From: an uncultured Candidatus Sumerlaeota bacterium
GTDB lineage: Bacteria > Sumerlaeota > Sumerlaeia > MVZB01 > JAJFLK01
Assembly (NCBI GenBank): GCA_964463045.1
Contig: CAYXAU010000007.1
Location: forward strand, 39,916-103,915
DNA length: 64,000 nucleotides
Reading direction: 5' to 3'
Shown here: piece by piece, positions 1-64,000 of the stretch
How the letters are laid out: every line of letters starts with the position of its first letter
Numbering within the stretch: position 1 is the stretch's first letter
Made by a program: the position numbers and the translations under genes
The notes under the pieces: model-generated
Told to the model about the DNA's origin: nothing
What the model saw: only the letters and a program-made list of their open reading frames with translations
Databases searched by the model: none

Positions 1-1
1 G

Positions 2-1918
2 CTGATCGGCGAGAGTGGGCATCTCCTGCTGCGGGCCTTCGGCGCGCGCCCGCGGGCGGCGCTTATCGGGGCGTTCTTCCTGACGTGGGCCGGAAATCCG
101 CAGGCGTTTCTCACGGCGCTGGATCAATACGACTACCACGTGGGCCGGTCCCTGGAGCCGCTCGAACGCCGCGGCTTCCTTTTCGCGCCGGCCTACCTGC
201 GGGGGCTCCGCGAGAAGGAATGGCGCTTCGTCGATTATCCGTTCTGGAATCCGTCGCGCGTTCTCAGTCAACCCCGAGCGTCCGGCCAGACTATCCCCGG
301 CACGATCACGGAGTTCACCGCCTGGTCGGCCATCCTGGGGGACTTCCACGCTCACCATCTGGCGCTTCCGTGGACCATCGGTTTGGTGGCCCTGCTTCTG
401 GGAGGCGATCGATGGTTTTTCCTCGATCGGCGGCGTCGCGGCCGTGGGTTCTCGGCGGGGGGGGAAAGAAATCGTGAGAAAGGGCCCCCTCCCGGGGAGG
501 GTGCGAGATCGAAGGCTGCCTTCGGCGACGGACAGTCCGCCCCCGGGCTGCGATTCCTCCTCTGGGCGGGGCTGGGGATGGTCTTGGCGGGAGCGGCCAC
601 GCTGGCCAATCTCTGGATCGGTCCGCTTATCGCCCTTACGCCGGCCCTGGCCGTTCTCGGCCGGCGAGGGCTCGGATGGCGCGGTTGGTCGGCTCGCCTC
701 GCCTTCTGGCTGATCTTGGGGGCGGCGCTGGGGGCGGGGGCCTATCTGATCCGCCAACCGGCTTCGGGCTTGAGGAGAACGCCACCGCGCGAGTCGTCGG
801 CTTCGCAGAAGGGGGTCTGGGAGACGATTCGGTCGCGGGCCGAGGACGTGCCCATCAAACGCCTTCCGCCGATCAACCGTTCGTCGACGCGGGAATTGAT
901 TCGGATGTGGGGCTTTCATGCGGGGTTGCTCGGGCTCGCGATCGTCGTGGCTGCCGCCCGTCGTCGGCCCACGATCCCTCAAGCCCTCCTGCTGGGCGGG
1001 GCGATCGGGATCGCCGCCGCGCAATGGCGCCTGCTGACCGAGGAGCCGGGCCTCTTGTGGGTTGCGCTCGCCACGGCGACGCTCGCGCTGGCGGGGGGTC
1101 GCCGCCCCTGGTTCCGCCGCGAGGCGATGATCGCGACGGCCGGAGCCTGCCTGCTGCTGGGGGGACTGGAGATGCTCTACATTCAGGACACGATGGGGAG
1201 CGGTTGGCTCGCGCGGTATAACAGTTACTTCAAACTAAGTTATCCGGCCTGGCCGGTTCTGGGGGCGGGGGCATGGATCGGCGTGGTTCGAGTCTGGCAA
1301 CTTCGGGCGCCGATGCCGGTCCGCGCCGGCTTGCGGACGTTCCTCATCCTGATGATCCCGCCGGCCATGGCGATGGCCTTGTTCGGGATTCCAGCGCGTC
1401 TGCTGCAGGCGCGCATCGGCGACAAGTCGCCCCGGGGGCCGACGCTTCACGCCGGCGCCTGGCTCAGCAATCGACCCGGTTACGAGGCCGAGTCGGCCCT
1501 GCTCCAATGGATCCGCGACAACGTCCCGCCGCGCGAGCGCGTGGCCGAGGCCGCCCTCCCCGCCGCCTACGGCTACATGGGGCGGGTGGCGAGCCTCGCG
1601 GGACGGCCCGTTCTGCTCGGCTGGAGCCATCATGAAACCCAGTGGCGGGGGGCGGCCGCCGGGCGCCCCATCGAGGAGGCAGTCCGGCGGACGAGGGCGA
1701 TTTACGAGGCGCCGACGGCCGACGCCCTGCGCCAAGCGGCCCGCGAGGCCGGCCTGCGATGGATCGTTCTCGGCAAAACGGAGATCGAGCATTACGGACG
1801 GGAACGGGCCGCCGAAATTTATCAAACGCTTCGCCAGGCGGCCGTTGCTCGCGCCTGGTATCCCCCGGAGCGGCCCGAGGCGTTCATTTTCGAAATCCCG
1901 CGGGCCGAAGGGGAGTAA
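2..1918 (+). CDS. Polytopic integral membrane protein with C-terminal soluble domain (GT-C-like / putative glycosyltransferase). It is 5'-truncated by the window edge.
   Basis: The frame is open from nt 2 with no stop before the listed GTG at 140. There are many hydrophobic helices. The C-terminal ~130 aa are a hydrophilic domain (GWSHHETQWRG...). No specific family is recognised. Confidence 0.5.
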   Translation: MIGESGHLLLRAFGARPRAALIGAFFLTWAGNPQAFLTALDQYDYHVGRSLEPLERRGFLFAPAYLRGLREKEWRFVDYPFWNPSRVLSQPRASGQTIPGTITEFTAWSAILGDFHAHHLALPWTIGLVALLLGGDRWFFLDRRRRGRGFSAGGERNREKGPPPGEGARSKAAFGDGQSAPGLRFLLWAGLGMVLAGAATLANLWIGPLIALTPALAVLGRRGLGWRGWSARLAFWLILGAALGAGAYLIRQPASGLRRTPPRESSASQKGVWETIRSRAEDVPIKRLPPINRSSTRELIRMWGFHAGLLGLAIVVAAARRRPTIPQALLLGGAIGIAAAQWRLLTEEPGLLWVALATATLALAGGRRPWFRREAMIATAGACLLLGGLEMLYIQDTMGSGWLARYNSYFKLSYPAWPVLGAGAWIGVVRVWQLRAPMPVRAGLRTFLILMIPPAMAMALFGIPARLLQARIGDKSPRGPTLHAGAWLSNRPGYEAESALLQWIRDNVPPRERVAEAALPAAYGYMGRVASLAGRPVLLGWSHHETQWRGAAAGRPIEEAVRRTRAIYEAPTADALRQAAREAGLRWIVLGKTEIEHYGRERAAEIYQTLRQAAVARAWYPPERPEAFIFEIPRAEGE

Positions 1919-2019
1919 GCGTGGCCCGAGGGCCCGGCCCCACGCGCCGTGTTGGCGCTTGCGCGCCCGACGGGAGCGGCCAATAATGCTCGGCGACCGT
2001 TGAGACGCTTGGCCATCCG

Positions 2020-2460
2020 ATGACGCGACGGCCCCGCACTTCCACGCCGCACAGCCCCCTGGCCGGTCAATTCTTCTCCGCTCAGGCCCCGTTGTTCTCG
2101 CTCAGCGCGGGTCTCTGGAACCCGCCGACGGACATTTTCGAGTGCCAGGAGGCCGCCGTGATCCGGATGGAAGTGCCGGGCGTGCTGCCGGCAGATCTGG
2201 AGATCATGGCCCGGGGGCGGCGTCTCATCGTGCGGGGTCACCGTTCGGAGCCGCGCGCCGCCGAGATTCTCTGCTACCACTTGACCGAGGTGCGCTACGG
2301 CCGATTCGTGCGCGTCTTTGAGTTTCCCTTCGCCCTCGACCAGCGGGAGATCGAGGCGACGTTCGAGGCGGGATTCTTGGTTATCCGCGTCCCGAAGCAA
2401 CGCCCGGCCCCCAGCAGCATCACAATCACGTTATTAAGCGAGGAAGACTCGGGGCTCTGA
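2020..2460 (+). CDS. Hsp20/alpha-crystallin family small heat-shock protein
   Basis: Alpha-crystallin domain pattern (DIFE...AVIRMEVPGV...DLEI...L.VRG...RYGRF.R.F.FP...D...I.A.F..G.L.I..PK). The size is 146 aa. Its stop overlaps the lon start (TGATG). Confidence 0.85.
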   Translation: MTRRPRTSTPHSPLAGQFFSAQAPLFSLSAGLWNPPTDIFECQEAAVIRMEVPGVLPADLEIMARGRRLIVRGHRSEPRAAEILCYHLTEVRYGRFVRVFEFPFALDQREIEATFEAGFLVIRVPKQRPAPSSITITLLSEEDSGL

Positions 2461-4967
2461 TGCCCGGCTCAGGCACCAGTCCGGCCGAGGCGATGGGCGC
2501 GCTGGAGGGCGGCGAAGCCGTCGGCGCCCCCGAGCCCGGATCGAGCTGGGTCCAGGATGTGCGGGTCCCGGAGGACCTGCCGATCCTCCCCAACGAGAAC
2601 TACGTTCTCTACCCTTCGATGATCGCGCCGTTGGTGGTCGAGGAGGAGGCCCAGATCGCCGTCATTGACGAGGTGATGAAAGGCGACCGGATCATCGGTC
2701 TCTTCGCCGTTCGGCCGGCCGAGCCGGCCCCGGAGAGCCCCGCCGAAAGTGCGCTCTACGACGTCGGCACGGCGGCCATCATCCTCAAGATGCTCAAGAT
2801 GCCCGACGGGACCGTTCGGCTGCTGATCCACGGGTTACGGCGCGTGCGGATCGTCGAGCGGGTGTCGACGCATCCGGTCCTGCGCGCGCGCATCGAGCCG
2901 CTCCTGAGCGTGGCCTTGGAGGACAATGAGACGAAGGCCATGATGCGAACGACGCAACAGCTTCTACGGCAATTCGTCCAGGAAAGCGGTCAGCCGGAGG
3001 ACGTGGTGATCGCGGCCACGAACCTGGCTCATCCGGGCAAACTCGCCGATCTGATCGCCTCCAATCTCTCGATCCCGCTGGAGGAACACCAGGCGTTGCT
3101 GGAGCTGGCCGACCCCAAACAACGTCTCCTTAAAATCGAAGAAATCCTGACGCGCGAGCTGGAGATCGCCCGTCTGGGGTCCCGCATTCAGGATCAGATC
3201 AAATCGCGGATGGACAAGTCCCAACGGGAGTTCTATCTCCGCGAGCAGATGAAGGCGATCCGCCGTGAGCTGGGCGAGGAGGAAGAAGGGCTCTCCGAAA
3301 TCGACGAGCTTCGGGGGCGGATCAAGAGCGCCCGCATGCCCGCCGAAATCCGCAAAGTCGCCGAGAAGGAACTGGCCCGATTGGCCAGCATCCCGATGGC
3401 CAGCCCCGAACACACCGTCGCTCGCAGTTACCTGGGCTGGCTCCTCGCCCTCCCCTGGGCCAAACGGACGCGGGAGACCCTCGACATGGAGCGCGCCCGG
3501 CGCATTCTGGACGAGGACCACTATAACCTGGAAAAGGTCAAGGAGCGGATTCTGGAATATCTGGCCGTCGTCAAGCTGCGGCGGAGCCTGAAGGGGCCCA
3601 TCCTTTGCCTGGTCGGAGCGCCGGGGACGGGCAAGACGTCCTTGGGACGTTCGATCGCGCGGGCCATGGGCCGACGATTCGCCCGTATTTCGCTGGGCGG
3701 GATGCGCGACGAGGCCGAAATCCGGGGCCACCGCCGGACCTATATCGGCTCGATGCCGGGGCGGATCATCAAAGCGATCAAGGATTGCGGGACGGTCAAT
3801 CCGGTCCTGATGCTGGATGAGATCGACAAGCTGGGGGCGGACTTTCGAGGCGACCCGGCCTCGGCCCTCCTGGAGGTCCTCGACCCCGAACAGAATCGGA
3901 ACTTTACCGATCACTACCTCGACGTCCCCTATGATCTCTCCCAGGTGATGTTCATCACCACGGCCAACGTGCTGGACACGATCCCCGGCCCGCTGCTGGA
4001 TCGGATGGAAGTCCTGCGCCTCAGCGGCTACACCCTGCAGGAGAAACTCAAGATCGCGCGGGCTTTTCTCATCCCGCGGGCCGTCGAAGGGACCGGTCTC
4101 AAACCGGGCGATCTCGAGTTCACCGAGGAGGCGTTGGAGCGGATCATCGAGGGCTACACGCGCGAGGCGGGCCTGAGGAACCTGGAGCGGGAAATCGCCA
4201 ACATCTGCCGGAAGGCCGCCCGGCGGGCGGCGACGGGCGATCGCTCGAAGACGCGCGTCGACGCCGCCCACGTCGAGGCGGCGCTCGGCCCCCGGCGCTT
4301 CATGCCCGAGGACGCCGGCCGGGCCGCCGTCCCCGGCGTGGCCATCGGCCTGGCCTGGACGCCCGCCGGCGGCGAACTCCTCTTCATCGAGGCGACCTCC
4401 ACGCCCGGCGACGGGCGGCTCATCTTGACGGGTCAGTTGGGCGACATCATGAAGGAATCGGCCCAGGCGGCGATGACCTGCCTTCTGGCGCAGCGTCGCG
4501 CGCTCGGGATCGATCCGGCGCGCCTGAAAGGCCGCAATTTCCATATCCACGTCCCCGCCGGCGCCACACCCAAGGATGGACCCTCGGCCGGGGTGGCGAT
4601 CCTCATGGCGCTGGCCTCGCTGGCCCGCGAGCAGCCGATCCGGGCCCAAACCGCCATGACCGGCGAGATCACGCTCAAGGGGTCGATCCTCGCCGTCGGT
4701 GGGATCAAAGAGAAGGTGCTCGCGGCCCACAGGAGCGGGATACGACGGATCATCCTGCCGAAACTCAACGAGCGGGACCTGAGCGACGTGCCGGATGAGA
4801 TCCGACAGAGCCTCCATTTCCACCTGGTCGACCGTGCCGAGGAAGCCTTCGCCGTTTCCTTCCCGGACGCGCGCCCCCAACGCCCTCCAGCTCGCCCTCA
4901 ACGTCGCCCGCGCGCCCGAGGCTCCGAGCGGCGTCGGCGGCTCCCGCCAGCCCGGGTCAAGGATTAG
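2460..4967 (+). CDS. lon: ATP-dependent Lon protease (La)
   Basis: Lon N-terminal substrate-binding domain ([13 protein letters not shown]), AAA+ Walker A (GAPGTGKTS) and C-terminal S16 protease domain with PKDGPSAG Ser-Lys dyad motif. It has a basic Arg/Pro-rich C-terminal tail. Confidence 0.95.
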
Positions 4968-4988
4968 GCCGCCCGGAGGTTGCCCCCG

Positions 4989-6008
4989 ATGGATGCCCGT
5001 TTGACCGCCGGCCTGAGCCCGCCTGCCGCGGCCTCCGTCCAGGCTCCGGCGCTCCTGCGAGTCAAAGAGCTGGTTAAGCACTTTCGCCTGCGTGGGGGGC
5101 TGCTGGGGGGCCGGGCGGCCGTCGTTCGCGCCGTCGATGGAGTCTCCCTTGAGGTGGCCGAGGGAGAGACGCTGGGTCTGGTCGGAGAAAGCGGCTGCGG
5201 CAAGACGACGCTGGGGCGGACGATCATCCGCCTGATCGAGCCGACGGGCGGCGAAGTGTATTTGGAGGACTCCCCCAACCTGCTCAGGCTCACCTCACGA
5301 CAGATGCTTCCCTATCGACGCAAGCTTCAGATGATCTTTCAAGACCCCTACAGTTCGCTGAACCCGCGGATGACGATCGGGGGGACGCTGGCCGAGCCGC
5401 TTAAGATTCACGGACTGGCGCGGGGCCGTCGTCTGGAGCGCGTGGCCGAATTGCTGGAGTGCGTCGGGTTGCCGTCGGACGCGGCCGGGCGATATCCGCA
5501 CGAGTTCAGCGGCGGGCAACGCCAGCGCGTCGGCATCGCCCGGGCCCTCGCCGTCGAGCCGCGTCTGATCATCGCCGATGAGCCGGTCTCGGCGCTCGAC
5601 GTCTCCATCCAGGCTCAGATCATCAACCTCTTGCAGGAGCTTCAGGAAAAGTTCGGGCTGGCGTTCCTGTTCATCGCGCACGATTTGAGCGTCGTCGGCC
5701 ACATGAGTCACCGCGTGGCGGTCATGTATCTGGGGAAGATCGTTGAGCAAGGCCCGAAAGGCGCGATTTTCGGGGCCCCCTTGCATCCTTACACCGAGGC
5801 CCTCCTCAAATCGGTCCCCAAAATGGACCCCGATTCGGGTCGGAAGAAAATCGTCCTCGAAGGCGACGTCCCCAGCCCGATCAATCCCCCGCCCGGCTGT
5901 CCCTTCCATCCTCGCTGTCCGAAAGCCCTGCCCGCCTGCGCGACGACGGTCCCGCGGTTTCTGGAACATCGGCCCGGTCATTGGGCCGCCTGTCTGCTGT
6001 ACGAATGA
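4989..6008 (+). CDS. ABC transporter ATP-binding protein, oligopeptide/dipeptide OppF/DppF type
   Basis: Walker [13 protein letters not shown] signature LSGGQRQRV, Walker B IIADEP, and the oligopeptide-transporter C-terminal extension ([17 protein letters not shown]). The ORF track starts at TTG 4980. ATG 4989 with GGAGG upstream is preferred. Confidence 0.85.
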
Positions 6009-6028
6009 AGCGCGCCCGCGCGGCGGCC

Positions 6029-7939
6029 TCAGGCGGGAGCGGCCGCACGGGCCGATCCCGGCGAGGGGGGCAGCAGAACGGTGAAGATCGAACCTTGGCC
6101 GGGGGCGCTCCGGACCGCGATGCGCCCGCCATGGGCCTCGACGGCCAGCTTGCAGAAGGCAAGCCCCAGGCCGGTGTCAGTCTTGGCGCCGGTGGCGCTC
6201 AACTCGGCCTGGCCAAATTTTTCGAAGATCTTCTTGTGAAACTCGGGCGGGATGCCGTGGCCGTCATCGGCCACCTCGAGCGCGATCTCGCCTTCGGGCG
6301 TCCGGCGGGCGCGCACGGCGATCCGGCCGTCCGGCCGCGTATGCTTGATGGCGTTGCTCACCAGGTTGGTCAGGACGCGCTCCATGAGCCCCACGTCGAC
6401 GTTGATCCGGGCCTCCCCGAGGTCCGGGGCCACGTCCACGACGAGGCTCCGCCCGCCGGCGGCCAGCCCGAGATTCTCGACGACGACCGTCAGCAAGGGG
6501 CCGATCGAGGCGTCATTGCGTTCGAGTTCCAACACCCCGGCTTCGAGCCGCTCGATGTCCAGCAGATTCATGATGATCCACTGCATCCGGTTCGCGTTGC
6601 GTTCGATGAGTTCGGCCGTCTGGCGGGCCCGGGGGTTACCCTCGCCCACGAGCCCGCGCAACATATAGGCCCCGCCCTGAATCGCCATCAGGGGGCTTTT
6701 CAGGTCGTGGACGATCATGTGGGTGAGATCGTTCTTGAGTTTCTCGTTGGCGAGCTGGCGCGTCACGTCGGTGAAGATCCAGAGCCGGCCGATGGCGTCG
6801 CCCGCCGGATCGTAGACCGGACCGACCCGATACCGGATGAGCCGGGGGGGGTCGATGCGTTCGAACTGACCGACTTGCTCGCCCTGAAGATCGGCGTAGG
6901 CTTCTCGGACGGCCCGCAGAAACCCCTCGGGGTCCCGGAAGTTGTGTTTGACCTTCTCCCGGAAGGCCTGCATGTCCCCCCCCTGGATTTCTTCCGGCGG
7001 CGGATAACCGAGCAGATCACAGGCGTGCCGATTGATGCGCTGGATGACGCCGCCGGCGTCGGCGAAGATCAGGCCGACCGGCGAGGATTCGAAGATGGCG
7101 TCCATCGTGGCGCGTCGGGCGGCCAGTTGCCGCTCGAGCCTTTTGGTCTCGGTCACGTCCTGGAAAGTCGCCTGAAAGCCTTGCGGTCGCCCGTCCACGT
7201 CCCGCACGAAGCTGACCGAAGCCCAGAGCGCCAAATCCCCCTTATACGGGCAGAAGGCGCGGATTTCGCGGCCCTCGACCTGGCCGGCTGATTCCAGCTC
7301 GCTCAGGAGGCCTTCGATGTCGGCTTCCGAAACGCCGACCGACCGGAGCCAGGCCGGCAGCGGCTGGCCGATCGTCCGGGCTTCATCCAGCGGCAGACAG
7401 ACGCTGGCCACGTGGTTGACCTCCCGGATCGTCAAATCCGGCGTCCCCATCATGGCCGGGAACGGCAGGTTGCCGAAGAATTGATGATGAAGCTGGGTGG
7501 CCTCCTCGGCCCGGCGTCGCCAATAACTCTCCAGGGCCGCCGTGAATTCGTCGAAGAGCGCCCGCTCGTAAGCGTCGATCATCCCGAAGGCTCGGGCAAG
7601 CTGCTCCGGCTCGCCGCCAAGCTGCTCGACTAACTCCAGCTTCCGGCGCGCCGAGGTCGCGTAAAGGACGCGGGCGTAGGCGTCCAGTCGGATCCCCCCT
7701 TCGGCCGTCCTTCGGCAGATCTCCCGCAGGCGCGGCTGGACGGCCTCGAGGGAACCCGCCTCGGCGTAGGCGTCGAACAGATCGACGTATTCGCCGAGCA
7801 GACTCTCCATCCACGCGCGCCCCTCGGGGTCCATCGCCGGGGCAACTTCGAGGACCTTTTCCATCATCTGGGTCACGCGCGCGCTGCGATCCTTTTCCTT
7901 GAGGCGCTCGACCGGCAGTGAAAACGTCGTCGGAGCCAT
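6029..7939 (-). CDS. Cytoplasmic sensor histidine kinase with tandem PAS domains (orphan, no adjacent response regulator)
   Basis: HisKA H-box (HDLKSPL), HATPase_c N/G boxes (NLVSNAIKHT, DDGHGIP, GTGLGL), and two PAS-like segments upstream. No transmembrane helices are seen. Confidence 0.85.
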   Translation of the reverse strand: MAPTTFSLPVERLKEKDRSARVTQMMEKVLEVAPAMDPEGRAWMESLLGEYVDLFDAYAEAGSLEAVQPRLREICRRTAEGGIRLDAYARVLYATSARRKLELVEQLGGEPEQLARAFGMIDAYERALFDEFTAALESYWRRRAEEATQLHHQFFGNLPFPAMMGTPDLTIREVNHVASVCLPLDEARTIGQPLPAWLRSVGVSEADIEGLLSELESAGQVEGREIRAFCPYKGDLALWASVSFVRDVDGRPQGFQATFQDVTETKRLERQLAARRATMDAIFESSPVGLIFADAGGVIQRINRHACDLLGYPPPEEIQGGDMQAFREKVKHNFRDPEGFLRAVREAYADLQGEQVGQFERIDPPRLIRYRVGPVYDPAGDAIGRLWIFTDVTRQLANEKLKNDLTHMIVHDLKSPLMAIQGGAYMLRGLVGEGNPRARQTAELIERNANRMQWIIMNLLDIERLEAGVLELERNDASIGPLLTVVVENLGLAAGGRSLVVDVAPDLGEARINVDVGLMERVLTNLVSNAIKHTRPDGRIAVRARRTPEGEIALEVADDGHGIPPEFHKKIFEKFGQAELSATGAKTDTGLGLAFCKLAVEAHGGRIAVRSAPGQGSIFTVLLPPSPGSARAAAPA

Positions 7940-8197
7940 CGCCAGGCCCTCACGAAATCAGCTAAGGGGGCTCCTCGCCCGGGCAGCGCCCATGGGAGAT
8001 TACCAAGCCCCCCAACGACGGCGCAACCTCGCTCGTCATGGCCGACCGTTTCGATCGGATGAAGACGGGAGCATGGCCCGACGAGAGTCTCATCTCCGCC
8101 TCGCGCCCCAAGGGCGAGGGTTCCGAGACGCGAGCCGGGGCGTTAGAATCCCGCCGGTTCGCTCTGATCCCCTTAGCCGCCCTGTGGACGCTTCACT

Positions 8198-10933
8198 GTG
8201 ATCCATCGCCCACGATTGCAAGGCTTCATCGAACGAGCGTGGGTGCCGGTCGGTCTCGCGTTGATCGCCCTCGGTTTTCACCGGTGGCTGCCCAGCGGGC
8301 GCCTGCCCGTCAGCTCCGACATGACGATGATCTATGCCCCGTTCTACTCGCTGCGATGGGACCACGGCCCGCCGCTCTGGAATCCCCACGTCGCCGGCGG
8401 GACGCCGATGGACGGCAACTTCCAGTTCAGCCTCGCCTATCCGCTGCGCTGGCCGTTCTTTTTCCTCGATGACTGGCGGTCTTACTTCAGCCTCTTTCTC
8501 TTTCTCCACTATCTGATCGCCCTCTTCGGGGCCGTGGGGGCGCTGCGAGCGTGCGGCCTTCGGCGGGGTTCGGCGGCGCTCGGCGCCATCGTTTTCGCCT
8601 GCGGCGGCTACATGATCGGCCGGATCATCAATACTACGATCTTCCTGGCCAGTTGCTGGTTCCCATGGCTCATCTGGGGGGCGGTCGGTCGCGGCCGCGC
8701 CGCTGGGCCGATCTCGGCTCTGGCCATCGCCGCCATTATCTGGATCGGCTCCCCTCACCTGATGATCTACGGGACCGTCGGCTATGCGGTGGCGTGGGGT
8801 TTCGCCGGCGGCGCTTTCGTGGAGCCGAACGACCTCCCCGGCGAGAGCGGGCCGGCCCGCCGAACACCCTGGCGTCACGGGCTCTATTTCGCCCTCGGCG
8901 TCGCCGCCGGAGCCGTCGCGCTGATCCCGGGCCTGGCTCAGGTGAGGGAGTCCGTCCGGGTCGAGACTACGATTGAGAACAATCTGGCCGATTCCCTGAC
9001 CTGGGGGGAGCTTCCCTTTTCGCTGCTCGGCGGGGCCGGGGGGTTCATCACGCCGGAGATCAATGACAAATGCCTCTACGTCGGCGGCGCGGCCTGGACG
9101 CTCATCCTGCTCGCCGCCGCGCAGGGCCGCGCGTGGCGTGATCGCCGTTGGTGGCTGGGCGTGGCGTTAACGGCCGTCGGGCTCGGTCTGGCGTTGGGTC
9201 GCGCGGTCGGCTGGCAGTTCTTGATGCCGTACGTCCCGGCGCTGCGGTTGCTGGAGGGCCCTTCGCGAGCGCTCGTCATCTCAGCCTTTGGACTGGGGTT
9301 GATGACGGCGGTCGGTCTGGAGAGCCTCATGACGCTGCCAACGAGTCGGCGGCGCGTCGTTGGGGCGGGGCTCCTGCTGACGGGAGTGACGGCTCTTTCG
9401 GTGATCGCCGCCGCGCTCCGAACGGCCGGTCTTCTGGGGGATGCGCTGCGGGGATGGCTTCTGGTCCCGGGGTCGGTCTTCGGCTGGGTCCGGGGCCCGG
9501 TCGGCCTCGCGCTGCCGATTTTTCCGCTCCTCGACGGGGGGCTGACGTTGATCCCGGCGGTCGGGCTGGCGCTGGCGTGGCCGGGTTCGGGCCGAGGGCT
9601 TGGCCCGGCGCTGGCCGCTCTGGTCGTCCTGGAACTTCTCCACTTTGCGCCGCGCGTGGGCCCCCGGACGGTGTCTGGGGATTTCTTTGAACTGTCGGCG
9701 ACAACTCGCTGGTTGACTCTGCGCTCCGGAGAGGCTCCTTTCCGAATCGCCGGTTTCGATCCTCTGCAACATCATGACACCGAATGGGACGGGCTTCATA
9801 AGCTCAAATTCCTGACGCCCAACCTGGCTACCCTCCCTGGTCTCGAGGACGCTCGGGCCTTCGATCCGCTGACGAGCCGGGCCTACCGGGACCTGCTCGC
9901 CCGGACGGCGGGCCAAGCCCCGTTCAACGATCCCATCCGCAATTTCGATCTCGGCCGGCCCGATGAAGACCTGTTTCGCCTCCTCAACGTCCGATATCTG
10001 ATCGGGGACCCCTACAGCCGCCGGCTGACGCATTTTCCCCAGATCGTCGGGCCCGGCTCAGGGCTGGTTCGCGTTGAGGCCTGGGAGGCGGCCGCGGAGG
10101 AGCGAGCGGTGACGGCCTGGGCCATCGTGAGTTACGTTGACACCGATCGACCCTTGAGGCCTGGCGAAGAAGTCGCCCGATTGATCATCGAGGCCGAGGA
10201 GGGGGTTTTCCGCTTCCCTATCCGTTATGGGCGCGAGACGGCCCATCTTCTGGATTCCCCTGAACGCGCCGCCGAGCTGGGCGTCACGGCCGCGATGCGG
10301 TGGAGCCGGTTCGGCGGGCCGGCCGAACGGGGCTTCCGGCTGAGCCAGACCAATTACCGCGCCCGCATCGAATTTCCGCGACCGCTTCGAGTGCGCGCGG
10401 CGGCGTGGGAACCCGGCCGTCAGGGAGCCCACCTGGTCCTCGCCGCCCAGGCTTATTCGGTCGCGCCGTCCGAGGGTCCACCGGCGTGGCGTCGAGTGTT
10501 CGACGATCCGGTGGCCCCCATTTTCGAGTTCATGGAGGCCCGGCCGCGGGTCGCGCTTCTGCCTGGCCGCGAAGCGACGGGTTCACTCGATCTCACCGTC
10601 GCGGACTGGACCGAACTGCCGGGGATCAAGCGGGTCGGTTATACCTCGCCGGCTTGGCTGACGGTCGAAACGGAAAGCGAGGCCGGAGGTCTTCTCGTCG
10701 TGCGTTCGGCCTGGGCGCCGGGATGGCAGGCGCGGGTCAAGGGAAAGCCGGCGCCGGTGCGGCGCGTTGACGGCTTTCTTCAAGGGGTCGTCATCCCCGG
10801 CGGTGAAGTCCTCGTTGAGTTGCGTTACGCTCCCGGACGATTCAAGGCGGGCTGGGCGCTCAGTCTGCTGGCGCTTTTCGCTTTGGGGGCGCTCCAGATC
10901 GCCGAGGGCCGACGAAGGAAGGGCCGTTCATGA
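8198..10933 (+). CDS. Large polytopic membrane protein, YfhO-like/GT-C-fold family (putative glycosyltransferase)
   Basis: The N-terminal ~500 aa contain more than 10 predicted TM helices with a WPFFF motif region, followed by a ~400 aa soluble C-terminal domain. The 3' end overlaps the next gene start (ATGA). Confidence 0.6.
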   Translation: MIHRPRLQGFIERAWVPVGLALIALGFHRWLPSGRLPVSSDMTMIYAPFYSLRWDHGPPLWNPHVAGGTPMDGNFQFSLAYPLRWPFFFLDDWRSYFSLFLFLHYLIALFGAVGALRACGLRRGSAALGAIVFACGGYMIGRIINTTIFLASCWFPWLIWGAVGRGRAAGPISALAIAAIIWIGSPHLMIYGTVGYAVAWGFAGGAFVEPNDLPGESGPARRTPWRHGLYFALGVAAGAVALIPGLAQVRESVRVETTIENNLADSLTWGELPFSLLGGAGGFITPEINDKCLYVGGAAWTLILLAAAQGRAWRDRRWWLGVALTAVGLGLALGRAVGWQFLMPYVPALRLLEGPSRALVISAFGLGLMTAVGLESLMTLPTSRRRVVGAGLLLTGVTALSVIAAALRTAGLLGDALRGWLLVPGSVFGWVRGPVGLALPIFPLLDGGLTLIPAVGLALAWPGSGRGLGPALAALVVLELLHFAPRVGPRTVSGDFFELSATTRWLTLRSGEAPFRIAGFDPLQHHDTEWDGLHKLKFLTPNLATLPGLEDARAFDPLTSRAYRDLLARTAGQAPFNDPIRNFDLGRPDEDLFRLLNVRYLIGDPYSRRLTHFPQIVGPGSGLVRVEAWEAAAEERAVTAWAIVSYVDTDRPLRPGEEVARLIIEAEEGVFRFPIRYGRETAHLLDSPERAAELGVTAAMRWSRFGGPAERGFRLSQTNYRARIEFPRPLRVRAAAWEPGRQGAHLVLAAQAYSVAPSEGPPAWRRVFDDPVAPIFEFMEARPRVALLPGREATGSLDLTVADWTELPGIKRVGYTSPAWLTVETESEAGGLLVVRSAWAPGWQARVKGKPAPVRRVDGFLQGVVIPGGEVLVELRYAPGRFKAGWALSLLALFALGALQIAEGRRRKGRS

Positions 10934-11724
10934 AGGCAAATGAGGTCGAAGTTCAACGCCGGGGGGCGGTCGCCGTCGCGCGACTCAATCGGCCGGATCG
11001 GATGAACGCCCTGAGCGTGGGCTTGATGGAGGAGATCACGGCCGTGGCGCGCGCTTTCGCCCTTGAGGCCGATCTGCGGGCGATCGTCTTCACGGGCGAA
11101 GGCAAGCACTTTTCGGTCGGGGCGGACTTGGCCGATCCGGCCCGCGAAGAACGTCAGAGGGCTCCCTTGGCGCTCAAGCGGCGGCTGCTGCGCGTCGGGC
11201 CGGAGATGATCCGCGCCCTCCGGGAAATTCCCCAGATCACGATCTCGGCGGTGCACGGAATGGCCCTGGGAGGGGCCGCCGTCATCGCCAGCGCCCTCGA
11301 TTTCCGCCTCGGCACGGCCGATTGCCTCATCGGCTATCCCGAAATCAATCGGGGGATGAACCTGAGCTGGCTGGGCTTGCCGCTCCTCGTCAGCCTCATC
11401 GGGCCGGCGCGAGCCAAACGGATGGTCCTCCTGGGGCGGCCCGAAAGCGCCGCGACGTTGGCGGCATGGGGGTTTCTCGATGAAGTCGTCGAGCCGGAGC
11501 GACTGATGCCGCGGGCGATCGAACTGGCCGAGGCCTACGCGGCTCAGCCTCCCGTGCAGGCGCAGATGATCAAGGCCAGCGTCAATGCCATCGCCTCGGC
11601 CCTCGACGCCCCCCTCATGCACATGGAGCTGGATCAGTTTCTTCTGGCGGCCTCGACCGAGGATCACGCCGAGGCCGTGCGGGCGTTCTTTGAGAAGCGC
11701 CGTCCGACCTTTCGCGGTAATTGA
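10930..11724 (+). CDS. Enoyl-CoA hydratase/isomerase (crotonase superfamily)
   Basis: Crotonase fold signature (VAVARLNRPDRMNAL...FTGEGKHFSVGADL...AVHGMALGGA). Confidence 0.85.
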   Translation: MKANEVEVQRRGAVAVARLNRPDRMNALSVGLMEEITAVARAFALEADLRAIVFTGEGKHFSVGADLADPAREERQRAPLALKRRLLRVGPEMIRALREIPQITISAVHGMALGGAAVIASALDFRLGTADCLIGYPEINRGMNLSWLGLPLLVSLIGPARAKRMVLLGRPESAATLAAWGFLDEVVEPERLMPRAIELAEAYAAQPPVQAQMIKASVNAIASALDAPLMHMELDQFLLAASTEDHAEAVRAFFEKRRPTFRGN

Positions 11725-11739
11725 AACCCGGCGGGAAGT

Positions 11740-13269
11740 TCACCGGGCGGCCAGCGGCCCCGCCAGGACCTCCTGGCGAATCTCCCGTTTCTGGATCTTG
11801 CCGGTCGGGTTCTTCGCCAGCGCCGGAAGAAAAACGATGCGCGAGGGAACCTTGAACTTCGTGACGTAGCCCGCCAGGTGTTCCTTGAGGGCCGCCTCGG
11901 TGGCGCGGCGGCCGGGCTTGAGCACGACGGCGGCGACGATTTCCTCCCCAAAGGTGGGGTCGGGCACGCCGAAGACGGCCACCTCGGCCACGTCCTCGTG
12001 TTCCTGAAGCCCCTCCTCGATTTCGCGAGGGGAAATGTTCTCCCCCCCCTTGATGATGAGGTCCTTCTTCCGGTCGGTGATGTAAACGTAGCCTTCGGCG
12101 TCCATGAAGCCGATGTCGCCGGTGTGGAACCAACCGCCGGCCATGGCCTCCCGCGTCGCTCCTTCCAGCTTCCAGTAACCCTTCATGACGTTGGGCCCGC
12201 GGGCGCAGATTTCGCCGCGCGCGCCGGTGGGAAGGGCCCGGTTCTCGAAATCCATGATGCAGACCTCGACGCCGGGAATGGGGCGCCCGACCGAACCCGG
12301 GCGATAAGGTTCGTCCTCGTGATAGCCGGTCAGCGTCGGGGCCGTCTCCGACAGTCCATAGCCCTCTTTGACGATGACGTTGAAGACGCGCTCGAACTGA
12401 GTCCGGATTTCGTTGAGCAGCGAGGCCGCCCCGGTGTTGACGCGCCGAAGCTTCGAAAGGTCGTACCTTTCCCGCTCGGGGAAATTGATCATATAGGTGA
12501 GCATCGTCGGGACGACGGAAAACCGCTCAACGCCGAAGTCCTGAATGGTCTGGAAGACCCTGGCCGTGTCCCAGTGGGTCAACAAGGCCGAATTCGTCCC
12601 CAGCACGTAACCCAGGTTCATCATCAGGATGCCGTAAGAGTGGCTGAGCGGAAGGACGTGCATCGTCCGCAGGCCCGGCGGCAGGGGGTTGTTCTGCGCC
12701 ACGGCGTGCACGTTGCTCCAAAGATTCATGTGCGTCAGCATGACCCCTTTGGGGACGCCGGTCGTGCCGGAGGTATAGAGAAGAAGGGCCAAGTCGTCGT
12801 CGGCACGGTCCAGGAGGCTCGGGATTGGATCGGCGGCGGCGATCTCGGCCTCGATGTCAACGGCCCCGGGGGTCTCGGTCCGGCCGATGACCAACATCTC
12901 GCGAAACTCCGGAGCGCGGGCGGCGGCCTCGGCCAGCCGGCCCGCCAGCGCCAGCGACGTGACGGCCACGCGGGCCTCTGAATCCGCCAGGATGAAGCCG
13001 ACTTCGCGCGCGCTGAGCATCGGCGTCACGGGAATCACGACGGCGCCGATTTTCCAAATGGCCTGAAAGGCGGCCGTGACGGCCGGAGAGTTCGGCATCA
13101 TGACGACGACCATGTCATCGGGCTTGACGCCGTGGGCCTGGAGCGCCCGGGCCAGCCGCCCGGCGTAGGCGTCGCGCTCCACGTTGGTATACGTGTTCCC
13201 CTCGAAGGAAAGCGTGGGGGTCTCGCCGAAGCGATCGATGTTGTCAAGACTGAGGCGTCCGACGTTCAT
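11740..13269 (-). CDS. AMP-dependent synthetase/ligase (fatty-acid or aromatic-acid CoA ligase)
   Basis: AMP-binding motif [25 protein letters not shown] and C-terminal PxGKIxKR motif. Confidence 0.85.
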   Translation of the reverse strand: MNVGRLSLDNIDRFGETPTLSFEGNTYTNVERDAYAGRLARALQAHGVKPDDMVVVMMPNSPAVTAAFQAIWKIGAVVIPVTPMLSAREVGFILADSEARVAVTSLALAGRLAEAAARAPEFREMLVIGRTETPGAVDIEAEIAAADPIPSLLDRADDDLALLLYTSGTTGVPKGVMLTHMNLWSNVHAVAQNNPLPPGLRTMHVLPLSHSYGILMMNLGYVLGTNSALLTHWDTARVFQTIQDFGVERFSVVPTMLTYMINFPERERYDLSKLRRVNTGAASLLNEIRTQFERVFNVIVKEGYGLSETAPTLTGYHEDEPYRPGSVGRPIPGVEVCIMDFENRALPTGARGEICARGPNVMKGYWKLEGATREAMAGGWFHTGDIGFMDAEGYVYITDRKKDLIIKGGENISPREIEEGLQEHEDVAEVAVFGVPDPTFGEEIVAAVVLKPGRRATEAALKEHLAGYVTKFKVPSRIVFLPALAKNPTGKIQKREIRQEVLAGPLAAR

Positions 13270-13372
13270 GCTGGCTCCTCATTTCCCCGCCGAGTTCGCC
13301 GAGGGCGCTCATTGTGAAGGGAACCCCGCGAGGCTGTCAAATGATCCGGGTTCGGGCGGCGGGCCGGCGGCC

Positions 13373-14347
13373 TCAGGAGCCCTCGCCGCCGACGAGGGCC
13401 TCGTGGGCGAAATGCGTCGCCCGGGGCTGCAGGAGCGCTCCCAGATGAGAGGCCATGAAGTAGAGCGAGCGGAGGCCGACGTAATCGTATCCCTTCCGCC
13501 GGTCCTGGCTGTCCAGATAGATAAATCCGAAATACTGGCGGCCGGCAAGAATGGGACAGGCCACGAAGGAATGGATGGGGTATTTGCCCCGGGCGGCGAT
13601 CCGGGCGAACCGGTTGTCGTTGAGCACGTTCGGACAGAAGACGCACTTTTCAGCCCCCAGGACGACCCGCAGCACGGCCTGGGCGATCTCGATCGAGGCC
13701 TCTTCGCCCTCGGGGGACTCAAGCGCCAGCACTTTGAGCCGCTCCTTGGCCGGGTCGGCCTCCATCACGACGCCGTGATCCCCCCCCAGAATGCGCAAGG
13801 CGTGCCGGAGCGTGGCGCTGAACAGGTCGGTCGAGTCCGTCGCCGCGCCCATCTCATAAAAGGCGCGCAGAAGCTCGATGGCGTTAGGCAGCGTAAAGAA
13901 CGTCGCCCCCTCGGGGTCATGGAGCAGCCGGTGAATGACGCTCTCCATCTGCCCGGCCGGGAAAACCGTCACCGGCTCGGTCGAGAGCGCCGGCCGTTGA
14001 CCGGCCCGGCGATGAAAGAGGTACTCCCCCCGGCGGGAGAGCGCGCGTTCCAGGTCAAGCCCTTCCGGCGGATTGAAGAAAAGGATCGTTGAGCCGAGGA
14101 TGATCTCGTCGCCGTTCTGGAGGGCCTGCTCGGCCACGCGATCGCCGTTGACGAAGACGCCATTGCGACTGTTCAGATCCTTGATGATCGTCTGATCCCC
14201 CTGGCCGAAGATGATGGCGTGCGTCCGAGAGACCTCGGCGTCTTGCAGGCTCAGGGAATTGAACACGTCCCGCCCGATCGTGAGCTGCTGATCCAGGGGG
14301 ACCTCCATGTAGCTCTCGGCGTTGATGACCAGCAGTTTGTTCGCCAT
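13373..14347 (-). CDS. FHA domain protein with C-terminal GAF-like domain
   Basis: N-terminal FHA (TIGRD..NSLSLQD..VSRTHA.I......II.DLNSRNGVFVNG.RV). The C-terminal 180 aa are GAF-like. Confidence 0.7.
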   Translation of the reverse strand: MANKLLVINAESYMEVPLDQQLTIGRDVFNSLSLQDAEVSRTHAIIFGQGDQTIIKDLNSRNGVFVNGDRVAEQALQNGDEIILGSTILFFNPPEGLDLERALSRRGEYLFHRRAGQRPALSTEPVTVFPAGQMESVIHRLLHDPEGATFFTLPNAIELLRAFYEMGAATDSTDLFSATLRHALRILGGDHGVVMEADPAKERLKVLALESPEGEEASIEIAQAVLRVVLGAEKCVFCPNVLNDNRFARIAARGKYPIHSFVACPILAGRQYFGFIYLDSQDRRKGYDYVGLRSLYFMASHLGALLQPRATHFAHEALVGGEGS

Positions 14348-14428
14348 CGGCGTCGGTTCGCGACGGTGGTCTTCCTTTTGCCCGGCCCGCCGGCGGCCCG
14401 CCCCCCGCCTCCGGCCTGACGTTCGGTC

Positions 14429-14442
14429 CTTAAATTATAAGG
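14429..14442. promoter_or_regulatory. AT-rich near-palindrome in the divergent intergenic between the FHA-GAF gene and the secreted hydrolase gene
   Basis: CTTAAATTATAAGG stands out in about 70% GC DNA. It is nearly self-complementary (CTTAAATTATAAG vs CTTATAATTTAAG). It could be a -10 element and/or operator. Confidence 0.2.
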
Positions 14443-14514
14443 CCGCGTTGAGCCGCCGGCCACCGTTTCCGCCCGCCGAAGATTGTCCATTGATCCGCCG
14501 CCGGAACGACGACT

Positions 14515-15729
14515 ATGCTCGATCCCGCCTGGCCACACCCATCGGGAAAGGATGAATCCATGATGCGCCCGCGGACGCTCGCACGCTGGAGCCTGATCGG
14601 GTTGGCTGCGCTGGCCGCTCCGTCCCGCACGCGGGGGGGCGAAGAAGAAGGGGCCCTTCAACTGCGGCGCCTGGCCGAGACTTACCGGACGGCCGAACAA
14701 TGGCGGGCTCGCGCCGAGGCCGTCCGCCGCGGCATTCTCCGCGGAGCCCGGCTGGATCCCCTCCCCCCTCGGACGCCGCTCAACCCCATCATCCACAGCC
14801 GCCGGGAACATGACGGCTATAGCGTCGAGAACGTCGCCTTCGAGAGTCTCCCCGGCTTTTTTGTCACGGGCAACCTCTACCGGCCCCTGGGGCGGTCGGG
14901 CCCCTACGCGGCCATTCTAAATCCCCACGGCCACTTCCGAAACCCGACGGGGCGGTTCCGGCCCGATATGCAGGCCCGTTGCGCCACGTTCGCTCGGATG
15001 GGGGCGATCGCCTTCGCCTACGACATGGTCGGCTGGGGGGACTCCACCCAGACAACCCACGAAGACCCCAACGTGCTGACCCTGCAGCTCTGGAACAGCA
15101 TCCGAGCCGTGGATTTCCTCCTCTCGCTGCCTGAGGTCGACGCCGAACGGATCGGGGTCACGGGGGCCTCGGGCGGGGGGACGCAGACGTTCCTCCTGGC
15201 GGCCGTCGATGAGCGGGTCCGGGCGAGCGCGCCGGTAGTGATGGTCTCGGCGCATTTCTTTGGCGGCTGTCAGTGCGAATCCGGCCGCCCGATCCATCAG
15301 GACCCCGAAACGAACAATGCCGAAATCGCAGCCCTGGCCGCGCCCCGGCCTCAGTTGATCGTTTCGGTGGGGGGGGATTGGACCCACAATGTCCCCGGCG
15401 TCGAGTTCCCTTACATCTGGAACGTCTATCGGCTGCTCGGGGCCGAGAAGAACGTTGAAAACTTCCACCTTCCTAACGAACAGCACGATTACGGCTTCTC
15501 CAAACGGGAGCCCGTCTATCGCTTCTTCGCGCGTCATCTCGGTCTTGACCTCTCGGCCGTCGAGGTCTCGCCCGATCGGACGCCGCCGGAGCGCCTGGTG
15601 ATCGAACCGCCCGAACGTCTGGCCGTTTTCGATGAGGCTCATCCCCGGCCGGCGGGGGCGGTCGAAGGCGCCGAGGCCATCGCCCGCGCCCTGTTCGCTC
15701 ATCTTGAATCGGCTCGGCCCCTGGACTAG
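14515..15729 (+). CDS. Secreted alpha/beta-hydrolase (acetylxylan-esterase/dienelactone-hydrolase-like)
   Basis: Signal peptide ([21 protein letters not shown]). The start is more likely at the MMRP Met near 14557. GxSxG nucleophile elbow GVTGASGGG, with downstream Asp/His. Confidence 0.65.
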
Positions 15730-15858
15730 GTTCGACCTTGATGGGGTCCGGCCTGCCGGACGCCTCCCCCGGCCAAACCCGGGGCACGGGCGGGCGGTCC
15801 GGTCGATCGGCTGGGCCGGTGGGTCGCCGGCCGCTTCCTGATTCCCGCTGACGGTCCT

Positions 15859-16503
15859 GTGGCAGCGATGGTTCCCCGTGCATCGACCCGTCCCGTTCCG
15901 CCGTCGCCGACGGCGCCCGCTTGGCGTCTCATCAGCAGCTATGCCGCCGTGGTGGGGCTGAGCGGGGCGATGGCGGGGTTCCTGGCCTGCGCCACCGCGC
16001 CCGAAAGGGGGTTCTCGCCCCTGGTGATCGAGCCGCCCCGGCCGTATTCGAAGGGGCGAGAGGCGGCGGCGCCGACGCCGCTGCCCGCCCCGGGTGTCTC
16101 GCGCCTCTATCTGCGACCGGAGCCGGGCCCGGAGGCCTGGCCGATGATCGAGAATGCGGGCGTGGGCTACCGGTTCGGGGTCGAGGAAGGGATCGTCTCC
16201 TGGTACGGCTACGACCACATCGGCCGTCGAACCGCCACGGGGACCTGGTTCAACCCCGAAGGGATGACGGCGGCTCACAAGTCGCTTCCCTTCGGAACCC
16301 TCGTCCGCGTAACGCGCCTGGACACGTCCGAGAGCGTCGAGGTGACGATCAACGACCGGGGCCCTTACGTGGACGGGCGCATTATCGATCTGGCCCGCAA
16401 GCCCGCCCGAAAGCTGGACCTCATCGGAAGGGGAATCGCCCCCTGCCGCGTCGAGGTCCTCCGCTATCCGTTGGTCGAGCTGGGCGGCCCCACCGGAAGA
16501 TAA
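15859..16503 (+). CDS. rlpA: RlpA-like lipoprotein (double-psi beta-barrel domain)
   Basis: DPBB domain (GIVSWYGYDHIGRRTATGTWFNPEGMTAAHKSLPFGTLVRVT...VEVTINDRGPYVDGRIIDLA). Possible lipobox FLAC. Confidence 0.8.
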   Translation: MAAMVPRASTRPVPPSPTAPAWRLISSYAAVVGLSGAMAGFLACATAPERGFSPLVIEPPRPYSKGREAAAPTPLPAPGVSRLYLRPEPGPEAWPMIENAGVGYRFGVEEGIVSWYGYDHIGRRTATGTWFNPEGMTAAHKSLPFGTLVRVTRLDTSESVEVTINDRGPYVDGRIIDLARKPARKLDLIGRGIAPCRVEVLRYPLVELGGPTGR

Positions 16504-16800
16504 CGACGCGGGAAAGATTCTCCCATTGGGCGGGAGGGGCCGTCGCCGTTGGCCGGGCGAGAAAAGGTGTTGTCCCGACGCAATGGGTTTGGATAATGAA
16601 TCGCCTCTTAGGCGCCGTTGTGGAGCGTTGCGTTGGGCGCCGGCCGTGAAGTCGGCCGGGGCGGTTGCGCCGCGTCGCCGATGGGCGAGAGAGGGCCGGC
16701 CGCGGGGCTGGGCGCGCTCGGTCGCATGGGGGTTGTCGCTTGGCATGGGTCGGAGTTGCTCGCCAGAAGGCCAAAACCTGAATAGAGAGGATGACGGACG

Positions 16801-18735
16801 ATGAACCGGACGGGACGGAGGATCGGGCGGGTCGGGGCGTTGATGGCTCTTGGGTGGATCGTCGCCGCCGAAGGGATCGCTCAAAGGGGAGCGCAGGACG
16901 GCCAGTGGCCCACCTATGGCGGCGACCTGGGCAGCGCCAAGTACGCCGCGCTGGACCAGATCAACCGCGATAACGTGAAAGACCTCAAAATCGTCTGGCA
17001 ATGGGAGGCGCCGGACAACCAGGTCGCGGCCGAGGACCCCCGCAGCCGCCCCGGGGCCTTCAAGGTGACGCCGATCATGATCAAGGGCGTTCTTTATACG
17101 AGCACCTCGCTCGGCTTCGTGGCCGCGATCGACGCCGCCACGGGGCAGACGCTCTGGGTCTTCGACACCGAAAGCCGCAAGATGGGGCGGCCGACTAACC
17201 TGGGCTTCAATCATCGCGGCGTGGCTTACTGGACGGACGGCACGGAGGAACGCATTTTCATGCCTTCCAACGACGCCTTTCTCTGGGCCATCGACGCCAA
17301 GACGGGCAAGGCGGCGGCCGGCTTCGGCGACAACGGCCGCGTCGATCTGACGCAAGGGATGCGCCGGCCCGTCGAACGACGCCTCTATACGATGATCTCC
17401 CCGCCGCTAGTGATCCGCGACCGCGTCATCGTCGGCTCCTCGATCTTCGACGGCCCGACCACGCCGGAGATGCCGCCGGGCGACGTGCGCGCCTTCGACC
17501 CGCGCACCGGTCAGCTCATCTGGACGTTTCACACGGTCGCTCAGCCGGGCGAGTTCGGCAATGAAACCTGGGAGAACGGCTCGTGGGAATACACCGGCAA
17601 CACCAACGTCTGGACGATCATGAGCGGGGACGAGGAACTGGGGCTGGTTTACCTCCCCATCAGCACGCCGACCAACGACTGGTACGGCGGCCACCGCTTG
17701 GGGGATGGCCTCTTCGCCGAAAGTCTCGTCTGCGTGAAGGCCGAAACCGGCGAGCGCGTCTGGCATTACCAACTGGTGCATCATGGGCTCTGGGACTACG
17801 ACAATCCGGCGGCCCCCACGCTGGTCGACATCACCGTCGACGGACGGAAGATCAAGGCGGTCGCCCAGGTCACCAAGCAGGGCTTCTGCTACGTCTTCGA
17901 CCGCGTGACCGGCCAGCCGGTCTGGCCGATCGAGGAACGGCCCGTCCCGCAATCCAAAGTTCCGGGCGAGCGCACATCGCCGACCCAGCCGTTCCCAACC
18001 AAGCCCGCCCCCTACGAAAGCCAGGGCGTCACGCTGGATAACATCATTGACTTTACGCCGGAGCTGCGCGAAGAGGCCCTCAAACTGCTGGAGAATTATG
18101 AGTGGGGACCGCTCTTCACCCCGCCGAGCGAGAAGGGGACGATCTCCAACCCCGGCTGGGGGGGCGGCGCCAATTGGTGGGGAGCCTCCTTCGACCCCGA
18201 GTCGGGGCTCCTCTATGTCCCGTCGGTCACGTCGCCGATCGTCATTCAGCTCGGCAAGCCCGACCCGGCCCGATCGAGCTTTCAATTCGTGCGCGTCGGC
18301 GGCATGGGGATGGGCCCTCGGGGACCTCAGGGTTTGCCTCTCCTTAAGCCCCCCTACGGTCGGATCACCGCCATTGACCTGAACACGGGCGACCACGCCT
18401 GGATGGTGCCGCATGGGGATGGACCGCGGGCCCGGATCAGCGAAGTCGTGGGCCGGGACGTGGGGCCGGTCGGCGGGGGGGGGACGGGCCCGGTGCTGAC
18501 TAAAACGCTCCTCTTCATCGGCCAGGGGGGGGCGACCAGCCGCGGCCGGGGCGAAGAGGCGACCTCCGTCCTTCGGGCTTACGACAAGGCCACGGGCGAG
18601 GTCATTCATGCCGTGTCCGTGCCGGCGCCGCCCGCCGGGACGCCGATGACGTACATGTGGCAGGGCAAGCAGTACATCGCGCTGGCGGTCGGCGGAGGGA
18701 CCAACGCCGGTCTGATCGGCCTGGCCTTGCCCTGA
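16801..18735 (+). CDS. PQQ-dependent dehydrogenase (quinoprotein alcohol/glucose dehydrogenase family), secreted
   Basis: Signal peptide, then an 8-bladed PQQ beta-propeller with repeated W-motifs ([13 protein letters not shown]...LWVFDT...LIWTFHT...[14 protein letters not shown]). RBS GAGAGGA lies upstream. Confidence 0.85.
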
Positions 18736-18760
18736 GAGCCGCGCTGAGGCAGAATAAGGG

Positions 18761-20503
18761 TTGATTGGCATCCAGGGGGACGGGAGGAGGCGAAGCCTCA
18801 TGCGCTGGAGAGGGTGGTTTTGGGCAGCGGCATTGATCGCGGGGGCGGCGTTCGCCGTTCGGGCGGGGGCGCAACTTCCCGCCGACGCGGTCATGCTCGA
18901 CAAGGTCAAAATCCCGGAAAAGATCAAATCCGAGGACCTCTGTCCGGTCTATCTGGAGCCCTCGGCTCCCGACGGACCGACCTGGGAATACCAGGGGGTT
19001 GGCTATCGCGGAGCGAAGCCCGACGCCAGGGAGAAGTTCTTCCAGGACCCGGACGGTTACGCCGCCAAGCACGCCGAAAAGCGCTACATCGACAATTTCG
19101 TCCAGGCCATGAGCATCATCTGGTGCCCGGTGACCGATGAGGTCAGCCCGGGGGGCTTGGCCGCGTGGACGGCCCTCGGGATCAAGTGGGAAGCCTGCTG
19201 TGAGTTCTGCGAAAGCCAGGTGACGGATCAGGACTTCGAGGGCGCGCTGGACCGGCTCATCGAACGCGCCCGGATCAGCTACCGGCTCACGGGGGGCATA
19301 TACACCGAAGGGGCCTCATCGCCCGTCGAAGGGGCCGTCAAGGGGATCGCCAAGATCGACGGGGAGGGCGCCGCCCCGGCCGCCGCGACCGAGCCGGACG
19401 AACCCGCCTATCTCGCGGGCCGGACGCTCAAGCCGACCTACGCCGAAGGGATCGGGCTGATCTTCGAGAACCGTTGCGTCGAATGTCACCGACCGGGTGG
19501 CCTGGCCCCCATGAGTTTCGCCTCCCTCGGCGAAATCAAAAAATGGACGAAGTCGCTCAAGGAAACCATCGTCAATCGGGCGATGCCCCCCTGGCCGGCC
19601 GAGCCCGGCATCGGACGATTCGCCAACGACCGGAGGCTCACGCGGCAGGAGATCGATCTGCTGGTCCAGTGGATTGAGGCGGGCTATCCCCCGGGGGAGG
19701 GCCAGTATGCCCCCAGCCGGACCGCTGCCGAAGCCTGGACGATCGGCGAGCCTGATCACGTCTTCCAGCTTCCGGAAGCGACAGTCGGCGAGAACGTCGT
19801 CGGCGAGGTTCAGACGTTCAGCCTGGAAACGGCGTGGGATGAGGACCGATGGGTCGTGGCCGCCGAGGTCAGGCTGGGCGACGAATTCACGATCCTGGGG
19901 GTGGAGGCCGGGCCGCTGGGGGCGTTTTATCCGGGGGCGCGCGTCGTGCGCCATCTTCCGGGGACGGGTCGGCTGCTCAAAGCCGGGGAGAAAGTTCCCG
20001 TCCACGTGCATTACCTGAAGGAAGCCGGTTATTCGATCACCGACCCGGGGACCAAGATCGCCGTCCGCTTCGCTGAGGACGCCGCGGCGATCCGCTCGCC
20101 GATTCTGAGCCACCGCATGACTCCGGGAGAGTTCGCCATCCCCGCCGGGGCCGCTGATTTCCAGATCACCGCCCGCTTCGAGTTGCCTCAGGCCAGCCGG
20201 ATCGTCTCGCTGACGCCCATCCTGATGCAACGCGGCAAAAGCGTTCTTTTCCGCGCGATCCTGCCCGACGGCAAGCACCAGCCTCTTCTCTCGATCCCCC
20301 ATTGGGATCCGAACTGGAAACTGCACTATCAGTTGGCCGAGCCACCGGTCCTGCCGGAGGGAGCGGTCATCGAGATGACGGCCGTTTACGACAATTCCAA
20401 GCTCAACGTCCGCAACCCCAACCCCGACGTGGCCGTTTCCTCAGACCCATCAGGGGAATCGGCCGAGGGGTGGATCGACTACGTGCTTGAGCCGGCGGAC
20501 TGA
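18761..20503 (+). CDS. Secreted mono-haem c-type cytochrome domain protein with Cys-rich N-terminal region and beta-rich C-terminal domain
   Basis: Signal peptide. One CxxCH haem motif (CVECH). N-terminal cysteine cluster (CPVY...WCPV...WEACCEFCES). The C-terminal ~300 aa are not assigned. Confidence 0.6.
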   Translation: MIGIQGDGRRRSLMRWRGWFWAAALIAGAAFAVRAGAQLPADAVMLDKVKIPEKIKSEDLCPVYLEPSAPDGPTWEYQGVGYRGAKPDAREKFFQDPDGYAAKHAEKRYIDNFVQAMSIIWCPVTDEVSPGGLAAWTALGIKWEACCEFCESQVTDQDFEGALDRLIERARISYRLTGGIYTEGASSPVEGAVKGIAKIDGEGAAPAAATEPDEPAYLAGRTLKPTYAEGIGLIFENRCVECHRPGGLAPMSFASLGEIKKWTKSLKETIVNRAMPPWPAEPGIGRFANDRRLTRQEIDLLVQWIEAGYPPGEGQYAPSRTAAEAWTIGEPDHVFQLPEATVGENVVGEVQTFSLETAWDEDRWVVAAEVRLGDEFTILGVEAGPLGAFYPGARVVRHLPGTGRLLKAGEKVPVHVHYLKEAGYSITDPGTKIAVRFAEDAAAIRSPILSHRMTPGEFAIPAGAADFQITARFELPQASRIVSLTPILMQRGKSVLFRAILPDGKHQPLLSIPHWDPNWKLHYQLAEPPVLPEGAVIEMTAVYDNSKLNVRNPNPDVAVSSDPSGESAEGWIDYVLEPAD

Positions 20504-20555
20504 GGGTCGCCCGAGGCCGAAGCGGAGGCGGGGGCGCCCGGCCCAGCCGCCGAGA

Positions 20556-20588
20556 GTCGCCGCCGGAACGGTCGGCACCATTTTTTCG
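20556..20588 (+). terminator. Candidate rho-independent terminator after the cytochrome gene
   Basis: GC hairpin (gccgccggaacggtcggc) followed by a TTTTTT run at 20581-20586, about 55 nt after the stop at 20503. Confidence 0.3.
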
Positions 20589-20854
20589 CCTTGAGGGGCG
20601 GCGCGGGCTCCTGTAGGATTGCGCGTTCGGGTTCCGGGGGGCGCCCCGGTCCGGCGGTTCGTCGGCGACAAGGGTTTCTTGCCGGCTGGACGGGGGCGGC
20701 GGCGGGCGGATAGTCGCGTCCGGTCCGGCATCGGGCTTTTCCCTGCACGCAGCGAACATTCCCGAACGCGCCCGTCGCCTGACGGGCCGCGTGGCTGAGC
20801 GGGAGAGGGGGGAACCGCAGCCGGAACGAACGCCTGGGAGGTGACGGCGAGCGT

Positions 20855-21805
20855 ATGCTTCTCGGTCAGATCACCATGAAGCAGTTGTTGGAGGCGGGGG
20901 TCCACTTCGGCCACCAGAGCCGGCGCTGGAACCCCAAGATGAAGAAGTACATCTACACGGAACGGAACCAGATCTACATCATCGATCTGAAGAAGACGCT
21001 GCGCCTGTTGAGGGAAGCCTATTCCTTCGTCAGGGACGCCGTGGGCGATGGGGGGATGGGGGTGTTCATCGGGACGAAGAAGCAGGCCAAGGACGCGATC
21101 GAGCGGTGGGCGCACTACTGCGGGATGTATTACGTCAATAACCGCTGGCTGGGAGGCACGCTGACGAATTTCGCGACCGTGCGGAAGTCCATCAACCGGA
21201 TGATCGAGCTCCAGGCCATGGTCGCCGACGGCTCGATCGAACGCTACTCGAAGAAGGAGCAGAGCCGCCTGCTCAAGGAGAAGGAGAAGCTGGAGAAGAA
21301 TCTCCAGGGCATCCGGGACATGGATCGTCTGCCGGCCTTTATCTTCGTGATCGACCCGTCCAAGGAGCAGATAGCCGTCCATGAAGCCAACATCATGGGC
21401 ATCCCGGTGGTCGCCGTCGTCGACACCAATTGCGATCCCGATCCGATCGACTACGTGATCCCCGGCAACGACGACGCCATCCGTTCGATCAATTTGAGCT
21501 GCGAGAAAATGGCCGAAGCCTGCATCGAGGGGAAGCTCTCGCGCGTTGATCAGGGTCTGGAGCCGTACGATTCGTTGCCCGAGGCCGCCCGCCAATTCCT
21601 GGCCCAACAGGAAGCCGAGCGGGCCGGCGCCCCCGAAGAAACAAACCTGGCCGGCGCCGCTCCGGCGCCGGCCTCGCCGACGGCCCGTCCGGCCGGTCTG
21701 ATGGCTCCCGTGCCGGGCGACGCCGAAGCCGGCGGAGCGGCCGCGGGCGTGCCGGCTCCTTGGGCGGCCCCGCCGTTTGGGGGACCCCCGTCCGAGGGGT
21801 CCTAA
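20855..21805 (+). CDS. rpsB: 30S ribosomal protein S2 with Ala/Pro-rich C-terminal extension
   Basis: [27 protein letters not shown], nearly identical in pattern to bacterial S2. RBS GGGAGGTGA. About 60 extra low-complexity residues at the C-terminus. Confidence 0.95.
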
Positions 21806-21934
21806 CGGAGGGGGAACCGCTAGATTGCCCAGGTCGGCATCCGGGAGGGGCCGCGGGCGAGCGGAGGCGCGATTGCCCCGGGCGGGCGTGCTCAGGCCCG
21901 TCGGGGGAAAACTGATGGAAGAGGGTTCCAGAAG

Positions 21935-22831
21935 GTGACGACGATAACTCCGGCTCAGGTCAAGGAGCTGCGCGAACTGACCGGAGCCGGGATGATGGAC
22001 TGCAAGCGGGCGCTCGCCGAGTCCGACGGCGACGTGGAGAAAGCCAAGCAATGGCTGAGGGAGAAGGGCCGGGCGATCGCCGAGAAAAAGGCCTCGCGCA
22101 CGGCCTCGGAAGGGTTGATCCGCGCCAGGATCAGCCCCGACGGGCGGACCGCCGCCATCGTCGAGCTCAACTGCGAAACCGACTTCGTCGCGCGCAACGA
22201 AGGCTTCGGCCGTCTGGTGGAGGAGCTGATGGCCCACGTGCTTGACGGCGGGGCGCAGATCGCCGAGGGGGACGTCGAGGGGTTGCTTAACCGGAGGTCG
22301 GCTCCGGAGGGCTCAACGACGCTGCGCGAGAGGATTGGCGAGGCGATCGCCGTGCTCGGCGAGAACATCGAGCTGCGGCGCTTCGTCCGTTGGACGGCCC
22401 CGGACGATCGATCGCGCTTCGACAGTTACATCCACCCGCCGGGGAAACTCGGCGTGCTGGTCGAGCTCCGGGCCGGGCGTCGCGAGACTCTGGAGAACCC
22501 CGCCTTCGGCGAGCTGACGCAGGACCTGGCGATGCACGTGGCGGCGGCGGCGCCGGACTATCTGAGCCGGGCCGAGGTTCCGGCCGAGGTCATCGAACGG
22601 GAAAAGCGCATCTACCGGGAGCAGGGGCGCAACGAGGGGAAGCCGGAGAAAATGCTGGACAAGATTGCCGAGGGAAAGCTCGGCAAGTTCTACCGGACGA
22701 GTTGCCTCCTGGAGCAGGATTTCGTCAAGGACCCGGAGGTCACGATCGAGCAGTGGCTGGCGAAAGCCGGCCAGGCGCTCGGCGACCCGGTCGCCCTCCG
22801 ACGGTTCGAGCGGTTCAAGGTCGGCGGGTGA
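21935..22831 (+). CDS. tsf: Elongation factor Ts
   Basis: GTG start. N-terminal ITA.LVKELRE.TGAGMMDCK.AL is the EF-Ts signature. Confidence 0.95.
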   Translation: MTTITPAQVKELRELTGAGMMDCKRALAESDGDVEKAKQWLREKGRAIAEKKASRTASEGLIRARISPDGRTAAIVELNCETDFVARNEGFGRLVEELMAHVLDGGAQIAEGDVEGLLNRRSAPEGSTTLRERIGEAIAVLGENIELRRFVRWTAPDDRSRFDSYIHPPGKLGVLVELRAGRRETLENPAFGELTQDLAMHVAAAAPDYLSRAEVPAEVIEREKRIYREQGRNEGKPEKMLDKIAEGKLGKFYRTSCLLEQDFVKDPEVTIEQWLAKAGQALGDPVALRRFERFKVGG

Positions 22832-22881
22832 AGCCCTCCGGCGAAGCGGCGGCGCGAGCCGGGGGGTCGGTTGAGGCGCCC

Positions 22882-23601
22882 ATGACGACGGCATCGGCCC
22901 AACCCCGCTACCGGCGAATCCTTCTCAAGATCAGCGGTCAGTTCATGAAGGGGGATCAAGCGTTCGGGCTGGACGCCGAGACGTTCAAGTGGGTGGCCGG
23001 CGAGATTCGGGACGTGGCGGTCAAGGAGGTCCAGATCGGCGTCGTGATCGGCGGGGGGAACATCTTCCGGGGGGCGGGGGCCCTCAACATCAACCGGGCG
23101 GCGGGGGACTACATCGGGATGATCGCGACGATGATCAACGCGCTTACGCTTCAGGCGGCCCTGGAAGGCCTGGGGCTGGAGACGCGCGTCATGAGCGCGA
23201 TCGAGATGCGCGAGGTGGCCGAGCCTTACATCCGCCGGCGCGCGATCCGTCACCTCGAGCGCCAACGGATCGTGATTTTCGGCTGTGGGACGGGCAATCC
23301 CTACTTCACGACCGACACGGCGGCGGCCTTGCGGGCGAACGAAATCGAGGCCGAAGTGCTGATGAAGGCCACGCAGGTCGACGGCGTCTACTCCGCCGAC
23401 CCGCGCCGGGACGCCCAGGCCGTCAAACTCGATCACCTCTCCTATCAGGAGATGGTGACCGGGAATCTGGGGATCATGGACACGAGCGCGGTCTCGCTTT
23501 GCCGGGATAACCGCCTCCCGATTTTGGTTTTCAATCTGAAGCGAACCGGCAATATATGGAAGGCCGTCATGGGGGAGAAGATCGGCACGCTGGTGGACTG
23601 A
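22882..23601 (+). CDS. pyrH: UMP kinase
   Basis: YRRILLKISGQ...GVVIGGGNIFRG. The start is assigned at the MTTASAQ Met (22882). The upstream 160-codon Arg/Gly-rich extension of the ORF is not credible. Confidence 0.9.
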   Translation: MTTASAQPRYRRILLKISGQFMKGDQAFGLDAETFKWVAGEIRDVAVKEVQIGVVIGGGNIFRGAGALNINRAAGDYIGMIATMINALTLQAALEGLGLETRVMSAIEMREVAEPYIRRRAIRHLERQRIVIFGCGTGNPYFTTDTAAALRANEIEAEVLMKATQVDGVYSADPRRDAQAVKLDHLSYQEMVTGNLGIMDTSAVSLCRDNRLPILVFNLKRTGNIWKAVMGEKIGTLVD

Positions 23602-23617
23602 GGAGCAGGCGAACCCC

Positions 23618-24175
23618 ATGGCCGAGGCGCTGCTCAAGGACGCCGAAGAACGGATGCGCAAGGCCGTCGAACAGGTCGAACACGAATTGCGGGGGTTGAG
23701 AACGGGGCGAGCCTCAACGGCGGCGCTCGAAGGGATCCGGGTGCCGGCTTACGGCGGGGAGAGCCCGCTCAATCAGATCGCCACCGTGACGACGCCGGAC
23801 GCGACGACGCTGGCCATTCAGCCGTGGGACCCGCATCTGGTCGGGGCCATCGAGAAGGCGCTCCTGGCGGCCAATCTGGGGATGACCCCCCAGAACGACG
23901 GCAAGGTCGTGCGGCTGCACGTGCCCGCGCTGACCGAAGAGACGCGCCGCGAGATCGTCCGCAAGGCTCACCTGATCGCCGAGCAGGGGCGCGTGGCCGT
24001 CCGCAACGTCCGCCGGCACGTCAACGACGAGATCAAGCGCAGGGAGCGGGATCATTCCATCGGCGAGGACGATAAAAAGCGCCTCCTTGACCAGGTTCAG
24101 AAGAAGACCGATCAGCAAGTGACGCGGATCGACGAACTGCTCCAGAGGAAAGAAAGGGAGATCCTTCAGGTCTGA
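23618..24175 (+). CDS. frr: Ribosome recycling factor
   Basis: Full-length RRF pattern (RTGRAS...LE.I.V.AYG...L..IA....PD...L.IQPWD). Confidence 0.95.
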   Translation: MAEALLKDAEERMRKAVEQVEHELRGLRTGRASTAALEGIRVPAYGGESPLNQIATVTTPDATTLAIQPWDPHLVGAIEKALLAANLGMTPQNDGKVVRLHVPALTEETRREIVRKAHLIAEQGRVAVRNVRRHVNDEIKRRERDHSIGEDDKKRLLDQVQKKTDQQVTRIDELLQRKEREILQV

Positions 24176-24231
24176 GCGATCTGGAGGGTTTTCCGGCCCC
24201 GCCCGGCCGCCCTCCCCCGGGAACACGCCCG

Positions 24232-25074
24232 ATGACGCGCGCATCGAGGAAGGTCATCGAGTGGCCGCCGGTTGCCGTTGAGCGCTGGACGCCCGCCGAT
24301 CGCCGCCTGGCCGAAGCCCTGCGCCCGGCCGACCTGCCGCGGCACATCGCCATCATCATGGACGGCAACGGCCGCTGGGCCCGCCAACACGGCTACCGCG
24401 ATCGCATCCGCGGCCACGAGGCCGGCATCGAGGCCGTCCGCCAGACCACCCGGACCTGCGCCTCCCTGGGCGTGGACTTTCTCACGCTTTTCTCCTTCTC
24501 GAAGGAGAACTGGCAACGCCCCCGGCGGGAGGTCCTGGCGCTCATGCGCCTTCTGCAACGCTTCGCCGTCGATGAACGCCCCGAATTGATGGAGAGCGGC
24601 ATCCGGCTGCGCGTGATCGGGCAGCTGGCCGATCTTCCGGCTTACGCCCGCGACGCCCTCCTGGAAACCGTGCGGTTGACGGCGGCCAACAAGGCGACGA
24701 CGCTCACGCTGGCCTTGAGCTACGGGGGGCGGGACGAAATCCTTCGGGCGGCGCGCGCCCTGGCCGAAGCGGCCGCCGCCGGAGAGATCGACCCCGCGCA
24801 AATCAATGAAGCCGGCTTCGCCGCGCGGCTGGATACGGCGGGCGTTCCCGACCCGGACCTCCTGATCCGCACCAGCGGCGAGATGCGGGTCAGCAATTTT
24901 CTCCTCTGGCAGATCGCTTACGCCGAGATCCACGTCTCACCGGTCCTCTGGCCGGACTTCCGGCGGCGGCACCTGCTGGAATCGATCCTCGATTTCCAGC
25001 GGCGGGAACGTCGGTTCGGAGGAGTGGGGACCGCTCTGCCGCGCTGGCTGGCGGGCCCGCGGAACCGGCCATGA
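24232..25074 (+). CDS. uppS: Undecaprenyl-diphosphate synthase (cis-prenyltransferase)
   Basis: PRHIAIIMDGNGRWA, the FSFS.ENW.RP motif and the ...RTSGE.R.SNFLLWQ motif. Confidence 0.9.
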   Translation: MTRASRKVIEWPPVAVERWTPADRRLAEALRPADLPRHIAIIMDGNGRWARQHGYRDRIRGHEAGIEAVRQTTRTCASLGVDFLTLFSFSKENWQRPRREVLALMRLLQRFAVDERPELMESGIRLRVIGQLADLPAYARDALLETVRLTAANKATTLTLALSYGGRDEILRAARALAEAAAAGEIDPAQINEAGFAARLDTAGVPDPDLLIRTSGEMRVSNFLLWQIAYAEIHVSPVLWPDFRRRHLLESILDFQRRERRFGGVGTALPRWLAGPRNRP

Positions 25075-25919
25075 CATCGACGCGGATCGCTTCCGGCGTG
25101 ATCTTTGCCGTGGTCTTCCTGACCGGCCTTTTCGTCCGGCCGTTGTTCTGGATCCCGGCGCTGATCATCGCCGCCTCGGCCGCCATGGGGGTTTGGGAAT
25201 TCATGCACCTGGGGCGAAGACGCCCGCCGGCGGGGCAACTGGCCGTCTCGCTGGCCGGGGCGGCCGCCTTGCTGCTGGACGGCTACTTCTATGCCCTGGA
25301 GCACGGCGTGGCGATCATCGCCTGTCTGGTGGTCGTCGCCCTGGTGGCCGTGCTGGCCGTGGGGCCGCCCGAGGCGGCCGCGCTCGCCGGCCGGACGATT
25401 GCCGGGCCGATCTACGTCGCCCTCCCGTTCGCCCTCATGATGGCCATCTGGCAGGGGAACCTGATTCCCGGCTCGCCCTTTCCCAACGCCGGGGCTCATT
25501 ACCTCATTTTCCTCGTCATCGTCACGTGGGCGAGCGACGTAGGGGGCTACTTCATCGGCCGGGCTTTCGGCCGGCACAAGCTGGCCCCACAGGTGAGCCC
25601 CGGCAAGTCCCTCGAAGGCTTCATCGGGGGCATGGCCTTCACCTTCGCCGTGGCCATCGCCGCCAAACAAGCCTGGAACAACATCGACGCCCTGTTCTCG
25701 TGGGTCGACGTCGTGGCCCTGGCCCTCGTCTTCAGCCTCCTGGGGCCGCTAGGGGATCTCTCCGAGAGCCTGCTCAAGCGCGAGGCGCACGTCAAGGATT
25801 CGGGCCGGACGTTCACCGGCCACGGCGGCATGCTCGACATCGTCGACAGCCTGCTCTTCACGACCATCTTCTATTACGCCTATCTCTCGTTGTTCCATCC
25901 CTACGCCGTGCAGGCGTGA
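25071..25919 (+). CDS. cdsA: Phosphatidate cytidylyltransferase (CDP-diglyceride synthase)
   Basis: Eight TM helices. C-terminal signature SD.GGYF.GR.FG.HKL.P.VSP.KS.EG..GG. There is a 4-nt overlap with uppS. Confidence 0.85.
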   Translation: MTSTRIASGVIFAVVFLTGLFVRPLFWIPALIIAASAAMGVWEFMHLGRRRPPAGQLAVSLAGAAALLLDGYFYALEHGVAIIACLVVVALVAVLAVGPPEAAALAGRTIAGPIYVALPFALMMAIWQGNLIPGSPFPNAGAHYLIFLVIVTWASDVGGYFIGRAFGRHKLAPQVSPGKSLEGFIGGMAFTFAVAIAAKQAWNNIDALFSWVDVVALALVFSLLGPLGDLSESLLKREAHVKDSGRTFTGHGGMLDIVDSLLFTTIFYYAYLSLFHPYAVQA

Positions 25920-26039
25920 GGTTGCCCCGCTTCGCCGGCGGGAATAGGCTTGCGACCGGCCGGTGGCGGCCCCAGAATCGGCCGGAACGAGCCCCCCTAT
26001 CCCCAACCGCCCCCCCAGGGCGAAGGAGGCGAAGCGTCA

Positions 26040-28213
26040 TGCGATCCGGCGCGAGGAGCTTTCGATGGATGCTGATCGGCGCGGCGCTGCCGCTGGCGTT
26101 GGACGCCGCGGCGGCGTCGGCTCCGAAACCGGAATGGGCTGACCTGGCCGCACAGGTCGAAATCCGGCGAACGGCCTACGGCGTCCCGCACATCAAGGCC
26201 GAGAACGAGCGCGCCCTCGGTTTCGGTTTCGGCTACTGCCAGGCCGAGGATCATCTGCTGAGCATCCAGCGGCTCGTTCTGACGGCGCGGGGCGAGCTGG
26301 CCCGGACCTTTGGCCGGGCCGCCGACGTGGAGTCCGATTTCTACGTCCGGCAATTCCGCGTCCGAGAGCGAGCCGTCGCGACCTACCACAAGCTTGATCC
26401 CGATTTCCGCGATCTCATCGAAGGCTTCGCCGAAGGGATGAACGCCTATATCCACGCCCATCGCGAGGGGCTGCCGGCGTGGGTCCGGCCGGTGACGGCG
26501 CATGACGTGGCCGCCCACGGCATGACGGGCGTCATGCGCTTCGCCTTTAATCGCAACCGGATCATCGAACGCTTCCTGCGCGCGCAGCGGGGGGAGGCCG
26601 AATCCGAGGAGACCGCGGCGCTCCAGGCCGAGGAGGCCGTCGTCGGCTCCAACCTCTGGGCCTTCGGCCCCAGCCGCACCCGCTCGCGCAAGGCGATTCT
26701 GATGGGCAACCCGCACCAGCCGTGGTCCGAGGTGGCGACCTACTACGAGGCCCATTTGACCGTCCCAGGCGTGATCGATTTCTACGGCTCGACGTTCGTC
26801 GGCCGGCCCGTCCTGACCACCGGCTTTAACGCTCACCTGGGCTGGACGCACACGGTCAATTACCCCGATCTCGAGGAAATCTATGAGCTCAAGCTGGACC
26901 CGACGCGGCCGGAACATTTCCTCTTTGACGGGGACGCGCTGCCGATCCAACGCGACGACGTCACGATCGAGGTCAAGACCGACAAGGGGCTCGCGCCGCA
27001 AACGCGCGCCTTCTTTCACACGGCCCTCGGACCCGTTATTCACCGGACCGACGACCGGATTTACGTTCTCCGTTCGGCCAGCTACGAGGAGTTCCGGTTC
27101 TATCAGCAATGGTTCCGGATGAGCCAGGCGCGCAATTTCGCCGAGTTTCAGGCGGCGCTCGCCCTTGGCGCCGTCCCGATGTTCAACACCGGCTACGCCG
27201 ACCGCGAAGGGAACATTTATTACCTGTGGAACGGGACGGTCCCCGTGATCCCGCACGAGAATCAGGACGCCCGCGCCGTCCCCGCCGCCCGTTCGGCCGA
27301 TATCTGGACCCATTTCCTGCCGCTCAAGGAGTTGCCGCAGTTGCTCAACCCCAAGGGAGGCTACGTGCAGAACTCCAATGATCCGCCCTACTTCACGAAC
27401 TTGAACGAGCCGCTCGACATTCGATCCTTCCCCCCTTATTTCCCGCCGCATCGGCTGAGCCTCCGCACCCAACACAGCCTCGAGCTGATTCACAACCGCA
27501 AGCGCTTCAGCCTGGAGGACGTGGTCGATCTCAAGTTCAGCCCCCGGATGCTGCTGGCCGACCGGGTGAAGGACGATCTGATCGCGGCGCTCAAGCTCAA
27601 GGCGGCCGAGGCGGAGACTCTGCGCGCCCGCGAGATGCTCGAACGCTGGAACAACACGACCGAAATGGACAGCCGAGGGAGCGTGCTCTTTGAAATCTGG
27701 TGGACCCGCTATCAGACCGAGTGCCGCCGGGCCGGCATCGAGCCCTACGCCGTCCCGTGGAGTCCGGAGGCCCCGATCACGACGCCGCGCGGCCTGGCCG
27801 ACGCCGAGCGGGCGGCGCAAGCCTTCGCCTGGGCGCTGGGTGAAACTTCCCGCCTGTATGGCGCGTGGGACGCGACATGGGGGGAGGTCCATCGTCTGCG
27901 CAAGGGGAAGGTGGAGGCGCCGGTGAGCGGCGGCGGGGGGGCGATCGGCTCCTTTCGCGTTCTCGATTTCCGGCGGGACGAGACCGACGGCAAGCTCGTC
28001 GTCCGCGGCGGAGATAGCTGGATTTTCGCCGTCGAGTTCGGCGATACGCCGCGGGCCTATACCGTCGTCGGCTATAGCGAGAGCGAAGTCCCCGACTCGC
28101 CCCATTACGATGATCAAGGGGAGCTGTTCGCGGCCAACAAAATGAAGCGCGCCGCCTTCACCGAGGCCGAAATCGAAGCCCAGCTTCTGCGCCGCTATCG
28201 GCCGAGCTTCTAA
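26040..28213 (+). CDS. Penicillin-amidase family Ntn-hydrolase (AHL/aculeacin acylase-like), secreted
   Basis: Signal peptide, alpha-subunit, then beta-subunit beginning with the Ser nucleophile in GSNLWAFGP. Length is 724 aa. The ORF-track entry 25193..28213 is an artefactual upstream extension overlapping cdsA. Confidence 0.8.
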
Positions 28214-28305
28214 GGGCGGACAGGGAAAAAACGACCTCGAAGACGCCACGACACGGAGCGGAACTGAGTCCAACCTTGTCTTCGCGTCTTCTGGGTTCTC
28301 TCTTG

Positions 28306-31300
28306 TTAATCGGCGTTGACGGCTCCGTTCACGTCGGGCCGGTCGCGACCGAGCCCCCCGCGCTTCCAGACGGCGAAGATGGCCGGATAAACGGTCAGTT
28401 CGAGTAAGAACGAGGTGAGCAGGCCGCCGACCATCGGGGCCGCGATGCGCTTCATGACGTCGGCTCCCGTCCCGGTGCTCCACATCACCGGCAGAAGACC
28501 GATAAAACTCGTCAGCACCGTCATGAGCTTCGGGCGGATCCGGCCGGCGGCCCCCTCGACGATGGCCGCTTCCAGATCGGCGAACGTCCGCAGGGTCCCC
28601 TCGGCCGCGCGGCGCCGATGAGCCAGCGTCAGATAGAGGAGCATGACGACGCCCGTCTCGGCGTCCAGACCGGCCAGGGCGATCAGCCCCACCCAGACGG
28701 CCACGCTCAGATTGTAATTCAGCAGATACAAAAGCCAGACGGCGCCGATGAGCGAGAAGGGAACGGCGAGCAGAACGATGAACGTCTCGACGACCGATCG
28801 CGTGTTGAGGTAGAGGAGAAAGAAAACGACTAGCAGGGTGGCCGGGACGACGATTTGGAGCCGGGCCTTGGCGCGCTCGAAGTATTTGAACTGGCCGGAC
28901 CACTCCAGGCGCGTCCCCGGCGGCAGCGCGACGCGCTCGGTCACGACCCGGCGGGCCACGTCCACATAGTCGGCGATACCCATCCTCACGACGTCGACGA
29001 AGACGTACCCCAGAAGCTGGCCGTCCTCGCTGCCGATCATCGGCGGCCCGACGCGGAACTCCATCCGCGCCAGTTGCGCCAGCGGCACTTGCGCCCCCGA
29101 AGGCGAGGCGACCAGCACGCGCTTGAGCGCCTCCGGGTCCTCGCGGAAATCGCGCGCGTAGCGGACGTTGATCGGGAAACGCTCGCGTCCTTCAATCGTT
29201 TCGCTGACGTTCTCCCCGCCGATGGCGGCCAGGATGACGTCGTTCACGTCGCCGACGGTGAGGCCGTGGCGGGCCGCTTCCCGCCGGTCCACGTCGAAAT
29301 CCAGGTAATAGCCGCCGGTGACCCTTTCGGCGAAGGCGCTGCGCGTGAAAGGCCGCGTCCTCGCGTCTTCGAGCAAGGCCCGCTCGACGCCGACGGCCGT
29401 CGCCTCGATCGATTCCAGGTCCGGGCCGAACACTTTGACCCCCAGCGGGCTCCGGATGCCCGTGGCGAGCATCTCCGTCCGCGTTTGGATCGGCATCCAC
29501 CAGATGTTCGGCATGCCGGGATAGCGCAATTCCTCGTCCATTTCCTGAATGATGCTGTCCCAGGTCAGGCCGGGCCGCCAGGCCTCCGGGGGCTTGAGCG
29601 TGACGACGGTCTCGACCATGGACATCGGGGCGGGGTCCGTGGAGGTCTCGGCGCGGCCGATCTTCCCGAAGACCGACTGCACCTCCGGGAAGCGCCGCAG
29701 CCGCTCATCCATGGATTGCAGGATGGCCGTCGCTTCGGTGGCGGAGACGCCCGGCAGGGCCGTCGGCATGTAGAGGATGGAACCCTCGTTAAGCGGCGGC
29801 ATGAACTCGTTGCCCAGCCGCATGAAGGCCGGGACGGTCAACCCCATCGCCGTGAGGGAGAGCGCGATCACGAGCCACCGATGGCGGACGACGAGACGGA
29901 CGACCGGCGAATAAAGCCAGATCAGGAGACGGTTGAGCGGGTTGCGCTCCTCGCGGCGGACGCGGCCGCGGATCATCAGGGCGGCCAGCGCCGGGGTCAA
30001 CGTGACGGCGAGCCCCGCCGCGAACGCCATCGAGTAAGTCTTGGTAAAGGCAAGCGGCCGGAACAGCCGGCCCTCGGTTCCCTCCAGCGTGAAAACCGGC
30101 AGGAAGGCGATCGTGATGACCAGGAGGGAGAAGAAGATCGTGGGGCCGACCTCCTGCATGGCCCCGATCACGACCTCCCGGCGCGGTCCGGCGGCCGGGG
30201 CGGCCGTCTCCAAGCGCTTATGGATGTTCTCGACCATGATGATCGAGGCGTCCACCATCGCCCCGATCGCGACGGCGATGCCCGCCAGGGACATGATGTT
30301 GGCCGTCAGCCGCTGCTCGACCATCGGGATGAAGGCCAGGAGGACGGCGATCGGCAGGGCGACGATCGGGATGAGCGCCGAGCGGGCGTGCATCAGAAAA
30401 ACGATGATCACCAGGCTGACGACGAGCATTTCTTCCAGCAGCGCGCGCCGGAGCGTGTGGATCGACCGCCGAATCAGCTCGGAGCGGTCGTAGACAATCA
30501 CCACCTCCACGCCCTCCGGCATCGAGGCGCGCGCCTCTTCCAGCCGCGCCTTCACGCGCTCGATCACGCGCAGCGCGTTCTCCCCGTAGCGCATGACGAC
30601 GATCCCGCCGACGGTTTCCCCTTCGCCGTTCAGCTCGGCGATGCCCCGCCGCGTCTCGGGGCCGATCTGCACCGTGGCCACGTCCTTCAGATAGACGGGC
30701 ACGCCCCCTTCGCCGGTCATCAAGGGGATCAGTTCCAGATCCTCCCGGGACCGGATATAGCCGCGGCCGCGCACCATCTGCTCGTGTCCCGCCAGCTCCA
30801 GAACGTGCCCCCCGACGTCCTGATTCGACCGGCGGATGGCGTGGATCACCTCTTGCAACGGAATGTCCAAGGCCAGGAGCTTGTTCGGGTCGACGGTCAC
30901 CTGATACTGCTTGACGAATCCGCCGACGGAGGCGACCTCGGCCACCCCCTCGACGCTTTCGAGCCAGTAGCGCAGGCGCCAATCCTGAAGGGCCCGCAGC
31001 TCGGCCAGGTCGTGGCGGCCCGTCTTGTCCACCAGCGCGTATTGGAAGACCCACCCGACGCCGGTGGCGTCCGGCCCGAGGGTGGGCGTCACGCCTTCGG
31101 GCAGCCGGCCGGCCAGGGCGCTCAGGTATTCCAAGACGCGGCTCCGCGCCCAGTAAACGTCCGTTCCGTCCTCGAAGATGACGTAAATGAAGGAAAGGCC
31201 GAACGCCGATTGCCCTCGGACGTAACTGACGCGCGGGGCCGCCAACAGCGACGAGGCGATCGGATAGGTGATCTGGTCCTCGACGAGGTCCGGGCTCCGG

Positions 31301-31500
31301 CCGGGCCACGCGGTGAAGATGATGACTTGCGTGTCGGAGAGATCGGGAATGGCGTCCAACGCCACGCGGCCGACCGACAGCCAGCCCCAGAGCACGAGCC
31401 CGCCGACGGTAAAGAGCGTCAGAAAGGGATTCCGGGCGCAATGGCCGATCAGTTTCTGAATCGGCCCGAGCGGAGGTTCCCAGGTTGAAGACATCCTCAC
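28306..31500 (-). CDS. cusA: Heavy-metal efflux RND permease (CusA/CzcA family)
   Basis: 1064 aa and 12 TM helices. HME-RND family features include a methionine cluster region and conserved charged residues in TM4. It is last in a three-gene minus-strand operon with the adaptor and OMF. Confidence 0.9.
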   Translation of the reverse strand: MRMSSTWEPPLGPIQKLIGHCARNPFLTLFTVGGLVLWGWLSVGRVALDAIPDLSDTQVIIFTAWPGRSPDLVEDQITYPIASSLLAAPRVSYVRGQSAFGLSFIYVIFEDGTDVYWARSRVLEYLSALAGRLPEGVTPTLGPDATGVGWVFQYALVDKTGRHDLAELRALQDWRLRYWLESVEGVAEVASVGGFVKQYQVTVDPNKLLALDIPLQEVIHAIRRSNQDVGGHVLELAGHEQMVRGRGYIRSREDLELIPLMTGEGGVPVYLKDVATVQIGPETRRGIAELNGEGETVGGIVVMRYGENALRVIERVKARLEEARASMPEGVEVVIVYDRSELIRRSIHTLRRALLEEMLVVSLVIIVFLMHARSALIPIVALPIAVLLAFIPMVEQRLTANIMSLAGIAVAIGAMVDASIIMVENIHKRLETAAPAAGPRREVVIGAMQEVGPTIFFSLLVITIAFLPVFTLEGTEGRLFRPLAFTKTYSMAFAAGLAVTLTPALAALMIRGRVRREERNPLNRLLIWLYSPVVRLVVRHRWLVIALSLTAMGLTVPAFMRLGNEFMPPLNEGSILYMPTALPGVSATEATAILQSMDERLRRFPEVQSVFGKIGRAETSTDPAPMSMVETVVTLKPPEAWRPGLTWDSIIQEMDEELRYPGMPNIWWMPIQTRTEMLATGIRSPLGVKVFGPDLESIEATAVGVERALLEDARTRPFTRSAFAERVTGGYYLDFDVDRREAARHGLTVGDVNDVILAAIGGENVSETIEGRERFPINVRYARDFREDPEALKRVLVASPSGAQVPLAQLARMEFRVGPPMIGSEDGQLLGYVFVDVVRMGIADYVDVARRVVTERVALPPGTRLEWSGQFKYFERAKARLQIVVPATLLVVFFLLYLNTRSVVETFIVLLAVPFSLIGAVWLLYLLNYNLSVAVWVGLIALAGLDAETGVVMLLYLTLAHRRRAAEGTLRTFADLEAAIVEGAAGRIRPKLMTVLTSFIGLLPVMWSTGTGADVMKRIAAPMVGGLLTSFLLELTVYPAIFAVWKRGGLGRDRPDVNGAVNAD

Positions 31501-33125
31501 CAGGCCTCCACCGCCGCCTTGAGCTTGCTCTCGGCTGCGATCAGGAAGTTGGCCGACGTGACGACGACCTCTCCCTCCTCCAGCCCTTCGAGCGCCTCGA
31601 CGCGGTCCGCCGTCCGGACACCGACGCGGATGGGGCGGGGTTTGAGCCGGCCGCCGCCCAGATCGACGAAGACGAGCCGGGTCTGGCCGGCGTAAACGAC
31701 GGCGCTTTCCGGCACGACCAGGCGCTCCCCGAGGGGCCGGGCCAGCTCCACATTGGCGTACATGGCCGGCTTAAGCGCCCCATCGGGGTTGGGGGTGATC
31801 AGCCGTACCCGTCCCGTGCGCGTCGTGGGGTCCAGATACGGGTAGATATAGGCGACTTCGCCCGCGAAGCGACGGTCGGGTAGATAGGAAAGCGTGATCT
31901 GCGCCCCCAGCCCGGGCTTGACGAGCGGCACCTCGAACTCATAAACGTCGGCTTCGACCCAGACGACGGACAGATCGGCCAACCGATAAAGCAACCGGCC
32001 CGGCTCAACGGCGCTCCCCTGGACGATATTCTTCTCGATGACCACGCCGCCGACGGGCGCGCGGATCGGGACGTATTCCCAGGCCCGACCGGCGCGCGCA
32101 ATCTCCTCCAGCACGTCTTCGCCGATGTCCCACAGGCGCAGGCGGCGGCGCGAGGCCTCGACCAGCCGGGATCCGCGGGCTGCGTTCTCCCTCGCCTCGC
32201 CCAGCGCGCGCAGATATTCCTCTTGGGCGGCCAGAAGCTCTGGACTATAGATCGTGAAAAGCGTGGAGCCGGCCTCGACGCGCTTGCCCGTGTAATCGGC
32301 CTCGACTGCGCCGATCCAACCGCCGAACTTGAGCGTCACATCGGCTAGCCGGGTCTCGTCGTAGGCGACGCGGCCCACGGCGCGGATCACGGCGGTGAGC
32401 TCTTCGCGTCGCGCGGAGGCGGTTTTGACGCCAATCAATTGGCGGCGGCCTTCCTCGACGACGATCGCCCCGACGCGCAGCTCTTCGCGCGTGACGGGGG
32501 TCAGGTCCATGCGGCAGATGGGGCACGTGCCGGGCTCGGCGGATTTGACTGAGGGATGCATCGAACACGTGTAGTAAGCGACGCCGCCCTCGGCCCCCTC
32601 CCCGCCGGAACCCGTGGCCGAGATGACCGTCAGCCCCTTGAGCCGGGGAGCGAGCGTCATATCCAGGTCGGCGTGACCCTGCTCGGGGTGCTCGACGCGC
32701 CCCCTGAGATTCCAGGTTCCCCGCATGGAAAGCTCGAAGGCGGCCCGGTATCGGCCGGGGGGGGTCTCCTCAATCTCGGCGGCCGATCGCATCTCCGGCA
32801 TGCTCCCCATGGCCGCCATCACGGCCTGGAATTCGACCCGTACGCCGGCCAGAGGTGACCCCGCCCCATCACGCACGGTCAGGACGAGCGCGTTCTCGCC
32901 CACGACCGGAGGGTCGGGCGCCAAGGCGGCCTCGATTACGAACGGGCCGGCCGGGATGGTCTGGGCCTCGCCGATGGCCTCAGAGGCTGAACGGCCGCCG
33001 AGGCCGGCCCATTCCAGAGGCAGGACCGAGAACCAGTCGGCAAGCTGCGACCGATAGACGGCCCCAGCGACGAGCAACGCGACGATCACCAGCAACGAGG
33101 GGATCGATCCGATCAGTCGTTTCAT
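31497..33125 (-). CDS. cusB: RND efflux periplasmic adaptor (CusB-like) with heavy-metal-binding CxxC domain and an extra N-terminal beta-rich domain
   Basis: YYTCSMHPSVKSAEPGTCPICRMDL is the HMBD found in CusB/Cu-ATPase N-termini. The membrane-fusion-protein barrel/lipoyl regions follow. About 150 aa upstream of the HMBD are an additional domain. Confidence 0.8.
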   Translation of the reverse strand: MKRLIGSIPSLLVIVALLVAGAVYRSQLADWFSVLPLEWAGLGGRSASEAIGEAQTIPAGPFVIEAALAPDPPVVGENALVLTVRDGAGSPLAGVRVEFQAVMAAMGSMPEMRSAAEIEETPPGRYRAAFELSMRGTWNLRGRVEHPEQGHADLDMTLAPRLKGLTVISATGSGGEGAEGGVAYYTCSMHPSVKSAEPGTCPICRMDLTPVTREELRVGAIVVEEGRRQLIGVKTASARREELTAVIRAVGRVAYDETRLADVTLKFGGWIGAVEADYTGKRVEAGSTLFTIYSPELLAAQEEYLRALGEARENAARGSRLVEASRRRLRLWDIGEDVLEEIARAGRAWEYVPIRAPVGGVVIEKNIVQGSAVEPGRLLYRLADLSVVWVEADVYEFEVPLVKPGLGAQITLSYLPDRRFAGEVAYIYPYLDPTTRTGRVRLITPNPDGALKPAMYANVELARPLGERLVVPESAVVYAGQTRLVFVDLGGGRLKPRPIRVGVRTADRVEALEGLEEGEVVVTSANFLIAAESKLKAAVEAW

Positions 33126-33127
33126 GG

Positions 33128-34570
33128 TTAATCTCCTTCCTGAGACGGACGCGCCTCAATGGGCCCGCCGACGGCCCGCTCAAGGTCCGCCTCGCGTTGG
33201 AAATACTCGGCCAGGGCCTGACGTCGATTCAGTTCAAGGGTGAGAAGCTTGCGCTCGGCCTCGATCAGCGTGGCCCGGTCGCTCCGGCCCGCCTCATAGT
33301 TGGATCGCGCCGTGGCCAGGGCCTCGCGCGCCGGGGGCAGAAATTGAGCGTCATACAGGTGAATCACGTGGCGGCTCTCCTGGAGCTGATCGAACGCCAG
33401 TTGCACCTCCGCCTCCAGCTCCCGGCGCATCTGCTCAAGTTCGGCGGTCAGGCGTTCGAGCCGGGCGTGAGCCTCTTCCTCAGCGGCGCGCCGGCGCCGC
33501 CGCTGGATCGGAATGTTGAAGCCGAGCCCAATCATGGGCCGCAGCTCCCGCACGTCCCAGAAAGCGTCATAAGCGGCCATCAACGTGAGATCAGGAAAGT
33601 ATTCCTTGCGCGCGAGCGCGACGTCAGCCTCTGCGGCCCGGAGCCGCGCTTCCAGCGCGCTCAACTCCGGGCGGCGGCTCAGGGCCACGGCCCGCAGCGC
33701 TTCGGCCGCCGGAGATTCGGCCTCCGGGATCTCCACCAAGGGCGGTGGGGGCGGGAACGCAAGCTCCGGCGATTGATTCAGCAGGGCGCTCAGGCGGGCC
33801 TCCGCATTTTTGCGGAGGCGATCCAGCGACAGGCTCCGGTGGCGAACATGGGCCAGCTCGATCTCGGCCTCCAAAGCGTCTTCCTTCGAGCCCAGCCCGG
33901 TCTCATAGCGGCTCCGGGCATTGGCCAGCAGCTCCTGCGCCAGCGCCGATTCCCTCTGATTGATGGCCTCGGCTTCGTGGACGAACGCCAACTCGAAATA
34001 GGCGAGTTTAGTCTCGTGGATGAGCTTCTGGCGGGCGGTCTCCACGTCCTCTCCCGCCGCTTCAGCTTCCTCCAGGGCCGAGCGCCCGCGCAGCCGCAGC
34101 TTCCCCGGCCAGGGCACCCGTTGGGAAAGGTCCAGCCGATAGGCCACGTCCAATCGTTCCCCCATTTCCGTCCGTGGCCGATCCAACGTCTTCGGCCCGA
34201 CCATGCCGGAGATCATGGGGTCCTCCAAAGAAATCACCTGCGGATAACGGGCCACCGCCTCGCGCCAGGCCTGACGCATGGCTTCGAGCGATCCGTTGCG
34301 CGCCAGGACCGTCTCGATCAGCCCGTCGAGGCGAAGAGCCGACCCGGCCAGGGCCGGCTCGCTCTGCCCGGGCGAGGGGCTGGACCCGAGCGGCCGGGTC
34401 TCAGCCCACGTGGCCGAACCCGGCTCCTCCCAGGCACGGGCTCGCAGGGTCTCGTAACGTCCATCCGGCCGCGCGCAACCGGTGGCCATCAATAAACCGG
34501 CTAAAACCCAAGGAACTTGTTGTCCGCGTTTGGCGTTCCGCATCTCGCCCTTCCTCATCCTTCGTTGCAA
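33128..34570 (-). CDS. cusC: Outer-membrane efflux lipoprotein, TolC/NodT family (CusC-like)
   Basis: Lipobox (LMATGCA) and two OEP repeats with coiled-coil periodicity. It is located upstream of the adaptor and RND pump. Confidence 0.8.
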   Translation of the reverse strand: MQRRMRKGEMRNAKRGQQVPWVLAGLLMATGCARPDGRYETLRARAWEEPGSATWAETRPLGSSPSPGQSEPALAGSALRLDGLIETVLARNGSLEAMRQAWREAVARYPQVISLEDPMISGMVGPKTLDRPRTEMGERLDVAYRLDLSQRVPWPGKLRLRGRSALEEAEAAGEDVETARQKLIHETKLAYFELAFVHEAEAINQRESALAQELLANARSRYETGLGSKEDALEAEIELAHVRHRSLSLDRLRKNAEARLSALLNQSPELAFPPPPPLVEIPEAESPAAEALRAVALSRRPELSALEARLRAAEADVALARKEYFPDLTLMAAYDAFWDVRELRPMIGLGFNIPIQRRRRRAAEEEAHARLERLTAELEQMRRELEAEVQLAFDQLQESRHVIHLYDAQFLPPAREALATARSNYEAGRSDRATLIEAERKLLTLELNRRQALAEYFQREADLERAVGGPIEARPSQEGD

Positions 34571-34778
34571 CGACGTGGCGCCCTCAATCCGCTGAAGCGA
34601 TCGGGCTCGGCGACGCGGCGCCGACGCCCGAGGGCATCGCCGCCGACGGCCTGGCTCATCGGCAGCCCCGCCGCCGGAGAGAACTCGTCCCTGCTACCGG
34701 GAATCGGCCAAGCCAGGCCCCGCGCGCGAGCGAGGTCTCCCCTCAGGCGCGGCCGCGCAGATACCGTTTGTTACGGTT

Positions 34779-35252
34779 TCAGATCAGAAGGGCGCGATGA
34801 AGAAGAAAGCGAGGAGGCGATGGGTCACGAACAGAGTGGTGAAAGCCAATCACGGAGGGCAGCGGCGTCGCGTGGATCATCGTCGCGTGATAACCCAACC
34901 CCAGAATCACCCCCGATTTGCCGACTTTGACCTTGCCCGGATCCGCCGCGGCTAGCGTCGTGGGATTCGGGCCGGGCCGGGCGGGGGCGCCTTTGGCCGA
35001 GCAATCGCAACGCAACTCCGTTAGAGGCTGGGGGTGACAGGGGGCGTCGGCGTCCTTCCGGGCGCGTTGTCCGCCGCAACAATCAGCGCCGGCCCGGGCG
35101 ACCGCCTGACAATCAGCCGGACGAGGATCGCACGGCCCCAGCACGGCAGCCCAGGCCGAGGCGTTCAGGGCGACAGCGAGAAGGCTCGCCAGAGCCACCC
35201 AGCCGGCCGGGCGACCGCTCCACGTGAATTCGGAGGTGAGGCGCCTCATCAA
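34779..35252 (-). CDS. Hypothetical small secreted Cys/His-containing protein upstream of the cus operon
   Basis: Predicted signal peptide (WVALASLLAVALNASAWAA). Cys cluster (CDP..ADC...ADCCG...CHP...CDC). His-rich C-terminal patch (HATMIHATP...GFHHSV). No homology is recognised. The coding status is uncertain in a GC-rich 880-bp intergenic region. Confidence 0.3.
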   Translation of the reverse strand: MMRRLTSEFTWSGRPAGWVALASLLAVALNASAWAAVLGPCDPRPADCQAVARAGADCCGGQRARKDADAPCHPQPLTELRCDCSAKGAPARPGPNPTTLAAADPGKVKVGKSGVILGLGYHATMIHATPLPSVIGFHHSVRDPSPPRFLLHRALLI

Positions 35253-35448
35253 CCGGAGAGTTTAACCCTGACGCCGCCGAGCCCGCCAGCGGAATCTTCG
35301 CCCTCGACGGGTCCGGCGACCGGCGGGCGAGGCGGGCCATTCCCTTATGGAAGCGGGGATTTCCAATTCGATAGGATGGACCCTGGGGCGGGCGTGTTCA
35401 TTCTCCGGAAGCCGGACGGGGCCGCAGCGGAGACTCAAATCAGGCGAA

Positions 35449-36297
35449 ATGTTGGCCAAACGGATCATCCCTTGCCTCGATGTCAAAGACGGCCGGGTCG
35501 TCAAGGGCGTCCGCTTCGTCGATCTGATCGACGCGGGCGATCCCGTGGAAGCAGCGGCCGCCTATGACGCCGCCGGGGCCGATGAGCTCGTCTTCCTCGA
35601 CATCACCGCCTCCAGCGACGGCCGAGAGATCATGGCCGACGTCGTCCGCCGCACCGCCGATCGCGTCTTCATGCCGACGACCGTCGGGGGAGGGCTCCGC
35701 ACCGTCGAGGACGTTAACGCCATGTTACGGGCCGGGGCCGACAAGGTCTCGCTCAACACGGCGGCCGTCCAACGACCGGCGTTGATCGGCGAGGCCGCGC
35801 GCCGGTTCGGCTCGCAGTGCATCGTCGTCGCCATCGACGCCCGGCGGCGGGACGCCGCCGACCCGACCCGCGGCTGGGAGGTGTTCACGCACGGAGGACG
35901 CACGCCGACGGGGCTCTCGGCGCTCGAATGGGCCCGAGAGGCCGAGCGGCTGGGCGCCGGCGAAGTCCTCCTGACCAGCATGGATTGCGACGGCACACAG
36001 GCGGGCTATGACCTCGAACTGACGGCCGCCGTGGCCGACGCCGTCTCCATCCCCGTTATCGCCTCCGGCGGCGTCGGGAATCTGGAGCATCTCTACGAGG
36101 GGCTGACCCGCGGAAAGGCCGACGCCGTGCTGGCGGCTTCGATCTTTCACTTCGGGCAATTCACCATCGTCGAGGCCAAACGCTACCTGGCCCGCCGGGG
36201 AGTGTGCGTGCGTCCGGTCCGGCGGCCAAGGACGCGCCGTCTCACGGACGGACCCGGCGGCGCGGCCCTGGACCGCCCCCGAGGCCGCGCGGCTTGA
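35449..36297 (+). CDS. hisF: Imidazole glycerol phosphate synthase cyclase subunit
   Basis: [22 protein letters not shown]......GDPVE.A..Y...[10 protein letters not shown]. Basic ~30 aa C-terminal tail. No other his genes are adjacent. Confidence 0.9.
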
Positions 36298-36375
36298 GCC
36301 CGGGCGGCCTGCCTCAGATTTCTCCCGATCCACCGCCGCAGGGCCTCCGCGGCCCCGGCCCCAGCCGCGCAGCCC

Positions 36376-37563
36376 GTGGGTGAACCCATCCGCATCGCCT
36401 ATATGATCGGTTCCATGCGACGCGGCGGCGCCGAAGGCCAGGTCGTCGAGCTGCTGCGGCATTTCAACCAGGGCGACTTCAGGGCCTCGCTCTATCTGCT
36501 GGCCGAAGCGGGAGAACATCTGGAGACGGTCCGCGCGATCGGCGCGCGCGTCCGCGGCTTCGACTTCGAGCGCCGCCACCGTTGGTATGATCCTCGGCTC
36601 GGTTGGCACGTCTTCAAGACCGTCCGGCGCATTGAAGCCGCCCTCGGCGAGGACCAGCCCCAGATCTTTCACGCCTTCCTTTACTGGGCCAACGTCCTGG
36701 GGGCGTGGGCGGCCTCCCGGGCGCGCGTTCCCTGCGTCATCGCGAGCCGACGGAGTCTGGGTTTTTTCAAGGACGGCCGGCCCTGGCTCCAAAGCCTGGA
36801 GAACTGGGCGAACGGCCGCGTCCATCGCGTAACGGTCAATTCGAAGGCGGTGCTGGAGGACGTGCTCGCCCGCGAGCGGATCCGGAGCGAGAAAATCCGC
36901 CTCATTCACAACGGGGTCGCCGTTGAAGCGACGCCGCGTCCGGAGGAAATCGCCCCCTTCCTCCGGAACCTGGGCCTTTCGCCTGAAAGCCGGGCCGGGC
37001 TGAGTCTGATCGTCTGCGTCGCCAACCTCATCCATTATAAAGGGCATCAGACGCTGATCGAGGCGATGGCCGAGGTGGTCCAAGCCCTCCCGAACGCCCG
37101 ACTGATCCTCGTCGGGCGGGACGGCGGGATGGAGGCGGCTCTGCGCCGCCGCGTGACCGAGTTGAACTTGGAGCGCGCGGTCATCTTTGCGGGGCCCCAG
37201 TCGGCGCTTCGACCCGTTTACGCCGCCGCCGATCTGGTCGTCCTTGCGTCGGATGAAGAAGGCTTCTCCAATGTGATTCTGGAAGCCATGGCGGCAGGCC
37301 GGGCCATCGTCGCCACGGCGGTCGGCGGCGTCCCCGAAGCGATCGAGCACGGTCGCCAGGGGTTGCTCGTCCCCCCCCATGATCCGACGAGCCTCGCCCG
37401 CGCCATCATTGAAGCCTTGCGGGAGGCCGGGCTGCGGGCGCGGCTGGGGATGGCCGCGCGCGAACGCGCCTCGGGCGAGTTCTCCCTCGATCGCATGCTG
37501 GCGGCTCATGAGGCGCTTTACCGCGAGTGCCTGCAGTCGGCCGCCGGGGGGCCTCACGCCTGA
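36376..37563 (+). CDS. Glycosyltransferase family 4 (GT-B, retaining)
   Basis: N-terminal RIAYMIGSMRRGGAEGQVVELL Rossmann start. C-terminal GT4 EX7E-type region (EGFSNVILEAMAAGRAIVATAVGGVPE). Confidence 0.8.
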   Translation: MGEPIRIAYMIGSMRRGGAEGQVVELLRHFNQGDFRASLYLLAEAGEHLETVRAIGARVRGFDFERRHRWYDPRLGWHVFKTVRRIEAALGEDQPQIFHAFLYWANVLGAWAASRARVPCVIASRRSLGFFKDGRPWLQSLENWANGRVHRVTVNSKAVLEDVLARERIRSEKIRLIHNGVAVEATPRPEEIAPFLRNLGLSPESRAGLSLIVCVANLIHYKGHQTLIEAMAEVVQALPNARLILVGRDGGMEAALRRRVTELNLERAVIFAGPQSALRPVYAAADLVVLASDEEGFSNVILEAMAAGRAIVATAVGGVPEAIEHGRQGLLVPPHDPTSLARAIIEALREAGLRARLGMAARERASGEFSLDRMLAAHEALYRECLQSAAGGPHA

Positions 37564-38324
37564 TGGGCGAGCGAAGGCCCCGACGCTTCGGCGCGCGCCG
37601 GAGGGGAGCCGATGCCTCCCGGACGGTGGCCGGCGGCTTGAGCCTTGTGCTTTACGATCTCGACGGAACCCTGGTGGACGCCTTTGAGGACATCGCGGCG
37701 GCCTTGAACCACGGGCTTCGCGAAGCAGGCCTGGACGAACAGCCGATCGAGCGCGTCCGGGCCTGGGTCGGCGACGGAATCCTTCGCCTGGTCGAACGCG
37801 CCGCCGGGCCGGGGAACCGCAATCGCGCTCGGGAGATCGTCCCCGCCGTGCGGGCTTACTACAACGCCCACGCGACCCGAACCGCTCGACTTTATCCGGG
37901 CGTCAAGGCGACGCTCCGTCGTCTGCGCGTCTCCGGACTGAGGCAAGCTATCCTCACCAACAAGCCGCACGACGTGGCGCTAACGAGCTGCGATCGTCTG
38001 GGGCTGACCCCCTTGGTCGACGCGATCCAGGGAGAAACCTCCGGGGCCCCCCTGAAACCCGACCCCCGATCGGCCCGCCGCCTGATCCGCCGCCTGAAGG
38101 CCACCCCCGCCGGCACGGTGATGGTCGGCGACGGCCCCGCCGATCTCGCCTTGGCCAAGGCCGCCGGGATCGCCATGATCGGTTGCGCGTGGGGAACGAC
38201 CCCACGGCAACGCCTGCTGGCGGCGGGGTGCGATGTCGTAATCGAGGCGATCGAGGAGCTGCCGGGGGCGCTCGAGCGCTTGCGGGACCGGACGCCGCCT
38301 CCGCGCTCGCGGCCGCTGCGATGA
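37563..38324 (+). CDS. HAD-superfamily hydrolase (phosphoglycolate-phosphatase-like)
   Basis: Motif I LVLYDLDGTLVD, motif II TNK and motif IV GDG..D. The start is placed at the ATG overlapping the GT4 stop (TGATG) rather than the upstream 37527. Confidence 0.75.
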   Translation: MGERRPRRFGARRRGADASRTVAGGLSLVLYDLDGTLVDAFEDIAAALNHGLREAGLDEQPIERVRAWVGDGILRLVERAAGPGNRNRAREIVPAVRAYYNAHATRTARLYPGVKATLRRLRVSGLRQAILTNKPHDVALTSCDRLGLTPLVDAIQGETSGAPLKPDPRSARRLIRRLKATPAGTVMVGDGPADLALAKAAGIAMIGCAWGTTPRQRLLAAGCDVVIEAIEELPGALERLRDRTPPPRSRPLR

Positions 38325-38349
38325 GGCGCTCCGGCCGGCGAGGCGCCGG

Positions 38350-39852
38350 TCAGTCCCTTGAAGCGTTGGCGTCGGAGGCGTCCGGGATCGAATGCCCGAG
38401 ACGCCGAAGATGAGCCTCCAGCGAGTGCTCGGCCCAGCGCCACATCTCCCGCGGCACGTCGTCATAGGCCGCCGACATCAATTCCTGCCGGGTCCGAGGG
38501 CCGTCGGCCAGGGCGGCCCGGATGCGCTCTTCGCGCCAGAGGCGATGGTCGATGTACTGACGGAGGACGGACGCGGGGTCGTGGAGCGGCGCGCCGTGCG
38601 CCGGAATCATGAGCGTGGCTTCCAGACGGGTCAGCCGCTCCAGACTCCGAAGGTAGTCGGTCATGTCGCCGCCATGGCGGGGTGAGACGACGATGGTGCT
38701 CCCCTGGGCGACCATGTCGCCGCAGATGAGCGTCCTCGAGGTCTCCTCAAAGAAACACAGGTGACCGGGATCGTGGCCGGGGGTGTGCAGGCATCGGAGT
38801 CGCCAATCGGGGCCGCCGGGAACGATCAGGATTTCGTCGTCCTCCAGCAGGCGATCCACGGCGAACCGGACGCGCTCGGCGGTCCGCGCGTGCGCCCAGA
38901 CGGGAGCGCCGAAGACCTGCCGCACGAAATCGGCGGCGCCGACGTGATCGGGATGCGAGTGCGTCAGAAGGACGGCCTCAAGCCGCCCCCCCGCTTCCAA
39001 CAGATGCTCGAGTTGCCGGCGCAAGAGCGCTTGATCGGTTTCGTAAGGCGTCCCGGGGTCGATCAGGAAAATCCGACGCTCGCCGACGGCGATCATGTTG
39101 GTGTGCGTCGCCGGGGGGAGCGTTGGCGTGCGCAGGGGGAAAACGTAGATTCCCGCCCGATATTCGATGCGGCCCGGTTCGGCCGGCTCCAGATGGGTCG
39201 TCCGTCGCAGCGGCGCGAGCGCCGCCGGATAACCGAAGTCGCTTAATTGCTGAAGGGCGTAAGCCACGGGGGCCGGCAGGAGGATGTCCCCCTGACGCCA
39301 GCGCCGACGCGCCTCGGCCGGGTTGATCCAGAGGAGTTCGTCGAGTTCCCCCTCGATGAGCTCTTCGGAACGGGGCCCCAGGTGCCGGTAAAGGAAATAA
39401 CGCGTGTGGAAACGGATCGGGCTCATCCGAGGGGTGATCCAGAGCCCCGCGGGTTCGAACCGTCGGGCGTCAATCCGCAGCGCGTGACGACGGAGAAAGA
39501 CATCGAAGGCCGACTCCTCGCCCAGGACGGCGCGACGCGCCTGCCGCAGAATGTCCGCTGACGGCGCCCGTTCGACGCCAAGCAGCAAGCCCGTCTCCTC
39601 GAACACCTCGCGGACGAGAGCGTGGATCGCCGCCGCCGTCTCGGCGTCCTCCGCCCCGGTGATATGGGCCGCCCCTTCGGCATCGTGAATGCTGCCGCCG
39701 GGAAAGGCGTGATACCCCCCCATGAAGCGGAGCTTGTCGCTGCGCCGGACGAGCAACAGTTCGTCCCGGCGGGCGTCGTCGAGAATAATGGCGGCAGCCG
39801 CCTTGCGGGGTTCAGCCACCCGGGCCCGATCTGAAATCGAGGGCTCGTTCAT
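38350..39852 (-). CDS. Bifunctional NUDIX hydrolase (CoA-pyrophosphatase-type) / MBL-fold (glyoxalase-II-like) hydrolase
   Basis: The N-terminus has the NuCoA motif LLVRRSDKLRFMGGYHAFPGG and the Nudix box REVFEETGL. The C-terminus has the MBL motif LLTHSHPDHVG with downstream GDMV and PAHG. The start is assigned at MNEPS (39852), overlapping the YceD-like stop by 4 nt. Confidence 0.8.
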   Translation of the reverse strand: MNEPSISDRARVAEPRKAAAAIILDDARRDELLLVRRSDKLRFMGGYHAFPGGSIHDAEGAAHITGAEDAETAAAIHALVREVFEETGLLLGVERAPSADILRQARRAVLGEESAFDVFLRRHALRIDARRFEPAGLWITPRMSPIRFHTRYFLYRHLGPRSEELIEGELDELLWINPAEARRRWRQGDILLPAPVAYALQQLSDFGYPAALAPLRRTTHLEPAEPGRIEYRAGIYVFPLRTPTLPPATHTNMIAVGERRIFLIDPGTPYETDQALLRRQLEHLLEAGGRLEAVLLTHSHPDHVGAADFVRQVFGAPVWAHARTAERVRFAVDRLLEDDEILIVPGGPDWRLRCLHTPGHDPGHLCFFEETSRTLICGDMVAQGSTIVVSPRHGGDMTDYLRSLERLTRLEATLMIPAHGAPLHDPASVLRQYIDHRLWREERIRAALADGPRTRQELMSAAYDDVPREMWRWAEHSLEAHLRRLGHSIPDASDANASRD

Positions 39853-40463
39853 GAGGCGGGATGCTCTCCGAACCGGCGGAGGGCGCGCTTCCACTCCGGG
39901 ACGTCGGCGGCCTCGGGCGAGGCCGCGCCTCGGCAGCGACACGTTTCCACGTTGAGGTTGGCGCCGCAGCCCGGACACAAACCTTTGCAATCGGCCCGGC
40001 ACCGCGGGTAATCGGGCAAAGCGGCCATGATCAGCTCTCGCAGCGTTTCCGCCACGTCGAGCTCCTCCCCTTCGTAATAGGAGACGATATCTTCGACGCC
40101 GGCCGGATCGAGCGGCGAGACCTCCCGCTCGGCCGAGCGCCAGAGCCAGACCTCATCGACGGGCACGCGCAACTCCAGACGGACCGGAGCCAGACATCGA
40201 ACGCAGGGAGTCTCCACCGTTACCTTCAGCCCGCCGTGGCCCTGGACGTCACGGCCCACGAGCGCGAACGTGACGGCCCCCGTCACCGCCCCGACGAAGG
40301 CGTAGGCGTCGTCTTTGAGATCGAACCACTCCGGCCGATGGTCCAGAGGGAGGGTCTTCGGACCTTCGCGGAGATGGTCGATCAGGACTTTGAGCGGCTG
40401 AACGGCCATGGCACTGACTGGCCGGGCCGGGCGGCCCGACGACGGGAAGACCTCAACGAACAA
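39849..40463 (-). CDS. DUF177/YceD-family protein
   Basis: C-terminal Cys cluster RCRADCKGLCPGCGANLNVETCRC typical of YceD/DUF177. It lies between mreB and the NUDIX-MBL gene on the same strand. Confidence 0.75.
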   Translation of the reverse strand: MFVEVFPSSGRPARPVSAMAVQPLKVLIDHLREGPKTLPLDHRPEWFDLKDDAYAFVGAVTGAVTFALVGRDVQGHGGLKVTVETPCVRCLAPVRLELRVPVDEVWLWRSAEREVSPLDPAGVEDIVSYYEGEELDVAETLRELIMAALPDYPRCRADCKGLCPGCGANLNVETCRCRGAASPEAADVPEWKRALRRFGEHPAS

Positions 40464-40471
40464 AGGGCGGC

Positions 40472-41491
40472 CTAGTAGCCGACCGATCCGTTGAGGCTCT
40501 TAAAGATTTCGATGGATTCCAGCGATTTGCCCGTGCCGAGCACGATCGCCGTTTCCGGATTGTCGGCCAGGCGGACGTTGAGCCCCGTCTCGGAGCGGAG
40601 CAGCCGATCCAGCCCGCGCAGTTGCGCCCCGCCGCCGGCCAGCACGATGCCGGAATCGACGATATCAGCGGCCAGCTCCGGCGGCGTGCGCTCCAGCGTC
40701 GATTTGACGGCGTTGACGATGGCCATGACCGGCTCGGTGAGAGCCTCCCGGATTTCCTCGCTTGAGATTTCCAGCGTCCGCGGCATCCCGGCGACCATGT
40801 CGCGCCCCTTGATCACCATCTTCGTCTCGTGCGGCAGGCAATCGGCCGAGCCGATCTTGATTTTGATTTCCTCGGCCGTCCGGTCGCCGATCAAGAGATT
40901 ATACTTGCGCTTGATGTGCTGGACGATGGCGTCGTCCATCCGGTCGCCCGCGATCCGCTCGGATTTGCTGACGACGATCCCGCCGAGCGAGATGACGGCC
41001 ATCTCGGTCGTCCCGCCGCCGACGTCGATGATCATCGAGCCGGCGGGCTCGGTCACCGGCAGCCCGGCGCCGATCGCCGCGGCGAACGGCTCCTCGATCA
41101 GATAGACCCGGTGAGCGCCGGCCTGTTGGGCCGATTCCTCAACGGCCCGACGCTCGACCTCGGTAATGCCGGAAGGGACGGCGATCACGACCCGCGGGCG
41201 AACCGTCGGCAGCGTCGGCCGGACGGCCCGCGCCCGGCGCAGAAAGTATGAGATCATCGTCCGCGTGATGCCGAAATCGGCGATGACGCCGTCCTTCATC
41301 GGCCGGATCGCCGTGATGTAAGCCGGTGTCCGCCCCAGCATCCGCTTGGCTTCGGAGCCGACGGCCAGCACCTTGCGCGTCTCGCTGTTGATGGCGACGA
41401 CCGACGGCTCGGAAAGGACGATCCCCTCCCCCCGGACGTAGACAAGCGTCGTCGCCGTCCCCAGGTCGATCCCGATGTCGAGCGTGAACAC
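40472..41491 (-). CDS. mreB: Rod-shape-determining actin homologue MreB
   Basis: [21 protein letters not shown], and AVGSEAK.MLGRTP are the MreB signature. Length is 339 aa. Confidence 0.95.
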
Positions 41492-41726
41492 TCCCGCAGC
41501 CTTGCCTAAAAGCGTTGAGCGGTGATCTCTCCGGCCTGAAACCGTAAGAGCCGCGCTCAGGCTTTCACGTACGCCCTTGAGCGCCCCGAGAAGCTCCGAA
41601 CCTCATCGGACCACATCCCGCGCGGGCTTGTCAATCATGGGCTTGCGCCGGCCCGACGGAGCGTGCGGACCCGGCCGCCGGAGATATCGATTCGAAGCAC
41701 AGGAGACCGGGGGAATCAAAAACTTG

Positions 41727-41792
41727 TTCACAGCAAGTTTCACAGACATTTTCACAGGGTTATCCACAGAATTTTCCACAGGAAATCCACAA
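41727..41792. repeat. Phased array of six DnaA-box-like motifs (T[TC]CACA[GA]) at 12-bp spacing in an AT-rich island
   Basis: Copies start at 41727, 41739, 41751, 41763, 41775 and 41786. They include a perfect TTATCCACA (41761-41769) and TTTTCCACA (41772-41780). All are in the same orientation. The array sits 236-300 bp upstream of the mreB start. Confidence 0.4.
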
Positions 41793-41889
41793 GGCGGGAC
41801 TCCCTCCCACGACGCCTCGCCCGCCTCAAAACCGCCGCTCTCGGCCTTCTACGATGTGAACCCTCGCGCCGGAGATTGATTCCGGACGT

Positions 41890-42738
41890 TCAGAGCCGAC
41901 GCTCGATCCATCGACTGATCCGCTCAATCACCCCCCTCCGGCCCGTCTCGTTCAGAATCTCGTGATACATCTCGGGGAAGGAGATGAACTCCTTATCCGG
42001 CGACCCCAAACGCTCGAAAAAGTCACGCGCCCGACTGGGGTCGGCCACTCGGTCCTCGGCGGCTGACAGAATGAGCGTCGGCAATCGCAATTCGGCGGCC
42101 GCATCGAACGCCGCGGCGATCGCCCGGCTCGTCTCGAAAAACCAACCGGCCGTCGCCGTCCGGAAAACCAGGGGATCCGCGGCGTAGGCCCGCCCGACCT
42201 CGGGATCGTGCGAGAGCTCCTCCGGGCGAATCCCCGAGGCAAACGCCAATGAGGGAAGAACGATCGAGGCGAGGCGCCCCAAAGCCCTTTTCCAGGGCGG
42301 GACGGGCCGAGCCACGCCGAAAAACGGGGAGGACAGAATCAGACCGCGCCAGGGGGGGCTTCGTCGCCATGCATAATCGGCGGCCACCAGACCGCCGAAG
42401 CTGTGCCCCAGAACGAACAGCGGCTCCGAATCGATACGCGCCCCCAGGGCCGCCAGCCAGGCGTCCAGATCGGATCGATAGTCCTCAAACCGGCGCACGT
42501 GACCGCGTGCCCCGCCGGAGCGGCCATGCCCGCGCAGGTCGAGCCCCGCCACGCCCCACCCGCGCGCGTTGAAGTCCGCCGCCGTCAGCCCGTAACGGCC
42601 CGCATGTTCGGCGTAGCCGTGAATGATCGCTATCCAGGCCGCTGGCCGCTCGACCGGCCAGCATCCCCAGGCCAGGCCGAGCCCGTCGGGAACCGTCAGC
42701 CAAGACTCTTCCTCCGATGGGTGGCCCGCGTTCGTCAT
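41890..42738 (-). CDS. Alpha/beta-hydrolase, lysophospholipase/monoacylglycerol-lipase-like
   Basis: HGYAEHAGRY, nucleophile elbow GHSFGG, and a C-terminal Asp/His region (YHEILNE). Confidence 0.75.
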   Translation of the reverse strand: MTNAGHPSEEESWLTVPDGLGLAWGCWPVERPAAWIAIIHGYAEHAGRYGLTAADFNARGWGVAGLDLRGHGRSGGARGHVRRFEDYRSDLDAWLAALGARIDSEPLFVLGHSFGGLVAADYAWRRSPPWRGLILSSPFFGVARPVPPWKRALGRLASIVLPSLAFASGIRPEELSHDPEVGRAYAADPLVFRTATAGWFFETSRAIAAAFDAAAELRLPTLILSAAEDRVADPSRARDFFERLGSPDKEFISFPEMYHEILNETGRRGVIERISRWIERRL

Positions 42739-44561
42739 TGGCGGCTCGGCCCTTCCGCCGCCCCGGCTGGCGCCGATGAGCGGAACCTTCCGCGGCTGAG
42801 CGCGACGAGCCCCGCAAAGGCCCAGAAACCCCAGGCGCCGTAGGAAACCGCGAGCCCGCGCCGGCCCGGCGGCGAATGCTCATACCGCAACTCGGCCAGG
42901 TGCTCGCCGGCGGGGAGCGCCAACTCGATCAGGCCGTCGGCATCCGGGCGGATGGCCTCCGGGGCCCGCCGACCGTCCAGCGCAAACGACCAACCGGGAA
43001 AATAGAACGCGTGGACGCGCGCGCGGGCGGCGGGCGCCGCCTGATATCGCCAACGGTAACGGGTCCCCCGGCGGGAATGCTCGAGCAACGTCAGGCTTCC
43101 CTCGACCAACGTCAGGCGGTGCGGCGGCGCCGGATAAGCCTCCCAGAACGTCGGCGTGACGAGGGCATAATGAGAAGCGACGGGGCGATACTCCCGAATC
43201 ACTGACCCGATGAAACCGTCCAAGGGCCCTTTCGCCTCGGTCCAGACGCCGATCGTCCCTTCCGGATCGGGCAGATCAGCGGGAGGCCCCTCAATGAGCC
43301 CCGTCCTGGCGGGCGGCAGAGAGAGGGCCACGGCCAGGGCCGCCAGAACCAGAGGATGGATCCAGCGGGCGACCACCGGCCCGGCCAGCGCCGTCGCGGC
43401 CGCTCCGAACCAAGCGGTCAGGATTAGAAGTCGCCAGGGAAATTGGATGTAGAGGAAAAGTTCAGGAACTCGCCCCCAAGGCATCCAGCGGGAGACCATC
43501 AGCAGCGATAGCGCGAACAAAGCGAGCAAGACGCCGAGCCGATACCGCGCGGCGCGACCGAGACCGGGCCGAATCAGGGCCACGGCAGCCAGAAGAGCCC
43601 CCGTCATGAGCGCCAGACCCGGATTGACGGCGAAATCCCGCTCCACGCCGCCCAGGCTCAGCCCGCGTCCGTAGGCTTCCATGAAGAATTGAATCGGATA
43701 GAGGGAATGGCCGTGCAGGGCCCGAGCGCCTCCGGTCATCCAGCTCGCGTCCCCGGCATCGACGAGCCCGCGGAGCGCGAGGGCCGGATACCAGAAATAC
43801 GCCGAGAGGGCGAGCCCGAGCAGGGCGCTCCCGGCGACGCTCAGCAGCCAACGGACGGAACTCGCCGTCAGAACGGCGTAGAGCGCGATCAGGATCGTGC
43901 CGAAGAGGGCCAGAGCGTTATGGCTCAGGACGAGGAGCGCATAGGCGGGGGCAACGAGGAGCTGTCGGCCGGCCCCGCCGCCACGGCTCCATTCCAGCGC
44001 CACGAAGGCCCCGCCGAGGGTCGCCCAAGCCCAACATTCGGCCAGGCTCACGCGAACGAACAAATCCGTCAGATGATAGGGATTGAGGCCATAAACGACG
44101 GCGGCGACGAAGGCCCAGGCTCGCGGTCGGGGGGAGCCGTATCGGCGGCCCAAAAGCAGCCCGAAGCCATAGGCCGCGATTCCGCTCAGGACGAAGGCCA
44201 GATAGAAACTCATTCGCGTCGCCGGCCCCGTTCCGCTCCCCAAACCGACGACCATGGTCGCCGCGACGTAATACCCGAGCGGGGCGTAGAACGTGAAAAA
44301 CGGCCAACCGTAGCCATGGGCGACCTGGGGCAACCAGGGGACGTGGAACGGCCCTTGCGCGCGCCAGACCTCGCTCATGGCGGTCACGCGTTCCTGAGGG
44401 GCGTAACCTTCGTGGCCGGTCCAGCCGTATCGCCCGAACGTGGGGGCCAGGTAGATCAGGCATAGGGCAAGGATGAGGGCGGGCCAGCCCGTCGCGCCGA
44501 AGGCTGAGCGGGCGATCCTGCGCCGATCGGGGGGGGATTCGGTTCCAAGATCGGCCTTCAA
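42735..44561 (-). CDS. Polytopic membrane protein, YfhO-like/GT-C-like (paralogue of 8198..10933)
   Basis: More than 10 TM helices. Shares the WPFFTFYAPLGYY / PxWxP motif region with the 911-aa protein. C-terminal soluble domain. It is translationally coupled (4-nt overlaps) to the MFS transporter upstream and the hydrolase downstream. Confidence 0.55.
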   Translation of the reverse strand: MKADLGTESPPDRRRIARSAFGATGWPALILALCLIYLAPTFGRYGWTGHEGYAPQERVTAMSEVWRAQGPFHVPWLPQVAHGYGWPFFTFYAPLGYYVAATMVVGLGSGTGPATRMSFYLAFVLSGIAAYGFGLLLGRRYGSPRPRAWAFVAAVVYGLNPYHLTDLFVRVSLAECWAWATLGGAFVALEWSRGGGAGRQLLVAPAYALLVLSHNALALFGTILIALYAVLTASSVRWLLSVAGSALLGLALSAYFWYPALALRGLVDAGDASWMTGGARALHGHSLYPIQFFMEAYGRGLSLGGVERDFAVNPGLALMTGALLAAVALIRPGLGRAARYRLGVLLALFALSLLMVSRWMPWGRVPELFLYIQFPWRLLILTAWFGAAATALAGPVVARWIHPLVLAALAVALSLPPARTGLIEGPPADLPDPEGTIGVWTEAKGPLDGFIGSVIREYRPVASHYALVTPTFWEAYPAPPHRLTLVEGSLTLLEHSRRGTRYRWRYQAAPAARARVHAFYFPGWSFALDGRRAPEAIRPDADGLIELALPAGEHLAELRYEHSPPGRRGLAVSYGAWGFWAFAGLVALSRGRFRSSAPAGAAEGPSRQ

Positions 44562-46027
44562 GAGACGGTCCGGGCCGTCGAGGGCTTGGGGGCCTGGGCA
44601 TCCTGCCAGACCGTCAGATAGTCCATGCTGCGCTTGAAAGACGGGAGCCCCAGATAAAGCAGGATGGCCGCGAGGAGATGGGCCGTGGTCGCCACCGAGA
44701 AGAGCGAATATCGGAGGGGTCGTTCAAGGCCCAGACCGTCTCGGAAGATGTAGTCGGTCGCCAGGGCGACGGCCGTCGGGCCGATCGCCAGGCCGACGAT
44801 ATTGACCACGAAAAGGTAAAGCGCCGAGGCCTGGCCGCGCATGCGAACCGGCATCATCTCCTGAATCGCCGCCGGCGCGACGCCGAACGGCATGCTCGCC
44901 ATGAACACCGACGGGATGAGGAACACGATGGCCAGCTCGGCCGTCGGCACCAGCGGGTAGAACATGCCGAACGGAGCCCAGATCCAGGAGGCGATAAAGC
45001 CGGAGCGCATTTTGGAGTCCGTGTAACCTCGCTTGGCGAGCCAGTCGGCCAGATAGCCGCCCGCTGCGATGCCGAGCGTGCCGGACACGGCGATGATGGT
45101 CCCGTACCAGATGCCGGCCTGGCGTTGGGTCCACCCGTACTCACGAATGAAGAAGGCGGGGATCCACGCCGAGCTGCCGTAAGCCGAAAACGACAGGAGC
45201 GAGAACCCGAAGTTGTGGCAGAGGATCGTCCGCCCATTGGCCCGGAAGTAGCGCAGGACCTCCCCCACGGGGACTTGGCGCGCGGCCGCCCCGCGGCCGC
45301 TCACGAGGGCGCGCCGGACGGGCTCGGCGAAGGTGTAAAGCAAGGGGACGACAAGCAGGCCGGGCAGGCCGACGATGATGAACACCTTTTGCCAGGCGGG
45401 GATGGTCCCCACCAAAGGAAGCGTCCAATCGGGCCCCTCTTTCACCAGGGCGACGGCCACGCCGCCGACGATCAGCGCGAGGCCGGAGCCGATGTAAATG
45501 CCGGTGCCGTAGACGCTGATGGCGGTGGCGAGCCTCTCGCGGCGGAAATAGTCCGTGATCAGCGAATAGGCCGCCGGGGAAAGCGACGCCTCCCCGACGC
45601 CGACACCGATCCGATAAAGCGCCATCTGGAAATAATTCTTGGCCACGCCGCAGCCGGCGGCCATCAGGCTCCAGGCGGCCAATCCGGCCGCGATCAACGT
45701 TCGCCGGCTCATCACGTCGGCCAGCCAGCCGAGCGGAAAACCGAAGATCGCGTAAAAGACGGCGAACATCGGCCCCATAAGGATGCTCACCTGCCAATCG
45801 TGCTCCAACGAGAGCCCCTGCTTCAGATCGTCGACCAGAAGATTCATGAGCTGGCGGTCGGCGAAGGAAAAAATGTACACCACCATCAAGACGCCCACGA
45901 CGTACCAGGCGTAGAGGAGCGGCGGATAGGGGACCTCGGCTGGAGCCGCCGGCGGCGCTTCGGCCGAGGGGGGTTCTTCGCGACGCTGTTCCGGGGAGAT
46001 CGCCACCATGTTCCTCCCGAGGATCAT
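44558..46027 (-). CDS. Major facilitator superfamily transporter
   Basis: 12 TM helices and the MFS motif A (G.L.DR.GRR). It is first gene of a three-gene minus-strand operon. Confidence 0.8.
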   Translation of the reverse strand: MILGRNMVAISPEQRREEPPSAEAPPAAPAEVPYPPLLYAWYVVGVLMVVYIFSFADRQLMNLLVDDLKQGLSLEHDWQVSILMGPMFAVFYAIFGFPLGWLADVMSRRTLIAAGLAAWSLMAAGCGVAKNYFQMALYRIGVGVGEASLSPAAYSLITDYFRRERLATAISVYGTGIYIGSGLALIVGGVAVALVKEGPDWTLPLVGTIPAWQKVFIIVGLPGLLVVPLLYTFAEPVRRALVSGRGAAARQVPVGEVLRYFRANGRTILCHNFGFSLLSFSAYGSSAWIPAFFIREYGWTQRQAGIWYGTIIAVSGTLGIAAGGYLADWLAKRGYTDSKMRSGFIASWIWAPFGMFYPLVPTAELAIVFLIPSVFMASMPFGVAPAAIQEMMPVRMRGQASALYLFVVNIVGLAIGPTAVALATDYIFRDGLGLERPLRYSLFSVATTAHLLAAILLYLGLPSFKRSMDYLTVWQDAQAPKPSTARTVS

Positions 46028-46336
46028 CCACCGCGGGCACGTTTCGGCGCCGGCAGCCGAGCGAGCCTCCGCCCCCGAAGGCCGGAATCGCCGCGGCTCT
46101 TACCTTGAGCCCGCCCGTCGGCGGGCCGCTAAACGTCCCTTCGGTCTGCTCCGTCCGACTTGCCTGAAATCGTTGTTCAGCGACCGCTAGAAAAACTCAA
46201 CGGCGAGCGGAACGTCAAGCACTTCCGACCCCGCCCTGCCGCGCCCGGACCTTGTCCCCAGCCAGAGCAAAGGTTACCATCGGCCCGCCGCCCCCCTTTC
46301 GGCCAAAGAACGAACCCCGGCTAGAGGAGGCGAAAC

Positions 46337-47830
46337 GTGAGGAGCGAACGGATTCCAGCGGCGCAGGGCGTGTTCCCGACCCGGTCGAGAACCGACCTCC
46401 GGGACGTCCTCATCCTCGTTCTGGCGACGATCCCGGCGTTGATCTCGGGCGCCGGGCCCGCCCGGGCGCAATCCCCGACGCCCAACATCGTGATCCTCCT
46501 GGCCGATCAGATGCGCGGGGACGCGATGGGATGCGCCGGCCATCCGGACGTGAAAACGCCCCACCTGGACCGTCTGGCCGCGCAGGGAATTCTAGTGCCG
46601 AACATGTTCGCCAACGCCCCGGTCTGCTCCCCGGCGCGGGCGACGATCCTGACCGGCCGGTATCCCAATGAGCACGGGATGATCTGCAACGACCTGCGGC
46701 TGCGCGAAAGCGAGATCACGCTGGCCGAGCATCTCAAGGCCCGCGGCTACCGGACCGGCTTCGTCGGCAAATGGCACCTCGACGGCGGTCCGCGACAGCC
46801 GGGCTTCATCCCGCCCGGGCCGCGACGGCAGGGGTTTGACTTCTGGGCGGCCAACGAGTGCAGCCACGCCCACTTCCGCAACCAATACTTTCGGGACGAG
46901 CCGACCCCGATCGTCATGGAGGATTACGAAACGCGCGTCTGGACCGACCGGGCCATCGAGTTCATCGGCCGCGCCGGGCGGGAACCTTTCCTTCTGGTCG
47001 TGGCCTATGGGCCGCCGCACGACCCGTACCGCGCCCCGGAGGACTTCCGCGCTCTTTATGACGCTGAGCGACTCACGCTCCCGCCCAACTGGCAGGAGGG
47101 CGCCGTCACGCGGGATCAGCTCGCTCATTATTACGGCATGATCAGCGACCTGGACGCTCAGGTGGGCCGATTGATGGCGGCGCTGGACGAGCGCGGGCTG
47201 GCCGAAACGACCATCGTCTGGTTCACCTCCGATCACGGCGACATGCTGGGCGCTCATGGGATGCGGCTCAAACGCAAACCGTGGGAGGAATCGATACGCG
47301 TCCCGGGCATCGTGCGCTATCCCGCTCAAGTCCCGGGCGGCCGCCGCCTGGCCGGCTTCGTCTCCCACGTCGATATGGCGCCGACGCTCCTGGGATTCTG
47401 CGGCCTGGAGATTCCGTCGGCCGTCCAGGGCTGGGACCTGAGCCATCATCTCCGCGGCCTGACCGACCATGCCCCCGATTACGTCCTGCTTCAGCAATTC
47501 ACGCCGGAACCCACGACGGGCCTCGAACGCCCGTGGCGGGCCGTCCGGACGCCGACTCATCTCTACGCCGAGCGAGCCGACGGCCCGTGGCTCCTCTACG
47601 ACCTGAGCAACGATCCGTATGAGCTGACGAATCTAGTCGCGCGACCCGAGGCCGCGGGGATCAGGAGCCAGATGCAACAGCTTCTGACGCGGGCAATGCG
47701 CGTGGCGCTCGACGCCTGGGAGCTCAACGAGGATGAGTTCCTGGAAAGCAACCGCGCCCTGTACAGCGAGTGGGCGTTTTACTCCCTGGACGAATATCGC
47801 CGGTGGAAAAAAGCCGCCGAGGCCCCGTGA
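46337..47830 (+). CDS. Cys-type sulfatase (arylsulfatase family), secreted
   Basis: Signal peptide. PNIVILLADQMRGD. Formylglycine motif CSPARATILTGRYP (C-x-P-x-R). GKWHLD. GTG start. Confidence 0.85.
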   Translation: MRSERIPAAQGVFPTRSRTDLRDVLILVLATIPALISGAGPARAQSPTPNIVILLADQMRGDAMGCAGHPDVKTPHLDRLAAQGILVPNMFANAPVCSPARATILTGRYPNEHGMICNDLRLRESEITLAEHLKARGYRTGFVGKWHLDGGPRQPGFIPPGPRRQGFDFWAANECSHAHFRNQYFRDEPTPIVMEDYETRVWTDRAIEFIGRAGREPFLLVVAYGPPHDPYRAPEDFRALYDAERLTLPPNWQEGAVTRDQLAHYYGMISDLDAQVGRLMAALDERGLAETTIVWFTSDHGDMLGAHGMRLKRKPWEESIRVPGIVRYPAQVPGGRRLAGFVSHVDMAPTLLGFCGLEIPSAVQGWDLSHHLRGLTDHAPDYVLLQQFTPEPTTGLERPWRAVRTPTHLYAERADGPWLLYDLSNDPYELTNLVARPEAAGIRSQMQQLLTRAMRVALDAWELNEDEFLESNRALYSEWAFYSLDEYRRWKKAAEAP

Positions 47831-47840
47831 CCGGCGGGCC

Positions 47841-48299
47841 TTACTTTGCCAGCGCCTTCTTCAGGGCGCGGGCGGCCTTGGTCTGATCGTCCGCCGTGTC
47901 GAAGGCGAAATAGGCGACGCACTGCTTGCCGATCGAAGCCGCCGAGAAGCCTCGCATGTTGACGCCCGCCGCGGCCACCGCGCTGGCGATCCGCGCCCCA
48001 AGACCCGGCCGGTCCGGCCCGATCAGACGAAGCGAGTGCATCGACTCGGCCTGCCATAAGCCCGCCTGCCGGGCGGCTCGGATCTGCGCCGCCCCCCGGA
48101 TCGGCGACACGAAGACCAACCCCAGGCCCGGTTTGGCTTCCTGCCGGCGCGCGATGACGAATTCCAGGTTGACCCCGGCGGCGGCCAGCGGTTCGAGCAC
48201 CTGGGCCAGCCCTCCTTTGCGGTCGGCGATCTCCCCGACCCAGACGGTCACCTTCGAGATCCCATAAGGCATGGCGCTTCCTCCTTTCGTCTCCGGCAC
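47841..48299 (-). CDS. Tandem ACT-domain protein
   Basis: Two ~65-aa ACT-like beta-alpha-beta-beta-alpha-beta repeats (VTVWVGEIADRKGGLAQVLEPLAAAGVNLE...; LRLIGPDRPGLGARIASAVAAAGVNM...). Confidence 0.6.
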   Translation of the reverse strand: MPETKGGSAMPYGISKVTVWVGEIADRKGGLAQVLEPLAAAGVNLEFVIARRQEAKPGLGLVFVSPIRGAAQIRAARQAGLWQAESMHSLRLIGPDRPGLGARIASAVAAAGVNMRGFSAASIGKQCVAYFAFDTADDQTKAARALKKALAK

Positions 48300-48332
48300 G
48301 GGCCCGATCGGGCGGCCGGACCCCTCAAGGGG

Positions 48333-51300
48333 TCACTTGAGCGTGGCCAGGAAGGCCACCAGATCGGCCAGCTCCTGGACGTTGATCGCCTCGGTCAGCC
48401 CCGTGGGCATCAGGGAGACGGCGCTTTTGCGCCGTTCCAGAACCTCTTCGGATTTAAGCTTGATCATCGCTCCCGTCGCCTCGACGATCTCCACCTCCTC
48501 TTCGCTCTGGCGGCGCAGATAGCCGCTCAGATAGCCCTGCCCGCGGGCTCGAAAGACCCAGACTTCGTATTCGGGGGCGATCGCGGCGCTGGGGTTGACG
48601 ATCGAGTCGAAAAGGCCGTCGAGGCCGAGCTTGGCCCCGATGCGCGTTAACTCCGGCCCAATCTCCCCTCCGTCGCCGTCGATTCGGTGGCATCGGGCGC
48701 ACTGCGCCCCTTCAGACCGGAAGAAGACCTCGCGCCCTCGAACCGGATCGCCCGCCAGATCGACGAAGGCGGCCTTCTCCGGCAGGGCGGCCCCCTCGCC
48801 GGTTCGGGGCCGCGGCACAAGCTGCTCGGCCATGGTTCGGATTTCCTCGTGGGGGCTCCGGTAGAGCGCCGGCATCACGTCAAACAAAATACTGGGGCGC
48901 ATCTCATTCTCTTCGATCATCGACAGCAGGAGGAGCGCTCCCGGACGGGAGGCGGCCAGCAGATGGGCCGCTTCGATCTGAATCTCCCGATCGTTGTATT
49001 GATCCAACATGACCCGCCGCAAGGCGTGCTGCCCGGCTTCCCCCCGCAGGCGGCCCAGGGCTTCCAGCGCGACGCGCGACAGGGCCGGCGGACGCTCGCG
49101 GACGGTCGCCTCCAGAGCCTCGATCAGCGCCGAACTCGCCGTGGGGTCGAGCCCCGGAGCGGCCACGAGCGTCCCGGCGGATTCCAGGGCTTCGCGCCGG
49201 ACCGAAAGATCGCTCGCCGGATCGCGAGCCACTTCCATCAGTGTCGCTGCGAAAGCGACGCGGCGGGTTTCCCGGATAAACCCGATCGCGCCGGAGCGCA
49301 GAGACTCGGTCTCGAACGCGGCCCGAAGCGCCCGCTCCAACTTGGGATCGTCCAGCGCCGCCCCCCACGGTCGCCCCCGATCCCGCGCTAATTCGGCCAA
49401 GGCGGCGGTCGTCAGCTCTTCGGGGGCGGGCCCAGCCAGAACGCCGATCAACGCCCCCGCGGAAGTTTCTGAAGGGACGGCCCCCAACACGCGAATCGCC
49501 GTGCGGCGCTCCTCAGTCGGTCGATCCGAACTGGCCAGAATCTCCCGCGCCCAGGCGAGGGCGGCCGGGGGATGAAGTTCGAAGGCCAGGCCGGCCGTAC
49601 GGGCGTCCCACCGGCGACCCCACCGGTCGGCCAGTTGGGCGAAGGCTTCGGCGGCACGTCCCTTGAGAGCGATACCGGCCGCCAGACGATAAAACGGATC
49701 CTGGCCATCCCATTGAGCGGTCAACTCAAGCGTCGCCCGTTTCCCCCGCGCTTCGGAGGAGCCGGCCAACGCCAACAGGAGCTGACGCCGAGGGCGCGGA
49801 TCGGCGTCTTCCAGAAGCTTCAGCGCCCGTTCAACCCCTTCGGGACCGGACGGCGTGAGGAGCCGCACGGCGAGCGTTCGCAGCCGAGCGTCGGGGTCGC
49901 CAAGCATCGCGGCCGCCGCCCGTTCCCGCATGGAGGGCCGCCGCCAGGCCAACCATGCGGCCCGGGCGCGCATCAAAGGGTCCGCCGCCGCCAGCAACTT
50001 CTCCAGCCGCGCATCCACTTCGGGATCGGCGAGGACGGCGAGGGCCTCAGCCCCCTGATGGTGGGCGGCGGCGTTCGGCGACCGGAAAGCGCGGAAAGCT
50101 CCCTCGATCGAGGTCGGGTCCAGGGCCAGCGAACGGTAAGGCGCCCCCGGCGGGGCAAGGCGGTAAATCCGCCCGCGCGTGAAGTCGCCGATATCATGGC
50201 CGCCGACGCCGGGATCGTACCAATCGGCCACCAGCACGGACCCATCCGGGGCCACCGCTACGTCGGTGGGGCGGAACCAGGTATCTTCCCGGGCCGCCAG
50301 GAGCACTTCGGGCTCGACGTGATAGGAAGCCCCCTCCGGCGAGAGATGATAAGCCCGGAGGAGGCGCGGCCCGGCGTCAGCGTGGAGCAACGCCCCCCGA
50401 ATTCGTTCGGGCAAGAGGCTGCCCCAGTAGAACGCCATGCCGGTCGGCGAGCCGAAGCCCGTCCTTAGGATTTTCGGGATCACCCCCGGCCGATCCTCGT
50501 TCCAGTGGACCTCGTCGCGTCGGCGATCGCCCTCCCGGCGCGGCCAGTAGCCGTAGTCACCCCCTTCCAGAACATGGAGCAGCCGGGTCTGCTCGTTGCC
50601 GTCGTCGTCGTTGTCGGAGATGAAGACTTCGCCGAAGGGATCGACGGCGGGCTCATAGGGATTGCGGAAGTTCCAGGCCAACAGGTCCAGACGCCGCCCA
50701 TCCAGATCGGTCCTCAGTACGCTTCCCGCTGGAAAAGGGGCGTTGCGGCCCACCCACGCCCGCCGGCCCTCCCCGTCGGTCACGTCGAGGCCCTGATCGC
50801 CATTGCTCATGTAGAGGAGGCCATCGGGCCCTATCATGACCCCATGGAGGCCGTGATCGTTGTCGATGCCGCCGAAGCCGGTCAGGATGACGGTGCGCCG
50901 ATCGGCCCGCCCGTCCCCGTCGGTGTCTTCCAGATAGAAAAGGTCGGGCGACTGACAGACGTAAACCCGCGCGCCGACGACGGCGATGCCGAGCGGGGCC
51001 TGAAGCGACCGATCCTGATAGTAGGTCCAGGCCCGGTCGCAGCGGCCGTCACCGTCGGTGTCTTCCAGAACCCGAATGCGATCCCCATCGGGGTGAGGGG
51101 TTGGATTCTTCCAGATTCGATAGTTGGCCGCCTCAGCGACCCAGACCCGGCCTCGCGGGTCCACGTCGATCGAGGTCGGGTTCACCAGATCGGGCTCGGC
51201 GGCGAAGAGCGTCACGCCCAGGCCGGGGGCGACGTCAAAATCCTCCACGGCCGCTGACGGGGCGCGCTGGGCCCGGCCGGGCCGGGACCCGGCGGTCAGA

Positions 51301-51350
51301 CAACCGATCAGTCCGCCAAGGAGGACGAAGGCGCACGACGCAGGTTTCAT
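48333..51350 (-). CDS. PVC-type haem-binding protein: membrane-bound-dehydrogenase-like beta-propeller + HEAT repeats + C-terminal cytochrome c
   Basis: N-terminal FDVAPGLGVTLFAAEPDLVNPTSIDVDPRGRVWV is the Pirellula/Verrucomicrobium dehydrogenase-domain start. The central part has HEAT-like repeats. The C-terminus has CARCH with SLMP motif, typical of the Planctomycete-type CxxCH domain. Lipoprotein-like signal. Confidence 0.8.
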   Translation of the reverse strand: MKPASCAFVLLGGLIGCLTAGSRPGRAQRAPSAAVEDFDVAPGLGVTLFAAEPDLVNPTSIDVDPRGRVWVAEAANYRIWKNPTPHPDGDRIRVLEDTDGDGRCDRAWTYYQDRSLQAPLGIAVVGARVYVCQSPDLFYLEDTDGDGRADRRTVILTGFGGIDNDHGLHGVMIGPDGLLYMSNGDQGLDVTDGEGRRAWVGRNAPFPAGSVLRTDLDGRRLDLLAWNFRNPYEPAVDPFGEVFISDNDDDGNEQTRLLHVLEGGDYGYWPRREGDRRRDEVHWNEDRPGVIPKILRTGFGSPTGMAFYWGSLLPERIRGALLHADAGPRLLRAYHLSPEGASYHVEPEVLLAAREDTWFRPTDVAVAPDGSVLVADWYDPGVGGHDIGDFTRGRIYRLAPPGAPYRSLALDPTSIEGAFRAFRSPNAAAHHQGAEALAVLADPEVDARLEKLLAAADPLMRARAAWLAWRRPSMRERAAAAMLGDPDARLRTLAVRLLTPSGPEGVERALKLLEDADPRPRRQLLLALAGSSEARGKRATLELTAQWDGQDPFYRLAAGIALKGRAAEAFAQLADRWGRRWDARTAGLAFELHPPAALAWAREILASSDRPTEERRTAIRVLGAVPSETSAGALIGVLAGPAPEELTTAALAELARDRGRPWGAALDDPKLERALRAAFETESLRSGAIGFIRETRRVAFAATLMEVARDPASDLSVRREALESAGTLVAAPGLDPTASSALIEALEATVRERPPALSRVALEALGRLRGEAGQHALRRVMLDQYNDREIQIEAAHLLAASRPGALLLLSMIEENEMRPSILFDVMPALYRSPHEEIRTMAEQLVPRPRTGEGAALPEKAAFVDLAGDPVRGREVFFRSEGAQCARCHRIDGDGGEIGPELTRIGAKLGLDGLFDSIVNPSAAIAPEYEVWVFRARGQGYLSGYLRRQSEEEVEIVEATGAMIKLKSEEVLERRKSAVSLMPTGLTEAINVQELADLVAFLATLK

Positions 51351-51417
51351 CGGTTAACGACTGGGACCGAATAGACCACACCGCCGGGGGCTGGCGCAAG
51401 CCCCGACCCAGAGGCGG

Positions 51418-52800
51418 CTAAGACCGAGGCGGGAACTTGCTGTCGAATCGACGGGCCTCGGCCCCGGCCCGCTGCGCGCCCTGGAGAGCCTCCTCGGGGC
51501 GCTTCAGGCCTTCGAGCGCCGCCACGACTTCGTCCCCGACATCCGTCCGCCAAGCCTCCCAGAAATCGGGCTTGGGCTCGAACTGCGCCGAAGGAACTTC
51601 TCCCACCGGAACGGCGTAGGCGGGGTGTTCGTCCAGGAAGGCCCGATAAGCGGGCTGGGCGACGGCGGAGCGGCGAACGGGACAATAACCGGTCCGGATC
51701 GCCCACCGGGCCGCTCGATCGGGCTCCAGAATAAACTTCATGAAATCCCAGGCGACGGCCCGCTCCTCGGGCTCCCGATCGGCGAAAATGCCGACGTTCA
51801 TCCCCTGAAACAGCGTTCGGCGCGCCTCGGGCGAACCGGCCTCCGGCCGCGGGGTCGGGGCGGCGCGCCACTGAAAGCGCCCCGCGGCGAAGCGATCGTT
51901 GAACGGGAACGCCGCCGAGGAGTAGATGAACATGCCGACGAGCCCCGTGCCGAAGACGCTCGCCGGATAGGCGGCCTCCAAACGCGCCGCGCCGTCCCGA
52001 TGAATCAGATCGCTCAGGAAAGCCAGCGCACGGCGGGCTTCCGGTCTCAAAAGCGTCGGTTCCCAACGCGCGTCGAGGAAGCTCCCCCCCGCGCTGAAGA
52101 GGAGCGTGGCGAAGGATTCAAGCTGGGGACGAACGATCATGCCGCGGCAGGGGCGGCCATCCTCAGCCCGGAGCGAGGCGACGGCGCGGGCGATCTCGCG
52201 CAATTCTTCCCAGGTGCGCGGGGCTTCGCCGAACCCGGCCCGACGGAAGAGATCGACGTTATATTGAAGCACATAGGCGCTTTTGTTCATGGGGAGCGTG
52301 AGGAGGGACCCGCCCCATCGATTGTTTTCGAGGAAGCGGGGGAAAAAATCCGCCCGGTCGGTGGCGTCCCACCCCGTGGGGCCGCTGAGATGGCTCTCCA
52401 CGGCGTCGAGGCGTCCGCGATCGTAAAACCGCGTCGTCCAGCCCTCATACATCATCGAGAGCGGGGGAGGCCGACGGGCCGTCAAGGCCGCGATCAGTTT
52501 CTGGTAGAGGGTTCCGTAGACGCCCTGGAAGACCGGCAACACTCGCGCGTCGGAACGCCCGGCGTTGAATTCATCGGCGAAATCGGTCAGGAGCTCTTGA
52601 TGACCACGTTCTCCCATCGCATGCCAGAACTCGACGACCCGCGGTCCACGCCGCCGCCGCGAAGGGGCACAGGCACCGCTCCCCCAACCCAGGGCCGCTG
52701 CCCCCAGGCCCAGCAGGGCCTTTCGGCGGACGAGACCACGCCCCCCTCGGCGCGGTGCCCCAGGCATTGGGGCGGCCCTGGCGGGAGAAGGCGGTTTCAT
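51418..52800 (-). CDS. ABC-transporter extracellular solute-binding protein family 1 (sugar-type), Tat signal; orphan (no permease adjacent)
   Basis: Twin-arginine motif RRKALLGLGAAAL. SBP_bac_1-like fold length (460 aa). Confidence 0.8.
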   Translation of the reverse strand: MKPPSPARAAPMPGAPRRGGRGLVRRKALLGLGAAALGWGSGACAPSRRRRGPRVVEFWHAMGERGHQELLTDFADEFNAGRSDARVLPVFQGVYGTLYQKLIAALTARRPPPLSMMYEGWTTRFYDRGRLDAVESHLSGPTGWDATDRADFFPRFLENNRWGGSLLTLPMNKSAYVLQYNVDLFRRAGFGEAPRTWEELREIARAVASLRAEDGRPCRGMIVRPQLESFATLLFSAGGSFLDARWEPTLLRPEARRALAFLSDLIHRDGAARLEAAYPASVFGTGLVGMFIYSSAAFPFNDRFAAGRFQWRAAPTPRPEAGSPEARRTLFQGMNVGIFADREPEERAVAWDFMKFILEPDRAARWAIRTGYCPVRRSAVAQPAYRAFLDEHPAYAVPVGEVPSAQFEPKPDFWEAWRTDVGDEVVAALEGLKRPEEALQGAQRAGAEARRFDSKFPPRS

Positions 52801-52815
52801 CGTCCGCGGAGCGCC

Positions 52816-53844
52816 TCACTCCTCGACAGTCTTGAGCTCGAAGGCGTTCAGGAAGAAGCCAAGATCGCGCGGATCGTCGAGCCCGGCCTCGAGCTTGGGG
52901 TTCCAGATCGCCTCAAGTTCGAAGCGGAACAGATAAATCCCGCCGTCAAGAACGCGAGGCAGGGCAACATCGATGGTCGCGTGCTCGAACGGCTCGACCG
53001 TGAAGCGCGTCTGTTGAGCCCCAGCAGGGCCCGCGATCGTCAGCCGCACCACGCGAGATGCAATGGCCTGGGGCAGAAACCCATGCAACCGGAGCCCACT
53101 GTAGCGTTGATGCTCCGGTAGAGGGAGTTCGATCTCAAAGACCCGCTCCGTCCATCGATAATCGGCCGACGGAGGTCCTTCGGCCCGGAAAAACCCCGAC
53201 CGAAGGAAGTGTTGATCCCCAGCTGCCCCAACGTCGAGGAACAACGAGCCGAGCACGGCCAGGCTCAGCCGCTCCGCGTTCGCCGGCTGAGCGCTGACCC
53301 ACACCACGGCCACTCGAGGTCCGGCCTCCCAATCTTGCCCCGGAGAGGGGACGTAACGTGAGGGCAACCGGAGGGTCACGCCGGCCTCGTCCCGGCCTGG
53401 GGGCGCAAGAGCGCCCAGCAGCCTCTCGCCGGACCGCGCGGGAGCCCGAAGCGTCGGTCCGCCCGCCACGGCGTACTCGATGACTTCTCCCTCGGCCGGC
53501 TCAGACAGGTGAAGCCCCAGGAAGATGACGGTATATCGCGATCGCATGGCTTCGGGGAGGGGAAGGGCGATCGTCTGATCCTCGGCCGCCAGGCGGAGGC
53601 CCCGCTGAACGGGATGCGTGGGATGCGGCCATCCGGGCGGATGGACGAGCGGCCTCAGGGCCGGACCATCCCAAAGGCGGGGAGTCGGTTCTGGCATCAG
53701 CCGGAGAGGCTCCTCAGCGGGCGCAACAAGCGGGAGGAGACCCAGGGCCGAAAATGTGGCCCGCATCGTCAGGTCCTTCCGAAGCGAGCGCCGTCGGGGG
53801 TGCATGACAGAGGCACTTTGGGGCGGGGCGACAGCCACTGTCAA
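52816..53844 (-). CDS. Hypothetical secreted protein
   Basis: Probable start at MRATFSALGLLPLVAPA (signal peptide). No recognisable domain. It is located upstream of the SBP on the same strand. Confidence 0.4.
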   Translation of the reverse strand: MTVAVAPPQSASVMHPRRRSLRKDLTMRATFSALGLLPLVAPAEEPLRLMPEPTPRLWDGPALRPLVHPPGWPHPTHPVQRGLRLAAEDQTIALPLPEAMRSRYTVIFLGLHLSEPAEGEVIEYAVAGGPTLRAPARSGERLLGALAPPGRDEAGVTLRLPSRYVPSPGQDWEAGPRVAVVWVSAQPANAERLSLAVLGSLFLDVGAAGDQHFLRSGFFRAEGPPSADYRWTERVFEIELPLPEHQRYSGLRLHGFLPQAIASRVVRLTIAGPAGAQQTRFTVEPFEHATIDVALPRVLDGGIYLFRFELEAIWNPKLEAGLDDPRDLGFFLNAFELKTVEE

Positions 53845-53925
53845 TACGCCTTCAGCAGGGGGGGAGAAGCCTCACCCAATGAGATCGGCCATAGAAGTCT
53901 GGAACCAATTTGAGACTCAGTTTTC

Positions 53926-53938
53926 GTAAATGATATGG
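53926..53938 (+). promoter_or_regulatory. AT-rich Fur-box-like element in the divergent promoter region upstream of the Fur-family gene
   Basis: GTAAATGATATGG resembles half of the GATAATGATAATCATTATC Fur-box consensus. It lies in a locally AT-rich 160-bp divergent intergenic region. Confidence 0.2.
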
Positions 53939-54004
53939 GGTCCAACGAAAGCGCTTGCGAACGGGTCCGTTGGCGCGTAACCTTGAAACAGAGGCGTTTA
54001 GGCC

Positions 54005-54601
54005 ATGTTGGAAGAAGAGCAAAACTCAGGAACCCAGACGGCTGAGTCGCGTCGACTTGGGATTCAGGGCTTCGCCCAGTTTCTAAAGCGTTTTGGCTAT
54101 TTTCTGAAACTGCGAGGTCTAAGCCTGACCAGAGAACGCCAGCAGATCCTGGAGAAGATTTGCGACCTTTCCGGGCGGTTTACGGTTGATGACCTGTTCT
54201 TCGCCCTTCATGCCGCCGGCAGACGCATCAGCAAAGCCACCATCTACCGCACCGTCCAGTTGCTCCTGGAATGCCGGATCATCCGCGAGACGCCTCTGGG
54301 GGCGCGCCAGGGGGTCTACGAGCTGGCCGACGCCGGCCATTATCATGGCCACATGGTCTGCCAGCACTGTCACCGGCTGATCGAGTTTGGCGGGCCGACG
54401 CTGGAACGATTCGTCCACGAGGCCTCCGTCAGTCACCAGTTCCTGCCGCTCTCGGCGCAGATCAAATTCCTCGGCTTCTGCAACGAGTGCGTCAAGGCCA
54501 ATCCCCCGGCCCTGCGAGAACAAACCTGCGTCCCGTTCCTCAAGTACGCCCAAAGCCGTGAGGGAGCCGAACCCAAACCCGCCGAGGCGCCGGAGAATTG
54601 A
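54005..54601 (+). CDS. Fur-family metalloregulator (Fur/Zur/PerR type)
   Basis: N-terminal wHTH (LTRERQQILEKIC.....FTVDDL.......ISKATIYRTVQLL). Metal sites HYHGHMVCQHCHR and CNEC (structural Zn CxxC...CxxC). Confidence 0.85.
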   Translation: MLEEEQNSGTQTAESRRLGIQGFAQFLKRFGYFLKLRGLSLTRERQQILEKICDLSGRFTVDDLFFALHAAGRRISKATIYRTVQLLLECRIIRETPLGARQGVYELADAGHYHGHMVCQHCHRLIEFGGPTLERFVHEASVSHQFLPLSAQIKFLGFCNECVKANPPALREQTCVPFLKYAQSREGAEPKPAEAPEN

Positions 54602-54732
54602 CCCCGCGCCGGGCGCAAGGCGTTCAAGGGCGGCGTTCCGGCCGGGCGGCCGACGCGCGGCTCGCCGCGGCGGTCGCTCTTGCTTCCCCTGGGCAGCCTA
54701 TCGTCGGCGATCACCCTTGAGGCCTCTCAACG

Positions 54733-55518
54733 ATGGGCGACCTGAGCGAGTTCCCCCTAAGCCTTCGCGTTTTTCTGAAGGCGTATCCGTGGCGGCGAGT
54801 CGACCCGGTGCCTTGGGCGCCGCTGGGCAAGCCGCTGGCGCGGTGCCGCTTGGCGCTGGTTTCGAGCGCCGGCTTTGTCCGGCCCGGTCAGCCCCCTTTC
54901 GACGACTCCCGTCGAGGCGGGGACCCCACCTTCCGCCAGATCCCCGCCGAGACCGACGTTTCGACGCTCATCGACTGCCACCGGAGCAAGGCCTTCGATC
55001 ACAAGGGGCTGCGGGAGGACCCCAACCTGGCCTTCCCGCTGGACCGGCTGCGCGAGTTGGTCGAGGCAGGGCGGATCGGATCGCTCAACGGGCGGCATCT
55101 TTCCTTCATGGGGTCCCTCACCGTCGTAGGACCCTTCATCAAGGAGACGCTGCCGGAGGCGGCCGGCTGGCTGGTTACCGACCAGGTCGATGCCGCGCTG
55201 CTCGTACCGGTCTGACCGATGTGCAACCAGGCCGTCGGCCTGGCCGCCGCCGAACTGGAACGCCGCGGCATCTCGACCGTGACCCTTCAGCTCCTGCGCG
55301 AGGTTGCCGAGCGCGTGCGTCCCCCGCGGGCTCTCTTCGTTCCCTTTCGTCACGGTTATCCATTGGATAGTCCCGGCGATCCGGCCCGCCAACGGGCGGT
55401 CATTGAGGCGGCCCTCAAACTGCTTGAAGACCCGGCGCTCAGCCCGCCGGGGCTGGTGGACTACGCGCCTGGGGCGGTCGATGACTGCGGCGAGCCTGGC
55501 CCCGCGGCGGCATCGTAG
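54733..55518 (+). CDS. Candidate selenoprotein, glycine/betaine/sarcosine/D-proline reductase selenoprotein-B-like C-terminal domain; in-frame TGA (Sec) at 55213-55215
   Basis: ORFs 54733..55215 and 55219..55518 share a frame and are separated only by TGA, yielding ...ALLVPV-U-PMC-NQAVG... (UxxC). The patterns LALVSSAGFV, HKGLREDPN, ELERRGISTVTL and FVPFRHGYPLDSPGD resemble the GrdB/PrdB C-terminal region as recalled from memory. A hairpin lies 11 nt after the TGA. Confidence 0.5.
55227..55243 (+). other. SECIS-like hairpin immediately downstream of the in-frame UGA
   Basis: CCAGGC-CGUCG-GCCUGG (6-7 bp GC stem, loop containing G and U) begins exactly 11 nt after the UGA, matching the spacing of bacterial SECIS elements. 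Confidence 0.3.
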
Positions 55519-56612
55519 ACTTCGATCAGTTGGTCAGCCTGCCGGCGGGGGTCGCAGTGGGTCAGCACCCATCGGCGCCCCTCGGCGGCCATCGTCTTCA
55601 TCTCCTGCCGATGATCGAGCGCCCAGACCAGAGCCGAGTGGAGCGCCGGAGCGTCGTTGACCGGGACGAGCAGCCCCGTGCGCCGATCCTCGACGATCTC
55701 ACGATTGCCCGCGCAATCGGTCGAGATGACGGGAACCTCCATGGCGAGAGATTCGCGCAAGACGCCGGAAAGCCCCTCGCGTTCGACGGCCGCAACGACG
55801 GTGAACTCGGCGATCGAAACGAAACGGGGGACATCCGTCTGGTGGCCCACGAACCGACACCGATCGGCGATCCCGAACATCTGGGCAATCGGGCCAATCC
55901 GTTCGGGCACCCCCCGACCGAGAAAGATCGCGTAGACGGCGGGGCGCGCGGCCATGACCTCGGCCATGGCCTTCAGCAGGCACCCCAAACCCTTGGCCTT
56001 TCGATAAGCCGACAGGCTGACGAGCAGTCGGGCATCGTCGGGCAGCCCCAACTCGCCCCTGAGGGTCACATCGGGCGGACGGGGGGCGAACCGTTCCGGG
56101 TCGACGCTACCATAGACGACTTTCGTCTTCCGACCCAGGCCCGGGACAGCCCGTTCCAGGGACTCCCGCACGGCCTCGGCCACGGCGACGATGGCGCGCG
56201 TGCGCGAGGAGGCGAAGACCCGCCGCATCCGCCCTTCAAGCGGCTTCTCGGTGCCCCGCTGCGCCACTAAGGTCGGACGCCGAAGCCCCCACAGGGCCCA
56301 CCAGGCCGCCCACAAGGCTTCGTCCCGATGGGCATGGAGAACGTCGGCCCGGACCCGTCGGGCCTCGGCGCGCAGTTTCCACCAACCCCGCGGATGCGCC
56401 AGATCCACAGCCCCCACCTCGATCCCGCCCTCCCGGAGCGGCTCCCAGCTATCCCAATCCTGCCGCCGTCGCTTGAGCGAAGCCTTGGGGTCGAGATTGA
56501 CGACGACGCGGACTTGGTGGCCCAGGCGGACCTGAGCCGTCGCCATCCGGATCAGTTGGACGGCCCCGCCTCGATGAACGCCAAAATGACTCGCCACGTG
56601 AACAATGCGCAT
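55461..56612 (-). CDS. Glycosyltransferase family 4
   Basis: MRIVHVASHFGVHRGGAVQ is a GT4 N-terminal Rossmann start. The C-terminus has E...E (EGLSGVLRESLAMEVPVISTDCAGNREIV). The 200-codon upstream extension in the ORF track (to 57212) is rejected. Confidence 0.8.
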   Translation of the reverse strand: MRIVHVASHFGVHRGGAVQLIRMATAQVRLGHQVRVVVNLDPKASLKRRRQDWDSWEPLREGGIEVGAVDLAHPRGWWKLRAEARRVRADVLHAHRDEALWAAWWALWGLRRPTLVAQRGTEKPLEGRMRRVFASSRTRAIVAVAEAVRESLERAVPGLGRKTKVVYGSVDPERFAPRPPDVTLRGELGLPDDARLLVSLSAYRKAKGLGCLLKAMAEVMAARPAVYAIFLGRGVPERIGPIAQMFGIADRCRFVGHQTDVPRFVSIAEFTVVAAVEREGLSGVLRESLAMEVPVISTDCAGNREIVEDRRTGLLVPVNDAPALHSALVWALDHRQEMKTMAAEGRRWVLTHCDPRRQADQLIEVYDAAAGPGSPQSSTAPGA

Positions 56613-56635
56613 ATGGGCGCCCGCTGCCCCTGGGT

Positions 56636-57781
56636 CTAGGCGGCGTTGGCCAAGGGAATCGAGGGCGCCGCATGGCCCGCCAATTCGAGCAACCGGCGGG
56701 CCATGCGTTCGGTGGCGCGGCCGGGATCGTGAAAAATATGGGCGGCGGTGGCCTGTCGCTCGGCCGACAGGCGCCCGGGCTCGGCCAACTCCTCCCGGAC
56801 GGCCGGGCCAAGCTCGTCGGCTTCGCCGATGATGCGCCCCATCCGGCGGCCGTGCGTCCGGGTATCCATCGCCGAGCCGGGCATCCGGTCCCGCTGGGCG
56901 AGCAGTTTGGGGACGTCGACGAAGATGATCGGCCGATCCAGCAGGCAGTACTCGTAGGCGACGGAGCTGGCGTCGGTCACGAGCAGGTCGGCGGCGGCCA
57001 GAAGCGGCGTCACGTCGCTTCGCGTCGCCAGGCGGGACCGTGCGCCCAACGCCGGACCGATTTCCGTCCAGAGCGCCTCCAGCGTGATTCCCCGCGGCAG
57101 GTGCGGGTGATCGTGGAGCTTGAGGATGAGGTTGAAGCCCGTGGCCTCCAGGGCTCGAACCCCCGCCAGGCCCAGCAGCTCGAAGCTGTTGTGACGCGCG
57201 CCGGTCGGGCACCAGAGGATCGTCGGGCGGCCCGGATCGAGGCCAAACGTCGAGAGAACCTCGTCGCGGCGGAAGGCGCCGTTGACGAGTCGATCGAGCT
57301 TCGGCATGCCGATGAGCTCCATGCGCGGATCGCCGGGTTCGAGGATTCCCCGTTCGAGGTATTGCTCCATCATGTAGCGGCCGGGGAAGAAGAGTTTGTC
57401 AAAAGCTCGATATTCGGCCGAGACGGCGAAATTGCGGAAGGAGACGCCGTGGAAGATCTGGACGGCGAGGCGGGCTCGGCGCGGATGAATCTTCCGGTCT
57501 CGATTGGAGGTGACGAAAACGTCGTAGGGGTAGGGATCGGCGCCGCTCGTACGAACCAGATGAGCCGGATCGACGTCGAACTCGCCGAAGAGCCGTTCGT
57601 TCCAGTACTGGACCCGCTTGGGGCGCAACCATCCGATCAGCGGCCGGCGCCGGTATCGCCCGGAGCTCAAGCCGAGCCCAAGGCCGGGAACGCGCCTCAA
57701 AAGCTGATAGACCGGCTCAAACATCGCGAAATTGACGCGATGCTTGCCGCAGAAAAGGATCCACGGATGTTTCAGGCCCAT
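56636..57781 (-). CDS. CDP-glycerol glycerophosphotransferase (TagB/TagF)-like polyol-phosphate transferase
   Basis: Size and pattern (PTILWCPTGAR, LILKLHDHPH, LLVTDASSVAYEYCLLDRPIIF) resemble the Glyphos_transf family. The family call is from pattern memory only. Confidence 0.5.
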   Translation of the reverse strand: MGLKHPWILFCGKHRVNFAMFEPVYQLLRRVPGLGLGLSSGRYRRRPLIGWLRPKRVQYWNERLFGEFDVDPAHLVRTSGADPYPYDVFVTSNRDRKIHPRRARLAVQIFHGVSFRNFAVSAEYRAFDKLFFPGRYMMEQYLERGILEPGDPRMELIGMPKLDRLVNGAFRRDEVLSTFGLDPGRPTILWCPTGARHNSFELLGLAGVRALEATGFNLILKLHDHPHLPRGITLEALWTEIGPALGARSRLATRSDVTPLLAAADLLVTDASSVAYEYCLLDRPIIFVDVPKLLAQRDRMPGSAMDTRTHGRRMGRIIGEADELGPAVREELAEPGRLSAERQATAAHIFHDPGRATERMARRLLELAGHAAPSIPLANAA

Positions 57782-57823
57782 CGGTGGGGGAGGGGAAGGC
57801 CGGGGCCTTGCGCGCCGAACCGA

Positions 57824-58897
57824 TCAATCCAGCGGATCATCGGGGCCGGCGGCGTCTTTCGTGCAGCCATCGCAGATCAGACCCTTCACGTCGCCGTTGA
57901 GAAAGCGACGTCGATAGTCGGTGTAGACCGGACCTCGCCAGAGGCGGTCCAGCGGCTCCTTCGAGAGGTCGCCGACGACGCCGGTCTGTTCCCAATCGGC
58001 GCAGCATTGGACGAGCCGGCCGTCGTAGAGGACGTAAATCTGTTCGAAGAGCCGATTGCACCAGTCGAACGTCTGGAGGGCGTGGACGGCGATCTCGTCG
58101 GCTTTGATGCCGCGATGATGGCCTCGGTTTTCCAATTGATTGACGTTGATCTTGACCCCGCGGGCCGCCCAGAAGGCGCGAATCTCGCCCAGCCGATCGT
58201 GAATGTCCGTCGTATCGAGCATGACCACGCGCACGCGGATCTTGTAGCCGCCCGATCGGGCCATCTCCAGAAACCGCTCGATGTTCCGGAGCACACGGTC
58301 CAGCTTGATCCCCATGATCTTCTCGTAGACGACCGGATCGATCCCCTGGACCGAGAAGTTGAGCCGGTCCAGCCCCGCCTCCAGAAGCCCCTTGGCCATC
58401 CGTTCGGTCAGGAGCCCTCCGTGGGTGTTGATCTTGGTGAACTGCCACGGCTGCTTGCGGCGCGTGATGTAGGCGACCCGTTCGGGGAGTTCCGGATCGA
58501 GCATCGATTCGTTCATCAAGTAAGGGGAGAACCGCCGGACGCCCAGATCGACGCACTGATCGACGATCGAGCGGTAAAGATTCCAATCCATCCGGCGTCC
58601 CATGGGGATCTCCAGCTCCGTCTTCTTGTTCGGGCAGAAGACGCAGTTGGCGTTGCAGCCGGAGACGGTCTGGATCTGGACGGCTTTAGGGGCGTCCGGC
58701 ATCGGCTCGCGCCGCTTGAGATGCCGCAACGTGAGGCGCTCAAGGAGATGCCGCGAAAGCTCGGGAACGTAATACTTGGGGGGCATCGGAGCCGGTTGGC
58801 CGGGACGCGCGGGCAGGCTCGGAGGCCGAGGGCGGCCTCCCCCGTCGCCGCGCGGTCGCCGAGCCGCCAGTCTAGGCACCGTGCCGACCGGCGGCAA
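57824..58897 (-). CDS. Radical SAM protein with C-terminal SPASM/twitch-like Cys cluster
   Basis: CNANCVFC (Cx3Cx2C) near the N-terminus. The C-terminus has CC...C..C (VQCCADWE...LICDGCTKD). The likely true start is the internal Met (MPDAPKAVQIQT). Confidence 0.8.
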   Translation of the reverse strand: MPPVGTVPRLAARRPRGDGGGRPRPPSLPARPGQPAPMPPKYYVPELSRHLLERLTLRHLKRREPMPDAPKAVQIQTVSGCNANCVFCPNKKTELEIPMGRRMDWNLYRSIVDQCVDLGVRRFSPYLMNESMLDPELPERVAYITRRKQPWQFTKINTHGGLLTERMAKGLLEAGLDRLNFSVQGIDPVVYEKIMGIKLDRVLRNIERFLEMARSGGYKIRVRVVMLDTTDIHDRLGEIRAFWAARGVKINVNQLENRGHHRGIKADEIAVHALQTFDWCNRLFEQIYVLYDGRLVQCCADWEQTGVVGDLSKEPLDRLWRGPVYTDYRRRFLNGDVKGLICDGCTKDAAGPDDPLD

Positions 58898-59030
58898 GGG
58901 CTTTCCCTCGCCGGGGGCAGCCCAATTTCATTGAAAGCGCGCGGGGCGCAAACGAAAATGACGCGCGAGAAGCGGGCGGGAAATCTGCCAGGGGCGCCCT
59001 GAGGCCGCCCCACGGTTGTAGGAGGGCATC

Positions 59031-59423
59031 ATGAGGAAGTGGCTTTCGGGGGCGATCGTCGCCGCCCTGATCGGCGTCGGGATGATCCTGGGGTCGGCCG
59101 CGCTGGCGCAACGTCAGCAGCGCGTCACGGTCGTGGGTGACGTGGTCGACCTGGTCGGCCTGGCCATGCGCGGCCAGGGGGGGGATTACACGGCCGAGGC
59201 GATGAAGTTCCGCGTCGAGCACGGGTTTCCCGTCGGCCTGATCGAAGAAGAATCGGGGGCGGTCTATCTGGTCGTTTACCGGGACCCGGCCCCGGCGGCG
59301 CATCTGGAGACGGCCAATAAGACGTTGCTCCCGTTTGTCGGCAAGAAAGTCGCCGCACAGGGGCGCATCTACGAGGGCAAGGGCTACAAGGTCCTCGAAG
59401 TCGCCATCGTCGGGGAATACTGA
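59031..59423 (+). CDS. Hypothetical small secreted protein (130 aa)
   Basis: Signal peptide MRKWLSGAIVAALIGVGMILGSAALA with GGAGGG RBS. No Cys. Ends ...AIVGEY. It is divergent from the radical SAM gene. Confidence 0.45.
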   Translation: MRKWLSGAIVAALIGVGMILGSAALAQRQQRVTVVGDVVDLVGLAMRGQGGDYTAEAMKFRVEHGFPVGLIEEESGAVYLVVYRDPAPAAHLETANKTLLPFVGKKVAAQGRIYEGKGYKVLEVAIVGEY

Positions 59424-59432
59424 GCCGAAGCC

Positions 59433-60530
59433 CTATTCGCTCGGCAGATCGGCGGTCCGAGCGGTCGGGTCCGACATGGGAGGGAGCGGCGCGCTGGGAA
59501 TCGGTTCGTACCAGAAGGTCGCCGCCGACCAATCGGCCTGCGTTTCGGCGAGCCCCTGGCGCCAGGCGATTTGCTGGATCGTGACACGGCATTCCCGACG
59601 CCAGAGGATCGGGTCGGGCAGGTGCCAGCGGTACATGGAGTGGAACCGGCCCTGGCTGAGGCTGGCGCCATGATAGAGGAACGGCGTTTGTTGCAAACCG
59701 TAGGATAGGCCGACCCAATCTTCCGTGCCGGTTCCGCAGAGGGTGGGGAAGTCCGTGTCGCCGTCCATATAGACCTTGATTTCCCCTTCGCCCCACCAGT
59801 CGTCGTCGAGTGCGCGCACGCCAACGACGGCGCCAAGGAATCGGCCCGGGCCGCGGCGTTGAGGCAGAAGGACGAAATCCTCCTTGGGCGTCGTCGGATT
59901 CTGCCGGTCGAAGCGGACGTGGAGCCGGCCGACGCGCCGGGGATGACGGTCGCCGAGCGTGTAATCGATCTGATAGTAGATCGTGACCGGCGCCTCAGTC
60001 TCGTTGGTCAGCGTCAGGCGCGCTCGGCGTCGGAACGGCATGGGGAGCCAGATGTTGAGGCCGGCGCGCTCGCCGACCGAATGCGCGGCCGATTGATAGG
60101 CCATGACCTTCCCGTGAGCAAAGCCGAAGAAGTCCCCCAGGGGGCATTCGACGCTCGGGTGGGCCTGATCGTCCCAGTAGGCGCGAATCACGAAAGACCG
60201 GAGGGTTTGGGGCCGGCGATCGCCGAGGGTGAGCCAGATGTGCCGGATCGTCCCGGGGCCCTGGATATCGACCAAGTCGACGGTCTCGCCCGGCTCGAAG
60301 CGCCGGTTCGGGGCCCCCTTGCGGCCGACCCCCAGCCGGCTGGCGGCGCGCCCGCCCATGCCCGGCTCACCGGTCGGATTCTCGAAGGAAATCGACCGGG
60401 AGAAGGCGCGGGCCTCGAGCCGGTAAGGTTCTTCAACGTAACTCTGCCCATGAGGGGGGACGGCGCAACCGCCCAGGCCCAAGCTCACGGCCCAAGGCAA
60501 GAACCCACGAACCATCCGGGCGCGTGACAT
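59433..60530 (-). CDS. Secreted DUF2961-like protein (GH172-like beta-jelly-roll family)
   Basis: Signal peptide. Motifs IWLPMPF, TLCGTGTEDW and YRWHLPDPI resemble DUF2961. This is from memory of the family. Confidence 0.55.
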   Translation of the reverse strand: MSRARMVRGFLPWAVSLGLGGCAVPPHGQSYVEEPYRLEARAFSRSISFENPTGEPGMGGRAASRLGVGRKGAPNRRFEPGETVDLVDIQGPGTIRHIWLTLGDRRPQTLRSFVIRAYWDDQAHPSVECPLGDFFGFAHGKVMAYQSAAHSVGERAGLNIWLPMPFRRRARLTLTNETEAPVTIYYQIDYTLGDRHPRRVGRLHVRFDRQNPTTPKEDFVLLPQRRGPGRFLGAVVGVRALDDDWWGEGEIKVYMDGDTDFPTLCGTGTEDWVGLSYGLQQTPFLYHGASLSQGRFHSMYRWHLPDPILWRRECRVTIQQIAWRQGLAETQADWSAATFWYEPIPSAPLPPMSDPTARTADLPSE

Positions 60531-60589
60531 CAGTTCTCCTCCGTTAAGGGGCTTTGACGCGGCGGCGAGGGGCGTTCAGGCGGCCTTCC

Positions 60590-61807
60590 TCACCCGGCCT
60601 CCATCAACAGATAGAGCCGAAGGAGCTCGTTGGGGAAAACCCATTCTCCCCGGGAGGCACCGGGCCGCAGCCCACCCAATTTCTTCATCCGTTGAAGGAA
60701 GCTATTGAGTTTGCGCTTTTCGCTCTCGCTCAGCCGCCTCTCGACGTCGGCTTTGCTGAAAGAGAGACCGACGTCCATCGCGCCGATCTTCTTCAGGATG
60801 GAATGATAATCCGCGCTCCGCAGGGCGTGTTGAATGGACGCAAAGTATTTTCGTCCGACGGCGTCGGCCGCCGCCAGGATGCCCAATTGGGCCACCTCCG
60901 GCGTAATTAGATGGGCCTGGGATCGCCAAAAGGTCTGCTCCCCGATCTCATGCATCAGCTTGGGCTGGCCACCCGCCCAGCGCGCCATGAGCCCCAAGGC
61001 CTTCTTTTCCACCCTGAAACCGACGCTCTGGAAGGCTTTGACGTAGAACGCCTTGACCTGGACCTCCTCCAAGGGGCTGATCTCGGCGATCTGGAAGATG
61101 CGGGCGATCGAAGGCTGATGACGAATCATCTCTTCGCGCCGCTCGGGGGCGCCCGTGAGGATCAACAGGAGCGGCAGGGGCCGGCCGCCGACCGCGATCT
61201 CGGCAACCGTGCTTTTCAGGAGACTTGCGAATCGCGGTTCGGAGGTAATTCCATTCAAGTCATCCAGGACCAGAATCATACCGGCATGATGCTCAGCCAA
61301 GGAGAGATGGATCTGACGAAGAAACCCGAGGAAACCGCGGGACATTTCGGCGGCGTCGCGGCGAACGGCCTCCAGGTTCAGCGTCACGCCGAATAGGGTG
61401 AGTTCTTTGACGTAGCGACCCAACAAGCCGCGAAGTCGATCGAACTGCCCCCGGGAATGCGCCTGCTGGACGACGCTGGAGACGACCTGGCCGATCATTT
61501 CCTCAAGGGTCGCAACGCCCCCCAGGAAGACGTGAAAGCCCGTCAATTGGCATTCGCGCTCGGCCGCTTCGCGCACAAACGCGGCCACCGAGCTCTTGCC
61601 GATCCCGTACTCGCCGGTGATGAAAACGTTCTCTTGCTTGCGGAGAGCGACCTGCCGAGCCGCCCGCATGATCATCTCGACTTCGGCCTCTCGCCCCACG
61701 AAGAGCTCGGGTGGGACCGGCCGCCCCGGGCTAAAGGGACTCCGGTCCTTCGGGATGGCCTGGTCCCGGCGGCCGGGCCCGCCCCCCGTGAACTGGCTCC
61801 TCCTCAT
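60590..61807 (-). CDS. ATPase_2/Arch_ATPase-type P-loop ATPase (orphan STAND-like ATP-binding protein)
   Basis: N-terminal FVGREAEVEMI followed by Walker A GEYGIGKSS and Walker B ILVLDDLNG. Length is 405 aa. Confidence 0.6.
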   Translation of the reverse strand: MRRSQFTGGGPGRRDQAIPKDRSPFSPGRPVPPELFVGREAEVEMIMRAARQVALRKQENVFITGEYGIGKSSVAAFVREAAERECQLTGFHVFLGGVATLEEMIGQVVSSVVQQAHSRGQFDRLRGLLGRYVKELTLFGVTLNLEAVRRDAAEMSRGFLGFLRQIHLSLAEHHAGMILVLDDLNGITSEPRFASLLKSTVAEIAVGGRPLPLLLILTGAPERREEMIRHQPSIARIFQIAEISPLEEVQVKAFYVKAFQSVGFRVEKKALGLMARWAGGQPKLMHEIGEQTFWRSQAHLITPEVAQLGILAAADAVGRKYFASIQHALRSADYHSILKKIGAMDVGLSFSKADVERRLSESEKRKLNSFLQRMKKLGGLRPGASRGEWVFPNELLRLYLLMEAG

Positions 61808-61835
61808 GGCCTACACGTCCGAGCGGCGCTCGGGG

Positions 61836-63794
<1,959 letters not shown>

Positions 63795-64000
63795 GGGTGA
63801 GGCTCTGTCAGGTTCGGTTCGAGGGACGGGCCCGCGGCCGGTCGGCCCGGTCCGCCCGTCACGCCTGTCGATGGGCCGGCGGGAACCGTACCAAAAAGCC
63901 GGAGAGGGTTCAAGCCCGCGGCGCGACCGAGCGGCCTCGGCGGCCGACCCGCCCCCGGGCGTCGCCCCGTCGGCGGCGCGAATCGGATTATTTCGATGCC

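Follow-up and report, generated by a model that had tools for sequence, protein, structure and literature searches.

A soluble PQQ dehydrogenase and a secreted three-module cytochrome c protein as a candidate periplasmic electron-transfer pair in an uncultured Sumerlaeota bacterium

Several PQQ dehydrogenase systems invite comparison with the locus described here. The membrane glucose dehydrogenase (mGDH) is a single polypeptide whose transmembrane region reduces ubiquinone (PMC13230246), and in the SldA/SldB polyol dehydrogenase of Gluconobacter the enzyme relies on a protein encoded by a small neighbouring gene (Shinjoh et al. 2002, as cited in PMC13230246). Adjacency of the genes for methanol-type dehydrogenases and their cytochrome is common (bioRxiv 10.64898/2026.07.10.737718). 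MxaFI/XoxF with cytochrome cL (MxaG/XoxG), and type I alcohol dehydrogenases with c550, combine a soluble PQQ propeller with an adjacent, dedicated mono-haem acceptor, and type II quinohaemoprotein alcohol dehydrogenases (1yiq, 1kv9) keep cytochrome c near PQQ by a covalent tether. The gene pair analysed here lies in a 64,000-nucleotide stretch of DNA (the window) from an uncultured Candidatus Sumerlaeota bacterium. Its first member, ORF1, belongs to the same propeller lineage as E. coli Gcd and mGDH (TIGR03074, glucose/quinate/shikimate family) but lacks the transmembrane region, and its putative partner, ORF2, is a soluble secreted protein. The dehydrogenase of SldA/SldB shares this lineage and likewise has no membrane domain of its own. 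The arrangement of a soluble propeller and an adjacent mono-haem acceptor candidate recalls MxaFI/XoxF and the type I enzymes, but the cytochrome of ORF2 is not cL/c550-like and is embedded in a three-module protein. Whereas the type II enzymes fuse the cytochrome to the dehydrogenase itself, ORF2 carries it on a separate partner module.

ORF1 (16801..18735, forward strand; 644 aa) encodes a soluble eight-bladed PQQ dehydrogenase. Pfam profile PF01011 covers residues 36-626 with an E value of 6e-203, i.e. the full PQQ beta-propeller, and a signal-like hydrophobic stretch (the first ~22 residues) precedes it. The sequence holds no CxxCH, in keeping with the initial annotation of a PQQ dehydrogenase without a fused cytochrome; it has only two cysteines (311 and 363) and no vicinal Cys-Cys. 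The further assignment to the type I PQQ alcohol dehydrogenases had to be given up, since the score for the methanol/ethanol family model (TIGR03075), 232 bits, falls well short of the 480-bit cut-off and the vicinal pair is absent; the mGDH-type family fits best. The best NCBIfam match is TIGR03074, aligned over profile positions 150-768 of 783 with 416 bits, a score below the family cut-off of 833. Against residues 157-792 of Gcd (its whole periplasmic domain), ORF1 is 33% identical. The counterparts of Gcd H262, D354, W404, T424, D466 and K493 are all kept in the alignment (H138, D332 and K359 of ORF1 correspond to H262, D466 and K493), so that the catalytic Asp, the Lys and the His of Gcd have retained counterparts; conservation does not extend to Gcd H775. 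The best PDB sequence matches, enzymes of the 1yiq and 1kv9 type (E 3e-39), extend over the N-terminal half only. By these comparisons ORF1 is a soluble relative of the mGDH lineage that has lost its anchor, and, judged by its family, its substrate may be a sugar, a polyol or an alcohol. A partial check of the window (~20 ORFs scanned, plus a radical-SAM motif search) revealed no pqq genes. Since ORF1 lacks the transmembrane quinone-reducing domain, electrons could not pass to membrane quinone in the way known from characterised members of its lineage, and the enzyme would be expected to need a soluble acceptor.

The second gene most likely starts at ATG 18800, leaving a gap of 64 nt after ORF1, and from there ORF2 (18800..20503, forward strand) encodes a secreted protein of 567 aa. 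A Shine-Dalgarno-like GGGAGGAGG (18782..18790, forward strand) lies 9 nt upstream of this ATG, homologues align starting at its Met, and public gene calls give 567 aa in three records. The initial annotation was right to place a downstream ORF on the same strand, ending at 20503, but its 580 aa and 25-bp gap derive from a mechanical ORF opening at TTG 18761, which the same evidence disfavours. Alignments place a Sec-type signal peptide at residues 1-24 (18800..18871, forward strand), cleaved between RAGA and QLP, and the mature N-terminus that follows, QLPxDAVxLxKVKIxE, is strongly conserved; no twin-arginine motif occurs in ORF2 or its homologues. The protein would thus leave the cytoplasm by the Sec pathway. 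An AlphaFold2 model (pLDDT 93.3, pTM 0.88) resolves three modules: a ~160-aa tandem YHS-like N-terminal module (the N-module), a mono-haem cytochrome c domain and a two-sandwich PHM/DBH-like domain. Between the first two lies a low-confidence linker (residues ~182-205; 19343..19414, forward strand; pLDDT 57-78 in blocks 181-200) whose length differs from homologue to homologue.

The 297-nt interval that precedes ORF1 contains one sigma-70-like promoter match, TTGTCC-16-GATAAT (16570..16597, forward strand), a weak consensus match only, with 0.4 such sites expected in shuffles. A site search found nothing terminator-like in the 64-nt gap between the genes. Downstream of ORF2, the hairpin and T6 taken initially for a rho-independent terminator are present (20562..20586, forward strand; a 5-bp G+C stem at 20562-20576 with a 5-nt loop, then ACCA and T6 at 20581-20586). 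However, terminator-like sites in the region are as numerous as in shuffles (3 found, 3.2 expected) and the RNA fold is not more stable than that of shuffles (z = +0.84), so that the terminator is plausible but unsupported.

The conservation of the gene pair argues for a functional link. In 45 of the 63 loci with enough upstream sequence, the N-module is directly preceded on the same strand by a dehydrogenase with over 45% identity to ORF1 (median gap 98 nt), and such an enzyme is also present in 9 of 17 truncated loci; at 18 of the 63, the N-module has no adjacent dehydrogenase. The paired loci belong to Planctomycetota, Acidobacteriota, Hydrogenedentota and Sumerlaeota, and judged by gene order the pairing of ORF1 and ORF2 is far beyond chance, with the same adjacency in four or more phyla. 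The candidate pair proposed initially is borne out in this sense. What does not hold is the identity of the tied element: it is not the cytochrome but the N-module, which is usually a separate protein of ~180 aa. In a crude neighbour-joining tree, a single clade (40 paired, 4 unpaired) takes in every one of the 40 dehydrogenases whose partner is a free-standing module; ORF1 itself is placed among unpaired relatives. The reverse link is weak, because most related dehydrogenases have no module: it lies downstream in only 4 of 59 metagenomic loci of dehydrogenases 49-67% identical to ORF1, and is thus not a general subunit of ORF1's dehydrogenase family. In one lineage the two partners also occur naturally as one polypeptide. 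P0130 consists of a signal peptide, the N-module and a PQQ propeller 51% identical to ORF1; the 8 members of its cluster (90% identity) are all 858 aa long and come from at least 15 contigs, and the gene is intact within a 72.8-kb contig. As its domains stand in the opposite order to the two separate genes, this protein cannot be a product of stop-codon read-through. It could be argued that ORF1 and ORF2 are unrelated secreted neighbours upstream of rpsB and that their adjacency is meaningless, given that the pair lies next to housekeeping genes in the window (rpsB, tsf, pyrH, frr, uppS, cdsA) and that related dehydrogenases mostly stand without the module. With the gene order identical across phyla, the fusion in P0130 and the coherence of paired dehydrogenases in the tree, we regard this as highly improbable; synteny and fusion together strongly disfavour chance adjacency.

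We therefore favour, at slightly better than even confidence, a reading of ORF1 and ORF2 as a periplasmic dehydrogenase and its electron acceptor, in which the N-module would tether the cytochrome to the dehydrogenase. Most likely, the N-module docks onto the dehydrogenase, its shape maintained by disulfides or by a Zn or Cu ion, and the flexible linker would then hold the mono-haem cytochrome c beside the enzyme. The cytochrome may accept electrons singly from reduced PQQ and hand them to the respiratory chain. The PHM/DBH-like domain, on this reading, derives from proteins of the haem c-copper monooxygenase-like type; its copper ligands are gone, and it probably now serves as a scaffold or in binding.

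The N-module (residues 25-181; 18872..19342, forward strand) is built from tandem YHS/TRASH-like repeats, each predicted to combine a beta-hairpin with one short and one long helix. The YHS/TRASH similarity is a faint profile match, and such domains, which bind metals, are among the closest known to the module; one example is found in phenol hydroxylase PhN (C-terminal region, 2inn). Its second repeat carries the invariant cysteines C109 (in WCPVTD) and C133-C134-x-x-C137 (in WExCCxFC; 19124..19210, forward strand). These four residues are invariant in two alignments (A1 and A3) and across all 80 genome loci, the latter having been retrieved by patterns that already include them; they are also present in P0130, which was found independently. 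The N-terminal cluster of seven cysteines noted initially reduces to five (48, 109, 133, 134 and 137), the other two being the haem cysteines 226 and 229, and C48 is not invariant (Asp in 9 of 79 homologues). As a free-standing secreted protein of ~180 aa the module occurs in Planctomycetota and Acidobacteriota, and it keeps its cysteines with or without a fused cytochrome. It also occurs fused to a YVTN-type beta-propeller. It is a previously undescribed small Cys-bearing module, tied genetically to a clade of ORF1-like dehydrogenases in several phyla. The gene for SldB, a small hydrophobic membrane protein, precedes that of its dehydrogenase; in contrast, the hydrophilic, Cys-bearing and YHS-like N-module is encoded after the dehydrogenase, and no sequence relation between the two was detected.

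The invariance of the four cysteines in all homologues, including the CC pair (C133-C134) and the CxxC (C134-x-x-C137), raises the question of whether the N-module, beyond docking, acts as a redox relay, with a redox-active disulfide or Cu site between reduced PQQ and the haem. In methanol and ethanol dehydrogenases a vicinal disulfide sits above PQQ, and this feature is missing from the glucose-dehydrogenase lineage. The module, on this account, might supply in trans a likeness of that disulfide to ORF1, which has no vicinal cysteines, or in relatives might pass electrons from PQQ to the copper monooxygenase via its cysteines. Each of these versions we consider rather unlikely. Relatives of the cytochrome c-PHM part do have a domain of thiol-redox type (AhpC/TSA redoxin) in the equivalent N-terminal position, and the retention of the cysteines irrespective of cytochrome fusion also fits, but in a YHS/TRASH-like ribbon such as that predicted here cysteines usually hold a structural or trafficked metal, and YHS-type domains are not known to act as electron carriers. 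Fe-S cofactors are disfavoured for Sec-exported proteins, so that the Sec-type signal peptides argue against such a cluster in the module. Alternatively, rather than a stable subunit, the module may be a maturation or metal-handling factor (e.g. a periplasmic Cu/Zn chaperone) for the dehydrogenase or for PHM-like copper proteins, in line with its Cys ligands, with the role of YHS/TRASH domains in metal binding and trafficking (Pfam description; faint match) and with copper-intact cytochrome c-PHM genes near 12 of 65 pairs. We find this quite unlikely: the cysteines are kept even where the PHM-like domain fused to the module no longer binds copper, the module and dehydrogenase occur where no PHM-like gene is nearby, and Cys ligands are a poor match for Ca or a lanthanide, the ions that PQQ enzymes use. 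Moreover, covalent fusion to a dehydrogenase (P0130) or to a cytochrome better fits a stoichiometric partner than a chaperone.

The cytochrome c domain (residues ~206-300; 19415..19699, forward strand) contains the only haem motif of ORF2, the single CVECH recognised at the outset (19475-19489, forward strand). Non-conservation of this CxxCH in orthologues had been named beforehand as grounds for rejecting the pair; instead, C226 and H230 are present in 120 of 120 homologues and C229 in 118. A candidate axial ligand, Met262 (in MPPWP; 19583-19585, forward strand), is kept in 119 of 120. His/Met-ligated haem c is typical of electron carriers. Pfam cytochrome c matches fall below cut-off (E 8e-4 and 4.5e-3), and the PccH cytochrome c 4rlr gives a profile match with E 0.022. 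Thirteen homologous genes share the fusion to cytochrome c seen in ORF2, 12 loci in Acidobacteriota have the N-module followed by a hexahaem cytochrome, and no adjacent cytochrome was seen in the planctomycete pairs.

The C-terminal domain (residues ~311-567; 19730..20500, forward strand) has no Pfam match. It had been described as beta-rich with a possibly monooxygenase-like fold; DSSP of the predicted model agrees with the former, and Foldseek supports the latter with E values of 6e-13 to 1e-9 (5.7e-13 for human DBH, 4zel; ~1e-9 for rat PHM entries, across 280-300 aligned columns). These ~257 aa share the two-sandwich catalytic-core fold of PHM/DBH (PF01082, PF03712), but unlike those enzymes ORF2 has a haem c domain ahead of the fold and lacks the copper ligands. 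The columns of the HH / H / HxH / M set read L366, G367, H404, I474, M476 and S554, so that five of six ligands are lost, and all homologues fused like ORF2 have likewise lost the ligands; H404, the one left in ORF2, is not conserved among these forms, and every fused form also lacks the loop that follows the HH motif. Fifteen relatives have all six ligands, and bacterial relatives that retain HH / H / HxH / M match PF03712 above cut-off. The domain is probably a copper-less relic with a scaffold or binding role rather than a monooxygenase, and ascorbate-type chemistry is not expected. With the copper ligands gone, a second catalytic role for ORF2, as suggested initially, is unlikely. A related proposal is that ORF2 is an independent enzyme, a haem-dependent oxidase, hydroxylase or binding protein built from the haem and PHM-like domains and acting on what the dehydrogenase produces or consumes, and that the pairing reflects a common pathway and not the passage of electrons between ORF1 and ORF2. 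The PHM-like domain is under selection (43-54% identity among fused homologues) and keeps many polar residues (D349, R478, Y510, D531-N532-S533, N536 and E553). The acidobacterial clusters hold Amidohydro_2, VOC/glyoxalase and di-haem peroxidase-like proteins together with a copper-intact cytochrome c-PHM-like gene, and the YVTN-type fusion of the N-module could be read in the same way. The conserved polar residues, however, are common to copper-bearing relatives and therefore look structural, unlike a new active site; given also the ligand and loop losses and a haem c of the carrier type, we judge both parts of this proposal unlikely. Cytochrome c-PHM-like proteins such as P0066, P0081 and P0093 are homologous to ORF2 over its cytochrome c and PHM-like domains, with 29-37% identity (E 1e-43 to 1e-62); a literature search found no functional study of such bacterial proteins. 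They share the domain order of ORF2 but keep their copper ligands, and in place of the YHS-like module their N-terminus carries a redoxin domain, EF-hand motifs or nothing.

ORF1, the PQQ dehydrogenase at 16801-18735 on the forward strand (644 aa), is a complete eight-bladed PQQ propeller: PF01011 covers residues 36-626 at profile positions 1-595 with 676 bits (E 6e-203; cut-off 26.7 bits). The top curated family was TIGR03074, that of the membrane glucose/quinate/shikimate dehydrogenases, at 415.6 bits, under its cut-off of 832.65 bits and over profile positions 150-768 of 783 only. Identity with Gcd, the membrane glucose dehydrogenase (mGDH) of E. coli, was 33% over Gcd 157-792, starting at ORF1 residue 23, a stretch that takes in the entire periplasmic domain and leaves out the membrane domain altogether. 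The N-terminal multi-helix transmembrane domain is absent from ORF1 in this alignment, leaving a signal-like N-terminus of about 22 aa. ORF1 keeps H138 (Gcd H262), D332 (D466) and K359 (K493), as well as the counterparts of D354, W404 and T424; these six Gcd positions we take, from the mGDH mutagenesis literature, to be active-site residues (a literature search on them returned nothing usable). The position of Gcd H775 is not conserved. The mGDH enzyme is a single polypeptide whose transmembrane region feeds ubiquinone (PMC13230246). ORF1 would be unable to reduce ubiquinone in this manner and would need another acceptor. No CxxCH was found in ORF1, and the cytochrome c domain of type II and III quinohaemoproteins is thus missing.

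Type I PQQ alcohol and methanol dehydrogenases carry a vicinal Cys-Cys disulfide over PQQ. Since the only two cysteines of ORF1 are far apart, at residues 311 and 363, it has no such disulfide, and on TIGR03075, the family of the type I alcohol and methanol dehydrogenases, it scored 231.7 bits in three fragments (cut-off 480.05). The family score below cut-off and the absent vicinal cysteines together rule out the type I alcohol dehydrogenase identity put forward in the initial annotation. ORF1 also has a D-x-D motif (D332-Y-D334, window 17794-17802), which a recent preprint treats as a lanthanide-type motif and reports from every environmental GDH-type enzyme in its set (bioRxiv 10.64898/2026.07.10.737718). 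Because E. coli Gcd carries D-M-D at the same place, D-x-D alone does not decide the metal of ORF1. No pqq genes were found in the approximately 20 window ORFs scanned, and the sole radical-SAM/SPASM-like ORF among them (57824-58897, reverse strand) was rejected as PqqE at 26 bits against a PqqE cut-off of 381 bits; within the reverse-strand stretch 56636-58897 it adjoins a weakly TarF-like protein (56636-57781).

Downstream on the same strand lies ORF2, for which a mechanical ORF list gives a TTG start at 18761, 25 nt past ORF1, and the length of 580 aa described initially. In this window of 65-70% G+C, GGGAGGAGG at 18782-18790 precedes an ATG at 18800, the identical gene is called at 567 aa in three public records, and the alignment of twenty full-length homologues begins at the Met of that ATG. 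The ATG is therefore the likelier start and the TTG was dropped, so that the ORF itself stands but is likely 567 aa long (18800-20503, forward strand). Of the rho-independent terminator proposed after ORF2, a hairpin with a 5-bp stem (20562-20576) and a T6 run (20581-20586) exist, but the count of terminator-like sites in the region equals that of shuffles (3 observed, 3.2 expected) and the fold is not unusually stable (z = +0.84). A terminator-like site was sought between ORF1 and ORF2 and none was found. The two genes are preceded by those for an AXE1-like esterase and an RlpA/DPBB protein and followed by rpsB, tsf, pyrH, frr, uppS and cdsA.

An AlphaFold2 model of ORF2 from 120 homologues is confident (pLDDT 93.3, pTM 0.88) and shows three modules. 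A Sec-type signal peptide (aa 1-24) is followed by a Cys-bearing N-terminal part (aa 25-181; hereafter the N-module), a linker that varies in length and is modelled with low confidence, a helical domain of the cytochrome c type (aa ~206-300) and a beta-rich domain (aa ~311-567); compared with the PDB by sequence, ORF2 gave chance matches only. Its seven cysteines (48, 109, 133, 134, 137, 226 and 229) had been described as one N-terminal cluster; five are N-terminal, and the other two, 226 and 229, are the haem cysteines of the single CVECH motif at aa 226-230. The conservation of this CxxCH, the lack of which in orthologues was to count against the proposed electron-transfer pair, was borne out, with C226 and H230 present in 120/120 homologues and C229 in 118/120. 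M262, in an MPPWP motif, is present in 119/120 and would be the distal haem ligand. Pfam recognised the cytochrome region weakly, below cut-off for both PF00034 (18.7 bits against 21.3) and PF13442 (20.2 against 27), with E-values of 8e-4 and 4.5e-3.

The N-module belongs to a small, tight, unannotated family: an exhaustive phmmer search over 1.84 billion representative proteins returned only 49 relatives. Neither a Pfam family that passes its threshold nor a significant relative in the PDB was found for it. Its model (pLDDT 90.6) consists of two repeats, each a beta-hairpin followed by a short and a long helix. An hhalign comparison puts the halves in register (E 0.006), with CPV...W..G..Y opposite WCPVTD...W..G..WE. 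The second repeat carries the invariant cysteines C109 and C133-C134-x-x-C137. Pfam YHS (PF04945) did not match the window N-module, and a free-standing homologue gave a faint 14.8 bits (E 0.029) under the 30.3-bit cut-off. Local similarity to the phenol hydroxylase, toluene/o-xylene monooxygenase and toluene 4-monooxygenase alpha subunits recurred in Foldseek but never reached significance. The fold likeness is weak, yet all of it points toward the YHS type. Our literature search found no paper on the N-module and nothing usable on YHS together with PQQ.

Other genomes link this module to the dehydrogenase. A pattern scan with one genome per species yielded 148 relatives, and 80 loci were retained. 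The module is free-standing in 65 of the 80, as a secreted protein of about 180 aa with the C-terminus ...YTEGAKSPVEGAIKKP, and is fused to cytochrome c and the beta-rich domain, as in the window, in the other 15. Where more than 2.1 kb of upstream sequence was available, a same-strand dehydrogenase over 45% identical to ORF1 lies directly upstream of the module in 45/63 loci (median gap 98 nt); a dehydrogenase fragment was also present at 9 of the 17 truncated loci. Planctomycetota, Acidobacteriota (Blastocatellia and others), Hydrogenedentota and Sumerlaeota are represented. At the level of gene order, the suggestion that ORF1 and ORF2 form a pair is thus upheld for the N-module part of ORF2.

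A natural fusion provides good evidence that module and dehydrogenase work together. P0130 (L166:5001-7577), a homologous protein of 858 aa, runs from a signal peptide through an N-module to a PQQ propeller 51% identical to ORF1. Because the module here precedes the propeller, opposite to the arrangement of the separate genes, stop-codon read-through cannot explain the fusion. The cluster of P0130 at 90% identity (including P0165-P0171) has eight members of equal length on at least 15 contigs, one of them of 4.9 Mb, and the P0130 gene is intact in a 72.8-kb contig, where no cytochrome gene is adjacent to it. Two in-frame merges in the native gene order were set aside as probable assembly or sequencing artefacts: in L068 (6150-8504) a deletion of about 100 nt seems to have run a shortened dehydrogenase into the module's signal peptide midway along it, and in L017 the merge is broken by frameshifts. 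In P0088 and P0090 (L085:1405-3015) the module is joined instead to a YVTN-type beta-propeller of about 350 aa (PDB 1l0q, E 6e-10); a lactonase identity for this propeller was rejected, as the 6-phosphogluconolactonase-like matches had E-values of 0.09-0.5 and the YVTN type alone was significant. The contig of P0090 is short and gives no gene context.

Variants of the fused protein were also seen. Those labelled Sumerlaeota (P0053, L014 and L053) are shortened to about 415-450 aa: YHS-like repeat 1 is missing, as is the N-terminal sandwich of the PHM-like domain, whereas the repeat with the cysteines, the haem domain and the C-terminal sandwich are all present. Some fused homologues (P0029, P0034, P0037, P0038 and P0046; L003-L006 and L008) have a C-terminal tail with extra cysteines (...DCCEAPxKAK..., ...GTCxKC...), which the window protein does not have.

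The association is bounded in several ways. In the reverse test, made on 59 metagenomic loci with enough downstream sequence and dehydrogenases 49-67% identical to ORF1, the module was downstream at only 4, and the neighbourhoods of these loci were diverse. When 125 dehydrogenases were placed in a neighbour-joining tree, all 40 partners of free-standing modules fell in one clade (40 paired, 4 unpaired), and the dehydrogenases paired with fused proteins, the window's included, lay outside it among unpaired relatives. Finally, 18 of the 63 module loci, mainly from Thermoanaerobaculia and certain Planctomycetaceae, have no adjacent dehydrogenase. From the weak reverse test, the tree and the solo modules it follows that the module is an accessory found in particular sub-lineages rather than a universal subunit.

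The beta-rich domain of ORF2 had been noted earlier as a possible monooxygenase-like fold, and the model agrees. Foldseek matched it to human DBH (4zel, E 5.7e-13) and to about thirty rat PHM entries including 1phm (E around 1e-9), over 280-300 aligned columns with target-length-normalised TM-scores of 0.5-0.6. The C-terminus of ORF2 is thus predicted to take both sandwiches of the catalytic-core fold of these copper monooxygenases. No Pfam match to the PHM/DBH families (PF01082 and PF03712) was found in ORF2 at E up to 1, and no PHM emerged when PDB sequences were searched with a profile of the ORF2 family; the weak thioredoxin match of that search (3or5, E 0.056) was discarded as an alignment artefact, redoxin-fused members having been forced into the same columns. 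Five of the six copper ligands are gone. At the CuH columns, where the relatives have H, H and H, ORF2 has L366, G367 and H404 and the fused homologues have V/F/L, A/S/E/Q and H/F/Y; at the CuM columns ORF2 has I474, M476 and S554, against H, H and M in 15/15 copper-type relatives. All six fused homologues examined have lost the ligands and the post-HH loop. These losses make the domain a copper-less derivative of a copper monooxygenase-like fold. It is 43-54% identical among the fused forms and, since its conserved polar residues are common to the copper-bearing relatives, we read it as a scaffold.

Those relatives, the distant homologues of ORF2, are cytochrome c-PHM-like proteins of about 400 aa, some with an N-terminal AhpC/TSA redoxin domain. 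They match Pfam Cu2_monoox_C (PF03712) above threshold, with P0066, P0081, P0093, P0110, P0120 and P0085 at 23.5-30.4 bits (cut-off 23), and retain the full HH / H / HxH / M set. Some planctomycete members retain even the sequence DEMC. A literature search found no paper on bacterial cytochrome c-PHM-like proteins.

Copper-intact genes of this kind also occur beside the dehydrogenases. In an acidobacterial cluster of the Blastocatellia type (L016, L019, L021, L034, L046, L049, L050, L056, L067 and L075; for example L050:73-8225), the order is Amidohydro_2, VOC/glyoxalase, a family-less repeat protein, a di-haem CCP/MauG-like protein, a copper-intact cytochrome c-PHM-like protein, the dehydrogenase, the N-module and, directly 3' of the module, a hexahaem c3/c7-like cytochrome. 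The Amidohydro_2 protein, which has a Tat signal, is a possible lactonase-type hydrolase. Upstream of the dehydrogenase, and divergent from it, three Planctomycetota loci (L027, L028 and L051) have a copper-intact cytochrome c-PHM-like gene, as does the metagenome locus L093, whose dehydrogenase is within the module-paired clade yet has no adjoining module. By our estimate a copper-intact gene lies within 4 kb of about 9 of 65 pairs, against 2 of 55 unpaired dehydrogenases, an enrichment that is only suggestive, being confounded by the common ancestry of the loci.

How might such a system work? The N-module would bind the dehydrogenase and so tether the cytochrome c, which would take electrons from reduced PQQ, with the copper-less PHM-like domain serving as the scaffold. 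The main rival to this docking model is that the N-module, with its invariant cysteines, is itself an electron relay. Export by the Sec route argues against an Fe-S centre in the module, which leaves disulfides or Zn/Cu and makes a structural or docking role likelier than a relay. A docked cytochrome follows the same logic as methanol dehydrogenase and its cytochrome cL, or as the quinohaemoprotein dehydrogenases. Unlike those systems, the window pair has a glucose-dehydrogenase-type propeller without an anchor, its partner module is an undescribed, YHS-like one, and its cytochrome c is embedded in a degenerate PHM/DBH-like protein. The N-module also differs from the SldB-type subunit, a small hydrophobic membrane polypeptide: no hydrophobic stretch was found in the mature module, and its hairpin-and-helix fold is predicted to be soluble.

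A more ambitious proposal, which we consider rather unlikely, is that the N-module is a new quinoprotein subunit, a redox or metal adaptor coupling one clade of soluble GDH-type PQQ enzymes to c-type cytochromes or, in the copper-intact relatives, to periplasmic haem c-PHM-like copper monooxygenases. In Acidobacteriota and some Planctomycetota, where these relatives occur, the evidence is compatible with a quinoprotein-driven periplasmic PHM-like copper monooxygenase system. If so, a PHM/DBH-type monooxygenase would draw its electrons from a quinoprotein in place of ascorbate, and the fused copper-less protein of the window would be a derived form of a quinoprotein-monooxygenase system. Environmental bacteria very commonly carry soluble PQQ enzymes of the glucose dehydrogenase type; one preprint counts 485 genes in 175 genomes of 10 phyla (bioRxiv 10.64898/2026.07.10.737718). 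The window locus suggests one way in which a defined clade of them may pass on electrons without a membrane domain, through a partner module that occurs by itself or joined to either the dehydrogenase or a cytochrome. It also connects GDH-type enzymes with the unstudied bacterial cytochrome c-PHM/DBH-like proteins, and it offers a natural copper-intact and copper-less pair for comparison.

Elsewhere in the window, 48333-51350 (reverse strand) encodes a further periplasmic haem protein, a secreted protein of 1005 aa that combines DUF7133 (NHL/propeller-like) and HEAT repeats with a cytochrome c domain at its C-terminus, adjoining a solute-binding protein at 51418-52800. On the forward strand, the stretch 54005-55215 holds a Fur-family regulator (54005-54601) and, after it, an ORF of 160 aa with a partial likeness to the PrdB/GrdB selenoprotein B family (TIGR04483, 78 bits, far under the cut-off).

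Follow-up and report, generated by a model that had tools for sequence, protein, structure and literature searches.

An uncultured Candidatus Sumerlaeota bacterium very probably encodes a three-gene Cu(I)/Ag(I) efflux operon in which the periplasmic adaptor carries a fused CrdA-like domain together with a heavy-metal-binding domain (HMBD), and in which a 157-codon open reading frame (ORF) upstream is not a gene. What the analysis shows is which domains are present, that the fold matches, that ligand residues are conserved and how the operon is built. All positions refer to the analysed window, a stretch of 64,000 nucleotides, and the features are as follows.

28306..31494, minus strand: CusA-type heavy-metal RND pump (TIGR00914; 1,062 aa from ATG 31494)
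31497..33125, minus strand: periplasmic adaptor, 542 aa (Pfam YtkA, HMBD and HlyD_D23; TIGR01730)
31506..32429, minus strand: membrane-fusion core of the adaptor, residues 233–540 (HlyD_D23, NCBIfam CusB/CzcB profiles, CusB alignment)
32493..32576, minus strand: HMBD of the adaptor, residues 184–211 (Pfam PF19335; C187-S-M189-H190 ... C201-P-I-C204-R-M206)
32604..32963, minus strand: CrdA/YtkA-like beta-sandwich of the adaptor, residues 55–174 (Pfam YtkA; AF2)
32724..32819, minus strand: Met cluster M103, M106, M109 and M112 (loop VMAAMGSMPEM) plus M134 (LSM) (alignment with 9LL2)
33024..33104, minus strand: N-terminal helices of the adaptor, residues 8–34, probable signal-anchor (AF2 helices 8–23 and 25–34)
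33128..34543, minus strand: outer-membrane factor (OMF; CusC/CrdB role; Pfam OEP; 471 aa from ATG 34543)
34544..35448, no strand: intergenic stretch separating the divergent OMF gene and hisF (905 bp from ATG 34543)
34779..35252, minus strand: 157-codon ORF, judged a chance frame and not a gene (no homologue, no family, non-coding-like statistics)

In the ORF listing of the window, the OMF, adaptor and RND pump genes are co-oriented on the minus strand, and the public gene calls agree with that list on an operon of three genes. The preliminary description had them tightly coupled, which they are. The OMF stop codon TAA is separated from the adaptor ATG by a 2-nt spacer (CC) and is accompanied by a preceding AAGGAG. 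At the next junction, the adaptor stop TGA overlaps by 4 nt a GTG at 31500 (28306..31500, 1,064 aa); alternatively, TGA is followed by GG and ATG 31494, a 2-nt junction, and this ATG has a better-spaced GGAGG than the GTG and is the start picked by public gene callers. The longest OMF ORF (33128..34570, 480 aa) begins with a TTG at 34570; public gene callers place the start at 34543 or 34558, and an AGGAAGG motif lies upstream of ATG 34543. The operon is flanked by housekeeping genes, with hisF starting at 35449, beyond the gap on the OMF side.

The pump belongs to the CusA/CzcA subfamily (TIGR00914, 1099.4 bits; cut-off 701), a model that takes in both CusA and CzcA, and scores 764 bits against Pfam ACR_tran. 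In a phmmer comparison, it scores 1,097 bits to Escherichia coli CusA versus 514 to ZneA. In a hand count on the phmmer alignment to 3T51_A (whose chain numbers are the native ones +7), the pump has Met at all three positions of the E. coli CusA cleft triad (M573/M623/M672) and at all three of the TM4 and transmembrane relay (M391/M403/M410). The CusA match and the Met triad uphold the original assignment of the operon to the Cus type. The OMF contains two repeats of Pfam OEP (160.6 bits) and falls below the NCBIfam TolC/NodT cut-offs, as well as far below that of the CusC model NF007347 (15.5 bits; cut-off 598). Read by eye, its N terminus (...VLAGLLMATGC) resembles a lipoprotein signal with a lipobox.

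The adaptor is ordered as a membrane anchor, the CrdA/YtkA-like domain, the HMBD and a CusB-type membrane-fusion core. Its N-terminal sequence, SLLVIVALLVAGAV, is hydrophobic and is probably a signal-anchor, which would place the domains in the periplasm. HlyD_D23 covers residues 243–457 (251.5 bits), the NCBIfam CusB/CzcB profiles align over the core, and the CusB alignment reaches residue 540. The protein exceeds the cut-off of TIGR01730 (112.7 versus 94.9) and stays under that of NCBIfam CusB NF007303 (138.7 versus 390); its best relative in the PDB is E. coli CusB (E = 5e-36). PF13115 is present in 109 of the 120 best adaptor homologues and PF19335 in almost all, and among relatives of the adaptor in several phyla, no other layout is as common as the YtkA/CrdA-like fusion.

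The extra N-terminal domain had been described as beta-rich, of unknown function and possibly a second metal-capture module. A profile search places it in Pfam YtkA (PF13115) at residues 65–140 with 51.3 bits (gathering score 25.9; E = 1.9e-13); the same profile gives Helicobacter pylori CrdA (HpCrdA) 92.2 bits. The AF2 model cited for this domain (pLDDT 86.8) has strands throughout residues 55–174 (pLDDT 93–98), and the Ig-like beta-sandwich of this predicted structure superposes on CrdA, which, rather than CtaK, is also the closest solved relative (sequence match, E = 3.9e-7). M103, M106, M109, M112 and M134 of the adaptor align with 9LL2 chain residues M54, M57, M60, M63 and M84, which are Met69/72/75/78/99 of HpCrdA, a proposed Cu(I) cluster (PMC9182242). 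Each of these Met residues is kept in 58–70 of 118 homologues, about half. The PDB entry 9LL4 is given as a complex of CrdA and silver ions, and CrdA belongs to the CrdAB–CzcBA copper RND pump (PMC12319023). The beta-rich character of the domain thus stands, and homology supports it as a putative metal-capture module; 'unknown function' does not hold for a Pfam family that has a silver-bound structure. Among YtkA domains, only those of Bacillus subtilis have been studied experimentally (PMC12362106). The characterised protein, CtaK, serves CuA assembly and not efflux (PMC13344008), so the function of the family is not uniform. We found no paper in the open-access literature that ties CrdA to CusB-type adaptors in fused form.

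Directly downstream of this domain, the adaptor motif YYTCSMHPSVKSAEPGTCPICRMDL (residues 184–208) corresponds to the CxxC heavy-metal-binding domain recognized from the outset, with a PF19335 score of 41.3 bits (cut-off 23.6). C187, M189, H190, C201, C204 and M206 are invariant among 53 sequences. M189, C204 and M206 match M49, M64 and M66 of E. coli CusB residue for residue, with one Met replaced by Cys. The segment also matches the N-terminal metal-binding domain (MBD) of Legionella pneumophila CopA (8OVL, E = 7.9e-6), an HMBD with the same C-x-M-H ... C-P-x-C-x-M knuckle, which binds Ag+ through M44, C59 and M61 and resembles the N-terminal domain of SilB (PMC11970713). That domain is cytosolic, sits on a P-type ATPase and is a proposed sensor, whereas the one described here is attached to an adaptor and is presumably periplasmic.

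Like E. coli CusCFBA, the operon encodes an OMF and a CusA-type pump that has the Met triad, and its genes are tightly coupled in translation, but it has no separate cusF and no adjacent cusRS, and its adaptor and OMF score under the NCBIfam CusB and CusC cut-offs. Relative to CusB, the adaptor site adds Cys and His to Met to give a full HMBD, which is preceded by a CrdA-like domain of about 120 aa. In H. pylori CrdAB–CzcBA (HP1326–1329; CrdA PDB 9LL2 and 9LL4), CrdA is secreted as a protein of its own and its gene lies upstream of the one for the OMF, a position without a real gene here, and a distal CrdRS two-component system is present, the like of which we did not find in the flanks tested. 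Cupriavidus metallidurans SilB offers a precedent, combining a metallochaperone domain fused to an HME-RND adaptor with an N-terminal tri-sulfur site (PMC4446572, PMC11970713), although its chaperone domain is C-terminal and CusF OB-like, whereas the Sumerlaeota domain is N-terminal and YtkA/CrdA Ig-like. B. subtilis CtaK (YtkA) and YcnJ's C-terminal YtkA domain are likewise PF13115 domains that are extracytoplasmic, membrane-tethered and copper-linked (PMC13344008), but they supply copper to cytochrome oxidase rather than to efflux and have no RND adaptor attached.

The gap between the OMF gene and hisF, first given as 880 bp, measures 878 bp from the longest OMF ORF and 905 bp from the likely start at 34543. 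It shows no Rfam match near threshold and no sigma-70 or terminator consensus; its repeats are short, its RNA-fold z-scores are −0.85 and +0.30, six-frame searches were negative and its ORFs match no family. Presumably, it is a long divergent promoter region with both promoters inside. No metal regulator occurs among the 20 flanking ORFs within about 15 kb that passed a coding filter and were tested against Pfam, and no CusRS-type regulator among the called genes within 6 kb, in agreement with the earlier remark that no CusRS- or CueR-type regulator is nearby.

The preliminary description proposed that a 157-aa secreted Cys/His-rich protein is encoded in this gap. The frame exists, but its statistics do not resemble those of a gene. 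Its codon score (0.02 bits per codon) lies inside the range of spurious ORFs and below all of 33 real genes of the window (0.32–0.74), and its GC content by codon position (0.70/0.61/0.72) is without the GC3 peak and GC2 trough typical of real genes (about 0.70/0.47/0.85). Among 2,000 random sequences with the length and dinucleotide content of the gap, 53% have a complete ORF that reaches 157 aa or more, and the mean longest ORF is 164 aa. The translation is rich in Ala, Leu, Pro, Gly and Arg, as is typical of translated GC-rich non-coding DNA. It contains 7 Cys and 6 His among its 157 residues, against about 4 of each expected from random translation of 67% GC DNA (our own base-composition estimate), so there is no clear Cys/His enrichment. 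Most likely, the ORF is a chance stop-free frame in 67% GC DNA.

That this ORF, or its 78-aa C-terminal part, is instead a real lineage-specific secreted Cys/His protein acting as a chaperone or sensor for the pump seems very unlikely. In its favour, a complete ORF occupies a 905-bp gap that is empty apart from it and adjoins the upstream side of the OMF gene, which is where crdA lies in H. pylori crdA–crdB–czcB–czcA (PMC12319023); by eye, the N terminus of the translation resembles a signal peptide, with a hydrophobic stretch ending in AWA; and the IMG and GEM pipelines both called it. The two calls, however, disagree on the start (78 aa, the C-terminal part, in IMG; 156 aa in GEM), and no call is recorded from NCBI, ENA or Logan, all of which include the adaptor. 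The only match among 1.84 billion representative proteins is the ORF's own gene call, a word-indexed protein search returned none, and no Pfam or NCBIfam family was found, for Pfam even at E ≤ 1. A tblastn search of 104 related cus-type loci, which include no close relatives of the organism, gave nothing below E = 0.2. No Shine–Dalgarno sequence precedes the ORF at a distance that would serve, in contrast to the three pump genes with their AAGGAG, GGAGG and AGGAAGG. Together with the missing codon signal and the ease with which random sequences hold an ORF as long, these results argue against the suggested CusF-like metallochaperone or metal sensor. A likelier candidate for the CusF/CrdA role is the adaptor's own fused domain.

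Two further readings concern what the pump exports and what the fused domain does. The pump could export divalent cations (Zn/Co/Cd, Czc/Zne type), with the Cys/His HMBD as a structural zinc knuckle, a reading we regard as highly improbable. In divalent-cation pumps, a DFG...DGA motif stands at the TM4 position; TM4 of this pump, AIGAMVDASIIMVEN, matches AVGAMVDAAIVMIEN of E. coli CusA instead. The CusA score is twice that of ZneA, the Cu(I) Met triad is kept and the all-Met CrdA-type cluster of the adaptor favours soft monovalent ions. These points outweigh the breadth of TIGR00914 across CusA and CzcA, the alignment of TIGR00999 CzcB/NccB and of ZneB with the adaptor, and the resemblance of the L. 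pneumophila MBD fold to zinc-binding domains with C/C/C/H ligands (PMC11970713). It is also unlikely, if less so, that the YtkA-like domain does not feed the pump and serves instead as a copper sensor for gating or activating the adaptor, as a spacer or interaction module, or as a CtaK-like donor to cuproenzymes. CtaK and the YcnJ YtkA domain do help to assemble the CuA centre (PMC13344008), a role in regulation and not in delivery has been proposed for the homologous HMBD of L. pneumophila CopA (PMC11970713), and the Met cluster is missing in about half of homologues, so the domain can persist without it. Nevertheless, the domain's nearest solved relative is a protein for copper resistance from an RND efflux operon, covalent attachment to an efflux adaptor places the domain immediately ahead of the equivalent of the CusB acceptor site, and the operon has no separate CusF or CrdA gene.

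We favour a Cu(I)/Ag(I) exporter with a tethered chaperone, and infer that metal is bound, in what order it is passed on and that the domains lie in the periplasm. Periplasmic Cu(I) or Ag(I) would be caught by the five-Met cluster exposed on the CrdA-like domain, which would take the place of the soluble CusF of E. coli or the CrdA that H. pylori secretes. From there, the metal may pass to the Met-Cys-Met tri-sulfur site of the HMBD and on to the Met triad of CusA, to be expelled through the OMF by a process driven by the proton gradient. We see about an even chance that the adaptor forms a self-contained three-station relay of this kind (Met cluster, HMBD and CusA triad) that works without soluble CusF or CrdA and represents a major variant of Cus-type pumps; it would rank as such because this layout prevails among related adaptors in several phyla.

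Neither apparent novelty of the locus is out of the ordinary: one is a domain already catalogued and the other a chance ORF, and at 67% GC, neither the length of an ORF nor its Cys/His content means anything by itself. Specific Met residues in the adaptor are pinpointed by aligning it to CrdA, whose structure was solved recently. YtkA/CrdA-like fusions to CusB-type adaptors are abundant in environmental bacteria, and the tethered-chaperone relay, if real, would account for how a cusF gene can be dispensed with in many Cus-type operons.

The preliminary description read this region as a metal efflux operon with tightly coupled genes, and that reading is right. Three co-oriented genes, each with a strong third-position GC bias, encode an outer-membrane factor (OMF) with two OEP repeats (Pfam), a CusB/HlyD-type adaptor and an RND pump of the TIGR00914 family:

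33128..34570, minus strand: OMF (longest ORF)
31497..33125, minus strand: adaptor, 542 amino acids
28306..31500, minus strand: RND permease

GC content at codon positions 1, 2 and 3 of these ORFs is approximately 0.70, 0.47 and 0.85, the signature of real genes, in a window of approximately 67% GC. The window is 99.9% identical to the JGI metagenome contigs Ga0212128_10000021 and Ga0114945_10000423, and also to one Logan contig; in public gene calls on near-identical contigs, the OMF begins at 34543 or 34558, and the RND gene begins with the ATG at 31494. The spacing of stops and starts confirms the tight junctions. Two nucleotides (CC) separate the TAA of the OMF gene from the adaptor ATG, which has AAGGAG 7 nt upstream. 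The RND gene has two candidate starts: a GTG, at which it would overlap the end of the adaptor gene (TGA) by 4 nt, and the ATG, which comes after that TGA and a GG spacer and has the better-spaced GGAGG. A convergent penicillin amidase gene lies downstream and, beyond a gap (34544..35448), the divergent hisF starts at 35449.

On TIGR00914 (CusA/CzcA; cut-off, 701) the RND protein reaches 1099 bits, and it scores 1097 bits against Escherichia coli CusA compared with 514 bits against the zinc pump ZneA. By hand count on the CusA alignment (in which 3T51_A chain numbering is native +7), each member of the Cu(I)/Ag(I) triad of CusA (M573/M623/M672) lies opposite a methionine, as does each of M391/M403/M410 in TM4, where the RND protein has AIGAMVDASIIMVEN and CusA AVGAMVDAAIVMIEN. 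Because CusA far outscores ZneA and the triad and TM4 methionines are conserved, we conclude that monovalent Cu/Ag is the predicted substrate. The OMF N terminus ends in LLMATGC and, judged by eye, resembles a lipoprotein signal.

Within the adaptor, the preliminary description had placed a beta-rich domain of approximately 150 amino acids and of unknown function, possibly a second metal-capture module. The domain is present but is already catalogued, because it matches the YtkA-like Pfam family PF13115 (residues 65–140, 51.3 bits; cut-off, 25.9). The domain for heavy-metal binding (HMBD; PF19335, residues 184–211, 41.3 bits; cut-off, 23.6) and the CusB/HlyD barrel-sandwich domain (residues 243–457, 251.5 bits) follow it. 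A structure model of residues 1–232, built with a 53-sequence alignment (mean pLDDT, 86.8; 93–98 across residues 51–170), comprises two N-terminal helices (8–34), a beta-sandwich (55–174) and a small HMBD knuckle (182–212). Its top Foldseek match is clearly Helicobacter pylori CrdA (E = 1e-8; TM 0.86–0.90), through the entries 9LL2 (apo) and 9LL4 (silver-ion form). CrdA is also found from the domain by sequence alone (E = 3.9e-7) and is itself a strong member of PF13115 (92 bits). Within the CrdAB-CzcBA RND pump (HP1326-1329; PMC12319023), CrdA is the secreted protein of copper resistance. Met69, 72, 75, 78 and 99 form the cluster proposed as its Cu(I) site (PMC9182242); in chain numbering they are M54, 57, 60, 63 and 84. 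Adaptor residues M103, M106, M109, M112 and M134 (identities checked) align one-to-one with this cluster, in the loop VMAAMGSMPEM and then LSM, and each is retained in 58–70 of 118 adaptor homologues. The suggestion of a second metal-capture module was thus right in spirit, the CrdA-like fold and aligned methionines making this a putative binding domain.

The HMBD residues C187, M189, H190, C201, C204 and M206 show no variation in the 53-sequence alignment. M189, C204 and M206 stand opposite M49, M64 and M66 of E. coli CusB in a phmmer alignment, and these CusB residues form the Cu(I) acceptor site for CusF (PMC4446572). The HMBD segment also matches the N-terminal domain of Legionella CopA (8OVL; E = 7.9e-6), which binds Ag+ through M44/C59/M61, as determined by NMR, and which its authors likened to the N-terminal domain of SilB (PMC11970713). 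A CrdA-like methionine cluster followed by an HMBD site that matches those of CusB and CopA would place two consecutive, putative soft-metal sites in series ahead of the adaptor fusion core.

The YtkA/CrdA–HMBD–CusB layout is ordinary in databases, because most of the best homologues share both domains: PF13115 occurs in 109 of the best 120 (all with E <= 1e-143) and PF19335 in almost all. Where homologues are named, as in Alteromonas macleodii, the annotation is that of a Cu(I)/Ag(I) or RND adaptor subunit, and genome matches include Microbulbifer, Kofleriaceae and Thermoanaerobaculia, among others. The best adaptor homologue is 53–60% identical, the next-best among 5.8e9 proteins shares approximately 54% identity, and for the OMF the closest metagenome relative reaches 45%. 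Acidobacteriota (Thermoanaerobaculia/Vicinamibacteria) and Myxococcota MAGs are loosely indicated by the best partial matches. Approximately half of the best adaptor homologues are 640–750 amino acids long and their HMBD begins near residue 300 instead of 186, so that a second N-terminal domain would fit ahead of it. Some bear additional FixH or Big-type Pfam matches, and a tandem pair of Ig-like domains at the N terminus is suggested for these longer proteins. YtkA domains have been studied experimentally only in Bacillus subtilis CtaK and the C terminus of YcnJ, both in CuA assembly (PMC12362106, PMC13344008), and we found no link between CrdA-like domains and CusB-type adaptors in the open-access literature. 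A chaperone domain fused to an HME adaptor does have a precedent in the C-terminal CusF-like domain of SilB (PMC4446572).

A 157-codon minus-strand frame in the gap (34779..35252) had been proposed as a CusF-like metallochaperone or metal sensor. The frame is open, and every test argues against its being a gene. Complete ORFs of at least 157 amino acids arise in 53% of 2000 random sequences with the length and dinucleotide content of the gap (mean longest, 164 amino acids). ORF length says little at such GC content, given that antisense or out-of-frame stop-free ORFs of 968 amino acids (25997..28903, minus strand) and 877 amino acids (28855..31488, plus strand) lie over the penicillin amidase and cusA genes. 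In the proposed frame, codon positions 1, 2 and 3 have GC fractions of 0.70, 0.61 and 0.72, and the codon-usage log-odds score, trained on 33 window genes, is 0.02 bits per codon, against 0.32–0.74 for real genes scored leave-one-out; the maximum among 37 spurious overlapping ORFs is 0.18. A word-indexed search of 5.8e9 proteins returned no match, and the sole match in an exhaustive HMMER search of 1.84e9 representatives was its own 78-amino-acid call. No Pfam or NCBIfam family was found (Pfam is still empty at E <= 1), and tblastn was empty across 104 related cus-type loci. Each of the three pump genes is preceded by a Shine–Dalgarno motif; none lies at usable spacing from the possible starts here (TTG 35252, ATG 35249 and TTG 35015). 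IMG annotates only the last 78 codons, GEM annotates 156, and NCBI, ENA and Logan have no recorded version of it, although the adaptor is present in those sources. Its seven cysteines and six histidines in 157 residues are no clear enrichment over our own composition estimate of approximately four each for a random GC-rich translation. All that speaks for it is where it lies, a start resembling a signal peptide and the lack of a sampled close relative in which conservation could be judged.

The gap is most aptly viewed as a long, divergent promoter region in which no feature was detected. An Rfam scan of 34300..35700 (E <= 1) gave only two sub-threshold chance matches, no sigma-70 promoter or terminator consensus was found, and direct or inverted repeats are short, weak pairs with no operator-like palindrome. 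Folding z-scores of −0.85 for the OMF leader and +0.30 for the hisF leader indicate that neither is unusually structured, and none of the seven ORFs overlapping the gap has a meaningful Pfam match at E <= 1. Three near-identical contigs from other samples show no SNPs in the gap, where only approximately 0.6 would be expected, too few to be informative. Six-frame translations of the gap had no match in the 104 related loci or in the rest of the window, so a decayed gene in common with related operons is rejected. A decayed upstream crdA is rejected as well: when the adaptor CrdA-like domain and H. pylori CrdA were compared with the gap by tblastn, the lowest E was 0.19.

The reported absence of a nearby regulator stands: of the 20 flanking ORFs that passed a coding filter and were tested within approximately 15 kb, none is a metal regulator, and they are housekeeping and metabolic only. 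They include rpsB, tsf, frr, uppS, cdsA, hisF and genes for a PQQ dehydrogenase, glycosyltransferase, HAD hydrolase, MBL-NUDIX protein, YceD, MreB, MFS transporter and sulfatase. The operon may be under distal control, for which H. pylori CrdRS, named in the reference list of PMC12319023, offers a precedent. The only signalling-type protein among the tested ORFs has FHA and GAF domains (324 amino acids; 13373..14347, minus strand) and no metal link.

Other window genes include a 580-amino-acid ORF (18761..20503, plus strand) with a good coding signature (GC3, 0.82) and no Pfam match at E <= 1e-5, directly downstream of a PQQ-dependent dehydrogenase gene (16801..18735), and a 1005-amino-acid protein (48333..51350, minus strand) with DUF7133, HEAT repeats and a C-terminal cytochrome c domain. 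A 160-amino-acid ORF (54733..55215, plus strand) matches the glycine reductase selenoprotein B profile only at positions 202–345 of 347. Continuation through an in-frame TGA was considered; the upstream frame has stops and shows no continuation, so the ORF seems to encode a short, self-contained protein and not to be part of a split selenoprotein gene.

The efflux operon is of a known, common kind. Its gene order (OMF–adaptor–RND) is the same as that of H. pylori crdB-czcB-czcA. In H. pylori, crdA lies upstream of the OMF gene, the position at which a chaperone had been sought here, whereas the CrdA homologue of this operon lies within the adaptor, to which we infer it was relocated. The anchor would fix the adaptor at the inner membrane, where the methionine cluster of the tethered CrdA-like domain may take up periplasmic Cu(I)/Ag(I) and hand it to the tri-sulfur site of the HMBD; from there, metal would pass to the CusA methionine triad and exit through the OMF. 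The tethered domain would stand in for a soluble chaperone such as CusF in E. coli or CrdA in H. pylori. This putative tethered-chaperone relay in YtkA/CrdA–HMBD–CusB adaptors is the lead worth keeping.

Follow-up and report, generated by a model that had tools for sequence, protein, structure and literature searches.

An open reading frame on a contig of an uncultured Candidatus Sumerlaeota bacterium joins a Nudix domain to an MBL-fold hydrolase, which raises two questions: whether both enzymes truly belong to one protein, and on what substrate such a protein would act. The window, i.e., the whole stretch of DNA analysed, spans 64,000 nucleotides. The frame is open over 38350..40002 on the reverse strand, and the ATG at 39852, also chosen as the start by gene callers on identical public contigs, yields a 500-aa product (Table 1). 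The first-pass annotation had described this frame, its ATGA overlap with the stop of a YceD gene and its position downstream of mreB; all of these were confirmed, and each motif quoted there was found. Its view of a single polypeptide with two domains also held, as the domain search that it had proposed recovered both Pfam models, NUDIX (PF00293) at 34.5 bits (gathering cutoff 21.1) and Lactamase_B at 100.1 bits, and the catalytic residues of each domain are intact. Moreover, a winged helix (BLACT_WH, PF17778) scored 30.5 bits against a cutoff of 22.8. In the AF2 model (pLDDT 94.3, pTM 0.91), the protein is predicted to form one compact two-domain body.

Table 1. Features of the mreB-yceD-fusion region, in window positions; residue numbers are those of the 500-aa fusion protein.
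Feature	Position	Strand	Basis
Nudix-MBL-winged-helix fusion gene, 500 aa	38350..39852 (including stop codon)	-	ORF list, Pfam, AF2 model, public gene calls
Nudix domain, ~residues 13-222, NUDT19/3QSJ type	39187..39816	-	PDB 3qsj, NUDT19 hhalign, Foldseek
NuCoA-like motif LLVRRSDKLRFMGGYHAFPGG, residues 33-53	39694..39756	-	F50, G52, G53 invariant in 119 homologues
Split Nudix box G53-x5-E59, 21-residue spacer, R81-E82-x2-E85-E86-x-G88-L89	39586..39696	-	
REVFEETGL, residues 81-89	39586-39612	-	R81, E82, E85, E86 invariant
Family motif WITPRMSPIRFHTRYF, residues 138-153	39394..39441	-	T140, P141, R147, Y152 invariant
MBL-fold catalytic domain, ~residues 228-425	38578..39171	-	Pfam Lactamase_B 251-419; best PDB match LACTB2 4ad9
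MBL motif II THSHPDH, residues 297-303 (H298, H300, D302, H303)	38944..38964	-	Invariant in 119 homologues
MBL motif III TPGHDPGH, residues 357-364	38761..38784	-	H360 metal ligand; H364 also invariant
MBL motif IV GDMV, residues 378-381, bridging D379	38710..38721	-	D379 invariant
MBL motif V PAHG, residues 417-420	38593..38604	-	P417, H419, G420 invariant
C-terminal helix and LACTB2-type winged helix, ~residues 426-490	38383..38577	-	Pfam BLACT_WH 454-485
HRLWRE, aligned with LACTB2 H216-R217-x-x-R220-E221	38530-38547	-	H436, R437, R440, E441 invariant
ATGA overlap, yceD stop/fusion start	39849..39852	-	Sequence 'cctcATGAacg'
yceD/DUF177, 186 aa from ATG	39849..40409	-	Pfam YceD (PF02620) 85.5 vs 33.2 bits; public gene call
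mreB	40472..41491	-	Pfam MreB_Mbl 478 bits; NCBIfam PRK13927 504 bits

The fusion is a genuine, widespread and uncharacterised two-enzyme protein. Its homologues formed 723 clusters at 50% identity (E<=1e-30) in several phyla, and nearly all of the best 150 of these 723 clusters were end-to-end fusions of about 480-530 aa; the fusion was found in Planctomycetota, Hydrogenedentota, Nitrospirales and Anaeromyxobacteraceae. On six high-GC contigs, Nudix and MBL were encoded by separate genes in unchanged order with stop/start overlaps of 1 or 4 nt, and the split MBL of locus L007 retains the HRxxRE region as AHRRMRE. A metagenome scan recovered both halves at ~7 of 80 loci, its matches being dominated by the generic HxHxDH pattern. 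The first-pass annotation had proposed that two separate genes in relatives would betray an assembly or frameshift artefact; such genes do occur in distant relatives, but as a natural, translationally coupled pair. Against an artefact stand the recurrence of the identical 500-aa frame on JGI, ENA and Logan contigs that are independent of one another, the existence of over 119 full-length fusions (48-61% identity) and the hundreds of clusters, while the one split read as a frameshift (P0127/L038; 49-nt overlap, aberrant C-terminus) acts in the opposite direction by breaking a fused gene, so that the chance of an artefact is close to nil. That the pair exists both as a fusion and as overlapping genes points to a functional coupling of its two halves. 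Our literature search found no paper on a Nudix-MBL fusion family, and database names for it were generic only (e.g., "MBL fold metallo-hydrolase").

The Nudix half is homologous to NUDT19: alignment with NUDT19 orthologues by hhalign covered 201 columns (probability 99.9, E 2.7e-32), and BLASTP gave E 4e-10. This test used only database sequences named NUDT19 by NCBI/UniRef. Searched by itself with a word index, the Nudix half gave few matches. Among solved structures, PDB 3qsj matched residues 14-201 at E 1.8e-17 (profile E 2.6e-38; Foldseek TM 0.72-0.75); past 3qsj, all Nudix structures scored alike by Foldseek (E about 1e-7 to 1e-6). Reading specificity from the fold alone was rejected, as CoA-ases came no closer than MutT, RppH or Dcp2. 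Subfamily-specific Nudix matches were to CoA pyrophosphatases only: PRK10707 at E 5e-5, and 1nqy, NUDX11 and NUDT7 in the NuCoA region.

The strict NuCoA pattern (PROSITE PS01293), [LM][LF]TxR[SA]x3[RK]x3Gx3FPGG, is missed by LLVRRSDKLRFMGGYHAFPGG at one residue (T->V). It was met by none of 119 family members and none of 13 NUDT19 orthologues tested, while a relaxed pattern of the same spacing was met by 103 of the 119, and the NUDT19 counterpart, LLLQRAQNQRFMPGAHVFPGG, has identical spacing. Thus the NuCoA motif of the first-pass annotation stands as a NuCoA-like motif with its spacing kept, and fails as the strict pattern. F50, G52, G53, R81, E82, E85 and E86 are invariant in 119 homologues, and the G53-x5-E59 and REx2EE parts of the Nudix box are conserved, but the spacer between them has 21 residues instead of the canonical 7; NUDT19, an active enzyme, has a 45-49-residue insertion inside its own Nudix box (PMC12894707). 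By homology, we assign the Nudix half to the CoA-diphosphatase type, of the NUDT19/3QSJ kind and in a different subfamily from NudL/NUDT7. The earlier claim of a CoA-type Nudix was upheld to that extent only, the NudL/NUDT7 kind being contradicted by a score of 22.9 bits against the 134 required by PRK10707 (NCBIfam equivalog). Substrate specificity itself is not reliably readable from a Nudix sequence.

The MBL half had been called glyoxalase-II (GloB)-like, a label that we replace. It fell far under the GloB cutoffs (TIGR03413, 60.9 vs 200.8 bits; PRK10241, 40.1 vs 421 bits), and the helical glutathione-binding C-terminus of GloB is absent, its place taken by the BLACT_WH winged helix, which superposes on that of LACTB2. 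In searches run from the fusion side, LACTB2 (4ad9) was the top PDB match of the MBL-winged-helix half by phmmer, profile (E 1.8e-30, spanning the winged helix) and Foldseek (TM 0.77), with YcbL/GloC second (E 5.5e-21); PqsE, the 2-aminobenzoylacetyl-CoA thioesterase, also matched (E 3.5e-9). The seven metal ligands H298, H300, D302, H303, H360, D379 and H419, invariant in 119 homologues, align with H77, H79, D81, H82, H145, D164 and H199 of LACTB2. Profile and fold similarity thus identify the MBL half as a LACTB2-type di-metal hydrolase, not a GloB glyoxalase II. A role in anti-phage defence was rejected: PADLOC models gave a single 18-bit generic MBL match (LmuA, E 2.5e-4).

Gene context was a poor guide. 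The genes mreB, yceD and fusion share a strand, with a 62-nt gap and then a 4-nt overlap in which the fusion ATG (39852-39850) overlaps the yceD TGA (39851-39849); this layout is compatible with co-transcription of the three. The yceD frame stays open to a TTG at 40463 (204 aa), and a weak hairpin lies on the mreB stop. In the window, a regex search, which could miss the gene, found no rpmF (L32), and Rfam and tRNA scans gave no matches. The arrangement might suggest that the fusion protein serves cell shape or ribosome assembly together with MreB and YceD. However, mreB/yceD flank the fusion gene on the contigs identical to the window alone, and were beside homologues at none of about 20 related loci. 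Neither MreB nor YceD was found: i) within +/-6 kb of homologues in L001-L007; ii) at the two closest relatives (60-61% identity); or iii) at four further planctomycete/Hydrogenedentota loci and at actinobacterial loci. By tblastn against 27 genome loci, the MreB, YceD, HAD, Hydrolase_4, GT4, HisF and MFS proteins of the window were likewise not near homologues. A role with MreB and YceD is therefore highly improbable, and the neighbourhood, flagged earlier as unusual, carries no functional weight: the linkage is lineage-specific, a local accident uninformative on function.

Other neighbours did not recur either. The surroundings of seven further fusion loci, annotated with Pfam, had nothing in common, the clustered neighbours of 14 stand-alone Nudix loci showed lineage-local synteny only, and no conserved CoA-metabolism genes were found at the loci examined. 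With no recurrent neighbours across these loci, the use of gene neighbourhood to infer function was rejected. Three loci, L003, L006 and L007, have P-II or glutamine synthetase no more than 4 kb away; by tblastn neither was present in any of 80 metagenome loci, and both were absent from planctomycete contexts, so that this nitrogen-gene association was dropped as probably due to chance.

What, then, would the coupled halves do? Because of the NUDT19 homology, the invariance of catalytic residues, the glyoxalase-II-group MBL and the fused or operonic pairing, we tentatively favour a cytoplasmic bifunctional hydrolase of CoA conjugates whose second step is thioester hydrolysis, a reading that is quite possible yet short of probable. 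The Nudix domain would cleave the diphosphate of CoA, acyl-CoA or conjugates with a 3'-substituted ADP-pantetheine moiety, yielding 3',5'-ADP and (acyl-)4'-phosphopantetheine. The LACTB2-type MBL, presumed di-zinc, would break a further ester bond, either in that substrate or in the Nudix product, by preference the thioester of acyl-(phospho)pantetheine or acyl-CoA. Aberrant or surplus acyl-CoA would be dismantled and free 4'-phosphopantetheine released for CoA resynthesis, the two partners evolving as one module. Which substrates are used, in what order the two reactions run and whether the sites channel intermediates are inferences. A thioester is a quite possible second bond, and the phosphodiester of an RNA such as CoA-capped RNA a somewhat unlikely one. 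A thioesterase role is possible for the MBL half, even though its nearest characterised homologue does otherwise, because LACTB2 belongs to the glyoxalase-II MBL group and PqsE and MBLAC2 are acyl-CoA thioesterases (MBLAC2 as acyl-CoA hydrolase: PMC7949124). Against it would count that this nearest relative is an endoribonuclease whose RNA-binding residues have invariant counterparts in the fusion; moreover, no thioesterase or glutathione/CoA-binding signature was identified in the fusion MBL.

Those residues lead to a different proposal, somewhat unlikely in our judgement, in which the Nudix half would decap RNA at its 5' end and the tethered LACTB2-like half would then cut the RNA endonucleolytically. 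The cap would be CoA-type or another nucleotide (dpCoA-RNA, possibly 5'-PPP), and 5'-monophosphate RNA would be left; the fusion would thus combine in one polypeptide what RppH and then RNase E/J do. Since the RNA chain of dpCoA-RNA takes the position of the CoA 3'-phosphate, such RNA could fit a CoA-type pocket. In vitro, NUDT19 can decap RNA carrying dpCoA, m7G or G caps (PMC7337524). LACTB2, by far the best match of the MBL-winged-helix half, cuts ssRNA endonucleolytically both in vitro and in vivo (PMC4770246; bioRxiv 10.1101/2025.11.05.685548), and its H216, R217 and R220, required for RNA cross-linking and cleavage (the H216A::R217T and R220T mutants lose RNA binding and activity; PMC4770246), correspond to H436, R437 and R440, invariant in 119 homologues; split MBLs keep the HRxxRE motif as well. 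That motif, however, starts the long helix linking MBL core and winged helix and may have a structural role, its residues are only partly preserved in TTHA1429, and N116 of LACTB2 is D333 in the fusion. The median pI values of the three domains, 5.9, 5.4 and 6.5, are acidic to neutral, and no recurrent RNA-metabolism genes lie nearby at the loci examined. A further reading, distinctly unlikely, is a two-site hydrolase for another substrate, with the Nudix acting on a different nucleoside-diphosphate conjugate and the MBL on an unrelated ester, lactone, amide or phosphodiester, or else two independent activities whose fusion would reflect co-regulation only. Nudix and MBL specificities are hard to predict, the NCBIfam matches of the protein all lie far below cutoffs, and the only structure close to the Nudix half by fold, 3qsj, is without an assigned function. 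The gene order at L052 also seems to resemble the Rv3671c-Rv3680 region of M. tuberculosis H37Rv, whose crp-adjacent MBL would be Rv3677c, reportedly with only weak beta-lactamase activity. What speaks against this reading is the strong conservation of the NuCoA-like motif, together with the fused or overlapping pairing that persists across distant phyla and the compact predicted body, which point to one shared substrate or pathway for both halves; the Nudix and MBL families thus probably share one substrate.

If so, the module could link NUDT19 and LACTB2 as families, in Rosetta-stone fashion, around one substrate class, most provocatively dpCoA-RNA, a proposal that we consider rather doubtful. 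If true, it would be the first bacterial enzyme dedicated to the decay of CoA-capped RNA, and would predict a functional NUDT19-LACTB2 partnership in animal organelles. LACTB2 has a PTS1 and appears in proteomes of peroxisomes, where NUDT19 resides (PMC8919083). Several NCBI records name NUDT19 "mitochondrial". Both families have medically studied animal members with debated physiological substrates: for NUDT19, CoA-pool control versus RNA decapping; for LACTB2, a mitochondrial RNase within a thioesterase-rich MBL group. Fusion in hundreds of bacterial lineages, with overlapping genes in others, is strong comparative evidence for one shared substrate, and the bacterial module offers a cheap system for finding the substrate of a NUDT19/LACTB2-type pair.

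Among known systems, NUDT19, the animal peroxisomal acyl-CoA diphosphatase (RP2p), shares with the Nudix half (~26% identity) the whole Nudix fold plus a helical region, RFMxGxHVFPGG, REx2EE, WxTP...RFxT (WLTP...RRFDTxF being its counterpart of WITPRMSPIRFHTRYF) and an insertion at the same Nudix-box site, of 14 extra residues in the fusion protein versus 45-49 in NUDT19. The fusion Nudix differs in lacking the C-terminal extension (PGDELY region) and the PTS1, in being joined to an MBL, and in that its CoA hydrolysis is a prediction. The split Nudix of L007, at least, keeps a counterpart of the PGDELY region. The nearest solved structure, 3QSJ from Alicyclobacillus acidocaldarius (structural genomics; 31-32% identity), is a stand-alone Nudix whose lack of an assigned function makes it uninformative on activity. 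With the CoA pyrophosphatases NudL, NUDT7 and DR1184, the fusion shares the spacing R-[SA]-x3-[RK]-x3-G-x3-FPGG and weak local matches there, while their strict motif fails in the fusion family at T->V/A.

On the MBL side, human mitochondrial LACTB2 (4AD9; ~25% identity to residues 246-486) has all its metal ligands, the PF17778 winged helix and HRxxRE kept in the fusion, its HWHRDH aligning with THSHPDH and its TPGHTDDH with TPGHDPGH; it differs as a stand-alone protein with N116 in place of D333 and with E118 in an insertion that the fusion lacks, and RNase activity of the fusion is putative. GloB, YcbL/GloC, PqsE and MBLAC2 belong to the same MBL subgroup and share the THxHxDH, xPGHTxGH-like, GD and H motifs, while the fusion has a winged helix where GloB and PqsE have their substrate-binding C-terminal helices. 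Finally, although RppH and RNase E or RNase J are separate proteins, with a Nudix that is not CoA-type and a beta-CASP domain in RNase J, they follow, by analogy only, a like logic: a Nudix 5'-end pyrophosphatase acts, then a nuclease, which in RNase J has the MBL fold.

Three ORFs run in one direction on the minus strand (38350-41491), namely mreB, a YceD/DUF177 gene (yceD) and the gene of a 500-aa fusion protein, and independent contigs from JGI, ENA and Logan that carry the identical protein received the same three gene calls. The yceD ORF is open up to a TTG at 40463 (204 aa), and public gene calls begin it at the ATG at 40409 (186 aa), in which case the gap between mreB and yceD is 62 nt; yceD and the fusion gene overlap by 4 nt, and the ATGA through which the fusion start was said to overlap the yceD stop is seen in the sequence. 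A HAD-phosphatase gene is convergent with the fusion gene at a distance of 25 nt, thus the fusion gene is the last of its transcription unit. Judged from their spacing, the three genes could plausibly share one transcript. A weak hairpin (40468-40485) overlaps the mreB stop. In the fusion protein, Pfam recognized both expected domains, NUDIX (residues 16-89) and Lactamase_B (251-419, the metallo-beta-lactamase fold, MBL), plus the LACTB2-associated winged helix BLACT_WH (454-485), and the motifs quoted in the first-pass annotation were all found, each at its expected position.

Coordinates of the mreB-yceD-fusion locus in the window and of the split Nudix and MBL gene pairs on other contigs (contig positions)
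Feature	Position	Strand	Evidence or arrangement
mreB	40472-41491	minus	ORF list; Pfam MreB 478 bits
YceD/DUF177 gene	39849-40409	minus	ORF list; Pfam YceD 85.5 bits
Fusion gene, 500 aa	38350-39852	minus	ORF list; Pfam
L007 Nudix gene, 266 aa	1248-2048		MBL-winged-helix gene downstream
L007 MBL-winged-helix gene, 265 aa	2045-2842		GTGA stop/start overlap with Nudix gene
Split pair L043	~521-2127		
Split pair L044	~1992-3685		
Split pair L052	5346-6820		
Split pair L053	837-2512		
Split pair L056	~61-1547		

The fusion is genuine, old and wide in distribution. A word-indexed search recovered more than 120 full-length homologues (468-565 aa, 47-61% identity) from Planctomycetaceae, Pirellulales, Planctomycetia and Hydrogenedentota MAGs, nearly all with both domains on record, while HMMER, run exhaustively over 1.84 billion cluster representatives, returned 723 clusters with E<=1e-30; of the best 150, almost all were 480-530 aa long and aligned end to end. 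The closest named homologues were from Planctomycetota and Hydrogenedentota MAGs (~50% identity), and genome contigs of two other MAGs carried fused copies as well, one from Nitrospirales (49%) and one from Anaeromyxobacteraceae (41%). Across both alignments, one of 19 and one of 119 sequences, Nudix residues F50, G52, G53, R81, E82, E85 and E86 and all seven MBL metal ligands (H298, H300, D302, H303, H360, D379 and H419) were invariant, and the AlphaFold2 model built on the 119-sequence alignment was a single compact body (mean pLDDT 94.3, pTM 0.91). No NCBIfam model matched the fusion above cutoff, the database names of family members are generic, and no paper on the family was found: the component domains are of already known kinds, and their combination is an unstudied family.

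The same module also occurs as two genes. On the high-GC contig L007, from an Acidimicrobiia MAG, Nudix and MBL are encoded separately, each by a complete gene and in a frame of its own, and on five more high-GC metagenome contigs (L043, L044, L052, L053 and L056) Nudix is likewise followed by MBL with an overlap of 4 nt or 1 nt, the overlap sequence among the six contigs being GTGA, ATGA or TGATG. The concern of the first-pass annotation, that relatives might carry two genes with an intervening stop and so expose the fusion as an artefact, is thus literally borne out by these contigs, but as a natural operon form of the module and not as an artefact; this makes functional coupling of the two halves more likely. 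On a 1.44-Mb contig (L038, 4001-5313), a 215-aa Nudix gene with an aberrant C-terminus overlaps a 237-aa MBL gene by 49 nt, which looks like a frameshift (sequencing error or pseudogene) that split a fused gene rather than joined two. The L052 pair consists of a Nudix gene at 5346-6038 and an MBL gene at 6035-6820. The gene order around it (2424-11684: ArsA-ArsA, Nudix-MBL, Crp, RsiG-like, Nth, redoxin, second Nudix, CvpA-trypsin protease) resembles what we take to be that of Mycobacterium tuberculosis Rv3671c-Rv3680, where the MBL gene beside crp would presumably be Rv3677c, a lead. For Rv3677c, only weak beta-lactamase activity has been reported.

The mreB/yceD setting, which the first-pass annotation called unusual, was confined to contigs whose sequence is identical to that of the window. 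Neither MreB nor YceD was found near the two closest relatives (60-61% identity), in L001-L007, at four further planctomycete and Hydrogenedentota loci or at actinobacterial loci, and no neighbour of any other kind recurred at the loci examined. Nitrogen genes lie less than 4 kb from the module at three non-planctomycete loci, which belong to different phyla: L003 has P-II accompanied by an ammonium transporter (7677-9506), L006 has P-II by itself (9965-10303) and L007 has two glutamine-synthetase genes (4732-7208). This proximity is probably due to chance; P-II and glutamine synthetase were found neither in the 80 metagenome loci L039-L118 (tblastn) nor in the Pfam-annotated planctomycete contexts. 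PADLOC revealed no relationship of the fusion to defence systems.

Elsewhere in the window, a gene at 42735-44561 encodes a hydrophobic protein of 608 aa that, by eye, seems to cross the membrane several times; the only Pfam match of this protein was a weak one to PTPS_related. The gene lies between an MFS transporter gene, whose stop overlaps its start, and a Hydrolase_4 gene, whose start overlaps its stop. AT skew showed strong excursions and was -0.277 at 8-10 kb (8001-10000), +0.25 to +0.31 at 42-46 kb (42001-46000) and mostly -0.15 to +0.15 in the rest. No tRNA genes and no Rfam families at gathering score were found in the whole 64 kb (1-64000).

For the MBL half, human LACTB2 was the best match by phmmer (E 2.3e-22), profile (E 1.8e-30, 109 bits, covering core and winged helix) and Foldseek (TM 0.77) alike, followed by TTHA1429, three Burkholderia proteins of unknown function, YcbL/GloC, GloB and PqsE. 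The GloB-like assignment of the first-pass annotation was not supported: the two GloB models gave 60.9 bits (cutoff 200.8) and 40.1 bits (cutoff 421), both far short. LACTB2, which bioinformatics places in the glyoxalase-II group, is nevertheless a single-stranded RNA endoribonuclease, and its mutants H216A::R217T and R220T lost RNA cross-linking and activity (PMC4770246). HMMER alignments, in which the HWHRDH motif served to check the LACTB2 numbering offset, place H436, R437 and R440 of the fusion at the mutated positions; all three lie within HRLWRE, which was invariant in 119 of 119 homologues; the counterpart in the split MBL of L007 is AHRRMRE. These three residues may bind RNA or another polyanionic moiety (e.g., 3'-phospho-ADP), or may have a structural role.

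For the Nudix half, the closest solved structure was 3QSJ, a Nudix hydrolase without annotation (E 1.8e-17; profile E 2.6e-38; TM 0.72-0.75), and fold comparison by itself did not single out CoA-ases as relatives. A comparison was made with NUDT19 orthologues that carry this name in NCBI/UniRef: the bacterial Nudix-domain profile matched an alignment of 13 of them with probability 99.9 (E 2.7e-32, 201 columns), and BLASTP against one orthologue gave 4e-10. Both share a NuCoA-like motif (LLVRRSDKLRFMGGYHAFPGG in the fusion, LLLQRAQNQRFMPGAHVFPGG in NUDT19), the REx2EE residues and the motif WxTP...RFxT. Moreover the Nudix box is interrupted in the fusion too, with a spacer of 21 residues vs the canonical 7, and NUDT19 carries a 45-49-residue insertion at the same site (PMC12894707). 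Thus the earlier claim of a CoA-type Nudix survived through homology to NUDT19 and the NuCoA-like motif, but not as a NudL/NUDT7 equivalog (PRK10707, 22.9 bits vs a cutoff of 134). The strict NuCoA pattern was missed by one residue in every family member and matched by 0 of 13 NUDT19 orthologues.

Stand-alone NUDT19-like Nudix genes (~30% identity) share a local context in four Alphaproteobacteria loci (L011, L013, L014 and L021), where the opposite strand directly downstream encodes an unannotated protein of 166-215 aa. By eye from the sequences, there is also a gene resembling NAD kinase and, at some of the loci, genes resembling family-III CoA-transferases no more than 4.5 kb away. The Nudix gene of L022 precedes crotonase-, acyl-CoA dehydrogenase- and CoA-transferase-like sequences (by eye).

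The observation is solid, and its initial interpretation was correct in part. The comparisons show two intact hydrolytic sites, one NUDT19-type and one LACTB2-type, that distant phyla keep in one module, either fused or in overlapping genes, and we infer that both act on the same substrate or on successive steps. Tentatively, and near the original idea, we favour a predicted CoA-conjugate diphosphatase coupled to an acyl thioester hydrolase: the Nudix site would cleave the diphosphate of CoA conjugates, the MBL site would hydrolyse the thioester of acyl-(phospho)pantetheine or acyl-CoA, and the released 4'-phosphopantetheine would be available for CoA resynthesis. NUDT19 itself hydrolyses CoA and acyl-CoAs, and in vitro it also decaps RNA that bears a dpCoA, m7G or G cap (PMC7337524). 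This decapping activity, the LACTB2 biochemistry and the conserved HRxxRE patch support the main rival reading, an enzyme of RNA 5' ends in which dpCoA-type decapping would precede an endonucleolytic cut; we hold it only slightly less likely than the favoured one. Neither the acidic pI of the fusion's domains nor the gene context, which offered nothing informative, decides between the two readings.

LACTB2 carries a PTS1 and has been found in proteomes of the peroxisome, where NUDT19 resides (PMC8919083). The chief value of the Nudix-MBL family is the comparative evidence that it provides to tie the NUDT19 family to the LACTB2 family.

Follow-up and report, generated by a model that had tools for sequence, protein, structure and literature searches.

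The window analysed here, a stretch of 64,000 nucleotides of ~67% GC chromosomal DNA from a Sumerlaeota bacterium, contains a 398-bp gap between an alpha/beta hydrolase gene and mreB. The gene context agrees with the first-pass annotation, which had described this gap as non-coding. It holds an array of six short motifs resembling DnaA boxes, all in one orientation (Table 1). Upstream of the gap, in the sense of mreB, an MFS gene, a gene for a PTPS-related membrane protein and the hydrolase gene form a block that is co-directional with mreB; downstream of it mreB is paired with a gene of the yceD family. No mobile-element signatures were found in the genes neighbouring the array. There are no regulator genes within ~12 kb of the array (a histidine kinase gene and a Fur-family gene are both more distant), and the window contains neither pst/pho genes nor a response regulator gene.

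Table 1. Features at and around the array (positions are those of the 64,000-nucleotide window)
Feature	Sequence	Position	Strand	Remarks
Histidine kinase gene		6029-7939		Distant from the array
yceD-family gene		39849..40409	-	Paired with mreB in all Sumerlaeota relatives
mreB		40472..41491	-	339 aa; first gene downstream of the array
-35-like hexamer	TTGACA	41629..41634	-	90 bp downstream of the array in the mreB sense
Imperfect direct repeat		41664..41694 (left copy), 41855-41885 (right copy)	+	Weak; possibly due to chance
Whole array		41724..41792	+	Six same-orientation DnaA-box-like 9-mers
Box 1	TTGTTCACA	41724..41732	+	One mismatch to TTWTNCACA; closest box to mreB
Box 2	AGTTTCACA	41736..41744	+	Two mismatches; weak site
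Box 3	ATTTTCACA	41748..41756	+	One mismatch
Box 4	TTATCCACA	41760..41768	+	0 mismatches; highest-affinity type
Box 5	TTTTCCACA	41772..41780	+	0 mismatches
Box 6	AAATCCACA	41783..41791	+	Two mismatches; 2-bp gap to box 5; closest to the hydrolase gene
GC-rich flank		41793..41860	+	60-73% GC in 30-bp windows; no unwinding element or DnaA-trios
Alpha/beta hydrolase gene (Hydrolase_4)		41890..42738	-	Last gene of the co-directional upstream block
PTPS-related membrane protein gene		42735-44561		In the upstream block, before the hydrolase gene
MFS gene		44558-46027		Start of the upstream block
Fur-family gene		54005-54601		Distant from the array

On the + strand, the cores of the six motifs, T[TC]CACA[GA], start at 41727, 41739, 41751, 41763, 41775 and 41786, that is, at intervals of 12, 12, 12, 12 and 11 bp. 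The corresponding 9-mers are separated by gaps of 3, 3, 3, 3 and 2 bp and each of them is followed by G or A; on the - strand, in the sense of mreB, the unit reads CTGTG[G/A]A (n=6). The six-motif observation of the first-pass annotation is thus confirmed with regard to number, orientation, positions and spacing. Its description of the spacing as about one helical turn has to be corrected: the sites rotate by 5.62 turns over a span of 59 bp and do not all lie on one face of the helix. The clustering is far beyond chance. Outside the array, T[TC]CACA[GA] occurs in the 64 kb as nine dispersed singletons, and in 500 first-order Markov simulations the largest same-strand cluster within 70 bp comprised one motif in 470 runs, two in 29 and three in a single run, compared with the observed six. 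Tandem Repeats Finder (TRF) calls the array a 12-bp tandem repeat with 75-84% matches.

We scored the boxes against the consensus TTWTNCACA. By this measure boxes 4 and 5 are two perfect boxes in the same orientation with a 3-bp gap, an ideal double box. The first-pass annotation had noted two perfect or near-perfect boxes in the array. The two perfect matches, TTATCCACA at 41760 and TTTTCCACA at 41772, proved to be the only ones in the 64-kb window, for which 0.34 would be expected. None was found in a further 10 kb past the right end of the window, which makes boxes 4 and 5 the sole perfect DnaA boxes across 74 kb of the genome.

The motifs are probably DnaA boxes, as had been proposed, and this reading draws on the pattern of conservation within the array, on the gaps and on the repeat unit itself. 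Columns T4 and C6-A9 are invariant in six of six units, the sole variable core column (T/C) corresponds to N in the consensus, and the spacer columns have drifted. Mismatches occupy 5 of 42 cells in the consensus-fixed columns versus 10 of 23 in the free columns (Fisher p=0.006, a modest test). In E. coli, ChIP-seq indicates that DnaA binds only those box pairs that are 2 or 3 bp apart, one extra base pair between paired boxes largely abolishes binding, and the bound purH pair combines a 7/9 box with a perfect one (PMC11317965). Tandem boxes no more than 3 bp apart are also what the BUS search rules look for (PMC8287927). All the gaps in the array are of this size, the two perfect boxes are adjacent, and the position is intergenic, in non-coding DNA beside a transcription unit. 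Moreover, the 12-bp unit (G/T)TTATCCACAG forms arrays both in a genuine dnaA-dnaN spacer (locus L167 of the metagenome scan described below) and in phage genomes, and the 12-mer unit of metagenomic DnaA-box arrays recurs unchanged in box 4 plus its flanks, GGTTATCCACAG. Since they are shared by L167 and the phage arrays, the 12-bp period and the trailing G can be regarded as typical of DnaA-box arrays. On the other hand, once the TNCACA core and the AT-richness of the 5' flank are taken into account, we estimated the chance of at least two perfect 9-mers among six at ~9%, which leaves some room for another protein that reads CTGTG[G/A]A.

The comparison with other arrays comes from a metagenome scan for the periodic motif, and the statements that follow hold among the matches listed in that scan. 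Many of these were coding repeats. A separate class consists of 12-bp (G/T)TTATCCACAG arrays, at least one of which lies in a dnaA-dnaN spacer (L167), and others adjoin phage genes; isolated phages carry such arrays as well. Locus L089 was rejected as a similar array, as its repeats lie inside a 936-aa ORF. The listed matches included no further loci of this organism, and among them no TTCACAG-type array in non-coding DNA stood in a recognisable regulon setting. As a separate observation, phage genomes commonly carry near-perfect 12-bp DnaA-box arrays that have not been annotated, and these phage arrays may be of wider interest than the array in the window.

Two + strand ORFs cross the array. 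Their GC3 values (0.62-0.63) fall below those of real genes (0.78-0.88), so that the array is taken to be non-coding; Pfam has no family match for either ORF, and the reading of the array as a coding repeat was rejected. Rfam and tRNA scans of the window found nothing, and the array is not a known RNA gene. The first-pass annotation had placed the motifs in an AT-rich island. This island is real (57-63% AT in 30-bp windows) and, of all 40-mers in the window, includes the one richest in AT (68%), yet it is simply the array itself: island and array coincide, and both flanks are GC-rich. The flank at 41790-41850 is 27-30% AT, and the side of the array that lies 3' of the TTATCCACA strand reads GGCGGGACTCCCTCCCACGACGCC (~27% AT). 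As for the imperfect direct repeat that had been reported to flank the region, it exists (77% over 22 nt between 41664-41685 and 41855-41876). With 19 occurrences of its core, GCCGGAGA, across the window, however, the repeat is weak evidence. Likewise, its interpretation as a target-site duplication or the boundary of a MITE is unsupported, the core being a common octamer.

A promoter scan around the array revealed no consensus sigma-70 site. The TTGACA hexamer is common to the window and to a promoter block conserved upstream of mreB in relatives (see below), but the window lacks the CACGCTCAGA part of that block, the -10 portion of which is not conserved there, and the assignment of TTGACA as a -35 element is accordingly tentative. 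In the spacer between the hydrolase gene and the array, a terminator scan detected no terminator-like site and RNA folding gave no significant structure (z = +0.84).

To place the locus in an evolutionary context, we compared it with mreB loci of other bacteria. Wherever an MreB homologue has a named source, the annotation is Sumerlaeota or Sumerlaeia. Nine related Sumerlaeota loci encode MreB proteins 82-88% identical to that of the window and keep the mreB-yceD pair. The promoter block TTGACA-N15-TGTCACGCTCAG is present in seven of the nine, with a variant in L212. Conservation in related genomes had been put forward in the first-pass annotation as a check of its proposal; DnaA boxes upstream of mreB were found in none of these nine loci. 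The gene content upstream of mreB differs too. Six loci have a divergent Pyr_redox_2 (trxB-like) gene before mreB, and the remaining three a T2SSE ATPase gene (two loci) or clpS, or else a contig end, whereas in the window mreB is preceded by the co-directional MFS/PTPS-related/hydrolase block. For the hydrolase, no ortholog of more than 49% identity was found outside its own species. Because the upstream block differs from that of the relatives and the hydrolase has no closer ortholog, we consider the array to lie at a lineage-specific junction, namely, a synteny breakpoint beside a hydrolase block found only in this species.

The depth of this comparison is set by the available genomes. The organism is represented by at least four assemblies that are ≥99.9% identical to one another, which makes strain comparison uninformative on constraint; the window and L215 show 4 differences in 21 kb. 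Other than the same species, no relatives closer than 88% MreB identity were found. A scan of the contigs of other genomes for MreB returned matches of ≤67% identity from other phyla, too remote for an analysis of synteny, which served as a negative control. Only three perfect boxes were present in 80 regions of 400 bp upstream of mreB in these phyla, which means that DnaA boxes and mreB are not linked in general. In the literature, nothing was found on dnaA in Sumerlaea, and a search for a regulatory link between DnaA and mreB produced only unrelated mentions.

The first-pass annotation had offered the array as a candidate oriC or a DnaA-regulated site. Its reading of the motifs as DnaA boxes stands, while the oriC half of the proposal does not. 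An array that is dense, one-directional, endowed with the only perfect boxes in 74 kb and with the most AT-rich 40-mer of the window, and located in a non-coding gap does have the box cluster of an origin (six boxes, two of them perfect). In addition, the cumulative GC skew curve dips slightly to a local minimum near 43 kb. The absence of dnaA and dnaN from the window, on which we agree with the first-pass annotation and which extends to 10 kb beyond its right end, would not by itself be an obstacle, as origins apart from dnaA do exist; the E. coli oriC is 42 kb from dnaA (PMC3245932). Nevertheless, we consider it very improbable that the array is the chromosomal oriC of this genome, uncoupled from dnaA. 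One argument against it is the lack of an unwinding element, for the AT-richness is limited to the boxes and the side where such an element would belong is GC-rich. Nor does the array come with DnaA-trios. The BUS definition calls for at least three of these NAN repeats within 0-16 bp of a box (PMC8287927); the sequence after box 6 reads GGCGGGACTCCCTCCC and its complementary strand GGGAGGGAGTCCCGCC, neither of which contains three in-phase NAN, and no run of three trios lies within 16 bp of the array. Hence, of the two elements that the first-pass annotation had advised looking for, DnaA-trios and an adjacent unwinding element, neither is found on the side where it is required.

The control origin L167 illustrates what is missing. 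Situated in a dnaA-dnaN spacer of a locus with a similar GC content (0.62), it shows the box spacing of the array and served as a positive control for an origin. However, it comprises 17 boxes (≤1 mismatch) in 506 bp and in both orientations, as opposed to the six boxes in a single orientation here, and at its end tandem boxes are followed by a short GC spacer and a 61-bp trio tract of 75% AT. This tract is located 3' of the TTATCCACA strand, and the unwinding element of the E. coli oriC lies 3' of the same strand. Genomic context also speaks against an origin. Besides dnaA and dnaN, the genes parAB, gidAB and rpmH/rnpA are absent from the window and from the 10 kb past its right end; most genes on its right-hand side are directed towards the array; and no switch in polarity was detected. 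The coding strand dominates GC3 skew, what remains as a replication component (+0.008 and +0.011 on the two sides, a signal too weak over 64 kb for a decision) has the same tiny sign on either side, and the window-wide minimum lies at ~56 kb. Finally, the nine related genomes have no boxes at this position. To the variant of an origin that is unlinked to dnaA and works without a recognisable unwinding element we give equally little credence. Judged by its layout, the array appears to be a docking or regulatory site for DnaA without the parts that an origin needs.

Two further explanations dispense either with DnaA or with function. The motifs could be the operator of another protein that binds direct repeats (CTGTG[A/G]A), such as a winged-helix response regulator of the OmpR/PhoB type, the likeness to DnaA boxes being coincidental. 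Only TNCACA(G) is invariant in the array, three units contain TTCACA, and GTTCAC in box 1 resembles the GTTCAY core of Streptomyces PhoP units. The pho box of E. coli consists of CTGTCAT followed by 4 AT-rich bp, and the PhoP sites of B. subtilis read TT(A/T/C)ACA. Tandem direct repeats with a conserved core of 6-7 bp, characteristic of a PHO-box operator, are likewise present, in the form of six CTGTG[G/A]A cores, and they lie upstream of a promoter-like element. A parallel exists with the PhoP operators of Streptomyces, which have up to six tandem units with a GTTCAY-like core and in which binding extends cooperatively from a conserved core to weak units (PMC2275107), a logic that the array would share. 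Their period, however, is 11 nt, and in S. coelicolor the removal of 1 nt from the 11-nt unit drastically reduces PhoP binding (PMC2275107), whereas the array has a period of 12 (with 11 only at its last step), which equals a 9-mer plus a 3-bp gap, the spacing preferred by DnaA. The variable core position is a conserved T in PhoP-type sites and N in the DnaA box, and the two best units match the DnaA box at every position of the 9-mer and carry the trailing G typical of its arrays. Furthermore, PHO-box operators are placed at the -35 region, while the array is 90 bp away from the putative one, no regulator or pho genes are near, and the metagenome matches listed offered no TTCACAG arrays in the context of a regulon. 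On these grounds we regard an unrelated operator as unlikely.

Alternatively, a rearrangement or insertion may have left the array at its junction as a 12-bp tandem repeat that is decaying and has no function, perhaps derived from the DnaA-box array of a mobile element or phage. The array is unique to the species and marks a break in synteny beside a hydrolase gene of restricted distribution; it is flanked by direct repeats, if weak ones; TRF scores it as a tandem repeat; and near-perfect 12-bp arrays are common in phage-like and IS-like contexts. The available assemblies are too alike, and the relatives too far, for a comparative sign of constraint. However, the divergence is concentrated in the spacer and consensus-free columns with five core columns invariant, a pattern that neutral decay would not be expected to produce, though the statistical signal, given above, is modest. 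The neighbouring genes are free of mobile-element signatures. Even a remnant, if it retained a perfect double box, would still be expected to bind DnaA in vivo, and an array that is not under selection therefore need not be inert. We find this origin of the array doubtful, too.

We lean, with some confidence, towards reading the array as a non-origin cluster of DnaA boxes that may modulate transcription into mreB-yceD, buffer DnaA, or do both. Considering the layout alone, a DnaA-regulated or titrating site is plausible and the best reading of the array. DnaA would nucleate on the perfect double box formed by boxes 4 and 5, and its ATP form would then spread cooperatively to the four weaker boxes across the permitted gaps of 2-3 bp. 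The outcome would be a one-directional DnaA oligomer of ~70 bp spiralling round the DNA. With a 12-bp period and 5.62 turns per 59 bp, the bound proteins would wind round the helix, which is more in keeping with an oligomer than with activator dimers in a flat row. The most likely effect would be a DnaA-dependent modulation of transcription that reaches or starts at mreB, either as a roadblock to read-through or through upstream repression or activation; secondarily, the array would keep a small number of DnaA molecules from the origin. We put the effect on mreB first because the array lies between an upstream operon without a recognisable terminator and mreB-yceD, 90 bp before a conserved -35-like hexamer, and because roadblock, repression and activation by DnaA are all documented; the roadblock to elongating RNA polymerase has been described in E. 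coli (PMC11317965). Among the points against this reading of the array as a non-origin cluster are its distance from the putative -35 (90-160 bp, rather long if the promoter were simply occluded), the absence of a general association of DnaA boxes with mreB, and the fact that only two of the boxes are canonical.

Several known systems provide a frame of reference. The double DnaA boxes of E. coli (purH, nrdAB, dnaA) resemble the array in having same-orientation boxes 2-3 bp apart, a perfect box with a degenerate neighbour, and an intergenic, promoter-associated position, and DnaA acts at them as a repressor, an activator or a roadblock (PMC11317965). The array differs from them in that it consists of six consecutive boxes instead of a pair and is 90-160 bp from the -35-like hexamer. 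Moreover, its candidate target, mreB, is not part of the described E. coli DnaA regulon. The non-origin clusters of B. subtilis share with it an intergenic position and several mostly imperfect boxes; they bind DnaA stably, regulate neighbouring genes in either direction and dampen initiation, and in different Bacillus species candidate clusters are found upstream of different genes (PMC3245932, PMC2533591). Such behaviour would fit the lineage-specific position of the array, and, by this analogy, the lack of positional conservation should not weigh against reading it as a DnaA-box cluster. The B. subtilis clusters are, however, not strictly phased in one direction and most of them are near oriC. 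Three to four boxes of the array fall within the B. subtilis box definition. Stably bound sites in that species have been delimited with index A, box density times affinity, at a cut-off of 0.3 (PMC2533591); the array would reach ~1.0 if box 3, ATTTTCACA, is counted, although the strict rule (≤1 mismatch to TTATNCACA) admits three boxes and the index is for that reason not formally computable for the array.

The half-arrays of oriC (R1/R5M/tau2/I1/I2 and R4/C1/I3/C2/C3 in E. coli, and the tandem boxes of the BUS) likewise start from a strong box that is followed by one-way weaker boxes at gaps of 2-3 bp. Unlike them, the array has no unwinding element, trios, opposing half-array or origin genes, and by analogy it resembles a loading platform without the melting part. 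A further parallel is offered by datA and DARS1/2 of E. coli, which are also non-coding DnaA-box clusters. datA requires an IHF site among five dispersed boxes. DARS cores contain three boxes in mixed orientation, unlike the array, in which all six share one orientation. The datA and DARS loci alter the availability of DnaA and do not initiate replication (PMC3245932, PMC4585315).

A more specific and rather improbable version of the preferred reading as a DnaA-box cluster can be envisaged, in which a six-box array that senses DnaA-ATP was placed between an acquired operon and mreB-yceD, and gates the actin of cell elongation by initiation potential, for instance by a roadblock of DnaA whose effect on read-through transcription depends on orientation. 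If true, this would be a direct link from DnaA to cell shape, which is not described in model bacteria. More generally, the array belongs to a known kind of element, of which it is a modest and lineage-specific instance, and is not a new type of origin, and its value should be seen as correspondingly modest. If DnaA does occupy it, the array would nevertheless be an unusually clean case of a strong double box nucleating a one-way run of weak boxes outside an origin, and thus a useful substrate for studying the growth of DnaA oligomers on duplex DNA without unwinding. It would also give a first hint as to how Sumerlaeota (BRC1), a phylum without a cultured model, ties initiation to other functions of the cell cycle.

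At least four datasets have yielded assemblies of the organism behind the window, with ≥99.9% identity; L215, L216, L081 and L082 are loci from these assemblies. Both L215 and L216 correspond to an ENA contig of 215,681 bp (ERZ27245685 k141_1508616), of which the window represents roughly 62.5-126.5 kb, reversed. Between the window and L215 there are only 4 differences in 21 kb. Coordinates of the features considered here are collected in the table.

As a positive control for the origin layout, we used the dnaA-dnaN spacer of a metagenomic locus, L167 (locus GC 0.62). It contains 17 DnaA boxes with at most one mismatch, 12-bp tandem runs among them, and the box region terminates in CTATCCACATATCCACAG-CCC-TTATTATTATTAATAATCTAATAG, that is, in boxes, trios and a 75% AT tract. 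This spacer is a textbook origin. Another locus, L155 (GC 0.41, on a 49-kb contig), carries AAATTTTCACAG ACATTTTCACAG ACATTTTCCAG, where ACATTTTCACAG is identical to the 12-bp unit holding the third box of the window array, a match that may be coincidental or may mark a related element. No ORFs of ≥90 aa were found within ~500 bp of this repeat.

Among the matches listed from the metagenome motif scan, (G/T)TTATCCACAG arrays with a near-perfect 12-bp period are common in phage-like contigs. They lie next to genes for terminase, exonuclease and PAPS reductase, among others; in one case the array is flanked by IS-like HTH genes. Isolated phages carry such arrays too, without annotation; examples are Escherichia phage P483, Shigella phage VB_Ship_A7, Arthrobacter phages Tiff81 and Seahorse, and microviruses. 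These arrays may represent phage origins or DnaA decoys.

Features of the window and of the loci compared with it
Feature	Locus	Position	Strand	Remark
ORF	window	18761-20503	+	580 aa
mreB	window	40472-41491	-	
mreB promoter block counterpart	window	41598-41634	-	
MFS / PTPS-related membrane protein / alpha/beta hydrolase	window	41890-46027		co-directional, upstream of mreB
ORF	window	52816-53844	-	342 aa
Fur-family regulator gene	window	54005-54601	+	within noted region 53845-54601
mreB promoter block	L083	4870-4915		
mreB promoter block	L086	3870-3915		
mreB promoter block	L088	3130-3180		
mreB promoter block	L209	405-450		
mreB promoter block	L210	2895-2935		
mreB promoter block	L212	2440-2475		
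dnaA-dnaN spacer	L167	727-1232		
Repeat	L155	9903-9945		
(G/T)TTATCCACAG array	L213 (KP090453.1)	36915-37770		
(G/T)TTATCCACAG arrays	L122, L107, L131, L153, L094, L156, L148			metagenome loci

Elsewhere in the window, the spacer preceding the Fur-family gene is among the most AT-rich spacers (40-mers at 53898 and 54084, 60-65% AT) and may be an auto-regulated promoter. The 580-aa and 342-aa ORFs have no Pfam match. Gene calling applied a codon-position GC screen, which only the 580-aa ORF passed (GC3 0.82).

The longest ORF of the window mreB begins with GTG and encodes 339 aa, its N-terminus being 6-10 residues shorter than in the closest relatives (345-349 aa). In the annotation of one database copy, position 1 is M instead of V. 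The mreB promoter block TTGACA-N15-TGTCACGCTCAG(A)GTCCGAT, in which the -10 region is atypical, is common to Sumerlaeota relatives. Its window counterpart retains TTGACA and GTCCGAT while CACGCTCAGA is missing, so that the mreB promoter may have been remodelled in this organism.

Relatives do not have the MFS/PTPS-related/hydrolase block at this position upstream of mreB, and no homologs of the alpha/beta hydrolase exceeding 49% identity were found outside the species. This suggests an acquisition or rearrangement specific to the lineage, with its end at the array of six DnaA-box-like motifs.
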